Source of the DNA: Oikopleura dioica
Taxonomy: Eukaryota; Animalia; Chordata
Direction of reading: 5' to 3'
Length of the DNA: 64,000 bases
NCBI GenBank assembly: GCA_907165135.1
Contig: OU015568.1
Location: forward strand, 310,001-374,000
Shown: positions 1-64,000 of the stretch, piece by piece
How the letters are laid out: every line of letters starts with the position of its first letter
How positions within the stretch are numbered: position 1 is the first letter of the stretch
Notes under the pieces: model-generated
Told to the model about the DNA's origin: nothing
The model's database searches: none
The model's input: the letters and a program-made list of their open reading frames with translations, nothing else
Position numbers and translations under genes: made by a program

Positions 1-3000
1 CACCGGCTGGGAAAGAATATGAGCTGGGAAATGACTTGCGATAAAGATACCTTTTGAGCAACATAACCCGAGTGCGCAGATGGTGGGAGGTTCACGAGCA
101 CTAGAATAGAAAGTTCAAGAGGCATAAGAGGAACTTTAATTTACCTTGACGCCCTTGGCCAATGGGTTGATACATTCTAACAGTTCCAAATGACTGCGGC
201 GCGATGAAGTTCGATACGACTTGAGCGGTCTTTTGGCCTTGCCCAACCTGCTGTGCGTTGATGACTGTGCCGGATTGCATCGCCACTGGTCGCTGGATAA
301 TGACCTGCTGAGAGGCAGAAGAGCTTGTGGTCATTCTCGGGCCAGTAATGATCTGCGCTTGAGTAGTCAGCGGCATGTTTGGACGAAGCGTTCCCTGTGG
401 AAGAGAAGCAGGAGTGCTTGGTGTCAAGATAACTGGCCGGGGAACCTTAAAAGGATGAGAGTCAGGGAAAATAAACGGAGAATGAGTACCATGACAGCAG
501 TAAGTCGAGGAGAGAGGGCAGTTGGTTGAATCGTCTGAATCGTCGGCTGCTGAATGGTCATGATTCCCGTCGGCTTCTGAGTCGGATGAAGCGTCGTAGA
601 AGCACCCGCTAATCTGATCGGCCCAGGAGTGTACCGCTTCGAAGCAGGCGGAACAATCGTCTCCAGCTAAAGAAGCAAGATATCAGGTAAATCCAGGTAA
701 GAAAAGGGTACCTTTGAGTTGTTGGGAAGTTGAATTTGAACAGGGGTCGAAAAGCCGGAGTTGGAAGCGTTGCTGATTTCGCTGGTTCCAGAAGCAGTTG
801 AAAGTTTTCTCTCTACTCTTTCTAACAAATCCGACTTGATAAGCTCTGACTGGCTGTGTCTTCGATCCGGGAGTGATACTGAATGATGAATATTAGTTTC
901 TCCTGCTTTACAAGCACGATTGTAAGAGCTCAATCGCGCGCTTTCAAAATATATTCCGATTGCTCATGTTTCTGATTGCTCAAGTCTATCTACCTTTGAC
1001 GGGAGAACTAAGTTTTGGAGCAGCTTGATTTGCTCTGAAGGGAGATGTATTTCTTTCTTGAGGTTTCGCTTCAATTTTAACTTTAGGTTCATCAATGACA
1101 GGAGCAGCAGTCGTGACTGGAGCCGGTGGAGCAACAACAGATGGTTCTGGCAGTTGTTGAGGTTCAGCCTTTATTTCAGTTTTCTTGACTGGTTCCGGAG
1201 CTGCTTCAGATTTAAAAGATGGTCGACGTTCTTGTAATTTGAAACGTTTTCTAAAAAGGTTTTCGGGAAGATCAGCTGGAGCTGGACTAAACAGCGGCTC
1301 GCTCTTCTTCGTTGGAGTCTCTGGCTGAGCTGGCTTGGGGATGACAACGAGGTTTTCTTTGATTTCGGTAGCTTTTTGGTCGTCTCTGACGACTTTGGCC
1401 GGCGGTAACTTGGGCTCAAACGGCTTCTCAGGCGAGATGACAGTTTCCGCTTTCTTTTCGGCGCTTCGTAGTCTTCCTCCAGCCCCGCAAGGGCCGCGTC
1501 TAGCTCTGCGTTCCTGTCACAGTCATCCTTCGGATCCGATTTTTGATCTTCCTCGGTTTCTTTCGCCTCGTTCTTGTCTTCGAAAGAGAGGTTTTTCACC
1601 GCATCGTTGACGATCGCGTTTCCTTCGTCGTCATTTTCCGGAACGCTGGCTCTTCGATACTTGCCAGATTTTTTCTTGCTCGAGCCGGACTTTGTCTTGC
1701 GTCGCATCATATCTTCCATGCGTTCTCGAACAGACTGATTCGTCTTGTCGACTTCGTGGATGTCCAGCGGCTCAGATGATGGCTTCGGTGAGAGGATTTC
1801 ACTAGTCGGAGAGCTAGAATGTGCGGCGGATTCTTGTGAAGAAGCGGAGATCTTGCGACTTGGCGAGGCGCTTGTTTGTTTCTTTTCTTTGTGCTTTCGT
1901 TCTGCTCCTTCGACGTCAGAGCTGGTCTTACGGCTCTTTTTGCGCTCTCTGCTTCGCTCTTTCTTTTCCTTTTTGTGCTCTTTTTCGCTCTTGGTGGAGG
2001 CGCGTCGCTCTGATCCGTGTTGCATCATCTTGAGTTTTTCACTCTCGTTTTCGACATCTTCTAGTTCTATTTTGACCATTTCTCCGTTGACAGAAGAGTC
2101 TTCCATCGGCTCGGTTTTCGAGGTTCCAGTGTCAGTTCCGTTGTTCGAAGCGGATGGGAATGGCTCTTCTTTAGGAAGAAACAATTCCTGTTCCATCTTC
2201 TCCGCTGGGATCTCCGTATTGTTTTGAACAGGCTGTTGGACGCCGATACCAAGGACTTCATTAACAGCGGCGGATAAGTGCTCGAGATCAGTTTGAATCG
2301 AGCTGTTCCAGTCCTGGTAGAAGTCGAAAACGCCTAAAAAAAGATAAAAACCAACCCGTTTTCAACGATTTCTCACCTGGTTTATCGACAAATGGCGACT
2401 CTGTCGTGACATCTGCACTCATCCAAGGTGATTTCTCAATCCTCTTCCTGTCCTCTTCGAAGATGTCCCAACGCTTGACATTCGAGTCGATCAAGAACTC
2501 CTCGGGCTTGATGATTCGCTGCAGGTAAGTTTGAACTTTCGCCTGTTCCATCACGCCGCTTCCGGAAGTGTTTTTCTTGGTGATGCGAGCCCCGAACGGA
2601 AGCTTTCTAGTTTCCCCAGAGCTGCCCGAAGCGTCAGCGTACTCTCGATGGGGCGTTGGAGTCCCTAGAAAGTGAGTTTAACGGCAGTTGATGGTGGGAT
2701 AGTTACATGTGTTGTTGCATTCGAAGAGGTGCTCCAGGGACGGGTTTTCGCGTGGGGGCGTTTTTTGCAGAACTAGAATCGAGTTTTTATACCCGTTGGA
2801 TAATTTTCAAGTTACCTGGAATGTAGGGCTCGTCTGCCTCCGGAAGATGCTCAGCCTCCTGCCTTACTTCACTCAGCAGCTGCAAGATCTCCTTCCGGAA
2901 GTCGTCGTAGTCTTCATCGCCAATAGCTCGCATCGGGTCCTCCAAGAACTTTTTCTTTGGCCCAGCTCGCAGCAAAAATGACTTCTTCGGATTGGCAGGC

Positions 3001-6000
3001 TGTGCTTGCGGCTTTTTCTTCGCCTCTTGAAGCTCTTTTTTCTTTTGCTCTTCTTTTCGCTTTCTGGCTTCTTTTTCCTGCATTTCTGCTGCTGCGTTGC
3101 TGCTGTGTGAATTGCCATTTTGAAGAGAGGTGTTTGCCTTTTGGGCCATTCTAAAATAAAAATATATTCTATAGAATCTTATTAAATAAAGGTCATCATC
3201 ATACTTTGAGAACTTGCGCTTTCTCGGATCTTTTAGTTTGAACATTTCGTTTTTTAAGTTTTTCTTTTTCTTTTTTAGAGTGAATTAAATTAGGTTTAGT
3301 GTTCCAAAAACCGGCTTATTATGTTGCCTTAATTTTTTTATATATTGCCTAATTAACTTATCCATTCTCATTAAATCCGTCATCAATTACGGTTGAGTGA
3401 TTGAGATTGACGTAAGATTAAATTGTCGGGAATATTCCTATAGCTATTCGAAAACTTACTGTTTCTTTTTGCCATGTTTTCCCATCGCCGCACCAGAATA
3501 TCCACTGGTCGGCACTTGTTGCTGTGGATTGCTGCGCTTCGGGCTCATCAAAGTTTCCTCCCTCGGCTTTTCCCGTGAGCTAGAAAGAACTGGGGAAGTC
3601 TGAGCATGATCTTGCCCAGGCTTCTTTGGCTTCTGAGCCGGAGTACTCGCGCTTGCTGGAACTGGAAGCACTGGAAGCACAATCGGCGCACTTTTCTTAC
3701 TCGTCAGAGCCGCGTGTTTTAGTTTTTCTTCTTCATCTTGATTAGATGTAGCGTTCGAATCCTCATCCTGAAAGTTTGATTAGTTAACAATCGAAAATAG
3801 TTTTGAAATAACCTTCAACTGGCGTCTGTCCAAGAGCTTCTTGACAGAAGTATCATCTGCAACTTTATGCGTTTTGACCGGCGAAGTCGGACGGGAAGTA
3901 TTCTTCTTTGCGCCGAGCATTTCGTCGAGTACTTTTTGTGATGGCAGCGGTAGCTTGTGTGGGACGGCGAGCTCGATCGGCTTGTTACTCTTGGTGACGA
4001 CGACGTTTCCTGTGGCAGTGGTGGAAGTGACTCTTTTGGATTCGGATTGGATGGCTTCTCCTCTTTCCGTGTTTTTGAAGTGATCATTGTCGATTGTTAC
4101 TTTAGGATTGTAGGAACCGGCACCGGCAGTTGCGCTGGCCGAAGAGTCGAACGGCGGTTTGTTGTGTTTTGTTTGAATTTCCTGGGAAATGTTCTTACGC
4201 ATTTGCTCCAACTGAGCCTCGGACAAGTCCATCATTCTTTTCCTACTCGATGAGCGATCCGTCGACGTCGATCTATCTGAGGAACTGTCGCTCGTGCTCG
4301 TTTTCGATTCACTGCGTCCCCGACGCTCGCGGTACTTCTTCCTTTCTCTGCTGGAGCGCTTTTTCTTTCGCTCGTAGCGCGATTTCTTCGACTTCTTCAT
4401 CTTCTTTCTGCTTCTGCCGCTATCGGGCGAGCGTGAACGCGAACGGGAATAGGAAGAAGACGATGTGGATGACGATCCGCGTCGCCGATCGCCTCTTCTT
4501 CCTCGCGGGCTTTGTGGGGAATGAACTCTTCCGAACGAGACGGTCCCTTTTGACTTCTTTCTTCTCGGCGAATCCCGACCACGGGAGCGGGAACGCGATC
4601 TCTTTGAACGGTAACGCTCTCTGGAACGAGAACGTGAGTCACGTGACCTGTATCGCTTTCGCTCCGCCGAGTTGTCTCGATCGATTCGCTCCGAGAGCTT
4701 TGTGTACTTGCGGTACTCGTAGTCGCTCCCAATCATTCGGAACTCGTCGTCTTCTTGCGCTTTTTTCAACTTGGCGATGATATCTCCCCAGTGGTTGATG
4801 ATTTCCGAGCGGGAAAGGACGTTATTCTTGTGCATATCATCAGTTACGGATTGAACTAGCTCTTCGGAAGCAAAGTCGCAGGACCAGCGGGAATTCGTCA
4901 ATTTTCGACGGTTTTCTTTGAACTCGATGTAGGCTTTGTTGGACCCAACTACGTCCGAATACGCGACAAGAATTTGGCTCTGCTTGGGACTACGTCTATT
5001 CTAGAGTTCAATGAGAGTTTTTTCGGCATTCAGCTATTAAGGGAGCAAAGAAGTCCTTATAACAGCTAAAATTAAAGCTTTGATGAACCCTTGCCTGTCT
5101 AGAATCAAGCTTCTCACAGTGCCAAACTGTTCAAAAACTCGTCTGAAGAACTGCTCCCCATATTCTGGATCAATATCGTGACCTCGATGCGGCAATGAGC
5201 CAGAGAACCAAAGCACTTGGCTCTTAATGCTTCTGGCGTAGCAAGTCGCGACGATGTTTTTTCCTAGTTTTTCTCGTTGCATGCGATGGACAGCAAGTCT
5301 GGCGTCGTCCAGCTTGGCGAATTGAACGAAGGCGTAGCGAGTTACTCCGTTGATCTTTTTCAAGTCGATTTTCAGGATTTTGCCGTATTTGAAGAACTGG
5401 CGCTTCAGGTCTTCGTAAGTTGTCACTTTTTCCAAGTTTCCGATGAAGAGAGTTCGGGAGGAGAAGAACGGGAATTCGCTATAATATCGTTAGACTCTAA
5501 CGGTTAGAGGTGGGTGAGATAAGAAGGGGTTTAAATTTCTTGGAAAGACAACTTTTTCATTGTTTTTTTCGAAAAAAATAAAAATCTGGTTCGTTGATTT
5601 GAATAAAAAATTTTGATCCCAATAAATAGTCCAATAACGTCCAATAAATCCAATAGAAACCCCCTAAAAAGTGGCCCCAAAATTTACCCAAAATGCCCAA
5701 ATTCGGACTTTATTTCGTAATTTGTGACGTCATAAAGTCAAAATTTTTAGGTCAAACCTAGCTAAGTCGACTCAGAATTTTCTGCTCTTTCTTCTGAGCA
5801 TGAAAAAATTTTTTACGAAAATTTGCCTCAAGTGAAGATTTTTAATTTCATCTTTTATGAACCTAAAATTAATTAAAGTTTTCTGAAATGGAGAAACCAT
5901 AATGAAAAATCATACTCGACAAATATAATTTTATATGTATTCGAAGAATCAGAGCGGGCAAATGATAGACAGCAATGAGTATCTGATACTATCGAAGTTC

Positions 6001-6712
6001 TGACAAGCTACTAGAAGGCTCGATATGGAAAACGTATCGACTCCTTTTGGAAGCTATCAGATTTCGAGTTTTGATGAGCAAACGCGCAGTCTGATGCAAA
6101 AAAGCCATTTTACCGGATAATTACCCGGGATAAAGCCTGATTTCGAAGACAATTGTTCGATGTTTGATGCAAAGAACGCGCATTTAAATCTGTTAAAGTT
6201 TTACTCTCGTAAAAAAAGCTATTTCACGAAAAGTAACCCAAAATCCTGAAAAAACTCGTTGTTCAACCGACATTTCGATGCTTTTCCAACCATCTTTATA
6301 CTGCAACTTACTGTCTATCACTTTCGGACGAATCATAAACGTCCAAAATCGCATTGAAAAGGTATCTTCCATCAGTGGCTTCGCAAGCTCTTCTGACTTC
6401 TCTTTTCTCGCTCAAGAAAACCACCGCCACTCGGTTGTCTTCTTTGTCGTCCAAAATCACATTCTTGACAGTTCCATACTTCTTGTACTCATTTCTGATG
6501 TGTTCTTTCAGCGTTTGATGCTTGTGCCGTTTCGAAAGATTCAAAAGGGTGCAGGTAAATCGCGCTTGACGGCGATTCTGGCTATCCGAATCGTCCGAAT
6601 ACGGGTCCAGCTGCTGGGAATCTGGTTCATCGCTAGAATACTTAGATTTAGAGCAATTTCGCGGCGGATATGGCTTTTTAAAATTTGCGCGAACAAAATT
6701 GCGCTCCTTCAT
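1..6712 (-). CDS. SPEN: SPEN/Msx2-interacting protein (split ends) homolog, multi-exon, 3' part outside the window
   Basis: RRMs 'RTLFIGNLEKVTTYEDLKRQFFKYGKILKIDLKKINGVTRYAFVQF...QVLW' closely match SPEN RRM2/3 (RTLFIGNLEKTTTY...IDIKKVNGVPQYAFLQY). These are followed by RS-rich and long K/E/S/P low-complexity exons. First intron ~5480-6311. One apparent homopolymer frameshift near 1455. Confidence 0.85.
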
Positions 6713-6902
6713 TATAAAAAACCAATTTTTGACGAAAAAGAGTATTTTCTAAAGAAATAAACAAAATGAAACGAATAATTCAAGAGATTTTTCGCGAAAG
6801 AAAGTGCAAAATTCAACTCAACTCATCTGATCATGAGAAAGTGCGATTATTCCAGGAAAAAAAGAATCATCTTTCTTCATGACTTCCGGGCTTTGTAAAA
6901 AA

Positions 6903-7035
6903 GGGGGCAATTCTAACGGGAAAATCCTCCGAAATGGTGCCAACTTAACGTTTTTGATGTTTTCTCAACGATTTGTACTGAAAACTCCGCTATATTGGGG
7001 ACATTTCAGAGGATTTTGCCCTTTAAAATGGTCCC
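6903..7035. mobile_element. MITE-like inverted-repeat element
   Basis: gggggcaattctaacgggaaaatcctccgaaatg pairs imperfectly with catttcagaggattttgccctttaaaatggtccc. Confidence 0.6.
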
Positions 7036-7790
7036 TTCTTGAAAAATCAGGAAGAAAAATTAAATAAAATGAAGAAAAATGCATTTTTTCCTATTATGAA
7101 ATTGTTTACAATATTTTTTTTCTTACCTTTCTGCGTCGCTCATTTCTTAGTTCTTATTTTCATAAATTCTTTTCTTCGAATATTTTTCCTCTTATTTTCT
7201 AATCCTCTTCTTTCATTGCCAATTTTCGCTGAGTAGTAATTTCGTTGAGAAAGCAAATTTTGGCGGAAGAAAAGAATCGCCCCACGACTGGTCAGATCGA
7301 AGTTCGCCTACGCCCAGGGCGCAATTATTCAATCCCTTTTTTCTTTCTAAAATTCTTGAGAAGCGAAAAGTGAGGAAAAATAAGAAGTTCAAGCGTTTTA
7401 AAAATTAGAAAAAAATTTTCGTGAATATATTTTTTAGCACTAATTTTGTGAGAAATCTGTGATTTGTGTTAATTACTGTTATTCAAGCTCGATTTTTTAT
7501 TTTGCCGAAAATTCTAAATTCGGAGAAAAAGTCCCTAGATTCTTAATTATGAGTCATAAAAGAATTGGTTCGTTCTGAGCCAGAAAGAGATTCGCCAATC
7601 TGATTCGCCGAGCTCTCAAGCTCGTGTGTTTCCACTTTTCCGACTTTTCCGAACCTGTTTCAAAATCCAGAAAAATTTTTGTTTTTCAAGAGAATGAAAA
7701 GAAACTGAAGACTCTAGTCATTTTTAGGACTCTCTAAAAGAGCGTTTTTCCTCTGTTACCTGCTGGGCAATTTGTTTAGAAAACCTGTGT

Positions 7791-7966
7791 CAGGTTTTGA
7801 AGAGCCTAACTGAATATCTGTGCAGCGGCTTTTCATAAACGAAGCCGCAAAGCGGCTTCAAAATTACTTGAAGGTTGATACCTTTAGCAATATCGCCTAG
7901 CCACTTAGCGGCTTCGTTTTTCAAAAAGCCGCAACGCGTCTTTTCTGTTAGGCTTCACAGAACCTG
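7791..7966. mobile_element. Palindromic MITE upstream of the RRM gene
   Basis: Ends caggttttgaagagcctaac ... gttaggcttcacagaacctg, with internal inverted gcggctttt..cgaagccgc blocks. Confidence 0.65.
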
Positions 7967-8032
7967 GTCTAGATAACCTTGCCCCCGTATATCTGTTTTA
8001 TAACCTGGAATTACCCTTTTCAATTATCAGAT

Positions 8033-8602
8033 ATGTCGTACGGAGGTGACCAGGGCGGCTACGGCGGTGGTGGCGGCGGCTACGGTGGCGGAGGCGGCTA
8101 TGGCGGCGGCGGTGGAAGCTACGGCGGCGGTGGTGGCGGCTATGGCGGTGGCGGCCGAAGCTACGGAGGCGACCGTGGCGGCGGAGGATACGGTGGTGGC
8201 GGATCCTACGGCGGCGGCGGTGGTTTATCCTCTTTTCTCAGCGGCGGACGCGGTGGTGGCCGAGGCGGCTACTCTGGTGGCGGAGGAGGCGGCGGCGGCG
8301 CCCGATCGAACGGCCCTTCCGTCTTTGTCGGAAATCTCCCCTGGAGCGCGCAAGAACACGAACTCTCCGAACTTTTCAGCGCTCACGGCCAAGTCGTCAA
8401 ATTCAGAATCCTCGTTGACCGAGAAACCGGCCGATCCAGAGGTAAGACTTCTTCTTTTCTTCGAAAGTCTCACAAGCTAACTTTAGGAATGGGCTTTTGC
8501 GAGTTCGCTGAAGAGTCCTCCTGCCAAGCGGCGATCGACAGTCTCAACGGACACGACTTCAACGGCCGTCAAATTCGCGTCGACCACGCCAAGCGCAACT
8601 AG
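8033..8602 (+). CDS. Glycine-rich RNA-binding protein (N-terminal YGG/RGG repeats, C-terminal RRM)
   Basis: ATG at 8033, then GGYGGG repeats. RNP2 is VFVGNL. RNP1 RSRGMGFCEF is restored by removing the 45-nt GT-AG intron 8442-8486. Confidence 0.9.
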   Translation: MSYGGDQGGYGGGGGGYGGGGGYGGGGGSYGGGGGGYGGGGRSYGGDRGGGGYGGGGSYGGGGGLSSFLSGGRGGGRGGYSGGGGGGGGARSNGPSVFVGNLPWSAQEHELSELFSAHGQVVKFRILVDRETGRSRGKTSSFLRKSHKLTLGMGFCEFAEESSCQAAIDSLNGHDFNGRQIRVDHAKRN

Positions 8603-9659
8603 TCTGATTCCCCTCCACTGACTCCCCTTATCACCGACTCTCTCGATCCCCCTCCCCTTGTGTTATTCAAGCGTTCATTTGATTATCTGCAATTTCAACT
8701 GCCACTGTGGTTCAAGAGCCCAATCGTACCTGTTCATACTGATGTCTGCTCCCACTCTGCCTCAGAATTTCTTATATTCGCTCTCGTACTACGCAAATAT
8801 AAACATCAAAATCCAAAGAAAAAAACCGTTTCTTCGCGCTTTCTAGCATAAAATCAACAGCAAAAGCAGGACTTGAGGATTGTATGAATTGAAAAGAAGC
8901 AATGTCTGACTCGGAAACTTGTTTAAAAAGCCTGAATCAGGGTGCTTGGAAAGCAGATTTGACAGTTTTATAGAATCGCAAAGCAAACACAAGTTTTGAC
9001 TCTGTCGAAAACTGGATGTCAATCTGGAAGGGTGAACTCTTTCAAGTCTGGACTCTAGGGTTGAGACCGCCCTTTATCTGCTTCTCGAATAAAAGCTTTT
9101 CTAGATATGCTCTTTCGAAAGTTGAGTGGGAAACCAAAACGCTCGACAAAGGCAAAACTTTTCCGAAAATTTTTCAGAAAAACGGCGCCATAAGAGTGTT
9201 ATCTGTTTGGCAAATATTGTTTAAAACAATTTATGACGGCCATCAAATGATTAATATGCCCACCCTCTGGACCAAGTGCACATCTTGAGTGAACAGCTCG
9301 GCTTCGATTTGAAAGTCAAAGACGATTACGATCAAAGCAGCTAGGACTTGAGAGAAACCCTTGGATGAGAAAAAAACGTGCGATCTGATGATTTAAATTT
9401 AATGAATTTTCATTAACGTCGATAGGTTGTATCAGAGTCAATCAGGAAAGATGAGATTTTTAGGGTTGACAGAAGATTTTCTCTTTCTTTGGAACAAATC
9501 TCTTCTTTCGCATGAAACACCTGACGCTCTTCATATTTGGCGAGCCAGTCTCACATCTTTATGAAAATAACAAATTGAAACCTTTTCGTTGAAAAGTAAA
9601 ACTTTGAAATCATTTCCTAAATTGACATCCGAAGGGATTGCAAATTGCTCCCACGCCTT

Positions 9660-9830
9660 CTCCCAAGGTAATTTCGCTGTTTTCAATCGTTCCGCAAGGT
9701 GATGGTTTCTCAAGTTTACTTGGAATCTTCGCAGGAAGTGGGCGTTTTGCTGGTTTTTTGCTCGGAAATTTATGTGGCGCCTTGTTTGGAGATGAGCAAG
9801 ATATTTCCGAGTTTGGCCTGAAAGAAAGTA
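9660..9830 (+). pseudogene. Fragment resembling an MFS-transporter transmembrane segment
   Basis: Reads SLFSIVPQGDGFSSLLGIFAGSGRFAGFLLGNLCGALF. A homologous segment lies at ~61882-61967 on the - strand. Confidence 0.35.
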
Positions 9831-9853
9831 GAGAAATAATTTTTGGTCAAAAA

Positions 9854-10453
9854 CTACCTCGGCCAAAATTTCGAAGTCTTTTTAATGCACTTGATGATTT
9901 TTGGTTTTGGGATTCTCCCTGCAGAGCACTCGACCTTGCACAGATTATTCGAACATCTCGCCAAAGATCCTTTTGGAAAACTGAAATGTTCCAAAACTGG
10001 TCCGCAATCCGTCAGAGGTCCAAAGGCCAGACCACTTGCTTCTTTGACAACATCTGGTGTTCCTTCAGCGATGATTAAATTAGAGAAGGACGAGAGGAAA
10101 GGTCTAGTTTCGGGCTCTTTTGGAAACAAAGGAGTCTTTGGGGGGACTTTTTTCGGAGGTTGAATTTTCGCCGAGTTGCAGTAAATCTTCGTTCTTGGGA
10201 GAGCATTCCAGCTTCCATCTTAAAACGACGACATTAAAAGATTTTAAATGAAAGACTGAGTCTCACCTTTGCAGCTGACGGACTCTGGATCACCTTCTCT
10301 AATCCCATTTGAGCATTTTAGCGAACACTTTCTATCATTCGTGCAATAATGCCTCACAGAACTACCCATTCGAAAATATTGTCGGAGAGGAGGACATTCT
10401 CCGGGAAACTGCGCTAATGAAAATGTGAAAATCAAAGAACTTAAAATCTTCAT
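9854..10453 (-). CDS. Small secreted protein with two Sushi/CCP-like Cys modules
   Basis: Signal peptide MKILSSLIFTFSLA; CPPL...CSLKC...SVSCK|DGSW...IYC; second module DCGPV...CKVEC...IIKC...FWP. One short intron at ~10221-10267. Confidence 0.6.
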
Positions 10454-10600
10454 TTGTTAAATAATCTATAGCTCTGAGTGAAGTGGGGTTTTTATAATTT
10501 CGCGAGCCGCAAGGTGTCAGAAAAACCCGTTTTGCTGACAAGAAATGTGGCTTTTGAGATTTTTTTTTGAACTTTTTTTTTTCTTTCATTCAAAGTTTTC

Positions 10601-11065
10601 TCAGAATAGAATGTTTATTGATAGCAGAATCACAAGAAAAGAAGATAATAAACAGGCTTTAGAACTGGACTGGAGATTGCCACGAATTTCCGGAAGATTT
10701 TCAGTCGCATTTTCTGATGAAGAATTTGAAGAATCTCGCAAGAACAAAACCTACAAAATATTTTTTGTTTAGTTTTTCGGACTCGATGTTGTTGTACAAA
10801 ATTTAAAAGAAGATTATCTTGCTATCTATTAGCTTTTTAGCTTTTTTATATCAAATTATGAAAATGTTACCTCTCCCTTTTCGCGATTTTTCGGGGGTTG
10901 TTCCGTCGGCTCGCCGTCAAAATTAAAAACATTGAATCCCGTGGACCCGCGCATCTGATTATGCAGTTCTGGATTTTTCCTCTTATACTCTTCAAGTAAT
11001 TCTTCTTTGGTCTCTGCCGCTATGACCTGAGCAAGCAAAAATAAGGAAAAACTATTTACTTTCAT
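10601..11065 (-). CDS. Small secreted, probably GPI-anchored protein
   Basis: Signal MKVNSFSLFLLAQVIAA. Exon 2 ends in a Ser-rich stretch and a hydrophobic tail ACLLSSFLVILLSINILF*. Confidence 0.55.
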
Positions 11066-11693
11066 GTTTTTCTTTCTCAAGATCAAAAAACGCTTTCTAG
11101 GATTGAGTGAGTGAGAGAGCTCGAAAAAAGCAGCTGGATTAAACAAGATGTCAGAATTAATTGGTGGCGCTAGAAAAAGATGTCGGAGGCTAATGCTGAT
11201 AAGCAGCGCGAATTATTAACCGCGAGCGCATACTTTTACGGTTTGAACTTGTCGGTAGCTCACTTTGATCACGATAAACGATTTCTTCTTGCTATAAGCA
11301 ATCAACAATTAAAAGTAATTAGGGAGCTTTCTTCGATAAAACTGCAGGTTTGTTCAGTAAGATATTCGACCATACCTCGCATCTCGTTATTTTCCCGCAA
11401 ATCAGAATGATAAGTCAATATCTTCGAGTAACGATGCATGACGGAACAAGGTTCTTTCTAAAAATCGGCGTTTTCGAGACGATATCTGATGTTCGCCACA
11501 TAAAAACGATCTAAGACTCCGAATTTTTCCTATCGTAGAAGATGAGAGAAAAGAGATTTTTGATACTTCTTTCGCTTTTTACCGAAATTCATGCTTTAGG
11601 CTGGGTTCAAGATCGCTATGAAACAAGAAAGTGATGCGTTTAGTCGTCGTGTAGTTCATTTTTATATATTAATTGTTCTATTTTTCTAAATAG

Positions 11694-14600
11694 ATCGGAA
11701 ACCTATAACAGCAAATTGCGTCAAAGATACAAGTGTAAAAAAAGCTGTCGACGCAGCAGCCTTATGCTCGGGTTCCCAAACGCTTTGGCTTCCAGAAACG
11801 CAAGAACAGATCGATTTCCATTCTTCGAATGACGTCTGGATTGACCTCAAGTTCGTCGAAGGCGACGCAGTTGAGTATCAGACCATAACTGGACAACCCG
11901 CCCCGCCTGCCGATTCGAAAATAGTCGAGCTCTGTCAAGCTGCTTCAGCTGCTGATGGGAAATGTTTCTATTTGGAACCAGAGGGTGGAGTCTTAAAATG
12001 CTTTGCTGACGACTGCGATAAGAGCAGTGATAAACATAGAACAATGTGCATGGATGCGGCTTGCCACACAGATCCAACGAAATGTTGTGGATATGAAGCT
12101 GGTCCAGTACCAGACGAAGGGCCTTTTCACTGCGAAATATCCGAAATTGCGAATTCTACGGACTGCAACGCCGATGGATGTCCTCTAAAGAAGACATTTG
12201 CTGATGCGAAAGCCCACTGCGAAGCGTTCAATCTTAAGCTTTTTATGCCCCGCACAGAGGAAGATGTAAGCTTCCTGATGAACCAGCCCTACGAAGTCTG
12301 GATCGGCGTCAACGCGGATACATCAACCAGTCCAACACGATATCTTTACTCCTCGGGCATCGCTGCTGACGCTGCTACAACGGAATTTAGTGACGGGACA
12401 TTCTGTGAAGATCCAGTAACACACGGATCCTGCGCAACAATCAGAGAAGACAAAGGTTGTTCGGAAAACGTCGATTGCTCGGAGCTCCATTACTTCATTT
12501 GCGCTGAGTTAGATCAAACCGAAACAACTTGCTCGTACAATAATTTGGGAGATGTTTTCACCGGCCCGCCGACTGAAGTCATTCCCGATCCAGCGCCAGA
12601 AACTCCAGAAGAACCAGCGGATCCCAACGCGCCGAAAGTTGTCATCGCTACTTCTAGAGAGCTTCCTATCTTCAACAGCGCCGATCAGTTCTTCAACATC
12701 GCCTCAACAAATCTTACTGCACGCTCGTTCGCAAGAACCTATTCACCATTCAGCGGAAAATGCAAGCCGAATAATCAGTACAGCGACATGATGAAGCATC
12801 GATATCGAGGCGCAAGTATTCAGTTCAAGAAAGAAGAAGGATTTACCCCGCAGAATCCAATGTTCAGAATTTTCCGTAGCCAATGTCTCGGGAAGAGTAA
12901 AACATTCGGCACGATCTCGAAGGGCGATAAATACTCCGACTCGAAGCTCGGGTGGCAACAAGAATGCTCCATCAACGGAGAACTCGTAGAAATGACGATG
13001 ACAAAGGGGCGAAAAGACGCTTGGCCCGATGTGACGAGAATCGGAAAGATCACAGCTGACCAGGCGATTGGAGAGTACTTCATGCCCTTTTGGAACTTCG
13101 ATGTGGAGAGCGCATATCCTGACGAAGAGAAATTCGCTCAATCTCCTGGCTCCGAGTGCGAGCCACCACTTCAGAGCGTCAATCGACCAGGTCACGTGGA
13201 ACCAGCACTCTTTGAAATCAAAGAAGTCTACACGAAAGAGAATGCGCAAAAGATGCACAATTGGTGGGGAGCCGGAAGTTTTGAATTCAAAATGGACAGA
13301 AATATTTTTGATGCAGTTTGGGATTTGCAGAATTCCCTGACTGTGGATGATGCAGTTCGTCTGTGCGACACGAAGAGAAAAGGGGCAACTAAATGGGGTC
13401 CGACAACGGTTGAAGAAATGAGATACATCAAGCATCTCGCGAAGACATCTAATCAAGACATTTGGATAGAAAATAATGCAGACACATCGAGCCTGTGCTC
13501 TCAAACAAGCACAAGAATAGTCCGAAATGAACCCGAACATACGAATCCGACTCATTGTGTGGATAATAATTTGCCGGACAACGCTCATACTCCGCACCCA
13601 GTTTGCCAAAAGTTTTATCATTGCGATCATCAAAATGTGGTCGGCGGTACTGTTGTGAAGGAATGCGGTCCTGGAACTGTCTTTATTCCATTGACTGCTA
13701 TTAGCGGCACTTGCGGATGGCCTGATGCGTCGAATACAGCTGGATGTTGTGATGAGACTCAATTCGACTGTTCAACTACGACCACTACAACGAGTACGAC
13801 GACTACAACGAGTACGACAACGACTACTACGAGTACTACAACGACGACAGAAGAACCGGGTACTACGGCGGAACCAACAACATCGGGAATGACATCAACG
13901 GGAACGACGACAATAATAGCAGGTTACCCAAATCTCATTTACATTGATTCGTCTGGTCAGTGTTCTTTCTGGCAGGATAAAGTCCCAACACCTGACTCAA
14001 ATGGAGTTGTAAACAAAAATGCTAGATTTCTTTGCGCTCCTCCTAATCTCGGCTGGGGCTACGATCAGAAATCGTTCACCTACACAACCGGTCAGTGCTT
14101 ACATGGAATGTCTGTCCACACGCCTTGGGGCAAAAGAGTTTGGCAATACTCAGCACATATTCTCGAGATCGACAACAATCCGCCAACTTTCAAAACACCC
14201 TGCGACTGGCGAGCGAAAGCCGGCTGCGGCACTGTCTATTTCGATCTGAGTCCAGAAGACGCCGATGGCGATAGTGTTAAGTGCCGATGGTCGACAGCTT
14301 ATGAAGCCAGCGAGCTCGCTTTTGAGACGATTTCTGATTACAGCGACGGGGCTTTTTTCTGGGCAACTGATCGAGGGGGCTGTGTAATTGGGTACGACCC
14401 GACGAAAGACAGCTGTAATGGTGGTAATTGTGATCGAGCGCGTCCGTTGGCGATTCAGGTTGAAGACTACGAATACGATCCAAATATTGACCCGGTTGAT
14501 CCATACTATGATAGGTGGTACGAACACATTGTAGCCGGAAATCACGATGAGTTCAAGCCGAAATCCTCGATGCCACTTGTTTTCATGGCGATCATAGAAG

Positions 14601-17600
14601 ACGGAACAGTAGATGAGAGCCATATTCTCAAAGATCCAAGCTTCGATGGTCTTTGTGCTCCATCAGCTGCCTGGAAAACATATGCAGATGCAAAAGCATT
14701 TTGCGAAGAAAATGGCGGAGCTCTTTTTTCTCCTCAAAATTCTGCTGATTTGAGTCTAATTGATGAATATCCATGGCAAGATTATTGGTTGAATGCAGTT
14801 GCAGTTGGCGACGATATAATCGACATGAACACCGGTGGACTAATTTTTTCAGGAGCTGGTTGGTCCACTACTTGCCAAAATCCAGCGTTTTCCGATAATG
14901 TTGAAAAAGTCTACGTTTCTGCAATGAGTATGGGTTTCGGAGTTGATTGTATGCTCGACCAACACATGGACACGACGAAGCCATTCATTTGCACACATCC
15001 ACTTCTTGATTGCAATGCGATTCCGCCAAGCTCTTGTGCTATTGCAGCGAAACCAATGACATACTTTGAGGGAGAGGCGTACTGCAAACAAGCCGGTATG
15101 GAAATAGCGATGCCGAGGACAGAAGAAGAGCTTCTTTGGTTCAAAAGTTTCGGCGAAGAAATTTATGTAAGAGCTCGATCTCATCAAGGCGCTGATTTGT
15201 TAGATCCATATGACAATTCTGCAATAACGGGAACTGACTTCAATACAAGATGCACTTCAGCAAGCAGTTTTACTGACTCAACGACCAGCGATCCCAACGA
15301 AAGAGCATGCGTCAGAATAAAGTATGACCCGGCAAATATCGCCGATGACTCAATGGAAAGCTGCCACCTTGCTACGAATTGTGCTAGTACAGTGGCAAAA
15401 ATTATTTGCTCCAAGCCGACGTATACTGATGACATGGCTTGCTACAACACTCCTGTTCTAGAAGCAGACTGTGAAGTCCTTGGTCCTACACCAGTTGACG
15501 ATATAGAGGGCCTTTTATCCCCAGGTAGAGAGATTTTCGCACCAAGAACGGAAGAAGAGATAGAATTCCTAACTCAACTTCCTGATACAGAAGAAATTTT
15601 GCTCGGCATCACTGTCGATAGCAAAGCAAAAATGTATTACAGAGACGGATCAAAAGTCAACAAGAAAGCTGAACCTTGCTCTTTGGATAAGAAAACTACT
15701 GATGAAGGGCTTCTTCTGTACAATTTGGACACCGATACATGCCGAACGATCCCGGCATCTTCTGCAACAAGTCAATACTACATCCAACGACCGCCAGGCG
15801 GATGCTCTGTATTTCAGGCAGGCTGTACTATCGGTGCCGCCTGGATTGATCCGTCGCCAGGAGTTGACGACTCTGTTGTTTATGAACTGAACGAGGCGGG
15901 TGACGCGCCGAAGAATTCTATTATCATTCCTTGGAAGGGAGTCTTGACTTACGAAGCACGGTATTATTCAAGAATTAGATCAGCTCGGTGGACGAAAAAG
16001 CCGTACAATATGATTTGCCCGCAGCCGGACGGCGATGGTGGAGCAATTTGTACCTGGTCTCCAGTAGAAGATCAACTTTCCCAGACCCACAAGCTGTGCG
16101 GCATCTGTGAACCTGCCATCCAAGGATCAGAAAGTAGAGAACATTGCTTGACGATATCATTTAAACCATGTGAGCCAGAAATTCCAGATGTCTGCGCTTT
16201 TCAGAGGGAAAATCTTTATAAAGATATCATATGGAACGGCGAAGGAACAATGGATCAATTTCCGTCAGTCCCACCTGCTGATTTGTGGACAAATACGCTT
16301 TCAGGGGCCAATTCTGACTCTGTTTGGTTCGAGTATCAAGCATCTTTGGACACAAATTTAAATCCGGATACTCGAGTTGATGTTCAAATGAAAATCTTTG
16401 GCGACTTTGACATCGCGGATCTGAACAAAATGTTCGATAATGATCAAAATACCGCCTTTACATTCGATGAACCATGCGGCGAAGACTACAACAACGAGCT
16501 CAAATTCCGATTCATTGACCCGGAAGCTGTTACAGATGTAGATTGGGACGCTGACTTTGTCTTAGTCATTTTTGAAAAAATAACGATTCAACTATCCGAA
16601 GACTACATTGGTTTACCTCGATTTGATTCAGCACATGCTGACAATTCCAATGCAAAATCAAACGGATTCTCCCTTGAAAGTATAAAAGGGTACTACTATG
16701 TGCTTGAATCAGATGGAACTTACACCGAAACCCTTATCTCCTCGTTGATTCCAACTGATGACGTCTTCACTTTCGAAATCCGATTCGCTTCCGGAGCAAT
16801 CGTTGCAAACTCTCTTACCCTCAAATTCGAGCATGCTGAAATAAGTATCGCGGAACTCAAGATCCACTGGAAAGAATGCGTCCATGTCCCCTATTTGAGC
16901 GGAAATTACCAGCCCGGGCAAGTGATCATCCCCGGAATCGACCGCGAAATCTGCGCTGCTGATGCAAAACCGGCGAGCTTGGCAATGTATGGCTACGAAA
17001 TCGTCCTCAATGGAGATACGCTTCAAGAAGGATACTACAACATCGAAGACGATGAGCACCCTATTCAACAGTTTACATGGTCTGCGATCAAAAAGTCTTC
17101 GGGGACTTTTAGTTCAGTAGACGCAGCACGGGCAGCATGTCAAATCGATGGCAAAGAGCTCATCTATCCCTTTAAAGCTGAGCAAGAAGAGTTTTGGAGA
17201 AAAGTCGTTGAGTCCGTCGAAGCTGTCAGCGCTGCTGATACTGTCTTTGCCGTCATTGGTTTAACTCACACTCACACAACAACAACAAGCGGTAAGTTCT
17301 TCCCACCAGGGCAGTTGAAAGCGCTCACCCCGGGAAACGAAACAAACGGCTACACGAATTTCTTTGGATCGAACACGGCGGCCTCAGCGTCAGCAGCGTT
17401 CGTTGAGATTTCGAATGGAAACGCTTTCTATTTGTCGAGTACGCAAGGCGCCGGCTGGACTTGGATGGACATGACGAACCCTCCTGCTTCCTGGAACACA
17501 GTGATTTGCATGGGCGTCAGTGAAAAAATAACAAACTGCAAGAATTTGGACGATTGCGTCGCAACCGAGCCAGAAAAATCAGAATGCAGATGCCCCGATG

Positions 17601-18472
17601 GCTCGTTAGCTGATCCGGATCCTGATGGAGATCCAGCCACGAAGGATTTGGAAACTTGTCCTGCTTATGATGCCTGCAGCGACATTGCCGGTTGCAGTGA
17701 TTCTTGCGAAAATGAATACAAATCGCCATTTTTCCGCTGCGGCTGTCCGCCGGACTTTGATGGCGTTCGCTACCAGCTTGGCTACGACGGACAAACTTGT
17801 CTAGATATAAACGAGTGCGAAACAGGGAGTCATCTTTGCGAAGAATTCACGACAGAGTGCAAGAATCTCGATGAACGAATCGGTGACGGCTACGAATGCA
17901 TCTGCAAAAAGACTGGAGCAGTTGTCTCGGCGAAAACGAACGGATTTTACAGTTGCCTTGATTGCCCTTGCACAACTTGCGCTAGTCCTGATGCACTTTC
18001 TGGATTCTGTGCAAGCTATGCTGATTGCTCAACACCTATCGACTTGAAAACAGATTTGTCAGGCCTCACTTGTCCTGCGGATTTTTTCTGTGAAGACTTC
18101 AAAGACCTCAAATGCCCGATTTCTAAAATTTGCTCCCACGTTGCAGAGTGCATTTTCGACTGCGAAGGACTGGGGACCGGATGGTTCTGCCCACTGGAAA
18201 AATGCTTGGAAAAAGAAGATTGCGAGTTCGCCTGCGTTGATGATACGAAATGCTCGTATCAAGTTCTGGCAAATAATGGAAAATGCGTGGAGCAAAGTGA
18301 ATGTTGCCAAGAATGTGGCAAGGATTTTCTTGACCCAGGAATGGATAAACCTAAAATTTTTAATCAAAATTTTTTTTCTCAATTTTATAACGTTTATTTT
18401 CTGAAGCAAATCAAAAAAGATAATTTGTTTTTTTTTTTATTTTTAAAAATTTTTTCGCAAAAAATTTTTTAA
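11694..18472 (+). CDS. Giant extracellular mosaic protein: multiple C-type-lectin-like repeats, peritrophin-A/CBM14 chitin-binding domain, Thr-rich mucin, cadherin/Sib-like segment, EGF/Ca-EGF and Cys-rich tail
   Basis: The frame is open from an acceptor at 11693 for ~6.7 kb. Repeated 'kTy.DAka.C....l.lf.P.teE...f.....vWi' units; CBM14-like CVDNN..CQKFYHC..ECGPGTVF..TCGW..C at 13556-13750; Ca-EGF CLDINECETGSHLC. The first exon and true C-terminus (after ~18350) are unresolved. Confidence 0.8.
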
Positions 18473-18691
18473 GTTGCATTCATCTCCATATTTTTCTGAC
18501 AGTGAAATCCCCCAAGGGGCTATTTTAATGCAAAACAAAAAGTCAAAACATAATTCCAGGGTTTGGCCGGCGCACGAGGTTTACCCCGCCGCGCAACGAT
18601 TACGCAGCTTCAGAGCGAATGCAGGGGCGGGCGCTTGAGCTCTCAGCACTCCGCCGAGAAATTAGCGCCTTTTTAAGAACCAAGAGAAAAC

Positions 18692-20752
18692 ATGATCAAG
18701 GGTGGAAGTTTTGCCGAGCAGGGTATTGCTCCTTTTGTGCTGATTGTGATTGTTTATATGTTCATGTCGGTTTTAGTGAATTTGGAAAGGTTTACTGGGA
18801 TTGTCATGAAAGAAGAAGAGTAAGTTTGAAATTTTTGACGAAATAGATTTTTATCTTGTTGAAAAACTGATTTTTTAATTCAGATATTTCCACGATAAAC
18901 AGTTCGGCAATCATTTCTTGAAAAAGAAGCCAAAAGAAAACATTTTCCAAATTTTATCTGAGGTCGAGGATTTAGAACCTACAGAATCAGAGCTAGAATT
19001 CGAAGCAGAGGAGGAAATTCTTGAGCCACAGAAAACTGAAGTGTTAGAAAAAATAAAAGAAGAAGCACTTCGACCGTGTCTGCTAGACAGGAGCGCTCAA
19101 AGTGACGTGGGCGAAGTTCTAGAGCCGAAATACAAAATGGATCCATCTAAATTCCTGGCCGTGGCTGGTTCTCGCGGCCCAAACAACCAAATCTTCTCCC
19201 TCCGCGACTCAATTTTCTTCGCCATCGCTCTCAATCGCACCTTGATCATCCCTCCATTCTTCAAGCACAACCGCGGAGACCCAACTGCAAACAGTTCAAA
19301 CACAGAAATTGTCGAGTTTCATCAGCGAATGGACTTGAAAAGGATCAAAGAATTGATTTCCGTCATCGAGCCGAAAGAGGCACTTGAGAAATGCGGCGAG
19401 GCGGGATTTGATGTTCTCTACAGAATTCAACGGATTTGTCAGCCGGACAATTTTGATAGAATTCAGGTATTTAGGCTTTTATGGAGGTTTTCAGCCTTTC
19501 AGCTGTTTATGTTTTCAGGCGATTCGTGATTTCTACAATTTCCCTTCAACTCCAGAAACAATCGATTACGCACAAATCTGCCGCTCAAAATCGTCTTTGA
19601 AAGAGATTCCAACAGTTCCTTCCCGAGAAATCATCGAAAGCGTCTTCCACGGCGGAAACATCATTCAAATCAAATCGACAGAAAATGCAAAAGAGGAGAT
19701 TCAAAAGTACTACGCTTCGGATTATAAATGTCCCCTCGCGACTTATGCTTACAATAGTTCGCCGATTTTGAGGGCGAAGGGCAAGGAGAACGAAATTGGC
19801 GAAATTTCAAGGGATATTATTGCTCATACGCAAAGGTAAAAATATATAAAGATTACTCAATTAAATTTTTATTAAATCTGATTGGCCTAACGACTGAAAG
19901 CGGAAATTTTATTCGTTAAAAAATGTTCAAAATTTCATTATTTAAAAGAAAAAAAATCGAAAAGCCGCGTTCGGCTTCGAAAAAAAAAAGAAAAATTCGC
20001 GGTTTTTTTTTCTCCTTTTTAAAACGGCGGTTTTTAAATAAATTTCGTTTTTAGGCCAAAGCATCTCGAAGATTTCGTCGATTCCTTCATCAAAAAATAC
20101 TCTTCTTCAAAGAAATTCATCTCAATCCACTGGCGCTACGACGAAAGCGACTGGAAAAACGAGCAATGCAAGTCGAGAAAGTTCCAACTCGTCTGCCAGA
20201 ATTTCGAGCTTTTGACGGATCCGGAGCAACTGGCGAGTTATTTGATGAAATTTTTCGAAGCGTCCGGAGCCGACCAAGCCTTTGATTTCGTTTATATTGC
20301 TACTCCGGTGAGAAATTGAAAATTTAATTCTAGCTCTTAATTTTTCCTTCAGCCGAATGAGCTGAAACTCATTCAATCCGTCCAACTCCAATTCGAGACG
20401 AAAAACAAGATGAAAATCGTCACTCAAATTGAGGCAATAAAATTTCAATTCTCTGCTATTTTTAAGAACGCTTTTCAGATGATTGAATCGCTGATCGATC
20501 ATTATGGCAAAAACTGCGGCGAAAAGTACGAAAATCTGCGGTTCGAAATCTTGTCTTTGGCGGAAATGGAAGCATGCATTACTTCCAGCGTTTTTTATTC
20601 CTCTTTTGGCTCAAGTTGGTCTTTTAACGTCGAAGCCGAAAGAGCGGTTTTGAGCAAAGGAGCGACTTTTTTGGTAAGAGCGGATTAAATTGCCATTTTT
20701 GACTGGTTTTCAGAACACGCGAATCTTCGAAGCAGACATCAAACGAAAGTAA
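18692..20752 (+). CDS. GDP-fucose O-fucosyltransferase family (POFUT-like) type II membrane protein, paralog 1
   Basis: N-terminal TM anchor; GPNNQ..LRDSIFFAIALNRTLIIPPF; ISIHWRYDESDW; FVYIATP; EMEACITSSVFYSSFGSSWSFNV. Multi-exon. Confidence 0.8.
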
Positions 20753-21392
20753 AAAGACCTAAAAATACTACCCAAGCAATATTTCTTCAAAAAATATACT
20801 GCCAATAAAATATATTCAATTTAAACTTCTGGCAGTCAAAAATCAAAACACAGGAAAGGAAGCTAAATAGGATTTGGTTTTTGCGGGCGGTTCTTGCGGA
20901 AGCGAAAAAATGTGCACACGTTGCGTTTTCTTAAATTCTTATCCACTCAAAATTCTAGAGTACTTAAGCCACTTGAGCCGCACGACTCTTCTTCTTTCAT
21001 TTAATGAAAAAGCCGGCTAGAAAAGTTCAAATAAATGAGGCTTTAAAATATTTCAAAAAGAAAGTTTTTCTACTGACAGTAACGGACACTTTGATACAGT
21101 AAGCGCTACTGTATCAGCTTGAAAATGTCAAATATTGGCCAAAAAAAAAGCTTGTTTTAAAAAATATCGCCTTTTTTATATAAAAAATCATGAAACTAGC
21201 CCTCTTGCTTCTTATCCCATAAAAACAGAAAAAATTATCCAAGCAATTATTTCCCGTGTTTGTTATCAACACATGTCGTTCTTTAAAATAAAGTAGCGGT
21301 CGGCGAGTAGCGCGGCGCTGTTCACTCCGCTTTTTCCCGCACCGAAACTAATTTTTTTCAACGTTTTTTTTGAGAGAAAAATCAATTAAAAA

Positions 21393-24300
21393 ATGACGGT
21401 TTTCCGGAAACTGTTGCTTCCGATTTTGATTGTTTTGTTTTGCTTTTCGTTTTTGTTTATTTTTGTAGAGAATAATCAGAAGCTGACGTTTGAATTTTCA
21501 TCAAGGTAATTAATTAACATTTTTCTCAATTTTCAATCAATTAAGAAAAAAATATTAATAATTTGATAAATTAATTAATTGTTTAAAAAAAATTAAAAAA
21601 ATTATATCTAATAAAATTCTAAAAATAAAAATTCAAAAATAATATTTTTGTTTAATTTAATAAAAATAATGAGTTTTTGATTTTATTATTTAATAATTAT
21701 CAAATTTAATAACTAAAATAATTGAAATTTTAATTTTAATATTTTTTCAAAAAATAACGATTAATTTAATAGCATACGGCTTGAAAAGTATTTCCCATCA
21801 CTGCCGAAAACCGATGAAAATAACCCAAAAGCTGAATCCGCAGCTGAAGATTTATCAAAATCAAATGACTTAAAAAATCAAATAAACGTCGAGCGCCCGG
21901 TTTTATCAAAATTAACGGGCGCCTGTGCGCTCGACAGAGAAGTGCAGTCCGATGTTGGGAAGACAATTGAGCCAAAGTACAAGCTCGATCCGACGAGATT
22001 TCTAGCCGTGGCTGGTTCAAGAGGGCCGAACAATCAAATTGTGTCGATTCGAGACTCGATCTATCTAGGCACTGGTTAGACTCTCTCAATTGAGTACCCG
22101 CTCTTCCCAAAATTGCGGTTGATTATCTTACCTCAAGCTAACCCTATTTTCATGAGCGCAGACGTGTCCTGAAAAAGCCAAAATGCAAAATCAAGGAGCT
22201 GATCTTTTCAAAGATAATTTCTTTTAAAAACGCGGCGCGAGTCTAACCTAATCAAAAAGCCGTCGCTCTGAACAGGACGCTGATAATTCCGCCCTGGTTC
22301 AAACACGATCGTGGCGATCCAACTTCCAATGGTTCAACCACGGCGATCGTTCCTTTTCATCAAAGGAAAGTGGTTTCATTTTTGTTTTAAGGATATAAGC
22401 TATGAATTTGAACTTTCGTAGCGCCTAAATGCGACGTAGGATCATTGTCATTTCAAAAGCAGTCCTACCTAAAATTGCACGTAGAACTCAAATCTGGAAC
22501 TTTTGAAAAAAATCTTATGAAAAATTTTCTCTCTAGAGCGATTTCAAATCTTACGCTCTCGATTGCTCGAAATTTTTACACTAAATCGGTCGAGTTTTTT
22601 CGATAAATAACTTCTCTTAACCCTTATCTACAAAATTGACGGATCAGTTTTCCCTAATTCCGACCGAAACCGATTTAAGAGCGATTTCCATGAGGCTTAC
22701 CAAGCGCGCGAATAGTGTAAAAAGCGGCGCGCTGGACGCTCGCTCTCTCAACTCCTCTTTTCCGTGAGAGTGGCGCGGTTGAGCGGAGCGCTTTGATTGG
22801 TTGCACGCGAAAAAGCACAAAAAGGAGAAAAACTCGAGCAAGAAAGAGGAAAACGCTAGAATGAAAATTTGAGAGAGTTTGGAAATAAAAGCCCGTCAAT
22901 TTTCTAGCTTTACATCATCAAAATAAAAGACACGGTTTAGTTTTAGCGATTCAATGGAGAAAATTCGAGCAATCGAGAGCGTAAGATTTGAAATCGCTCT
23001 AGAGAGAAAATTTTTCATAAGATTTTTTTCAAAAGTTCCAGATTTGAGTTCTACGTGCAATTTTAGGTAGGACTGCTTTTGAAATGAAAATGATCCTAGG
23101 TCGCATTTAGGCGCAACGAAAGTTCAAATTCATAGCTTATATCCTTAAATCTCGAAGTTGCTGGCTTTTTATCCCCGGAATGAGAAGGGGGCTCTTATCT
23201 AAATACCGTACTTATCAGAAGAGTAGCGGTCTAAGAACGAACATGGATTAATTTCCTATTAATAAATCGCTACGCATAAACATTACCAATGTTCCTAGTA
23301 AATTATATAATGATAATCATCAGTAATTAATTATAACAAAAGCAAAGGACTCCTTTTATTTTCGGAGGCCTCATAATTCGATGAAAATTGCGACTATTTT
23401 GGCAAAAATTTTCCTGCAAATTTTCGACCAATCAGATTCTGCTGTTTGGCCTTAAGGCCAATCAGATTTCAGAAAAAATAAATCGAAATTCCGTCATTTC
23501 CTCACGCCAGCTCTCTTATTCATCTTTCTGTGTAAGTCAACTATTTTGCTGGTACCCCAATCGCAACCAAATAAAAAAGAATGGACATGTCAAAAATCAA
23601 ATCGCTCATTTCGGTCATTGAACCCGAAGACGCGCAACAAGCTTGTGGCGAAGATGGATTCGACATAATCTATAGACTTCAAACGATTTGCCAAAAAGAG
23701 AATTACCCGCGCGTCCAGGTGAGCCACCTTTTACATGTGTAAAAAGATTAGGCGCAGTTTTGAGCGAAGGGATTGCATAAATAACTCTCACAAGACCCTC
23801 TGGGCTCGAAAAACCTTCAACTTCCCTTCATTTTAGGCGATCGAGGAGTACTACAATTTTACCTCTTCTTCTTCCCTCAATCTCACTTATTACTGCCAAA
23901 ACTGGAAGAAACAACAACTCGCTCCCTTTGAAACCTTTCCTCCTCCAGACGAGCTGAAATCCTATAAAGCAGGAAATTTCCTTCAAGTGGCCAGTTTGGC
24001 CGACGCTCGAAAGAAACTCAGCAGTGATCACAAATGTCCAGTGGCGAGCTATCCTTACAAATGCACGCCGATAATGAGACAGTGGCACAAACCAGAAGCG
24101 GATGATGGCGAATTGTCAAAGGCGATTTTTGAACATACTCAAAGGTCGCTTTCTCTCTTCCGAAATCTGTCTAATCCCCTTTTAGACCGGAACATCTGGA
24201 GATCTTCGTCGACTCCTTCGTCCGAAAGTACTCGCCAGACAAGAAATTCCTCTCGATCCACTGGAGATACGACGAAAAAGACTGGAAAAACGAGCAGTGC

Positions 24301-24813
24301 AAGGCAATCCAATACAAACTGATCTGCGACAACTTTGATCTTCTTTCTGATTCCAAAGCGATCGCGGATTTTCTCGGGAAACATTTGGACAAAATTGGCG
24401 GAGAAGAAGTTTTCGACTTTATTTATATTGCTACTCCAGTAAGTCAGCCGTCAATTTTTGTCGATAAAAGATCAAACTTGAATAACCAATTTCAGCCTTC
24501 CGAAATGGAGCTGATCCACGGCGTCCAGCGAGAATTCGAAAATCAAGGAAGACTCAAAATCGTCACTCAAATGCAGCTCATCGACGCGCTTGCGGAGAAC
24601 TACGCTAACTGCGGCGAAAAATACGAAGACCTTCGATTTGAAATCTTGTCGCTCGCGGAAATGGAGATCTCCATCACGGCTTCAACTTACTATCTTTCTT
24701 ATGGCTCGAGTTGGTCTTTCAACGTCGCGATTGAAAGATCTGTGATGGGGCGAGGAGAAACTATTTCGAACACGGAGATTTTCTCCGATTTGAAAGAAGG
24801 AAAGAAACTCTAA
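21393..24813 (+). CDS. O-fucosyltransferase family, paralog 2 (tandem duplicate)
   Basis: TM exon MTVFRKLLLPILIVLFCFSFLFIFV; GSRGPNNQIVSIRDSIYL|AVALNRTLIIPPW; LSIHWRYDEKDW; GSSWSFNVAIER. Colinear with paralog 1. Confidence 0.8.
22069..22259 (+). mobile_element. GC-AG intron bounded by 10-bp TIRs (introner-like)
   Basis: ggttagactc (22074-83) pairs with gagtctaacc (22239-48). Removal restores YL-A-VALNRT. Paralog 1 has no intron at this position. Confidence 0.7.
22391..23144. mobile_element. Non-autonomous DNA transposon with ~190-bp near-perfect TIRs and TTAA flanks (Kolobok/piggyBac-like)
   Basis: ttaa|ggatataagctatgaatttgaac ... gttcaaattcatagcttatatcc|ttaa. Confidence 0.9.
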
Positions 24814-25108
24814 TCTATTCTCAAAATTTTTTTGCTACATAACTGCAAACTTCTTCAAAATTAAATTTTAAAATTCATCATTTTATACTCAATAAACGAA
24901 AATTCTTGATTATATATAGTAGGTAGTTCATATACATGTACTTGATATTTTTAGTATTTATGCAGAGATTACGTCATTGATTGAAGGGAATAATAATTCA
25001 ATACAGAAATGCAAGTAGTGATACCGATCTTTTTTATGAATAAAAAGAAGCATTCACAAGGGATTTATATCGGAGGCCTCACTTCATAAAATGAAATATG
25101 ATGTTTAT

Positions 25109-27281
25109 TCAATATTTAATATCCGAGAGATTTAAAAGGGCTTGACACTCTTTGCTCAGCTTTTTGTTGGAGTTTATACTTCTTTCTTGATTTCTTTTTG
25201 TTTCATTTTCTGAATAAATCTTCAGTATTCTCTCGATTAAGGCATTATTACCTGCATCTTTAAAATTTTTAATCAGATCAAAAAAACTATCTTTGACTTC
25301 AAAACCAGCAAAGCTCAGTATCTTCTTGCTATATTCTTCCAGACTACGAGCATGATCATCAGCGTCAACAATCATGAAGTTTTTTTTCAGCCAATTTTGA
25401 TTTTCTTTATCTTCAGAACTTTCTTTTGCGAAATCGCAAGCATCTCCGAGATCAATTGATTCAAAGATGAGTTTGATATCAAATTGATTTTCGCTTGAAA
25501 GGTTCTAACATTTTTTAAATAAATTTGAGTTTTTGTGAGATCCTGACTTGAGATATTTTTAATTTCGTCAAGACTTATTCTGTCGCTTATTTTTACGACT
25601 GGAACGAGAGTTTTGCAAGTCTCTGAAGCTAACTTAGAATCAAGAGGGTCGCATTGGCTGTCGCAATTTGATTCCGTCGCATTTGTCTTGCAGAATGGCG
25701 GTGAACAGAGAAGGAGTTGAAAATCTAGTTGCTAAGGAGATAAAACCTTTATGAATTTCAATGATTGACGCACATTCATGTCGTTTCTGAGACGCATACT
25801 CAGAATCACTAATAAAAACCTTTCCCGTCATGAAAGCTTTACAGACAGGTACCATTGAAAATACACCGGAAATCCGTTTATTCTAGATTATCCTTAGGAT
25901 TTACCATCAAGAATAAGGGCACATACCATAAAAGGGAACTCTTTAGCTAGGATGAACCGACAAAGGAGCAGATAATAATGTATCGTACAACAAAAGAAGT
26001 GATTTTTTGGAGCCAATTAGCTTGCAGTTTTATGCTGCTTTAAAGCCCTGTCCACTAAAATCGACCTGAATAGCTCGCTCTCTGGCACATGAATCATATG
26101 ATACACTTTCTTACCTGCTCCTTTGGTGTCTTATTCTATCTTAAGTACTCCTTTGTTTTTGGTTTACCCCTTAATGAGGTTCAATTCGTGATGAATTCGT
26201 CTGGATATTCAGAATAGCGATCACAAGAGTTAACTAAATTTGTTGAAATTAAAGCCGGAACGCATATCGACCCATTTTTGGGTAAGGCGCTGAAATATGC
26301 CTTCATAAATCATCATTTTCTAGAGCTAGAAAAACAGATGAGAGATATCATATGTTCCATTCTTGAAGTTTATTGTCTGAAGATCATACTTATGATAAAA
26401 TTTGGGTTAATATATACAAGAAAACGGGTCTACGGCCTCTTACCCAAAAATGGGTCGATATGCGTTCCGGGAAAAAACTTTTACATGCGTTCAAGCGTCA
26501 ATAAGGATTGTCCCTGTTGACAATGTTTGTAGAATATTTGCAACTCTAAGCAGAGTCGTCGATGTTTGTTTCGAAAAACAAAGTTTCCTCTGCTTTCGAT
26601 TGTTCCATGCATATTTAAGTCATCATCGAATCGGTCGAATGTGAGTGATTGGTCGTAGTGATCGATGAAATTGCAGTTGAGATTGTGGACTAAAAGTTCT
26701 TTGCGCAATTTTTGGGTGCTTTTCGAGAATCCAGATCTGGAGTACTGGTAAAGAGGCTCGTAAATGTAAAAGGCGTCTTCGTTGTTATTGAAAATCTCAT
26801 CCATGAAATTTTTTGAATTTGGGATTGTGGGACTCATGATCTGAAAATTGGATAATAACCTCGGATATCCGTTTGAATACAGCCGAAATACAAAATAATG
26901 GAGTATTTTTTGTTACCGAATTTCCAAGAAAAGCTCTAATTTCAACTTATTCAGATTTTTATGGTTTTTTATAACCTGCTTTTTCATATCAATATGTTCA
27001 TCGATTGTTTCGCGTTTGACTTTGAGCGTTACTTACAATGATTGCTTTTCTTAAAAAGTTGCCAAAAATATTCTCTCTGATTTTCGTCCTAAACGAGTTT
27101 TCTTGAAACCCTCATTATCAATTTTAGAAACGCAATTCAGCTGCTACCATAAAATTTCAACAAAAACGATCAAGAAGATGAGAAAAATGAGAGGCATAAT
27201 TTGCAGCATAAAAAGCAAGTCTGACAAGAATGAAATAACTAGTTTGGGAAAACAGGGAATCGATAATTTCATGCCTCTCAT
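25109..27281 (-). CDS. Carbohydrate sulfotransferase (CHST1/3-like), degenerate PAPS motifs
   Basis: FMDEIFNNNEDAFYIYEPL; LLCSPPFC...CDPLDSKLASETCK...VVKI; TM-like exon near 27150-27210. Exon boundaries are approximate. Confidence 0.6.
26249..26501. mobile_element. MITE family A copy (in the CHST intron)
   Basis: ccggaacgcatatcgacccatttttgggtaag pairs with cttacccaaaaatgggtcgatatgcgttccgg. Same ends as 29598-30099. Confidence 0.8.
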
Positions 27282-27595
27282 GTTTAACTATTTTTCTCAA
27301 AAAAAATACAAACTTTCTTGTCAACTTTCCTTAATTTCTTCGCTATCGATTCGCTTTGCGCTGCATTTTTAAATAACAACATAACAATGAAGCATAAGAA
27401 CAATGACAAAAATAATTTTTGTTTTCTGATTTCCATTACTTTCCGCATTTCTCTATTTCTTTAACTCCGGACATCTAAATCCTCCGTGATATTTGGTGAC
27501 GGGGGCGCCCTTCAATGAAATCGAAGTGGCACTAAAAATTCGCACCGAGTCTTTCGTAAAAATATATGAGTTGTAGAATCATTTTCGTTCAATAG

Positions 27596-30500
27596 ATGGG
27601 TTCTGCGAAAAGAGACCGCTCTGTCAATTTCAAGTGTAAATTATTTTTGATTTTGGCGTTTGCGTGTTTATTTACGGCGAGTTTATATTTTTGGAAAGAG
27701 AAAGATGTCGAAACAATGCAGAAGATCACTTACAAGTCGACTACTGTTGATAGCCTCATTTCAAATAACGAAGCAACAAGCAAAGAAGAGAAAGAGAAAA
27801 TCATTATTTCCGTGAATATGGGCGGGCCTAACAACCAGATCTGGGGCCTTCGCGAGGGTTTATTTTTATCCCAGCTGATGAATCGCACTTTTGTTGCTCC
27901 TCTATTTTTCCGACATTTCACTACTGTTGGGCATTTCTTTTCTAATCCGTCTGTTTTTATTGATATTGACAATTTATCAAGTTTGGATAAGAAAATATCG
28001 TTAGTGACAATTACTTATTGTGACCTTTCTATTTTGAGCGCCGGTCTAGAATTGGCTATTTTCGAAAAACCTAGTTCTACCCCCTAAGATTTTTCAAAAA
28101 ATAATTTGGGCCCCATTGATTTCGGTCATTCTATTTTCAATTCTTCGGTGCATTATAAATTATAATTTATAATCGCGAATCAGCTGACTTTCAATCACCG
28201 TAAAAATATAAAAATAAAATTCGAGTCCATAAAAAGCAAAATAAAATTAATCGACCCAGCTGATGTCAAGTCCGTATGCGGCGACTCCTTTGATCTTATT
28301 CTGGATTTTCATCCGGAAAGAACTTATGAGACATGGACGAAGCTTACTTATGAGTATTTGAATATGGACTTTCAAAAAAAAAATAGGAAATCGGCGTTTT
28401 AAAAGAAAAAAAACTAAAAAGCTATAAAAACAACGCCGCTAAGAACAGAAAAAATTGTGCTGAGAAGAATTGGATCAGGAGGAACCGAATCTTTAATGAG
28501 ATTTCTAAGCGGATTTGACGGAAAGCAATGCATTTTGCTAAAACATCCGTACTCCTTGCTCCCCTGGAACATGATATTCCGTCATCGGTTTAAGAACTTG
28601 GAGCCATTTGTCGAATCAGACTTCGAACTGTTTAGAAAAGTGATCGAAGCAACCAGTCGCCCGAAGAAAATCAAGAATCTAGCTGAGAAGATTGCGGCCA
28701 TCATCAAGTTCGAAGGATTGAAAGAGCATAAAATGGCGGCACTTCATTGGAGATACGATTTGGATGATTGGGGAGCAGGCAAGGATGAAACTGAAACAAT
28801 GCAAAAAGTGCTTGCTATTCGGAAAAATCCGATGGTTTTTGCAAAGTTTATCGAAGAAGAGCTTGGGAAACGAAACATATCCAGACTCGTTATTTTCAGT
28901 CCTCCAAACGACTCCGAATTCGTCGAGCAGCTTCGTTCAGAAATCAAAAATATCATTATTTTCACGGAAAAAGAAATTCTCTCAATCTTCAAACGCGACT
29001 TGGACAAAATCGACCTCGATTCGGAAATCTCACTCGTCGAGCAAGAGATTTGTTTTCTCTCAGACTTCTTTCTTTACTCAGATCCTTCGACTTGGAGCAT
29101 GAATGTGAATCTTGAAAGAGCTGTCGCTGGAAGAGACGATAATTTATTGAACCTTCACTTTCAAATTGACGAAGAAAATTGCGATTTGGAAATACGACTT
29201 GGGAAGAAAAATAAGTTTGCAGTGTTACCTTTCGTTTCATTTCCAGGCAGCGGTAATACGTAAGTGATTATCTGGCTCTGCACACGGGCGATCAATTGAA
29301 TTTATCTTAGGCAAGTTCAAGAACCAAAAATAGCAGCGGAAGTTCGCCTCGATTTTCAGTCGCATTAAGATCTTAATGCCAAAATGATGATATGCCATTT
29401 GAAATACGAGAGAATATTCCAGACGGCGGATTTCACGTCGTCTTAAGTAAATGCAATTTATGGAAAATGCGTATCTGTCGAATTTTATTATTAAAATGAC
29501 CTCAGTTCGTCTTTTAATTTTCGTGATTGAACGAGACATCTGCGAAAATTATCACATTTAAAATGCGGCAATAATCAACATTAAATGTGACATATATTTA
29601 CGCCGAAACGCATATCGACACATTTTTTTGTAACGCGCCCTTTGGACCAAAGGCTTTGGTTATGGTCCATAACTTATGGAGCTACTTTTCGATGAGGAAC
29701 TCAATTCTCGATTAATTTTTCGATACCCGTCCGGCCTTCTCAGAAGTAAAGAGTCAATTATTTAAAAAGCTCAGGCTCTAAGCTTTCCGTAGAGCCCAAG
29801 AAATCTTAGCGCTTGTCGGTTTGTGGCCATCTACAACCAGTTTAAATGTCTACTTACTTTCTTTTTGGTCTATTTTTGGAAGAAACTCTTCAATTTCATC
29901 GCGAAAACATGACTTCAAGAGCTCACTCAAGGTCACAAACGGGCGCTAAGATTACTTGGGCTTTAATGAAAGCTCAGAGCCTGAGCTTTTTAAATAACTG
30001 ACTCTTGACTTCTGATATCATATGGCGTCAAAGGTGCTTACCCATAAATGGGTCAATATGCGTTCCGGGAGAAACAAATTGTATGCGTTCCGGCGTTAAG
30101 AGTAGAAATTACAATCTGTTTTTTGAAAAACCAAAGCAAATAAATTTTTGAATGTTAAAAATATCTTTTTTTTAGTTGGACGCGGATGCTCCTCGAAAAA
30201 TCAACTGGAATTTACACTGGAAGCGTTTACGAAGACAAAAAATTGTTGGAGGCTGGTTTTCTTGGTGAAGAAACAGTGCCATCGGATGGTGAGACGCTCT
30301 TTCAGAAATCTCATGAAATCAAGGACGAGAGAATTCCGAACCCAAAAGCCATTCTTTTTCTCATTCGAAATCCATTCGACGCGGCGGTGGCAGAGTGGAA
30401 ACGACGACACGGAAAAGGGCACACAGCGAATGTCGAAGAAGAAATTTTCGTTGGAGAAGAGTGGGAAAAAATGGGAAGCTATTTTTTGAGAAAGTGGAAG

Positions 30501-32641
30501 ACTCTAGCGGAAGAAGTTATTGACCAAAACATAGGAAGGGGTTTCCTCATAAAATACGAAAGAAGAAAAGCTACAGTTGACCTTAGTCGCGAAAGCTTAG
30601 CCCTCGAAAACGCACCTCAACGGTAATCGGTCATGGATTTACTCACTGCGCGAAAAGATCAAATAGTTTTTGAAAAAAGAGAAAGCTTTAAGACTCTTTG
30701 ATCGAGTACAAATCGATTGTGGGCTTCTCGACCTTTATCAGATAATTTATCTGAGATAAACCTAACTGCTTAAAGACCCCAATTTCCTTAAAACCGTAGA
30801 CGAATTTTTGACTTTATGAACGAGAAAGCAACTTAAACACTTGTTCAAAAAAGCTTTTGTATTTATATTGGTTGAGGACCCTCTGAAAGGAAAAGCGAAC
30901 GTTCCACTTCATATTTTCTTTTACGAAAGTCTCAAGGCGAACGCGATCCATGAAATGGAAAACATCTTGGATTTTATTGAAAAAGAGAATGTTTACACTG
31001 TTTCGGACAGAGAAATTCGATTGAAATGCTTGAAAGAAGTAAGTTTTACTCGGAAACTCGAATGATCTAATACTCTTTTTTAGACACTAGAAGAAACTGA
31101 GAAATTTCATCGCCCAAAAAAGAGCCTTCTTTTGAATATTTTACGAACGAAATGATTGAAAAAGGAAATCAGTACATCAACGAAGTTTACGAGCTTTTTG
31201 ACAAAGAAAATTTCCCGCTTTTTGAAAAACAAAATTATTTAAAAATTGTCCAAAAGAAGATATCGCCGGAAAGCAGCGAATACCGGGGAATTCCACTGAA
31301 AGCGGACCTCGAATTATGGCAAAATGAGTGTCAGCTGCAAGATGGTCTGATTTTTATGAAAAAACACAAGACAGCATCAACGACATTCAAAGGCATAGTT
31401 GACAAATGGCTCAAAATAAACAATGCCTTCGAGAAGAGTGAAAAACCTCAAATGGGACCTCAAGGAGGATGTTTTCCAGCTATGTTCAACGAACTCTGTT
31501 GGGAAGGGAGCAAGAGAAATGATCCAGTGATAGGCATTACGTATCACTTTCGCTGGAACATGGATTATTTGCCGGGAATATTTGACGCGAACAGAGGAAA
31601 AGTCAAGACGTTTACAACCATTCGAGATCCACTCGCGACTTTTCGATCAACCTACAATTATTTTTATCGAAATTCGAACGATTGCGACTGGCCCTGCTGG
31701 GGCGCCCCATTCAAACAAATTCTTTCCAACACTGTCGAAGATGTTGATGCCAAGCCCTTTTTGCCGATCGAAGAATTTCTTGATATTCTTCCAGAAGCTT
31801 ACGACTCTTCAGCTCCCTATGCTTACCGAGTGAGTAATCCCCAGTCGTTCGAGCTTGGCATGGACTTTGACAGAATGAAGGACATGAAATACGTCCAGGA
31901 GAGTTTGGCAAAATTAGACAGCAACTTCGACCTCATCCTGCTAACCGAGTATTTTTGGGAGGGGATTGTCTTACTTCGGCATTTACTTTGCGCGGACTAC
32001 GAGCATTTGTACATTGAAAACAAAAACCAAAGAAACTACAGAATTGAGCCCTTGAACGAGGAGCGACAAGCAACTTTCGACGAATTCAATAAAATTGATC
32101 TTCTTATGTACGATTATTTTAATGCTTCTTTGCATCGAAAAATTGAGGCTTTTGGACAAAAGGTTTAGTCATTTATCTATCAACACAGAAGCGTAAAAAA
32201 GAATCTAGAAAATGGAAGAAGAAATAGAAATTGCGAAGAGCACTTTTTCTCGCTGCGCAGAAGGTGTTATTGATTGCACTGTAGCCAAACTGGCCTTGAA
32301 TCGGGAATCTCCTCAAACTCAAATTATTAATTTTGAGAAAATGAACATCAGTGAGTATTTAAAAATAATAGGACTGAGTTTAAATAAAATTTGTCAAGTT
32401 GCAAATCTACAATTTGCATTTTAATTTTAACTTTATAAAAACTCTGGCGAAAGAAAATGGTCATGGAGCTTGCGAAAACCGCGGACATCCATTTACAAAC
32501 GCCAAAATGCTCTACGAGAGCGGCTCATGGAATTATCTGCACTTGTCGGAAAAAACGTGTGCTGAAGACAAGCTTCTTGCAATGAGTGTTGACAGTCAAG
32601 TGCCTCTGACGACAGAATTCAAAGAGAAATATAATTTATGA
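27596..32641 (+). CDS. Putative tri-domain Golgi enzyme: TM anchor + O-fucosyltransferase + WSCD-type sulfotransferase + galactose-3-O-sulfotransferase
   Basis: FucT motifs [14 protein letters not shown] and [11 protein letters not shown]. The same ORF continues to SFPGSGNT|[18 protein letters not shown] (GT-AG intron 29260-30175), then [14 protein letters not shown] 31152-32168 carries [12 protein letters not shown] and [17 protein letters not shown]. Needs 1-nt corrections in A-runs at ~28425 and ~31120. Confidence 0.7.
29598..30099. mobile_element. MITE family A copy with a nested palindromic MITE (29740-30015)
   Basis: Outer cgccgaaacgcatatcgac ... tatgcgttccggcg. Inner tcagaagtaaagagtcaattatttaaaaagctcaggctct pairs with agagcctgagctttttaaataactgactcttgacttctga. 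Confidence 0.8.
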
Positions 32642-32854
32642 TGATTATTGTTCGTTTTCATTTCTCAACTGCAGTTGACAGTAACATTGACAATTAGTAC
32701 TGAAGAATGTACTGTAGTATTAGGACTTGATAAAGGATTATCATTGAATTTGGCGAATAAATACACTTTTAGCCAACAGAAGTGTCTTTCATTCTCTCAC
32801 TACTTTTTCTTGAAAATTTCAGAATGGTCTTTCGAAGAATCAAAAAAAAAATAT

Positions 32855-32958
32855 ATGGTCCGTTTGAAATTAAAACCTATTTTATTATTTGGACTCGTTT
32901 TCTTATCACTGGCAATTATTTATTTCTATAAAAATGCCCAAGAAGTGAAATTTAACCG
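32855..32958 (+). other. Orphan type II signal-anchor exon (possible relic transferase gene start)
   Basis: Reads MVRLKLKPILLFGLVFLSLAIIYFYKNAQEVKFNR followed by a GT donor. No catalytic exon is seen before the nAChR gene. Confidence 0.35.
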
Positions 32959-33208
32959 GTGTTTCGATTCTGCTAAAGCGAATTTCTTTAGCAAAAAACC
33001 TTTATCTCTTCTCAAAAAAAATTATTTTATATTTATTTTCTTCCTTATTCAGAAATTCTTCAAAAGTTCATTTCCAACTTTATCCTCTTATCAATAAACA
33101 AAACTCTTATCCTAAAATATTCTTCAAAGATAACGTCATCGATCCCCACCCAGATCGTCAGCTGTCGATAGATCAGCCCCTGGACTTGATCTTTTGCTAG
33201 CAAAAATA

Positions 33209-35132
33209 ATGATCAAAATGCATTTTCTTTGTTTATTTCTATTTTTTGAAGCAAATGGGCAAAAAGCAGGCCCAGCAGAGAGATTAAAAAAAGAAGCTCT
33301 TTGAAACGAACAACTACAATCCGAATATAAGACCACAAGCAAGGCTCTAGAATTTTCGATTTCCCCTTTTCGAAGACAGTTTTAAGCCCTCCTTGAAGCT
33401 GACCACAGAAACCCGGTAAAAGTGAAATTTCGTCCGATTCTCAACGAAATCATCAACGTCAATGAAGTCGCTCAAGTAACACGGACTTTTGAAAATATTT
33501 TGAATAAACAAGTCTCGTAGAAAATCGATATAAAGTTCTGGTTTCATCACGAGTGGGTAGACGAGAGGCTGTCTTGGGATCCAGAAGACTACGGAAATGT
33601 CGCGACGCTCCATGTTCCTCAGGATTTTCTTTGGCTGCCTGACTACGCTCTCTATGGTAGAATATCAGATGATTTTATATGAATAAATAGTTTCAAAATA
33701 AACACACACGTGAAATCAAAACCCGGATCTCCGGTGAGGAAAAATCGTATTTCCGCCCAGTCGCTGCGCCATGTCAAGCTCCGCCCACCTCCTGTCAGCT
33801 GGGCAAAAGTCAGGAGCGTCAAGATGTGGCGCAGCCGAAAATGGCAAAAATAAGCCCTCCCTAGAGGTTACTCTTGAGTTGGGAAATGCCAAATGTTTAT
33901 ATACAAATACTTCTTTACCTTCTTCATATTTTACCATTTTTGCTAAGGCAATGCCGATGGAGATTTCATCATCGCCGAGTCCGTCCGCGTCCGAATCTTC
34001 AGCAACGGAACCGTCATGTGGCGCCCGCCAATTATCACCAAAACTTTTTGCGAAATCCAAGTGGCAAACTTCCCGTTCGACTCGCAGAACTGCTCGATGA
34101 AGATTGGCAGCTGGACGGGAAATACGTTTTTGATCCAGACTCGGAATTTCGATGCGCGTTATGACGATGTGACTTGTTGCGAGCCGATCGACTTGTCGAC
34201 GTATAATGTAAACGGGGAGTGGGAAATGTTTCATTACGGGTGCTGGAGACATATTCAATATTACGAAGGGCTGCCGGAAGGATATGAAGACATCACGCAT
34301 TATATCATTATCAAAAGAAGACCGAGATATTTGATCTTGAATATTATTATTCCGACAATAGTCTTTTCGGTAAGTCTTTTCGCCCAACTGAATTTCAGTT
34401 AAAAAATCTTCATGTAGCTTTTGTCCTGCGCCGTATTTTACCTCCCAGCTGAAGAGGCGGAAAAGATAACTCTGTGTATTTCCGTCCTCCTGTCCTTGGT
34501 CACATTTTTCCTTGTCATCGTCGACAGCATCCCTCAAACCGCCCGGGCAGTCCCGAAACTTGGCATTTACATCCTCTTCACGATGATTCTCAACACCGTT
34601 TCCATCCTACTCACGATCGTGGTCGAAAACATGCACCACCGCGGCCCCGAGACCCACGAAATGCCACAATGGATTCGCACCGTTTTTATCGATCTCCTGC
34701 CCCGGCTCCTTTTTTCTTCGACAATGAAAAAAATGGACGTGCATGGACCAAAGCCGCCCAAGATCAGCGATGTCTTCAAAGGGACTTATCAGTACCGAGC
34801 GATAGCGAAACTGGCCGGGACGGAAAACGAAACCGACCCGATTTTATTGAACCCAGAAGTGCAGGACGCGATCAGAGGGGTGGAATACATGGCAAAGAGT
34901 TTCAAGGAAAAGGAATTTAATGAGAACTCGAAGGCAGAATGGAAATATGTCGCGTTTGTGCTGGATCACTGTCTTCTCATAGGAACTTTGCTTCATTTTT
35001 CTTGCGATTTCGCTTGTTCGTGAATTTTTTGTGAGCAAATTTCGAGTGTTTATTACAACTTGCGTTCTTGGATCGGCAATCATCTTTGGTGAAAATTGCA
35101 TGGACCTTCTCAGGCAGCGATTTACATTTTGA
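33209..35132 (+). CDS. Nicotinic acetylcholine receptor subunit (cationic Cys-loop channel) lacking loop-C CC
   Basis: WLPDYALY|GNADGDF; Cys-loop [23 protein letters not shown]; M2 [25 protein letters not shown]; [15 protein letters not shown]; [11 protein letters not shown]. One A-run frameshift near 33290. Confidence 0.92.
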
Positions 35133-35562
35133 GGCATTTTCGAAGAAACTGACTGTAACTCGGAAAAAAGAGCAATGTGGTACATACAACGGGACGACGA
35201 ATATCTTCGCTCTGAAACTCTCTGGACCGATCAGGTTTAAATCTTGCACCATATTTATGTTATGTTGCCATAATTTTTTCTGCCAGATCTACGAAATGAC
35301 ATCTGACGGATATTTTTTCCGGAAGGACCAAGCAAACTTTTCCGGGATTAGGTGATTTTGTGGTAAAGAGCGCAAGCTGTTCATGAAGAAAATTGAAAGA
35401 TTAACCCGGACTTTAACAGCTTAGTTTGAACGTCAATCTTACGTAAACAAAAAAAACGATTGACAAAAATCAATCAGTAAATTTTACAAATTTTTCATAA
35501 CTAAATCGTTAGACTTACTATACAAATATTCAGTAAGCCACAAGAAGTATCTTGTGAAAATA

Positions 35563-35786
35563 TGCAACGAGAATTGGTACAGGACCGATTTTCCTATATT
35601 TGGGCTAGAATTGGTATGATACCCCTAACCCTAGACTCTAGGGCCTAGAGCCTTACCCCCAGTTGGTACTCCCTGGCATGGGAGTCCCGGCCCCCTAACC
35701 CTGACTACTAACCGAGAAAAGGTTTGGTATCATACCGTTTCTGGCTAAATTATAGAAGAATAGGTCCTGTACTGATTCTAATTGCA
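35563..35786. mobile_element. MITE with imperfect ~60-bp TIRs and internal CCCTAA motifs
   Basis: tgcaacgagaattggtacaggacc...ggtatgatacc pairs with ggtatcatacc...ggtcctgtactgattctaattgca. Confidence 0.75.
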
Positions 35787-36084
35787 ACCTTCCGGAGTAT
35801 GCTATTATAGTAAGTGTTACATAAACGTATAAAATAACCTTTTTTTTGGCATTTTAGAGAAATCAAGCCCCCCGAAATTGCAAGCTCTAACCAGATTTGT
35901 AACGCATGTCATTGAGTACTGGCCAATCTTTCTGCCTTTTTTGTTCGTTATGAAATATGATTTTTTAGGATCTCTGCTTCAAATTCCTCTCGTCTACCCA
36001 CCAGAGAGACGTTCTTGCCGCCAGCTTATCATCCGAAGAAGAAACACCATAATTTCTCAATTTTTGATTTCATAACTTGTTTTA

Positions 36085-36357
36085 TTATTCGATGGAAATA
36101 TACAGTGAAAACAACAGTGAAATGCAGCAAATGCCGCAATGCTTAGTACCAAAACTCGTCAAGTTTTTTCTGTAGTTGTTGATTGCTCCTCGATTTAGCA
36201 GATCGCGGGAGAGGGTTCGGAATTTCGCTCTGACTTGTTGGTTGTATTTTTTGTGGCTTGCGTTGTCCTCAACTTTGTGGAGAAAATCGTTTGTTTTTCG
36301 AAGAAGATTTGCGGAAGCAACGCTCAAAAGCGTTAAAACGAGGCGAATTAGGTTCAT
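36085..36357 (-). CDS. Small putative secreted protein (first exon)
   Basis: Signal peptide MNLIRLVLTLLSVASA. Downstream exons unresolved. Confidence 0.35.
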   Translation of the reverse strand: MNLIRLVLTLLSVASANLLRKTNDFLHKVEDNASHKKYNQQVRAKFRTLSRDLLNRGAINNYRKNLTSFGTKHCGICCISLLFSLYISIE

Positions 36358-37837
36358 TCTACTTTTGAAAAAAGTTTTTTGATTATGAAAGTAAGTAAAG
36401 AATACGGCTCGTTTTAAGCTTTACGAAACGGGCGAGAGACATCTAGCGGCAGGAAAATTGCTGGAATAAATCGACATGGAGCTACATTGACATCTGCTAC
36501 AGTTGTGATAGATACTGTCAATGAATCATGGACTCAAAAACGTCGTCGAAATTCTTGTAAGAGTACTGCTAATCAACATTATCAAGATTTGTTGGTTCTG
36601 AGCATGAATCATCAAGAAAACAGGACAAAACAGAAAAGCAATTTTAAACGGTAGATATCCAATACAATACCTATCGTTTTCAATGAATAATCGAGTACAG
36701 TCCGATTGATGCACCTGCAATGTACGGTATCGCTCCGGCAAGTACAGTGCACAAATCAGCAAAAATTAATTTTGAAAAGTGAAACTTTCCAAACGGCGAG
36801 ATTCATCGCTCATGAGCTTTTTCTGTTCAATATTTGATCCTGGCAGCGTGAAATATGCATGCTCCTTGTTACTCAAACTAAGCTTCGGACTTTGTTAACT
36901 TGTGTTTTCGGCCCTTAGTCTGAAAGACGGATGGATAGAAATAGGAGCGATTAAGAGAATGAGTGAAATGAATGGACCTTTTTCTCAACGACAGTCGACA
37001 GTTACGCAGCTTTCTACGCAGGAAGATTTTCAAATTACAGTCAGAAATTTCAATTTTGAAAATTATAATCGAAAAAAATTTGGGCATTTTTTGGACAAAA
37101 CCAAAAATTTGAAGTGGTTTTTTGGATAGCCAATTAAATTGCTCTGTTTTCCCTCCGAGCCAATCAAAAAGCAGATCTAAAAATCACTTCCTTTTTAGGT
37201 TCTGCATAATTTTTGTATTAAGCTTCGTCTTTTATAAAATCAGATTTTTGATATACAGAAATATAATAAAATTAAAATTGCTAAATAATGGTTTTGAAGA
37301 TTCAACTTAGTCAAATGGAACCACAAATACTCGTGCCTTTTTCTTCAAAGCAAAGCAGGTAATAAAGAAGAAAGGATTCTTTGATTGACGAAAATTCTAA
37401 GCGAAAATAATTCTTCTTTTTTTTTGCTTATTATTTTAAAGATTCTTCTGCAAAGACATTGCTGCATAGAAAATTGAAAGCATTCATAATTGGGGCAAGA
37501 ATAATCCCGTATATATCGCGTCTTATCCTATCACCGAAAAAAGGAAACCGAAAAAGAGATTGATAAAATGGCCAATGTCAATTTGCCAAATGAATGTTCA
37601 TGGCAGAAATCGTTCGCAAAAAGCAGAGAACCTTTCAGTTTTAACGACAATGCGGGAGCTTTCGTGGGAAATGATCGTTCTCGGTCCAGAGGTGCATTTA
37701 CTTTATTATAAAGGCCAAAATCAGATTCAGCTGGGGATCGATTTCAGAAGGTTTCGGCTCATCCTAAACGATTTATTCAATTTTACTCGAAATAAATTAG
37801 CCAATTACTTTTTGTTTTCTTTTGAAAAGCTAAAATA

Positions 37838-40800
37838 ATGGTTCGTAGAAAAGAAAACTTGGAGCAAGAATATCTTGGAGACAATAAACGCCTTTTTTCT
37901 AGTGGCGAGATGTTGCGGAATTCGAGAGAAAAGAGCTGCTCAAGATGCGAGTCTACCGAAGTCTTCGACAGACCAGTTCGGCGCTTCTTTCCGTTACACT
38001 TGTCAGCATTGTTTTATGGTAAAAAAGCGCACTGGTTTCATGTTTTTTAAAGTTTCGTTTTTTCAGCCTTATCGATCTGGAGCTATACTACACTTCTAGG
38101 GGCTATCTTTCTTTGCTTTCTCGCCCGATGCCGTGGGGAATGAACTGTACTTACACTTGGGATGCTGTCAATGGGACTTATACGTGAGTAAATACAGCTT
38201 TTGAAGCCGCAAAAATAGGATAAAAGCATGACGCCTTCTGAAAAAAGGGTTAAAAATGAAACAAGAGCACTGTATATACAATTCTGTACAACAAAATCTG
38301 TTATTAAGATGATTTATCTTTCATTGTCTATAGACTTTTTGCCACAACCGGTTATTTTAACCAGGCCTTTTTGATAAAAAATTCAGGGACTTTCAAGTTG
38401 GACAAATAAAAGACGTGCTCCGACATACATCTACTGTCACGCGCTTTCTCATTTCTTGCCTTACAATTCTGACACTGATCCTTGTCTGGTGGTACAGCGA
38501 GTTGGAGAGAAGACTGTTAGTTGTCAGGCATCATCTTTGCCGCGAGATGAACCTTCTTTGCTCACCTTTGGCGGCTCAGTTTATTCTTGAAGGAACGATA
38601 GTTATTTAAATTTTGCGTCATTGCGTTGCTTAATCTTCAATGATTCTCGAGCTGTTATGATTATGAAATCATTTTTTCTATCGGAAAAAAGTTTCTCTCT
38701 GCGCGATCCACATTCCTCCCATTCGAGGGATTCCAGTGCCTCCCGAGTGGCAGCTCATCATTTTCGTGAGACTTTATCATACCATCAAATTCATGCGAGA
38801 ACACCATCCCATGAGATACAACCGAATGACGGAAATCCTCAAAACTGTTGCGTCTATCAAGCTGTCGTCAACGTTCCTCCTGAAGAGTTATTTTATGAAA
38901 CGGCCGCTGACGATGCTGATTGGACTTTACTTCTTCATCGTTTTCGGGACTGGATATGTCGTTTTTGCGCTGGAACGAAGATACGGAACATGCATGCAAT
39001 ATCTCGATGTTGTCTGGCTAATGGCTGTCACGCTGACAAACCTGGGCTTTGGGGACTTTACGCCCTCGTTTGTTCTTTCTAGGAAGGGTGCTATTTTATT
39101 GACAGCTTTTGAAGCGATTTCGACGGCTGGGGCCTATTCCAGATTGAAAGTTGGACTTTTTCCATCTCTGAGAATCTTTCACTCATAAGAATATAACCTC
39201 CCTGTATAAAATGATTGTACTACAGTATATTTTTTTTAACAAAATCATTTTTGAAATTTTCGTGCACCCTGAACAGAATCTTCGTCGCCTTCAGCAGTTT
39301 ATTTGGAATCTTCCAAACCGCCTTGATCGTTGGGGTCCTTTCAGAAGCACTCGTCATTCCTCCCGATGAGAAGCGAATTTTAGCGTCGATCGAGAAACAA
39401 CGACTCTGGAAAATTAGGAGAAACGCTGCTGCTTCGCTGATTCAAGCAGCTTGGAAGCTCTACGCGATGAATAAGACCAACGAGCTGGATATTTATGATG
39501 ATGTTGGAAAAACAAGCCTTTTCAACTTTCGCCAAAGATTGGGGAAAAAGTACAGGGAGATCAAAGAAGCTCGTCAATTGACGCTGCAATATGCTCATGC
39601 ATTGTGGCAATGGCGGCAGATAAAAACGCACACGGACAATGTCGATCAAGCAATCAACAAGGAGTTTATGATTGACGACACAGGTACCCTTATTTTCAAT
39701 TTTTTCTATTCATTTTCAGCCTTGGCGACGAAACAAATCACATCGAAGTTGGACATGTTGGAGAAAATTGTCAGCAAAAAGTCAAAAAGAAGAAAGAGGC
39801 AGCTTCATTTGGATGTTCATCTTGACGAGGCAAAGAAGGATGATACAAGTTCCATCGCGGCGGATAAAAAATTGACAAGTCAAAGAACAGTTTCAAGGTA
39901 TTAACTCGCTGGGTCTCAAATTTATGAAATAAATTCATTTTCGCAAAAGATCTTCATCCGTGCAATCCAGAAAGCGGTGGCGAAAAGCAAAGATGATTTC
40001 GAAAATCGCCCTTTTGACGAAATCAAAAACTGGGGCCGCGGTAAAGAAGGCGTCGGAAATCAGTTCAAAAGTGGGCAGTCGTCTTGTTTCGAACATAACG
40101 GTAATGCATGGATTCGTGAATGATCATCCTTTGAAAACGGTTTTCAGTCGCGAATGCCATCACGACGAGGCAGCTTAGAAAAGATAAATGTTGAAGCGGA
40201 AAGCCAGTCCTCACCTGGCGCGCAGCCGTCTAGACAAGGGTTGGGAGCATCTTTAAACTTTATCCAGATCTTTTTTTTTCTAGAGGAGGGCTTACTTTAG
40301 CTGTGCCGGGGCAGGCGAGCAGCAAAAACCCGCCAGACACATCCTCGACGCTCAACCGGAAAAGCAGTCTATCTTCGAGAAGTCTGACAAACCGCCAAGA
40401 AGGGGAAGAATATAGAACTGGTATGAATTTCCAAAGCGTCCAGTCACCTTTTTCATGCTTTCTTCAGGAAGCGTTCGAATCAAAATTCCACCTTCGTATC
40501 GCCGAGAAAAGACCAGCTCCCTCGATGCGGGCAAAATTTGTAGCTTGAATCCGCCAGCTGTCTTTGAGAAGACTTTATCGGATGCTTCACTAGATTTGAC
40601 GAAGAAGAGGCCGATTTTTTCGAAGCCACAAATTAAAATTCCGTAAGATTGATGGAGATTGAACAAACACATCGACAAAAAATACGACAATGGGTTAATT
40701 TTCAACCAATCAGAAGTCCGCATTTGGCCCGTCAGCCAATTAGCTTTCAGAAATTTCCTTCTTAAAAGTTCAAATTCCAATCTTTGTCGCTCTTTTTGTC

Positions 40801-41171
40801 GATTTGTGCCCCAGATTGATGCTAAAAATGAGTCTTCAACTTTTTTTTCAAGAGTTCAAGTGCCTGTTATCGAGCAAAAGATTTCTGAAGAAACGAGGGA
40901 GGAGTTTTCAAGGTGATTTATTCCTATTTTCTTTTGAAGGGGCAACTTTGATTTAGTACTGATATTTCGCCAATGCTTTCGCCAAACAATCTTCCCGGCC
41001 AAATCCGAGAGAACTCGACTTCCAATGCCGAAATAATCAATCTGATGGCTTCGATAAAACTCCAACAAATTGAGCTTCAAAAGACTATCAAATCTCAAGA
41101 GTCAAAAATCTCCAGCTCAATTGAACAACTGACGCGTTTGCTGGAGAGCCAAAAAAAGCGAAAAAGACTGA
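37838..41171 (+). CDS. KCNN: Small/intermediate-conductance Ca2+-activated K+ channel (KCNN-like), divergent
   Basis: EVSLCAIHIPP; FVRLYH; pore WLMAVTLTNLGFGDFTP; S6 GIFQTALIVGVL; CaM-binding NAAASLIQAAWKLY; C-terminal coiled coil. Early exons need homopolymer corrections and the end is approximate. Confidence 0.85.
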
Positions 41172-43098
41172 AAATTCGAACGAATTTACTTTTATTTATT
41201 CATTCAATAAAGAAACACAAAAAACAAGCTCCAAGGCCGCGCATTCATCCAGTCAAAGATCCGCTAAAGACAGCTCCGATCTCAGAACACGCGCGAGATT
41301 GTCGACTGAAAGAACATGCGCGTCGTTCGATGGCTAGTCGTTCTCGCCGCTCTGCCGTCCAGGATCATACAGAATCAGAATTATTGCGTCAGCTCTAGCG
41401 AGAATTAAATGTACATTCAGTAGGTAAAATATTTTGCTTTTGGCGGGGAGCAAAGTTCACAATTCTGATTCTCTATGATCGTGGATGGCGGAGCGGTGGG
41501 GGCGGCTGGCTGTCGAGCGAGACGCATGCGTCAGAGGACAAAGTGTCGTCCCCTGTTTACTCTTGAGCTTTACGACCAGGAGGTCTACTCATAGTCTACT
41601 CATTTTTAACGAGGGTTAGGACACGCTCCATTAAAATTGGAGCCTCGCTTGTATCCAAAAGACCAGACGCTTTCTTACGAAGCGGATAAGATACCCGGAT
41701 ACACCCGCTACCAAGGAGGAACAGTGCGCAAGGGGGATGACAATGGGTACGAGGGGACAAGGGGAGTGGAAAAAATCGATGTTGACAGGATATCTTATAT
41801 CCGGTAAATCATTTCATGTGTTACAACCTGAGTGGAGGTTGATTGTGAGATTCTCTCGGGGTCGAAAATCATCCAAAATTGCACTAGAATCATTTGTCTG
41901 TCAGTCTTCTTATCTTTTGTTTACCTGTCTTCAAGCCAAGACATTTCATCCTTAGTGAGCGCATTTGGTCGGTCGTGGATTTCGACGGTGCTCAATCGGC
42001 TGATCAAAGAGTTATTCAAGGTTAACTATTATCTAAGACTATTAATCATAATATATCAAGTAAGATGGATAAAATTTAATTTGAAACTCGTTCCTTGGGT
42101 AGTTGTGAAAATTGTTTGATTCTATCATCGCAATATGACGCCTTGTAACGATTCTGTTTGTTGTTTCAAAACTGACGCTAAAATATATTTTGTGCAATTT
42201 GGAACTTATAATGAAATTTTACTTCATTTTTATCTGTTGCCGGCTTTCTCTGGTCGGTGCAATGGATGTTACTTCGCACGTAAGAGCCGACAAATGCAGA
42301 GGGCAAACACACAAGGCCACGAAATAAAATTTCATCCAATCCTATTCATCGCTCAGCCAGTTCAAGATGAAGCTCGAAAGAAGAAGCTGCCAGTCGATTC
42401 TAGAACCTTCTCGAACTTTCTCGAATTTCTCACCACCCCGAAGTTGCTGTCGGATATGTTCGGGATATTTGGGCTTTCCCGGAGACTCCTACGCTGAGGA
42501 AACAAAGTCTTGGTTACCGGTAAAGTGAAGCAGACTTTCGTCAATGGACCATGGAAAAAATATAAAGTCAGCATTTTTGTCAAAGACTCAAGAGTGAGCT
42601 TCTATATTCGCAGCGCGTTCATATTTATAATGAAACGATACAGTATTATTTCCGCTTCAGCAACTTTCCACATGAAAGTCTATAAACTATTAGTAGATTG
42701 TTACAGACTGTAAAAAAATTTAAATTTTCATTAAAGCCCTGAAAAGGGCTGAATGGGGGGTTTTTGGGAGAATCAGTGAACGGAATTGAATTCCTTAGGG
42801 TCGAATTAGTGGAATCGTGAAGTTTCATTGAAATTAAATTTTTGGTCCTAATCATGCCGGACCCTAGTTACAGTACAACAATCCTCGAATCCTTTAAAAG
42901 GTTTCAATTAATCCCTTCTTTGATGTTTGATGAAGGTCAAACACCCGTTATCAGGATCCAAGTCTGCGGAAAAATCTTATTTTCGCAGTTTTGCAATATC
43001 TTTCATTTTATGTCATTTCCTCTTTCAAGTATTTCTTTGAATTATGAATATAATTTGTTAGTATCAAAAAGAGAAAACGAAATTGAAAGAGATTGAGA

Positions 43099-44904
43099 AT
43101 GACAAGACTTGAGCCGACGCCTGAGCTTTTAGTTGAACATGAAAGTGATAAGAAATTTGATTTGAGTTGTAAACGAATACTGTTTTGTATCATTAAAAGC
43201 TGGCAAATGTGAAAAGAAGAACTCGAAATTTTCTTCGATTCGGTGAAACTTTGAAAACAATTTTCGATGGGAAGATGTATGAAAAACTCAAGTCCATTCC
43301 TCTTGTTCACTGCGCAGGAACTAAGGTTTGTCTTTTTTCACTTCTTATCAAAATGTTTCGATAGGGAAAAGGCACGACTTGTGCAATGGCGGAAACGCTT
43401 CTCAGATCAAGGGGCTACAAAACCGGCCTCTTCACCTCTCCCCATTTCAACAGCATCAACGAGAGAATCCGCATCAACGGCAAACCAATTTCGGAGGAAG
43501 AACTCTCCGCTACATTTGAAAAGCTCGAAAAGGCTGAGGAAACGGAATATTTACGGTGTGGAAATGAGTGGTTTTCATATTTGACGCTGATTGCTCTGCA
43601 ATCTTTTGTCGAGCAAAAAGTGGATGTGGTCATCCTCGAAGTCGGCATCGGTGGACAGCTTTGTTCAACATCGCAGTATCCGATGGGCGCGCCTCGGGTT
43701 TGCTGCATTTCCGGTTTGTTTAGAATTTCTTTCTTTGGTATTTAAATTTTACTAGCGCTTGGCTATGATCATTTGGAAAAGCTCGGCTATACGATTGAAG
43801 AAATTGCGGCGGCAAAAGCTGGAATATTCAGACATGGAGCGACCTTGATAACGACCTGGCAAGAATATCCGGAAGCATATGAAGTCCTAGTCAAATCAGC
43901 GAAGAACAGAGGGGAGCTTTTGACTCCTTCTGGAGAGTTGATCGATTCCACGGAACTAGAATTTCCTCAAAATGTCAATGCTGCTAGCGCCGTTCTTGCT
44001 GTCAGGTACTGGGCTCGGCAACCTGTGTCAAAAATCTGAGTGAGGGCCTGAAAGAGCTTGAATGAAAAGGCTCAAAGAGGCTTTCATTAAGGTTCTTCTA
44101 GGCTTTGACTCAGGTTTTTGACACAGGTTGTCGAGCCCTCGTCAGGTATCCTTTTTTGATTTCACCAGATGAACTTACTTGAAGGCATTTGATGAAGAAG
44201 CTAAAAGGCGGCGTTTTCGAGCGTTTGCGAAAGTTCAGCAGCTCGTCGGAATCGGACCTAATGAAAGTTGTCACTCCAAGGGAAAAGGAGGCCATTCAAT
44301 CAATCCGATGGCCTGGACGGCAACAGATTTTGGAGCATGAAGTCAAAGGCAGAAAGATCAGAATTCTTCTTGACGCTGCGCATACTCCAGGTTTACTCTT
44401 CCTTGATTTTGGTATTTATAATTATAGAATCAATGAAAATCTTATCACACTGGGCTGCTAAAAATAAAGAAGGAGAAACTCTTATTCTGATGAAATCTGC
44501 TCGAGGACGTGATATCGACAGTCAAATGGTGCATATTGCAGAGTTTCTGAAGCCTGACTATTTTGCCGGATGCCCAACTATTGGAATGAATGAAGACGAG
44601 CTTGATTCAAACACGACGAAAGAAAAGTATTCGCACATTTTCCCTGACTTTCTGACCGCCAGCAAAGAGGATCAATTAAAAGAGGTTTCTTCAATTGTTA
44701 AATTTTGGCTAAACAAAAGTTTAGCAACACAAATACGTTGCCAAGGCAGTTGAAAGTGCTCAAAAATACGGACTGAAGAGTTTTGAATATGAATCAATAA
44801 ACGATTGCCTCGAAAATATGCCTGAAGAAGTTAAAACCGTCATTGTCACGGGCAGCATTTACATGGTTGCCGCCTTTTTCCGACTGAGACCGGATGCTTG
44901 TTAA
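43099..44904 (+). CDS. FPGS: Folylpolyglutamate synthase
   Basis: VHCAGTK|GKGTTC; GLFTSPH..NERIRINGKPIS; ILEVGIGG; LGYDHLEKLG; KAGIF; WPGRQQ; LLDAAHT; VTGSIYMV. Confidence 0.93.
44009..44140. mobile_element. hAT-like MITE with 8-bp TSD gtcaggta at an FPGS splice donor
   Basis: TIRs gggctcggcaacctgtgtcaaaaatctgagt / actcaggtttttgacacaggttgtcgagccc. Direct repeats at 44001-08 and 44141-48. Confidence 0.9.
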
Positions 44905-45286
44905 AAATGTACAGTTAGTTTTTAATTTTCTTGATCTTTATCAATAAAAAGTCTTTATCATGGAAAAATCCTAGTTTTTCTGGACTTGTGATCATCAGAA
45001 TGAGGGTCTTTTATCATCCAAAAGTTCATCTCAAGTCCTGTTGGCCGGATCTTAGTAGTCTTTGACTTTCAAATCGAAGCCGAACTGTTTACTCAAGATG
45101 TCCAATTGGCATTAAAAGTGCCATAGCATATATTGTAGCTCTGTGCTACTATATCATCATTCAAGCTCTCGATATTGGCTTAATAAAGTTAGAGACCTTA
45201 TCGAAAGTCACGAAAAATAATTGATTTATTTACATGGAAACATGTCTGATGAGTCATCAGTGATGATAGGCTATGCAGCATAGCCT

Positions 45287-46123
45287 ATGCTGGTCTCATC
45301 AAGCCCACATCTAGCCTCAACAATCTCCATCCCTGGCACACCGAGCTCAAGGTCACCTCCTTCGATGGCTCTGTCCATTTCTGCGGCGGTGTCATCATCG
45401 ACGACGAATTCATCCTCACCACGACTGAGCATTGCTGCCTCGGAAGCACTTCCTCAATCGAAGCGATGATCGGCGGCGGTTACTGGACAGAAGAAGCAAA
45501 CAGAGCCAACGGCGAATTTTCCTTCAAGAGCATCTTTGTCAAACCGAGAATTGACACGACAGATGCTTGTTTGGTCAAGATCCCATCTTTATCAAAATCG
45601 AAGCCAGCTACTTGCGAGGATTGCTTTGGAAAGGCTTGCTTGCCAATCAGATCTCAAGTAAGAATATCAGTAAAGAAACAATTACTAATCTTTCTATAGA
45701 GCCCAGAACATGGTCAGTATTGCTGGATGAAGGGATCCGAAATGGACCCCACTGCCAAGGTCGGAGTCAACATCTACTCAGAAAGGTAAGTTCCTCGATA
45801 TTTTTCTTTTATTTATCAATTTTTCTAGCTACTGCACTCTCAATGGATACCTTCCAACCGGAGCCGTCGACTTCGAAAGCGAGTTCTGCGCTGGCGAGGT
45901 TGATCTCGACAACGACGGAATTTACGAAGCCGCCGAAGGAATCTGCACTGCGGATCGCGGTTCTCCTCTCATTTGCGATTCTCCAGAGGGCACAGCTACC
46001 ATCTTCGGTCTTTTGTCGAAACAAACTGATGTTTCAAGCTGCTCCTCGAGCGGATATCCAGCGGTTTTTGTCGATGTTTCGACGATTACTGACACGCTTG
46101 TTCACATGATGCAAACATCTTAA
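45287..46123 (+). pseudogene. Stand-alone duplicate of a trypsin-like pseudo-protease domain (no evident 5' exons)
   Basis: HPWHTELKV..HFCGGVIIDDEFILTTTEHCC...EFCAG...CTADRGSPLIC. Highly similar to 53670-54490, with the same intron positions. Confidence 0.7.
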
Positions 46124-46369
46124 TCAATGACAAATTAATAATTATCAAATCTGTCCACAGCCAATATAAACTGTCTTTACAATAAATTGTCATCAACAAA
46201 AAAATCAGACATTGATTATGCTGACAACCTGCATTTCCTCAAAAATGCATCCGCTGAAGAGAAAACATGAGATAATGTTGTCAAACGATGCCGTTTATCT
46301 TGTTCTAACTCAGGTTTGCCATGGCTCTCCGAGTTCTGCTCAACAGACCGGTAGAGATATTCCGCAAGA

Positions 46370-49300
46370 ATGAGGTAAATTAATTAAAATTCATTTCCGA
46401 GACGAAGGTTTTATCCGAGCTATAATTGAATTTTTTCTGACTGATATAATTTACTTAAAGTCCGCACTTAATCTATAATAAATTTACATATTTTAAACTA
46501 TTTGTTAAGGTCTCTCGGGGGCAGTCTCCTTCTACCTTTTGCCTTTGGCTCAGGAGATGTCTATAAATGCGTCAAGGTCCCCTCAATTTTCAGCGAAGCA
46601 CCGATCGGAATGGATATCACCACTTCTCCAGAGATATTTGAACCAGTCCTCTCGACATTCTCCGTCCTCTCTACTGACATTGAAGAGCGATCACAGCCAG
46701 TTGTCATCAAACAAGAGACCTCTGAAGATTGCATCAGCAGTTGCGTCCACTTCCCCGGCTGCCATGCTTTCGCCTTTCATTCAGAGAACCCAAAATTTTG
46801 CCAGCTCTCCATCGGTTCTGGCCTCTCCGATAATCCTCGAACGCCCGAGTCGGACTTCTGGCTCGCCGGAACTGGCCACAGACTAAGCGACATCGAAGTT
46901 GAGTTTTTCAACAGAGGCCTAGTCACTGGAAATCGCCTGAGTTCAGCACCATGTGGTGATGCAAATCCAAATGCATTCCGAGAATTCGAGTTCGAATTCT
47001 CTGCCGTCCTCGATGTCAATACTGGCTACTACCAGAATCTCGACGGCATCATGAGCTCCTTGGGCGAGGGAGAATCAGATGTAGACTACAAATTGGAGCA
47101 GTGGTACTTATCGAAACTCATTGTCGACAATAAACAAACTTTTACCTCGCGCTATGGAAGCGCTTCCGCTGATGGTGAAAAACTGACGATTTCGAAAAAT
47201 TGGTTCACTCGGCAATCATCATCGACCACTGACGACCCCTCGATCTCTCTAGAAGAATTCCTGAAAGCAATGGAGGCTGATTTCCTTGTCACCCTCGACA
47301 GCATCAAACAAAGGCTGCGTAAACAAGGTTTGTACGTTATCGCAACCGATTCTCAACGACCCAGCGGCGGAGAAGTACAAAATGGACGAAGAATCTCTTC
47401 CTTCGATCTTAATTTCGAGGAAGAGTCCTCCGAAATGATCGAGCTCACGTGCTCACTCGGCTTTGACATTGCTAGCGAGGTCACTGGAGAAAGGGGTTAC
47501 ATGGCCGGATCCGGCAAAATTTGCAAACCAGTTCCAGGTGCACCAGGAAACAAACCATCTAAGAAAAGATATCGGAGAAATGCTTTCAAAACAGCTTACC
47601 TTCAGTCTCAATCAGCAGGTGGAAATTACAAACAATGGAAGAAGAAAAACAAAAGCAAAAAGAAGGGATCAAAAGGGTTCCAGCAGCAGAGAATGCTTGA
47701 AACGACGGAGGAAGAAACAACAACAACGACATTTCAATCAACGACAACTTCAACTACCTACACATCTTCTACCTATGTGGCTTCTACTGAGGGCGAGCGA
47801 GGCTACAAGCAACCAAGCAACTACAACACCCGCCCAACAAGAAAGACAACAACTCGAAAACCAAAGTACACTACAAAGGCTCCTAAGTACACGACCCGAC
47901 CCTCAAAGCCCGACGGTCCTTACGCGCCTGGCGAGTGGGGAGAATGGGGAAGTTGCTGCGCCAAATACGGAGAAGGGCGAAAGGCTCGTTCTCGTGCTTG
48001 CTTTTATCATGGCAATTATGCCACAATGAAAACGAGCAACAAGTACTGTGAGCCTAAAATCATGGTCGAGGAAATGGCCTGTTTCGGTAAAATTCCGCCA
48101 CAGTACTCAACCAAGCCGACGAAAACGCCTTATCAGAAACCAACTTCGCAATCGAAATGGATGAATTGGGAAGAGTGGTCCAAGTGCTCAGCTACTTGCG
48201 GAAAAGGAAATCAGATCAGAACTCGACGATGCAAGTATAATAATCTCTACCAAAAATGCGTTGGCGAATCTTCCGATACTCGAAAGTGCCGGGCCGATAA
48301 AGACTGCTACGGTAGTTATTACGGCACAACCACTGGTTCAACCGGAAGCAGCACTAAATACGAGTGGTCAGAATGGGCGCCTTGGACGAGTTGTACTGCG
48401 ACTTGCGACGGTGGACTGATGTACAGATCGAGAAAATGCAACGAGAAGTCGAAAACGATCGAAGTCACTTCAAATTATTCAAAATGTCCTGGCGCCAAGA
48501 AGCAACAAAAAGCTTGCAACCGAAAAGCTTGTCCTTACGAAACAACAATGATTCCAACGACCGTCTACACTCCAGGAAAATGGGGAGAATGGACAAACTG
48601 GTCAACTTGCTCGAAAACCTGTGGGGGTGGTATTTCTACTCGAAAACGATCATGTATTACGTCGAAATACGGTCAGCAGTGTTATGGCCACAGTAAGCAA
48701 AAAAGAGTTTGCAATCGAAAATCGTGCCGCGTTTACACCACAGAGCCGCCAACAACAACGACGACTCCTGGTTATGGAAGATGGACGAACTGGTCATCTT
48801 GGTCGCAGTGTTCTACCTCCTGTGGAAGAGGAATGCGAGAAAGAACTAGAAAATGCAAAAAGTCGAGCTACAACGATAGAGATTGCTACGGGCGAAAAAC
48901 TGACCGAGAAGCTTGCAACAAGTACACCTTCTGCTCCACAACATCGACAACGACAACTACAACGACAGTGCCAGCTCCGTATTGGACAAAGTGGTCGTCC
49001 TGGTCGTCCTGCTCGAAGACTTGCGGATATGGACAAAAGACTAGAAAACGCCATTGCATCGATGCCTATGGCTCCGGCGAAAGCTGCTACGGGAAGAAAA
49101 CTCAAACTCGATATTGCAGCGCCATTCCCTGCACAACAACATACACTTCCACTACAACCGCGTATTCGGAGTGGTCTTATTGGTCCAAATGGTCGACTTG
49201 CACAAAAACATGCGGAGTCGGTAGCCGATCCCGAACTCGCTACTGCAAGGGCTCGTACTGCGCAGGTCCCAAGAATCAACAACAAAAATGCGGCTGGCGA

Positions 49301-52300
49301 ATGTGCCCGACTTATCCTCCAGAAACAACGACCACGGAAGATCCTTACAAGCCGCCAAGTGCTGCTGATTACACGAAATGGTCATCCTGGTCGACTTGTT
49401 CAAAACCTTGCAATGGTGGAACTCAGTATCGAACACGAAAATGCAAGTCCGGTTACTGCTATGATAATTTGAGGCAAAACCGAGCTTGCAATAGAAAACC
49501 ATGCACGACGACATCCACTACAACTACAACAACAACAACCACAACCTATCGAGACAGCTGGGGTGCGTGGGGAGCGTGGGGCGAGTGCATCAAGACTGCT
49601 TACGGCGGAGTCAGATACCGAGAGCGCAAGTGCGAGGGATATTCAAATCGCTGCTACGGAAAGAAAAAGCAGAAAGGAAACTGCTACCCAGTTACTACTA
49701 CAACTTCGACCACAACAACGACGACACCGTACAAATCCGAGTGGTCTCAATGGTCAGCTTGGTCAAAGTGCTCAAAAACTTGCGGAGGCGGAATTTCGGA
49801 GCGAACAAGAAAATGCGTCAATAATTATTCCTCAGTCAAAAATTGCTATGGTCAAAATCGTCAAACAAGGGCCTGCAATCGTAAAAAATGCGGATACTAC
49901 ACCACTCCTGCGCCAACAACGGAATATCCAGCGAAATGCGAGACGAAATGGACAGAATGGGGCGAGTGGGGAGCCTGTTCGAAGACATGCGGATATGGCC
50001 GCGCCGTCAGAACACGAAAATGCCCTGTCGATTGTTATGACAACACTCCTTGTCCTGGCTCTAGCCAACAGAAGAAAACCTGCGTCCTTGACCAAAACTG
50101 TTACAAAACAACTACCACGACTACGACGACAACAACAACCACAACTACTTATGAAAAACCATGTGTTGGGGAGTGGTCCCATTGGTCCGAATGGGGCGCT
50201 TGTTCCGCTTCATGCGATGGGGGTATTATGGAGAAAATAAGGGTCTGTGAAGAGACAGAAGAATACGGCCGATGGAACCCAAGTTACAGAAAAAGAAGGT
50301 CGATTCATGAGGACTTCCCTCATGGCCCTCATGAGCCAACCAATCCACCGACCAGGCCACCAACGAATCCTCCCACTAACCCTGGCACAAAGCCTCCAAC
50401 TGGACCAACAGCTCTCCCAGTTCATCCGACTCAACCTTCCAAGTGCAAATGCAAAGGTTCTCCTGTTGCAAAGAAAAAGTGCAATAAAGAAAAGTGCGAT
50501 AACTTTTCTTACGTAAACAGTAAGTATCAAAAGATTTTCAAGAATCTTTAACTAAAATTAAGACGGTAAACCAGCTTGGGGACAATGGGGAGCATGGACA
50601 AAATGCTCTGTCACTTGTGGCAATGGAAGTATCTCTAGAACGTAAGAGCAATCATTCTTTCCTAGAAGCTTATCATTTCTAGTCGAGAATGTATTGAATA
50701 CGGAAAACCAGTTGACCCATCAAAATGCGGCGACGAAGATCTCTACTTTGAATCCAAAGAGTGCGAAACTGGAAAACAATGCTACGGAAACATGTTTGGT
50801 TGGGCAGAGTGGGGCGAGTGGACCAAATGCTCAAAGGTTTTTTGAAGAAAAATGCTATTTTTTTACCTTAAATTTTAGACTTGTAATGGAGGATCCAGAA
50901 CGAGAACTCGAAAGTGCAATACTTATAACTGTCCTGGAAAAGATACGGAAACGGAAAAATGCAGCGAATATGAGTGTGAAGACCTTTACGAATATGACAG
51001 CGAAACTGGATGGTCAAAATGGGGAGAATGGGGAGCTTGCACGACAACATGTGGAAAAGGTTTGAAAATGCTATTAATTGAAAATTGAGAGCTAATATAA
51101 GGATACCGTGAGCGTCGAAGAACCTGCACAAACGAGTACTCAACCTGCCCCGGCAAGCCATATCAACGAGAACAATGCAAAAAGCGAGAATGCGAAGGCG
51201 AATATGGCGGATACGGCTACCACGCTACGGACGTCTACAAGTCCACGTGTCCCTGGACAGACGACTCGAAACCCGATTGCAAGAGTGGTTACTGCTCCAT
51301 GCGATTCGCAAGCCCTTGCCTCCAGAAGCTCTTCAATGATCATTATATTGACATTTGCGAGTGGCAGGAAGCAACTGGCTTGATGAAAATGATCGTTGAG
51401 TTCTTGAAGCCGCTCGGAATTACTGCCGAACAAGTTTACGGAAAATGTGAGCATGGATTTATGCGAAGTGGAGCTGATGAGCCAATCATTTCGATCGACT
51501 TTGTCTTTGATGAAGACAAAGCAGAGATCATCTATCTAGAATCCGACTTTGGCGATGGACGCGAGGCAACTGAAAGCGGCAGCGGTGGACGAACTCTACC
51601 AAAATGCTCGGCCGAAGCTGGTCTTCTCCCGTGCTCTTTGACGAAATCGAAGAAAGTCACTGATGAAGCAAGTCTTTTCTATTACATGAGGGACATTATC
51701 GCTCATGTCAAACCGAGATGCAACACCGAATGGAACGTCAAGATCGACGCGCTTCTTCAGCGGTTCATGGGAGCTGTTATCTGCGATAGCTACAACCAAA
51801 ACAACAACAACCAAAGCAATCAGCAAGGTCATCAGAACCATAATCAAAACAACAACAACAATAACGGAAACAACCATAACAATCATCAAGGCAATAATCA
51901 TAACAACGATAACAACTATCAAAAACCGCAATATAATCAGCAAGGCGGTCAGAGTGGCCAATATTCCCAACAAAATCATCAAGGCGGATATAACAACCAA
52001 CAAAAACCACAACAATCCAGCCAGAAACCGCAGATTTCTCAGCAATCTCAGCAACACAACAACAATCACCAGCAATACAACCACAACAACAACTACACCC
52101 AAAACAACAATGCCTACAAACCAAGCCAAACCAACTACATCAACACCAGCTACAATTCGAATTATAATCCAATGTGGGGAATGTGGACTTCTTGGTCCAA
52201 ATGTCCGAAATCTTGTGGAACCGGCTGGATTGCTAGGAAACGCAAATGCTTGAACGCCATACCAGGCAAAAAGTAGGAAAAAACTTTAAAATAATTTCGA

Positions 52301-54490
52301 TAAAAATTTCTCACAGGGGCTGTACCGGCAAAAACGAAGAGACCAAGAAGTGCAACGTCCATGCATGCCCAGATTATCGACCGAAATGGGGACAGTGGAG
52401 TCACTGGAGCACATGCTCAGCCACTTGCGATAAAGGTACTCTCACAAGACTTTTGTTACTGACGAACTTTTAAGGCAAACAATATAGAGAGCGTCAATGC
52501 GTAACGAATAACTACAGTAACAACAACTACGGCTCAAGCTGCCAAGGAAGCAATTCTGAGTCCCGAACTTGTACCGCTTCTCAAACTTGCTACAACTACA
52601 GTAATAATAACAATGGTTACAACTACAAGCCACAGGACAGCTGGGGAACATGGGCGCCTTGGGGCAAATGTACAGTCACCTGCGGCGAGGGCAAGCAAAC
52701 GCGATACCGAGAGTGCTACGGGGAGTATTGTCCAGGAATCAGAGCTGAAACGAAGAAATGCTACGCTGGCGATTGTTATGGCTCATCGGGATATTACAGA
52801 CGAGCTGAAGGAGACTGGTCTGGTTGGTCTTTCTGGTCGCCTTGTTCAAAAACTTGCGAGGGTGGAAGTCGAACAAAACAGCGAGTTTGCCGCTCAGGTG
52901 CTTCTTGCCCAGGTGAATCGGAAGTCACCGAAGATTGCAATGTCGGAGTCACCTGCGTCGCCACTTTTGGTTTTGCGATGGGAGATGAAGGAGGAATGCA
53001 AATGGACGCTTTCGGAGATTTCAAGAAGCAGAAACCGGAAATCGAGCAATGCATCGCTGAATTCGCAGTCGAGTCTCAAGATTATTGCTCTTTCCGAGAA
53101 ATGACACTTGGAATCGAGGAGGAAATTGAGTCGCTGAAAGAAGCTTTTGTTTCTATTGGACACTACGTTGACGAGTTCCGAGCTAGCTTTGAAGAACTCG
53201 CGATTGAGCACCGCCGCCTTTCTGTCGACTCATCTACCTGTAAGACTGAATCGGATCTGTATTACAAAACGCAAGTCGGCGAAGAATGCAATCTCCGATC
53301 GAACAATCCCGGCGTTCTTTCCGAATATTTGAACATTTTCCAGGACAACTTAATTTCCTACCACTACTCTGCTTTCATCAATTGCGAAGTTTCAGAAAAA
53401 CCACTTGACCTTTTCAAGATATTCGACACCATCCGTCGACTTTCGTTCAACCTCAAAGAAGATATTGAATATCCACTATTGATTGTGAGCAATAATGGTT
53501 TTACAGGAGAAAGAGGTCTTGGATGGCCAGTATTTGAAGAAAGCGTCTTTGAATCTGGAACCAACTCGATTCCATCAGGTTAAATTGACTTTTCAACGAG
53601 ATATTTTTAATCATTTTAGGCCTCACCTGCGACAGGGACAACAAGTTCCAATCCTACGGTGGTCTTATCAAGGCCACATCAAGCCTCAACAACCTCCATC
53701 CCTGGCACACCGAGCTCAAGGTCACCTCCTTCGATGGCTCTGTCCATTTCTGCGGCGGTGTCATCATCGACGACGAGTTCATCCTCACCACTACTGAGCA
53801 TTGCTGTCTCGGAAGCACCTCCTCCATCGAAGCAATGATCGGTGGAGCAAAATGGATCGAAGGAGCGGACAGTTCTCGCGGCGAATTTTACGTCAAGAGC
53901 ATTTTCGTCAAGCCAAGAATTGATACTTCCGATGCTTGTTTGATCAAAGTCCCGTCTTTGTCAAAATCAAAGCCGGAGGAGTGCGAGGACTGCTTCGGAA
54001 AAGCTTGTTTGCCTCTTCGATCACAGGTTTTTAAAACTTGTCTTTGTCACCTAAAATCATAAAAAACTTTCAAGAGCCCAGAACATGGCCAGTATTGCTG
54101 GATGAAGGGATCAGAAATGGACCCAATGGCCAAGGTCGGAATCAATATTTATTCAGAAAGGTTTGTTTTTTTTCAGAAGATCAGATTTCTATCATCATTT
54201 TTCTAGCTATTGTTCCTTGAGCGGATATCTTCCGCCTGGCACAGTGGACTTTGAAAGCGAATTCTGCGCTGGAGAAATCGACTTGGACAATGACGGAATC
54301 TACGAAGCCGCCGAGGGAATCTGCACCGCCGATCGAGGATCCCCTCTCATTTGCGACTCTCCAGAAGGCACCGCGACGATCTTCGGTCTTTTGTCGAAAC
54401 AAACTGATGTTTCAAGTTGCTCTTCGAGCTGTTTTTGTCGATGTCTCGGCGATTACTGAGTCTCTTGTGAAACTGATGCAAACATCTTAA
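46370..54490 (+). CDS. Large secreted protein: PAN/apple, 19 TSP1 repeats with Thr-rich linkers, N/Q-rich tract, C-terminal inactive trypsin-like domain
   Basis: ATG 46370 plus intron 46375-46509 gives signal MRSLGGSLLLPFAFG. EDCISSC..GCHAF..CQL; repeated WxxWxxWxxCSxTCG..R.R.C. Spliced in frame (donor ~53579) to the protease domain. Confidence 0.85.
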
Positions 54491-54707
54491 TTATCTTCAT
54501 TATAAAATTGTCTTTTTCCAATAAACTATACTATTTTTACCATTTTTATGCCCGAAAGAACGAAAAGAATTGATTTTTTCAAAGTTCAAAATTTCGCAAA
54601 ATCAAATATTTATCTTTTGAAATGATTTTCTCCAGACATCAAACAAATGAACTGCTATCAAGCTAGTACCACTTTTTCTTTCTAGCCACACCCTTTTTAT
54701 TTTTAAA

Positions 54708-56373
54708 ATGTGGAAATTCGCAGGGCTTGTTGGCTTGCTAGGTTTGCAGATAAGTCTGTCGAGGAAGTGGAGAAAGGAGGCGGCGAAAATGGAGAGAAAC
54801 GATAATTGGAGCAGTTTGGAAAATATTTGGACGGTGGATGAAATTGCGGAGATTAAAAATCAAATGCGAAAAAGAGGCCTTTTCAGGTAAAATACTTTCA
54901 GCTTCTTTAACAAGCGAGATTACACAAAATATTTAAATTCATCTCCGTAACGACAAGACAATTTTCAAAAAAATCGCAACGGAAAACATACTTATTGTTT
55001 TCTCTCATCTTCATTTTTCTTCTCTAGAACCGCTACAAACTTGGACAACCACGCAATAAACGACCACATCGGCGAAAAAACTGCCCTCCTCCCTGATGGC
55101 ACCTGTGCGCACCCCTACATGCTCCCCAATTCCAAGCGCGAGTACTGCACTCTCGCTGGAAGATTCGATGTCGGAGTGCACCACGTGATCTCGGGAGGCC
55201 CGCAGTCGAAGAAAATGTACCGCGACGATTTGGCAAATTTGATCGGTTCCACTTTCTTCCAGCAGTATTTTTCGCACATCAAAGACGGGCCCGATTCTCT
55301 CTCTTCCGTCGGCGCTATCTCCAAAGTCTTCGCTTCTGAACAATACAAAGCCGTTTCTGAAAAGTTCTGTCCTTCGCCAAAGAAAAATCATCAAGAAATG
55401 ATGGCGCTGACGGTTTTGCTTCCTGGATCGGAACTGGCTGTTCATTACGACAATCCGTATTTCATGGAGTTTTCGAGGGAGAGTACCCCGGTTTGGCTGC
55501 TAGTTGCGCTGAGGCAAAGTGGAGTGATCAATGAGAATGAAGTTCCGCAGATTCAAGGAGTTGCATACATGTTAGTTCGATAGCTTCCTGACCACTCTGC
55601 CTGTAGATTTTATCTAGATATACAAGTGATTGCGCATTTCTGGTCTTTATTGCCATTTTAGTCACGGAAACGAAACAAACCCATATGTCGACGGAGGCGA
55701 TTTCGTCTTCTGGCCACATGGTCCAAAAGGCGAAAAGTACTCTTTTCGAGCAAAACATAATTCCGCTATTATTGTTGGTGAGTGTTTGCTGATCTTCTTC
55801 CTTGATATCAAAATTCATTTTCAGACGGAGTAAAAACAGCGCACGGGGTTGAAACTTTTCGTCCGAATTCGAAGGCTTTTATTGCCAACAAAGACAAAGC
55901 AACTGAGCTCAGATACAAGGAGGGCGAAACGTGGGAGCTTTTTGAAGACGGAAAATTCATGTAAGAACGGAGCGCTTTTGAAAATTCAAGAATTTTTGAA
56001 GCCGAACTTTTGATGAGTCGGAAATCCGAATCGGAGTCGTTTGGAGAACACTCTGTCTTGATGATGAAAATCAATATGAAACTTGGAGAAAAACTAGAAA
56101 TGACAAATCTTCTCAAGACGCGGTCGAGATTTTGAAGAAAAAACTCAAAGAAGATGGAAAACCCATTCCAAGTAGGCTCTTTTGTCAAAACTGCAGAAAC
56201 GTTATTTTTAAGGTGACCCGGTTGAACTTGCAAAATCATTTGTCGAAGCTTATGTCGAATATCCTTTTGGCGACGGAATCATTCCTTACAACTTTTGTGC
56301 CTTGACCGAAATCATTCCTCAAAATTTCAAATCCTACGCAAAAATGCTTCTTGATCCGCTTTGCAAAATATAA
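54708..56373 (+). CDS. Uncharacterised 2OG-Fe(II) oxygenase-like protein with N-terminal hydrophobic segment
   Basis: LLPGSELAVHYDNP (HxD), GGDFVFWP, AIIV|DGVKTAHGV (distal His), EIRIGVVWRT (Arg); double-stranded beta-helix pattern. Confidence 0.6.
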
Positions 56374-56494
56374 AATATTTGAATAGAAAATTTAAATAAG
56401 AGTGTTTTTGTAAGCAGTGAGGAAGAGGTAATTTTTATAGGTAGTGAATCCGAAACTTCGAAAAGAAATTCGTCGTTTTGATAAATGATGATTA

Positions 56495-56825
56495 GGGCCG
56501 ACGCGTAAAAAATCAACCCCAAGAAAGCATCAACGTAGAGAGCTGAAACTTCGGGAGGTAATGTTACATTACTAATGTAGTTCGACCCAAATAAAAAAAT
56601 TGCTATCGAAAATTTACTTCTGGTATGAGCTGATCGACCTTGATCAGGCGTTCAAGGTCGTCAAGCTATTTTAGCTTTTCGGAGGCCTGTATCACGTGAC
56701 CACGTGACAAGACCAAACAATTTTCAATAGCAATTTTTTTAAGTTTGGTCGAACTACACTATGTCCCGAAATTTCAGCTCTCTACGTTAATGCTTTCTTG
56801 GGGATGATTTTTTACGCGTCGGCCC
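56495..56825. mobile_element. MITE with ~60+ bp TIRs, TA flanks
   Basis: ta|gggccgacgcgtaaaaaatcaaccccaagaaagca ... tgctttcttggggatgattttttacgcgtcggccc|ta. Confidence 0.9.
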
Positions 56826-56915
56826 TAATTATCATGAAGATTTTCCGAGAAAGAGTTTCGCCGATCATGTTTATTTATTTCATGATATTTAGTAAAAAAG
56901 GCAGAAACAAGAAAC

Positions 56916-59906
56916 TTATTTTAAAAATGGTCTTCTTTGAAAAAAACCTCGAAATCGAGGCTGCTCCTTTCTCGTTTGAATCGGCATTTCCAAGGACAAG
57001 TGAGAAACCAAATCGTCTGTATTTTCTAGAACAAGGAGCTCCCGTCGCTTTCTGGTTGCATCGCTATCGCAAGTGTTATCGCAGTCCGCGCACAATCGTA
57101 CATCGCAGTGTAAATATCTTAACAAGCAAAAATGATAAAAACACTGATTTTGTAGATTTTTCTCGACTTATCATCATTGAGAAGCAAATTTGTCCAATTG
57201 GCTATTTCGTCACTCGTAATTACGATTTTTCTTATTAATAAAATTCTCAACTTACAATGAAGAACTTTCATCGCCGTCAAACAAAAAGCTTTTGACGGAA
57301 AATCTCGCATCGGAGCTCCCGAAATTCTGGAAAATCTCGATTGAACCCTCCTCAGCATTTGTTTCCCCGCATCCGTCTTCGATGAAAGTATAGAAGAGAG
57401 CATCAGCAGGATCGGGAGAACCAGTGAACCAGCATTTCTCGACGCCAAGTTTGAGGTCTCCAGGAGCGGTTGTGGAGATTCCAACAAAGATTTTTTCTTA
57501 AAAGAGTTTTGACTCGAAACTTTTAAGGATTGAAGTTAGGGTTAGGTTACGGACCGAAATGAAAAGGAGCTTTATAAGGGGGTGGCATCAGGAACCGACA
57601 AAAAAATTTCGACAAATTTTGCGTGGTTGGCTACTCGGCTTCTGATTGGCCTGTTAGCCAAATCCAGGATTCTGGTTGGCTGAAAATTTCCACGCAAAAT
57701 TTGTCGGGATTTTTGTCGGTTTCTGACACCTCCCCTTCAAAAAATTTGACCAATCCTAAATTCTAAAATGAGCCTCATAAATTTCTATTCATCCTTTTCA
57801 ATGAAAAATGATTTTACCTGGGACATCAAATTCCGCATCCGCCTCAACAAAATCCTCGTAAGTAGCGTCCTTGTAAATCGCCATTTGATAGTCGAGTTGC
57901 ACAGCCGTCGATTTCAAATTGACGATTCCTGCGGGGACGACAGTTTGCAAATAGCCCATGTTAAACGCTGATACTGTCAGTGAGATTGGGTAAGTGCACG
58001 CGAAATTGACTGTTTGTTGGTGTTTCTACTGTAATTAAGCCAGTGCGACGCGCATGAGGATTTGAGTCGACTTCCGCTTTCCGGAATAAGAAAAAGAAGA
58101 TCGTTTCTGATGCGCTAGGCAAACTTGAAATTTTGGAAATCTAGTTTTCCAGCAAAATAAACACCATTTCCTTTTGCTTCGCGAATTCTAGTGATTTTGC
58201 CAACTTGAAGACCCGTTCGCCCTGAGACAGCATTTGACAAGGTGTAATGCGTCGAATTAGCCTCTCGATGAGTTCTGTCCATGGTGAATTTGTACAGTAT
58301 TTAAGCAGCTACGCGATACTGTCAAAATGATAGCTCGCTCTATTCGTTTTGTTGACAGATTTTGTTGATAAATCGAATCAAAATTGACACGTGCCTGGCA
58401 GCTCAGGGCAAAATTGGCTGTTTCCAGGCTATTTTTGGTGGCCTTTTCTTTTTTCCAAAAATTTTTAGTGACTCCCTTATTTTTTGTCTCAAAACTTGTC
58501 CAAGATAATCTTCCTTTTATAAAGTCCCTTGACACCCTTAAGTTAAGTTAGACAGTCATATGACTCATATGATATGAGATAGGACCTCAAGACCGATAAC
58601 CCGACTTTATCATTAATCCTAACCCAAATCCTAACTCTTGCCCTTTTTAGATCCTCAATTTCACCATTCCTGCAGCTATCCCTTTCCTCCAATGTCCAGA
58701 CAAACCTGTCTCCATCTTCACTAAATTCTCCCATGCAATGATCATCATCTCCAGCAGCTAGGCCGAGTCCCGTACCACCCTCTGGCCCATCCAGGTTCAA
58801 ATCGTCGATGGAAAAGCCGTAGTAGACCATGGCGCAGCGGTCGATCTCGATTTTCATGTTGTCGATGCCGCAAGTTTGCCAGGCGTAGTCTTCAAGATTC
58901 ATCTGTCGACGCGCAGGAAACTGCGAAAAATCGCAACAGGTTTCTGGCAATTCCATCGACTCAAATTCAACTGGAGCGCAATGTCGCTGAGAATTTCTCA
59001 TCACGAAAATCAGCTCTTGTTCGTCCGTCATTAGCATCGAAGCTTGAGAACAGAAACTTGAAGTTGAATTATCAGCAGAGTCGCGGTCGACAAAGGCGAA
59101 ACCGGCGGTGATGCTTCCACTGAAACCGTCAAGTTCGAAGTCTGTTGGATCGAGTGGGATCGGATCTGGGCGATTGGGGTCGACAAAACGGATGTTCCAG
59201 CAGTTGTTTTTCAAATAGCTGAGCTCTTTGTTCGATGGCTAGGAAAAAATGAAGATTTTGAGTATGTTTTATGAGATCGCATTTTAGTCTAGTGACGCCC
59301 TTATTCTCGTTTACCAAAAGAAAAAAACTAATATTTATCTAGTTTTTCTTTCCCTTACTCTAACCCAAACCCTAAAAGATTGAGCATTTAACACCAGATT
59401 TTTATTGGAGAGTTTCTTTTATCATAGTGACACCCTTATTTTATTTGACAAAAAGAGAGGTCTAATAGACTATTAGTAATAGTGGTTTTTCGAAATAATA
59501 CGGGGGTCAATAGATTATCTCTCTTGCGAAAATTCTTATTCAAAATTCCTACGTCCTTGGTTATCAAAATCTGTTTCTCTCGGTAATCTACGTAAATTCC
59601 ATCAATAGCGACCCTCGAAGTACATAAAGCTGCCGCAATCCGTCGACACACAAAAAATTACTTATCAAAGCTCACCTGAAGATAGCACTCGCCATCGTAT
59701 GCTGAGAAATCGTGGTGGAATTCTATTTTGCCTGTTTCTTCGTTGAACTTGAAATAGTCGTAAATATCGCCTTGGCCGGGCAGTTCTTCGGTTTCGCCAT
59801 CTCCAGAAAAATCGCCGGAAAAAGAGCCGGAACCTTCAGTTTCCCAACATTTTGGAATTCCGGCGAAAACGGGAGCGCAAAAAATAACAGTTTTTAAAAG
59901 TTTCAT
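56916..59906 (-). CDS. Secreted ZP-domain protein
   Basis: Signal MKLLKTVIFCAPVFAG; ZP-N TCGIDNMKIEIDRC...NSTHYTLSN..VNFACTYP; ZP-C LGVEKCWFT..FIEDGC..ARFSVKSFLF..YLHCDVRLC; furin site RKRR; no TM seen. Confidence 0.8.
57576..57737. mobile_element. Palindromic MITE in a ZP intron
   Basis: aagggggtggcatcaggaaccgacaaaaa..cgacaaattttgcgtgg pairs with ccacgcaaaatttgtcgg..tttttgtcggtttctgacacctcccctt. Confidence 0.8.
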
Positions 59907-60337
59907 TTTTTTTTTCAAAAAATCTCGTGAATTTTTCTCCGAAAATTTGAAAAATATTTTCTCAAAAATCCGAACTGATGATTTTTTATCGAAGATGGAA
60001 GGATATTTATACCGATCATGCCGATTTTCACGGTTAAACCCGGCTCATATAATTCCAGCCGGGCAATATTGCATTACAAATAGAACACGTACTCGGCGGA
60101 AAATTTGATGATGTCATAATTGAACCTTTCAATGATTGAATGATTGGGACAGGTTTGGAAAAGAAACAAAATTTATTAACAAAAAAAGCGGAGATTTCTA
60201 AACATAAATTTTTCCAAGAGCAAGTCGTTTTCGCGTTTCTAAGATCAGCGTTCGACGGGGTCGAGAGGTCGGTTCTTCGTATAAATTTCTGAAAAAAATA
60301 TTTCCTAGCAGGCTTTTTCATCGATTTTTAGCATAGA

Positions 60338-60474
60338 GACACCCTTATTTTCTTCTCAAAATAAGAATTTGATCATTTTTTCGTTTTTTTTTTGTATTTT
60401 CCTCAGCAACTTTTAGTTGAAAGAATTTAAAATCTCAATTATCTTTCTGTTCTTATGAAAAAAATAAAGGTGTC
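60338..60474. mobile_element. Small TIR element (gacacccttattt family)
   Basis: gacacccttattttcttctcaaaataagaa pairs with ttcttatgaaaaaaataaaggtgtc. Related ends at ~58467, 59290 and 59426. Confidence 0.55.
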
Positions 60475-61859
60475 CTTTTTTATTTCCGAAGAAAAGTCCC
60501 GCAAAAGATTTTTTCTATGAATTTTCTTCGCGAATTTTTTACCTGATCATAGTTTTTGAGCGACATCTTGGCGGAGGAACTTTTGTCGGATAAGTTTTCG
60601 CCCTGAATAAATACAATAACTTCCCCTTCAAAAATCATTGATTCAGATGCAGCGGAAGCTGCGATTTATGTCGTTTTCTCAAACACTCTGAAAAGCGAGA
60701 TTTTTTAGTACCGTATGCTTGCTCGTAGATCGCGATGATTTCCGTCCGCTAGGCCGCCAAATGACTGTATTTCAGGCTCAATTGATAATATATTTTTATT
60801 AATACAGGTTTGGAGAGTATAGATAAAGCGAACCCTTTGCTTAATTTATCGGTAATTTAGAGCAAAAAAAATCAATATGCAACATATTTTGAAAAGATTT
60901 ATGGTTCCTCAATTTTTCTTCAGAAAATTGAGCCCTTGACCAAATAGATCTCATCATTTCGCCTCGTTTAACGACGTCGATCCTTTCCGTGACAGGCGAT
61001 CTGCAGCATTCAATGGCAGGCAGCTTTTTATCGAATATAAATTGCATCAATCAATTGTTATCCCCTTGTAAATTTATCAAAATGACCTTGAGCTAACAAT
61101 ACAACTTTCACTGCCCGCTCTATTCTGCGTTTGAAAATTCACATCAACAAGAATCTTTCAAAAAATAAAAGTTAATTTTCATCGAAATAATTTTTAATAA
61201 TTTTTTATCATTTATAAATTATAAATAAGAAAAAAATTTAAGAATTTTTTATTTTGAAATCTTAAATTTTGACTTGATTTATTAATTTAATTTTGATAAA
61301 ACATTAAGGGTATCCCTTCGTAAAGTCTTAAAAAATGAGATCTTGTTCTTTAAATTTTTATCCGATCCTTGAAACTATTCTTTGAAGAAGTCTTTGAAAC
61401 TGACCTTGAAATGCTGTTTCCCTCTCTTTCTTTTTCTTTCTTGCTCATTTGTTGCCCGTTGTTTTTGCTCATTTTTTATCTTTTCCTGTCTGATTTCCCC
61501 AAAAAACTTGATGGAGTCTAAACAAAAACGACTGCACTCTACTAGCAACTCGCTCGCGGCGATGTTCTTTTCAAATATCTGCTTGATGGCGCTGCCACGA
61601 AATATACGAGTTAAATTTTTGAAAATGACGAATAAGTTCATCTAGATTTTTGCTCACCTTGTTTGCATGTAGGGGTTCGTTGTTTACTCCAATTTGTAAA
61701 CGAGGAAAGCGAGATCATTTAATTGCTCTCAATAAAAAATCGAAGGAAAAAATGATCATAAAATACATTATTTCAACTTCAAAAGACTTCGAAGCTTTTG
61801 CTTTCTGCAATGATTTTTCTACCTTTCCATCCCTAGTCAGAAATATTAAAAATAAATTT

Positions 61860-62070
61860 CTTCTCAAAATGAAATACTGCATAAATTCCCGAGCAAAAAG
61901 CCAACAAAACGCCCACTTCCTAAAAAATTTCCAAGTAAGCTTGAGAAACCATCACCTTGCAGAACGAATAACGAATAACAGTGAGAATAATTCTAAACGC
62001 CCTGAAATCTTGAGAAAAAACAGATGCTCACAACAAAAAATTTTTCACCAATATATTGTGGATTATTCTG
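61860..62070 (-). pseudogene. Degenerate MFS-like fragment, homologous to 9660-9830
   Basis: Reads ...FFVVSICFF..*..VLQGDGFSSLLGNFLGSGRFVGFLLGNLC, with in-frame stops. Confidence 0.35.
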
Positions 62071-62077
62071 AGACAAA

Positions 62078-62703
62078 ATGAAGTTGCTTTCGCTCTTTTT
62101 ATTCAACCTAGGGGTTGATGCGGTTTCGATCGAAAAGGGAGACGCTGCGGTCGAGAAAGTTATTAGCGATGAACTCGTCAAATGTGGTCGGAACAGCATG
62201 TCTATGCCACGATGTGTTCTGAATCTTCACGATGCCTTGCTTGTCGAAACTGGAAGAAAGTACAGTTGCGTTTGCTCCGACGATTCCGCTCGTACTGCTG
62301 GACACTCGACGATTCCGACCAACACGTAAGGGATAAAATAATTTTTTGAATCATTTTCAATCAAGTGGATACGGTCATGGATACAATCTTGTTGCCTCCT
62401 GTGGCATCGAAGGCAATTCCAACGTCTATAAAGACCTCTTCGAGGCTTATGTAAGTGGCTCAATTGTTTGAGAAAATAAATTCTTTCCAGTGCGACATCT
62501 GCTCAAGCGCTTGCACATATCAATCGAACCCACCAATGTGCGCTGTTGAATGTATGGGAAATGTCTCACAAAGTCTCGGCTTTTGTGAAACGAAGCAAAT
62601 AACCATGCTTGTTGGGCAGGGCGATATGGGTATCTACTCCTATGGTGGCGATATGTTCGGCTCGAGATATGCTGGAATGACATGCGCTGCTTTCTGTGTC
62701 TGA
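62078..62703 (+). CDS. Small secreted Cys-rich protein (3 exons, two internal repeats)
   Basis: Signal MKLLSLFLFNLGVDA; GT-AG introns at ~62326-62365 and ~62451-62490; ends GMTCAAFCV*. Confidence 0.7.
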
Positions 62704-62953
62704 AATTATTACATGGTCTTCGATCGAGATCGATCAATAAAATTGAGACAGTGTTTCTTAAAAAAAATTTTCTGTAAAAAATAAGGGAAAAAAGATGCGT
62801 CAGAGGGAAAAAAATTCCGGGCATGCTGCCATAAAGCGTAAATAATCAGCTCAATGCTTGTTTTTTCGCCACTCGGGGGCATAATTGTGGCGTCATCGGT
62901 TTCTCGCTTTTTATCAGCTTCCTTCAAAAACAAAGCTGGAAAAGAAATAAGTG

Positions 62954-64000
62954 ATGCCCGTCTTGTCAAATTCTAGGGCTAGTTCGTATAGAAAGGCTTT
63001 TGGGCCGACGAGGGGGCAGTTTGGGAGTACGCAGAGTATCAACAAGATTCCCAATGAAGGTGCAGAGAAGACGGACTTTTATACTTCCGATGATATTCAA
63101 GGTAAAATCTTAAAGCGCTAGAATTTGTCTCATTAGCTATTTTAGCCATGTACGCCGCAGCGCAGAATAAATTTGGATCCCCAAACGAGCGACTTGGATC
63201 ACTGAACTCTCGATTCGCGAGCTACATTGAAAAAGTCCGATTCTTGGAAGAGCAGAATAGAATTCTAGAGCTGAAAATCAAAGCTGCTCAGAAACGGAAG
63301 TCTGAAATTGAAAATCACCATGATACGGCGAGGGAGATCGATGCCTTGAGAATCGCAATTGATCAAGAAACGATGGAGAAGGTCAAGATGCAGGTTGAGA
63401 GGGATAATTTGAAGGGAGATGCTGTTGAACTTAGGAATCGGGATAAAAATGATCTAGATTGAAAACCATAATGCAGCCAGATTTGAGATATATATATACT
63501 TTTCTGGAGACAACCTCTCTGAGGATTATATAATATAATAATCAACTTCTATTTAATATTAAATTCTGACTACGAACCTTAACTTAAATTTTAGCAATGA
63601 ATGCTTAGATCAAACTTATCTTTAAAAGTCATAAAATTGAGGACGAACATACTTTACGAAATGATCTTACAGATGAGCTTCAAAAGATGAGAAAAGATGT
63701 TGATGACGCAACGATGGTTCGGGTTGATCTTGGTAAGAATATCTTATTCAAAATACTATTTAAACACCACAAATATATTTCCAGGCTAGATAATCAGTAT
63801 TTTAATGCTTCAATACAGTATCGAATACTCAAAATTAACATGAAAAGTCCCATCAATTAAGACTGGAGACTAGCCTTTGAGATAACTTAATTCTTCTAAA
63901 TATGATCATCAATTTAGAACGCAAAATCGAAACTGTTCAAGAAGAACTTGACTACACCCGCCGAGTCCGAGCTGAAGAGATAGAGGATCTCAAGGTAATT
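62954..64000 (+). CDS. Cytoplasmic intermediate filament protein, type III-like (partial)
   Basis: Head motif SSYRKAFG (cf. vimentin/desmin SSYRRxFG); coil 1A LNSRFASYIEKVRFLEEQN; coil 1B RKDVDDATMVRVDL|ERKIE. Confidence 0.92.

What the first reader, a model, noticed from the sequence alone, without database searches (positions are those of the whole stretch)
27596..32641. Putative three-enzyme glycan assembly line in one polypeptide: fucosyltransferase + two different sulfotransferases
Seen in sequence: one TM anchor, then an O-FucT-family domain. Its ORF (28457-29259) runs without a stop into [10 protein letters not shown], which splices canonically (GTAAGT 29260...TTTAG 30175) to [18 protein letters not shown]. 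The tail of that domain ([13 protein letters not shown]) shares ORF 31152-32168 with [12 protein letters not shown]...IRDP. Established: these are the PAPS-binding signatures of WSCD1/2-type and GAL3ST-type sulfotransferases, which are normally separate genes, as are POFUT-family enzymes. Both PAPS motif pairs look intact. Inference: a multifunctional Golgi enzyme that builds a fucosylated, multiply sulfated glycan, e.g. for larvacean house or tunic mucopolysaccharide. I know of no described enzyme with this architecture. Caveat: two single-base A-run corrections are needed (~28425, ~31120); neither lies at a domain junction.
Basis: partly seen in the sequence, partly recalled or inferred. Interest (0 to 1): 0.9.

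Follow-up and report, generated by a model that had tools for sequence, protein, structure and literature searches.

The report
Three glycan enzymes in one protein
A gene of the planktonic tunicate Oikopleura dioica encodes one membrane-anchored protein that chains a fucose-adding-type enzyme to two different sulfate-adding enzymes, an arrangement I found described nowhere and a possible one-protein route to sulfated, fucose-containing sugars, though its expression and activity are not yet shown.

Summary
Real at the DNA level. An 8-exon gene (27596-32641) reads as one 1102-aa type II membrane protein: single TM, POFUT-fold GT-B domain, WSCD-type sulfotransferase, GAL3ST-type sulfotransferase. 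Only one correction is needed. The A-run at 31116-31121 has a seventh A in short-read contigs of two DNA runs, so the frameshift is an assembly error. The donor-binding motifs of all three domains are intact, and dN/dS against paralogs is 0.06-0.18. No RNA of this lineage could be laid, so expression and splicing are inferred. This scan already found each pairwise fusion on paralogs (FucT+WSCD three times, WSCD+GAL3ST twice); I confirmed them. This locus is the only triple I detected in the genome, and I could not confirm it in other lineages. The genome search finds no sialic acid synthase, CMP-sialic acid synthetase or sialyltransferase, so the WSCD-type domain probably does not sulfate sialic acid here; fucose added by its neighbour is the best guess. 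Verdict: new architecture built from known families; substrates unknown.

The parts
27596..27999 (+). Exon 1: start codon directly after a TAG acceptor-like site, single TM anchor (about aa 14-33), stem, first GT-B motif GPNNQ (aa 77-81)
   Evidence: motif matches the family consensus
28000..28236 (+). Intron 1 (GT..AG, phase 2; ends uncertain, several in-frame options), holds a genomic repeat at 28033-28085
   Evidence: paralog L021 is continuous here
28237..28386 (+). Exon 2, GT-B N-terminal lobe
   Evidence: 44% identity to L021
28387..28443 (+).
   Evidence: no indel in X1 contig 28111-31036; donor and acceptor context shared with L021 and L037
28444..29259 (+). Exon 3: GT-B C-terminal lobe (HWR at 28745-28753; EQEIC..STWS), ~30-aa linker, and the start of the WSCD-type 5'-PSB motif (29237-29259): first domain junction
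   Evidence: PF10250 E 5e-5, below cut-off; profile hit to POFUT1 E 6.7e-9; Z 15.2 POFUT2, 14.0 POFUT1
29260..30175 (+). Intron 3, GT..AG phase 2, splits the 5'-PSB motif; holds a MITE-like element with 73-nt inverted arms (29740-29812, 29943-30015)
   Evidence: same intron position in four paralogs
30176..30534 (+). Exon 4: WSCD-type sulfotransferase core with the 3'-PB motif (LIRNPF)
30535..30889 (+). Intron 4, GA..AG (in-frame GT alternative at 30541)
   Evidence: donor context shared with L021
30890..31038 (+). Exon 5: WSCD-type domain, YE motif
   Evidence: PF00685 E 0.0037; 50-63% to paralogs
31084..32162 (+). Exon 6: WSCD tail, linker, GAL3ST-type domain (KKHKTAST 5'-PSB, YHFRW, IRDP..S 3'-PB): second domain junction
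   Evidence: PF06990 E 1.4e-28, 100 bits against cut-off 27; sulfotransferase fold, weak Foldseek hits incl. HS2ST/HS6ST
31116..31121 (+). A-run: six A in the assembly, seven in short-read contigs (assembly error)
   Evidence: table 4, runs X1 and X5
32209..32371 (+). Exon 7 (after a 46-nt GT..AG intron)
32454..32641 (+). Exon 8 to the stop codon (after an 82-nt GA..AG intron); C-terminal extension shared with the Oikopleura GAL3ST subfamily
   Evidence: 70% to L022b

Best explanation
A functional gene for one type II Golgi protein with three luminal catalytic domains. Shown: the frame, single TM, folds, motifs and selection. Inferred: the GT-B domain moves a GDP-activated L-sugar (L-fucose most likely) onto a glycan. 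The adjacent WSCD-type domain sulfates a terminal sugar, most likely that fucose, since no sialic acid pathway is detectable in this genome. The GAL3ST-type domain sulfates a galactose-type residue of the same glycan. Fusion would keep the three steps in one Golgi compartment and in fixed ratio. The product is most likely a polyanionic glycan of secreted house or epidermal glycoproteins. The gene arose by domain shuffling in an expanded Oikopleura family: a FucT+WSCD gene gained a GAL3ST gene of the P0094 type at its 3' end.
For: Read-corrected 1102-aa frame. One hydrophobic segment only. Short-read contigs tile 28111-32541 with 30-nt overlaps and cross both junctions. The fold search ranks POFUT2, POFUT1, NodZ, FUT8 and AtFUT1 in the first six rows, and the HWR and STWS motifs align to HLR and STFS of POFUT1. 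The four WSCD1 5'-PSB residues whose joint mutation lowered activity in PMC9304399 (P, G, T, W) are present. dN/dS is 0.18 (FucT), 0.12 (WSCD) and 0.06 (GAL3ST part) against paralogs. In X5 the only listed exonic indel besides the A is an in-frame 6-nt insertion; the others are non-coding or come from a paralog contig. Junction 1 recurs in L021, L022a, L023 and in metagenome contigs L036 and L057; junction 2 in L022b, L024 and Norwegian CBY21805/CBY31593. PF03102, PF02348 and PF00777 give no match in the genome, while GDP-mannose dehydratase does. House inflation needs PAPS-dependent sulfation (PMC3390340), and a wscd1-like gene is strongly expressed in Fol and giant oikoplastic cells (bioRxiv 10.64898/2026.03.31.715263).
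Against: No RNA of this lineage: runs X11 and X13 gave only 4 and 59 partial reads, nearly all under 90% alike. No protein with all three domains turned up in any database search, though length limits and fragmentary representatives blunt these. The FucT-like domain is below the Pfam cut-off and lacks the cysteine pair that follows HWRYD in most relatives. dN/dS against paralogs averages over old branches and cannot exclude recent silencing. The expression data concern other family members. Absence of the sialic acid genes rests on an exon-wise search, and PF00777 had no positive control.
Confidence: 0.6

Rival explanations
1. One real polypeptide, but its domains act on unrelated glycans or one is inactive; the fusion is a tolerated by-product of rapid rearrangement in an expanded family and only shares one Golgi anchor.
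For: Every combination exists in this genome: FucT alone, WSCD alone (L025-L027), GAL3ST alone (P0094), FucT+WSCD, WSCD+GAL3ST. The triple is single-copy and was not seen in other lineages.
Against: The pairwise fusions are old and recurrent. The trees suggest WSCD+GAL3ST arose or was kept in two separate subclades. All three motif sets are intact.
Confidence: 0.22
2. The locus yields mainly shorter products (for example a FucT-only form by retention of intron 3, or FucT+WSCD forms), or it is a recently silenced chimera, so the three-domain protein is rare or absent.
For: No RNA evidence. A stop follows the intron 3 donor at once. Three introns are best modelled as GA..AG. The listed exonic differences are 8 non-synonymous to 7 synonymous (a filtered subset).
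Against: The WSCD tail and GAL3ST share one exon, and there is no second TM or signal. GA-AG introns are common in O. dioica (PMC7072748; 11% non-canonical introns, PMC8008620). No stop or frameshift is listed for a second DNA run.
Confidence: 0.13
3. Assembly artefact or pseudogene: neighbouring paralog pieces joined by misassembly, or a true frameshift.
For: The assembly itself has a frameshift, and close paralogs exist.
Against: Independent short-read contigs at 99% or more identity cross both junctions and restore the frame in two runs from two studies.
Confidence: 0.03

Closest known systems
POFUT1/POFUT2 (CAZy GT65/GT68) and the wider inverting GT-B fucosyltransferase group (NodZ, FUT8, plant FUT1; Pfam PF10250)
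   Same: Fold (Z 15.2 and 14.0); His-x-Arg and S/T-T-x-S donor-binding motifs.
   Different: 14-18% identity. It belongs to an unnamed family with GPNNQ and HWRYD motifs also found in Styela, a sponge and metagenomes. It is TM-anchored and fused, whereas POFUT1/2 are single-domain ER enzymes (own knowledge). Acceptor unknown.
WSCD1/WSCD2 sialate 8-O-sulfotransferases (PMC9304399)
   Same: 30-32% identity over the whole sulfotransferase domain, E about 1e-26, both PAPS motifs.
   Different: No WSC domain; a GT sits in its place. The genome shows no sialic acid pathway, so the acceptor probably differs.
GAL3ST1-4 family (PF06990)
   Same: Pfam hit far above cut-off; 5'-PSB, central His and 3'-PB present.
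   Different: Oikopleura-specific subfamily with extra cysteines and a ~110-aa C-terminal extension. It lacks its own TM here. The genome holds about 100 PF06990 exon matches.
Multifunctional glycan enzymes: NDST, EXT1/2, chondroitin synthases, LARGE, DSEL; bacterial capsule multienzymes (own knowledge)
   Same: Several catalytic domains for one glycan in one chain.
   Different: To my knowledge none joins a fucosyltransferase-type domain to a sulfotransferase or carries two unrelated sulfotransferases. Paper searches found nothing on it.
Two-domain paralogs in this genome (L021, L022a, L023; L022b, L024), noted earlier by this scan
   Same: Same junctions, linkers and intron positions.
   Different: Each has two domains; only this locus has all three.

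Membership tests
PF10250 O-FucT / POFUT-like | Pfam gathering score 31.5 | tested here: not met
   Exon 3 alone scores 23.4-23.5 bits. The joined domain was not searched. Several relatives pass.
PF10250 O-FucT / POFUT-like | GT-B fucosyltransferase fold of the donor-binding lobe | tested here: met
   Model pLDDT 84; the top six rows are all fucosyltransferases, Z 9.7-15.2
PF10250 O-FucT / POFUT-like | GDP-fucose-binding His-x-Arg and Ser/Thr motif | tested here: met
   The family profile aligns HWR to HLR and the S-W-S motif to STFS of C. elegans POFUT1; the window has HWR and STWS
POFUT1/POFUT2 proper | Stand-alone enzyme that fucosylates EGF or TSR repeats; orthology | tested here: not met
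   Much stronger PF10250 matches lie elsewhere in the genome; only 14-18% identity to POFUT1/2; fused and TM-anchored. Activity not testable.
WSCD1/2 sialate O-sulfotransferase | 5'-PSB residues P, G, T, W and the 3'-PB motif | tested here: met
WSCD1/2 sialate O-sulfotransferase | WSC domain (PF01822) upstream of the catalytic domain | tested here: not met
   No PF01822 hit in the exons scanned; the GT domain ends about 30 aa before the 5'-PSB
WSCD1/2 sialate O-sulfotransferase | Sialic acid as acceptor | not testable with these tools
   Indirectly doubtful: no NeuB, CMP-Sia synthetase or GT29 match in the genome
GAL3ST (PF06990) | Pfam cut-off 27 and both PAPS motifs | tested here: met
   100.4 bits, E 1.4e-28; motif residues conserved in alignment A2
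GAL3ST (PF06990) | 3-O-sulfation of galactose | not testable with these tools
   Needs an assay
Type II Golgi enzyme | Short N-tail, one TM, luminal catalytic part | tested here: met
   Only one hydropathy peak, windows starting at aa 9-16; localisation itself not tested

The most novel reading that the evidence does not exclude
The protein is a self-contained synthase for a sulfated fucan- or L-galactan-type chain: the GT-B domain polymerises or branches an L-sugar from its GDP donor, and the two sulfotransferases set two different sulfate positions. This would name enzymes for tunicate sulfated fucans and L-galactans (reported from ascidian tunics, PMC10609765; to my knowledge their enzymes are unidentified) and give the WSCD clan a first non-sialic-acid acceptor.
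Probability: 0.2. Interest if true: 0.85.

Novelty: new variant of a known kind. Interest (0 to 1): 0.62.

Why it matters
Gene fusions point to steps that act in sequence. This one links an uncharacterised fucosyltransferase-fold family to a WSCD-type and a GAL3ST-type sulfotransferase in an animal whose house needs sulfated glycans to inflate and which shows no sialic acid pathway. It offers one protein with which to test how tunicates make sulfated, fucose-containing glycans and what WSCD-type enzymes do without sialic acid. The natural one- and two-domain paralogs are ready-made controls. The public assembly carries an error that breaks the gene.

Tried and rejected
Second A-run correction at ~28425: rejected (no indel in short-read contigs; an intron fits). 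Pseudogene by frameshift at 31116: rejected. RNA check: X11 and X13 come from another lineage or lack the transcript; 48-50 X13 reads show only a relative's spliced 5'-PSB junction. Search for a full-length triple in protein databases through long natural queries (L024 ORF, P0227): none found, low sensitivity. Metagenome scans: the first was empty; the second gave eight contigs, those with a visible 5' end being stand-alone GAL3ST genes. The Norwegian loci of the nearest GAL3ST relatives have no FucT or WSCD match within 10 kb. A recombination breakpoint near aa 665-672 is suggested by site patterns, but branch lengths do not separate it from vertical descent with losses, so I leave the order of events open. 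Single-sequence PDB search of exon 3 was not significant; the profile was. No PDB sequence hit for the GAL3ST profile. The joined spliced model was not sent to any search tool; exons were searched by reference, and the model was used only inside scripts.
Full report
Source. The genome has 64,281,565 bases in 19 contigs. A homolog named OKI2018_I69 sits on a contig of the same length as G000:C5. This fits the Okinawan Oikopleura dioica assembly, a Nanopore assembly polished with Illumina reads, with 11% non-canonical introns and a median intron of 49 bp (PMC8008620). The window is C1:310001-374000.

Observation. Listing in-frame splice options and comparing paralogs gives eight exons: 27596-27999, 28237-28386, 28444-29259, 30176-30534, 30890-31038, 31084-32162, 32209-32371, 32454-32641. 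Introns 3, 5 and 6 are plain GT..AG. Introns 2, 4 and 7 fit best as GA..AG, with donor contexts shared with paralogs L021 or L022b; each also has an in-frame GT alternative. GA-AG introns are frequent in this species (PMC7072748). The ends of intron 1 are the least certain. As assembled, the frame stops at codon 650; with one more A at 31116-31121 it runs 1102 codons to the stop at 32641.

Read test. Short-read contigs of DNA runs X1 and X5 (two studies; X1 may be the assembly's own sample) both carry the extra A behind 31115, so that frameshift is an assembly error. X1 contigs tile 28111-32541 with 30-base overlaps, and X5 contigs cross both junctions, which argues against misassembly. Listed X5 indels are non-coding except an in-frame 6-nt insertion in the stem and small indels that match a paralog's contig. 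RNA runs X11 and X13 gave only a few partial reads, nearly all under 90% alike. Expression and splicing of this copy are therefore not shown.

Both junctions lie inside exons. The GT domain, a ~30-aa linker and most of the WSCD 5'-PSB motif are in exon 3. The WSCD tail, a ~30-aa linker and the GAL3ST-type domain are in exon 6. There is one hydrophobic segment, near the N-terminus. An operon of separate genes, common in this species (own knowledge), cannot explain this layout.

Domain 1. PF10250 matches exon 3 at E 5e-5, under the cut-off. A profile of 79 relatives hits C. elegans POFUT1 at E 6.7e-9 and POFUT2 at 4e-5, aligning HWR to HLR and the S-W-S motif to STFS. The predicted model (pLDDT 84) matches POFUT2 (Z 15.2), POFUT1 (14.0), NodZ (11.9), FUT8 (10.9) and plant FUT1 (9.7) ahead of other folds. 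The N-terminal GPNNQ motif matches the family consensus. The family includes uncharacterised Styela and sponge proteins. It works like a GDP-fucose-type transferase (inference); it is not POFUT1 or POFUT2.

Domain 2. It aligns with vertebrate WSCD1/2 over about 220 aa at 30-32% and keeps the four 5'-PSB residues mutated in PMC9304399 and the 3'-PB motif. It has no WSC domain. WSCD1/2 sulfate sialic acid, but this genome gives no match to sialic acid synthase, CMP-sialic acid synthetase or GT29 sialyltransferases, while GDP-mannose 4,6-dehydratase is found. The search works exon by exon and GT29 had no positive control, so absence is likely, not proven. I infer another acceptor.

Domain 3. PF06990 at 100 bits, motifs conserved, and a sulfotransferase fold with weak Foldseek scores.

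Selection. Codon comparison gives dN/dS of 0.18 (FucT, against L021), 0.12 (WSCD, against L021) and 0.06 (GAL3ST part, against L022b). dS is near saturation, so these values are rough.

Family context. The genome holds FucT+WSCD genes (L021, L022a, L023), WSCD+GAL3ST genes (L022b, and L024 as an unbroken 674-codon frame), and single-domain genes of each kind. Crossing the hit lists shows no second triple. The 5' two thirds of this gene are closest to L021 (55-73%) and the 3' third to L022b (75%) and to the stand-alone P0094 (71-73%). In the trees the window/L022b GAL3ST groups apart from the L024 clade, and stand-alone WSCD genes fall between the two fused groups, so WSCD+GAL3ST fusion either arose twice or was lost repeatedly. 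L022b joins an L022a-like TM exon straight to the post-FucT linker, as if FucT had been deleted. Whether the triple is ancestral to these genes or a later recombinant is not resolved. Other lineages keep junction 1 (L036, L057) and junction 2 (Norwegian CBY21805, CBY31593), but no contig or protein found shows all three. One metagenome contig (L040) shows a chondroitin-synthase-like C-terminus running in frame into this same FucT subfamily, which supports general domain shuffling. Upstream of the gene lie two stand-alone FucT-like genes and a CHST-like gene.

Mechanism. Most likely (0.6): a Golgi enzyme that adds fucose or a related GDP-L-sugar and places two kinds of sulfate on one glycan of secreted glycoproteins. 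House inflation depends on PAPS-dependent sulfation (PMC3390340). A wscd1-like gene is strongly expressed in oikoplastic territories (bioRxiv 10.64898/2026.03.31.715263). Ascidian tunics hold sulfated L-galactans and fucans (PMC10609765). None of these concerns this gene copy. Rivals: uncoupled or partly inactive domains (0.22), mainly shorter or no transcripts (0.13), artefact (0.03). That the DNA encodes one three-domain frame is about 0.9.

Novelty. Multi-domain glycan enzymes are a known kind. I found no description of this architecture in the papers searched, which cover open-licence papers only. The scan had already noted the two-domain paralogs; this locus adds the triple, the read-based repair of the frame and the missing sialic acid pathway. 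The joined spliced model was not searched in any tool; exons were searched by reference, and the model was used only inside scripts. Interest 0.62.

Noticed in passing
L040:2-2776 (ENA metagenome contig, another Oikopleura-like lineage): A chondroitin-synthase-like gene (PF05679, PF02709) whose C-terminal end runs in one frame (1545-1967) into the same FucT-like subfamily as this gene: a probable GT+GT fusion. No such neighbour pair was seen in G000.
   Followed up: partly
whole genome G000: No match to sialic acid synthase (PF03102), CMP-sialic acid synthetase (PF02348) or sialyltransferases (PF00777), although WSCD-type sulfotransferases are expanded (over ten loci).
   Followed up: partly
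window 18692-24813 (+): Two tandem stand-alone FucT-like genes of the GPNNQ family, 3-9 kb upstream of the triple.
   Followed up: partly
window ~25100-26840 (-): A CHST-like sulfotransferase gene (FYIYEPL motif, recognised by eye; no Pfam hit for the exon tested) lies head to head with the triple, so the region is a small glyco-enzyme cluster.
   Followed up: no
window 11972-18472 (+): A 2166-codon open frame with C-type lectin and EGF domains and a Thr-rich stretch; a candidate secreted house-type glycoprotein.
   Followed up: no
L022:~4770-4790 (-): Paralog L022b has a one-base frame break in an A-run between its TM exon and the linker, probably another assembly error; the join looks like a clean deletion of the FucT domain.
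   Followed up: partly
window 29740-30015 and 28033-28085: MITE-like element with 73-nt inverted arms in intron 3, and a high-copy repeat in intron 1.
   Followed up: no
window 31190-31421: Run X5 holds two contigs across the WSCD-GAL3ST junction, one with 1 difference and one with 21 of 232: a divergent haplotype or an unassembled close paralog.
   Followed up: no
window 27590-27598: The start codon follows a pyrimidine tract and TAG directly, as at a trans-splice or 5'-UTR intron acceptor.
   Followed up: no
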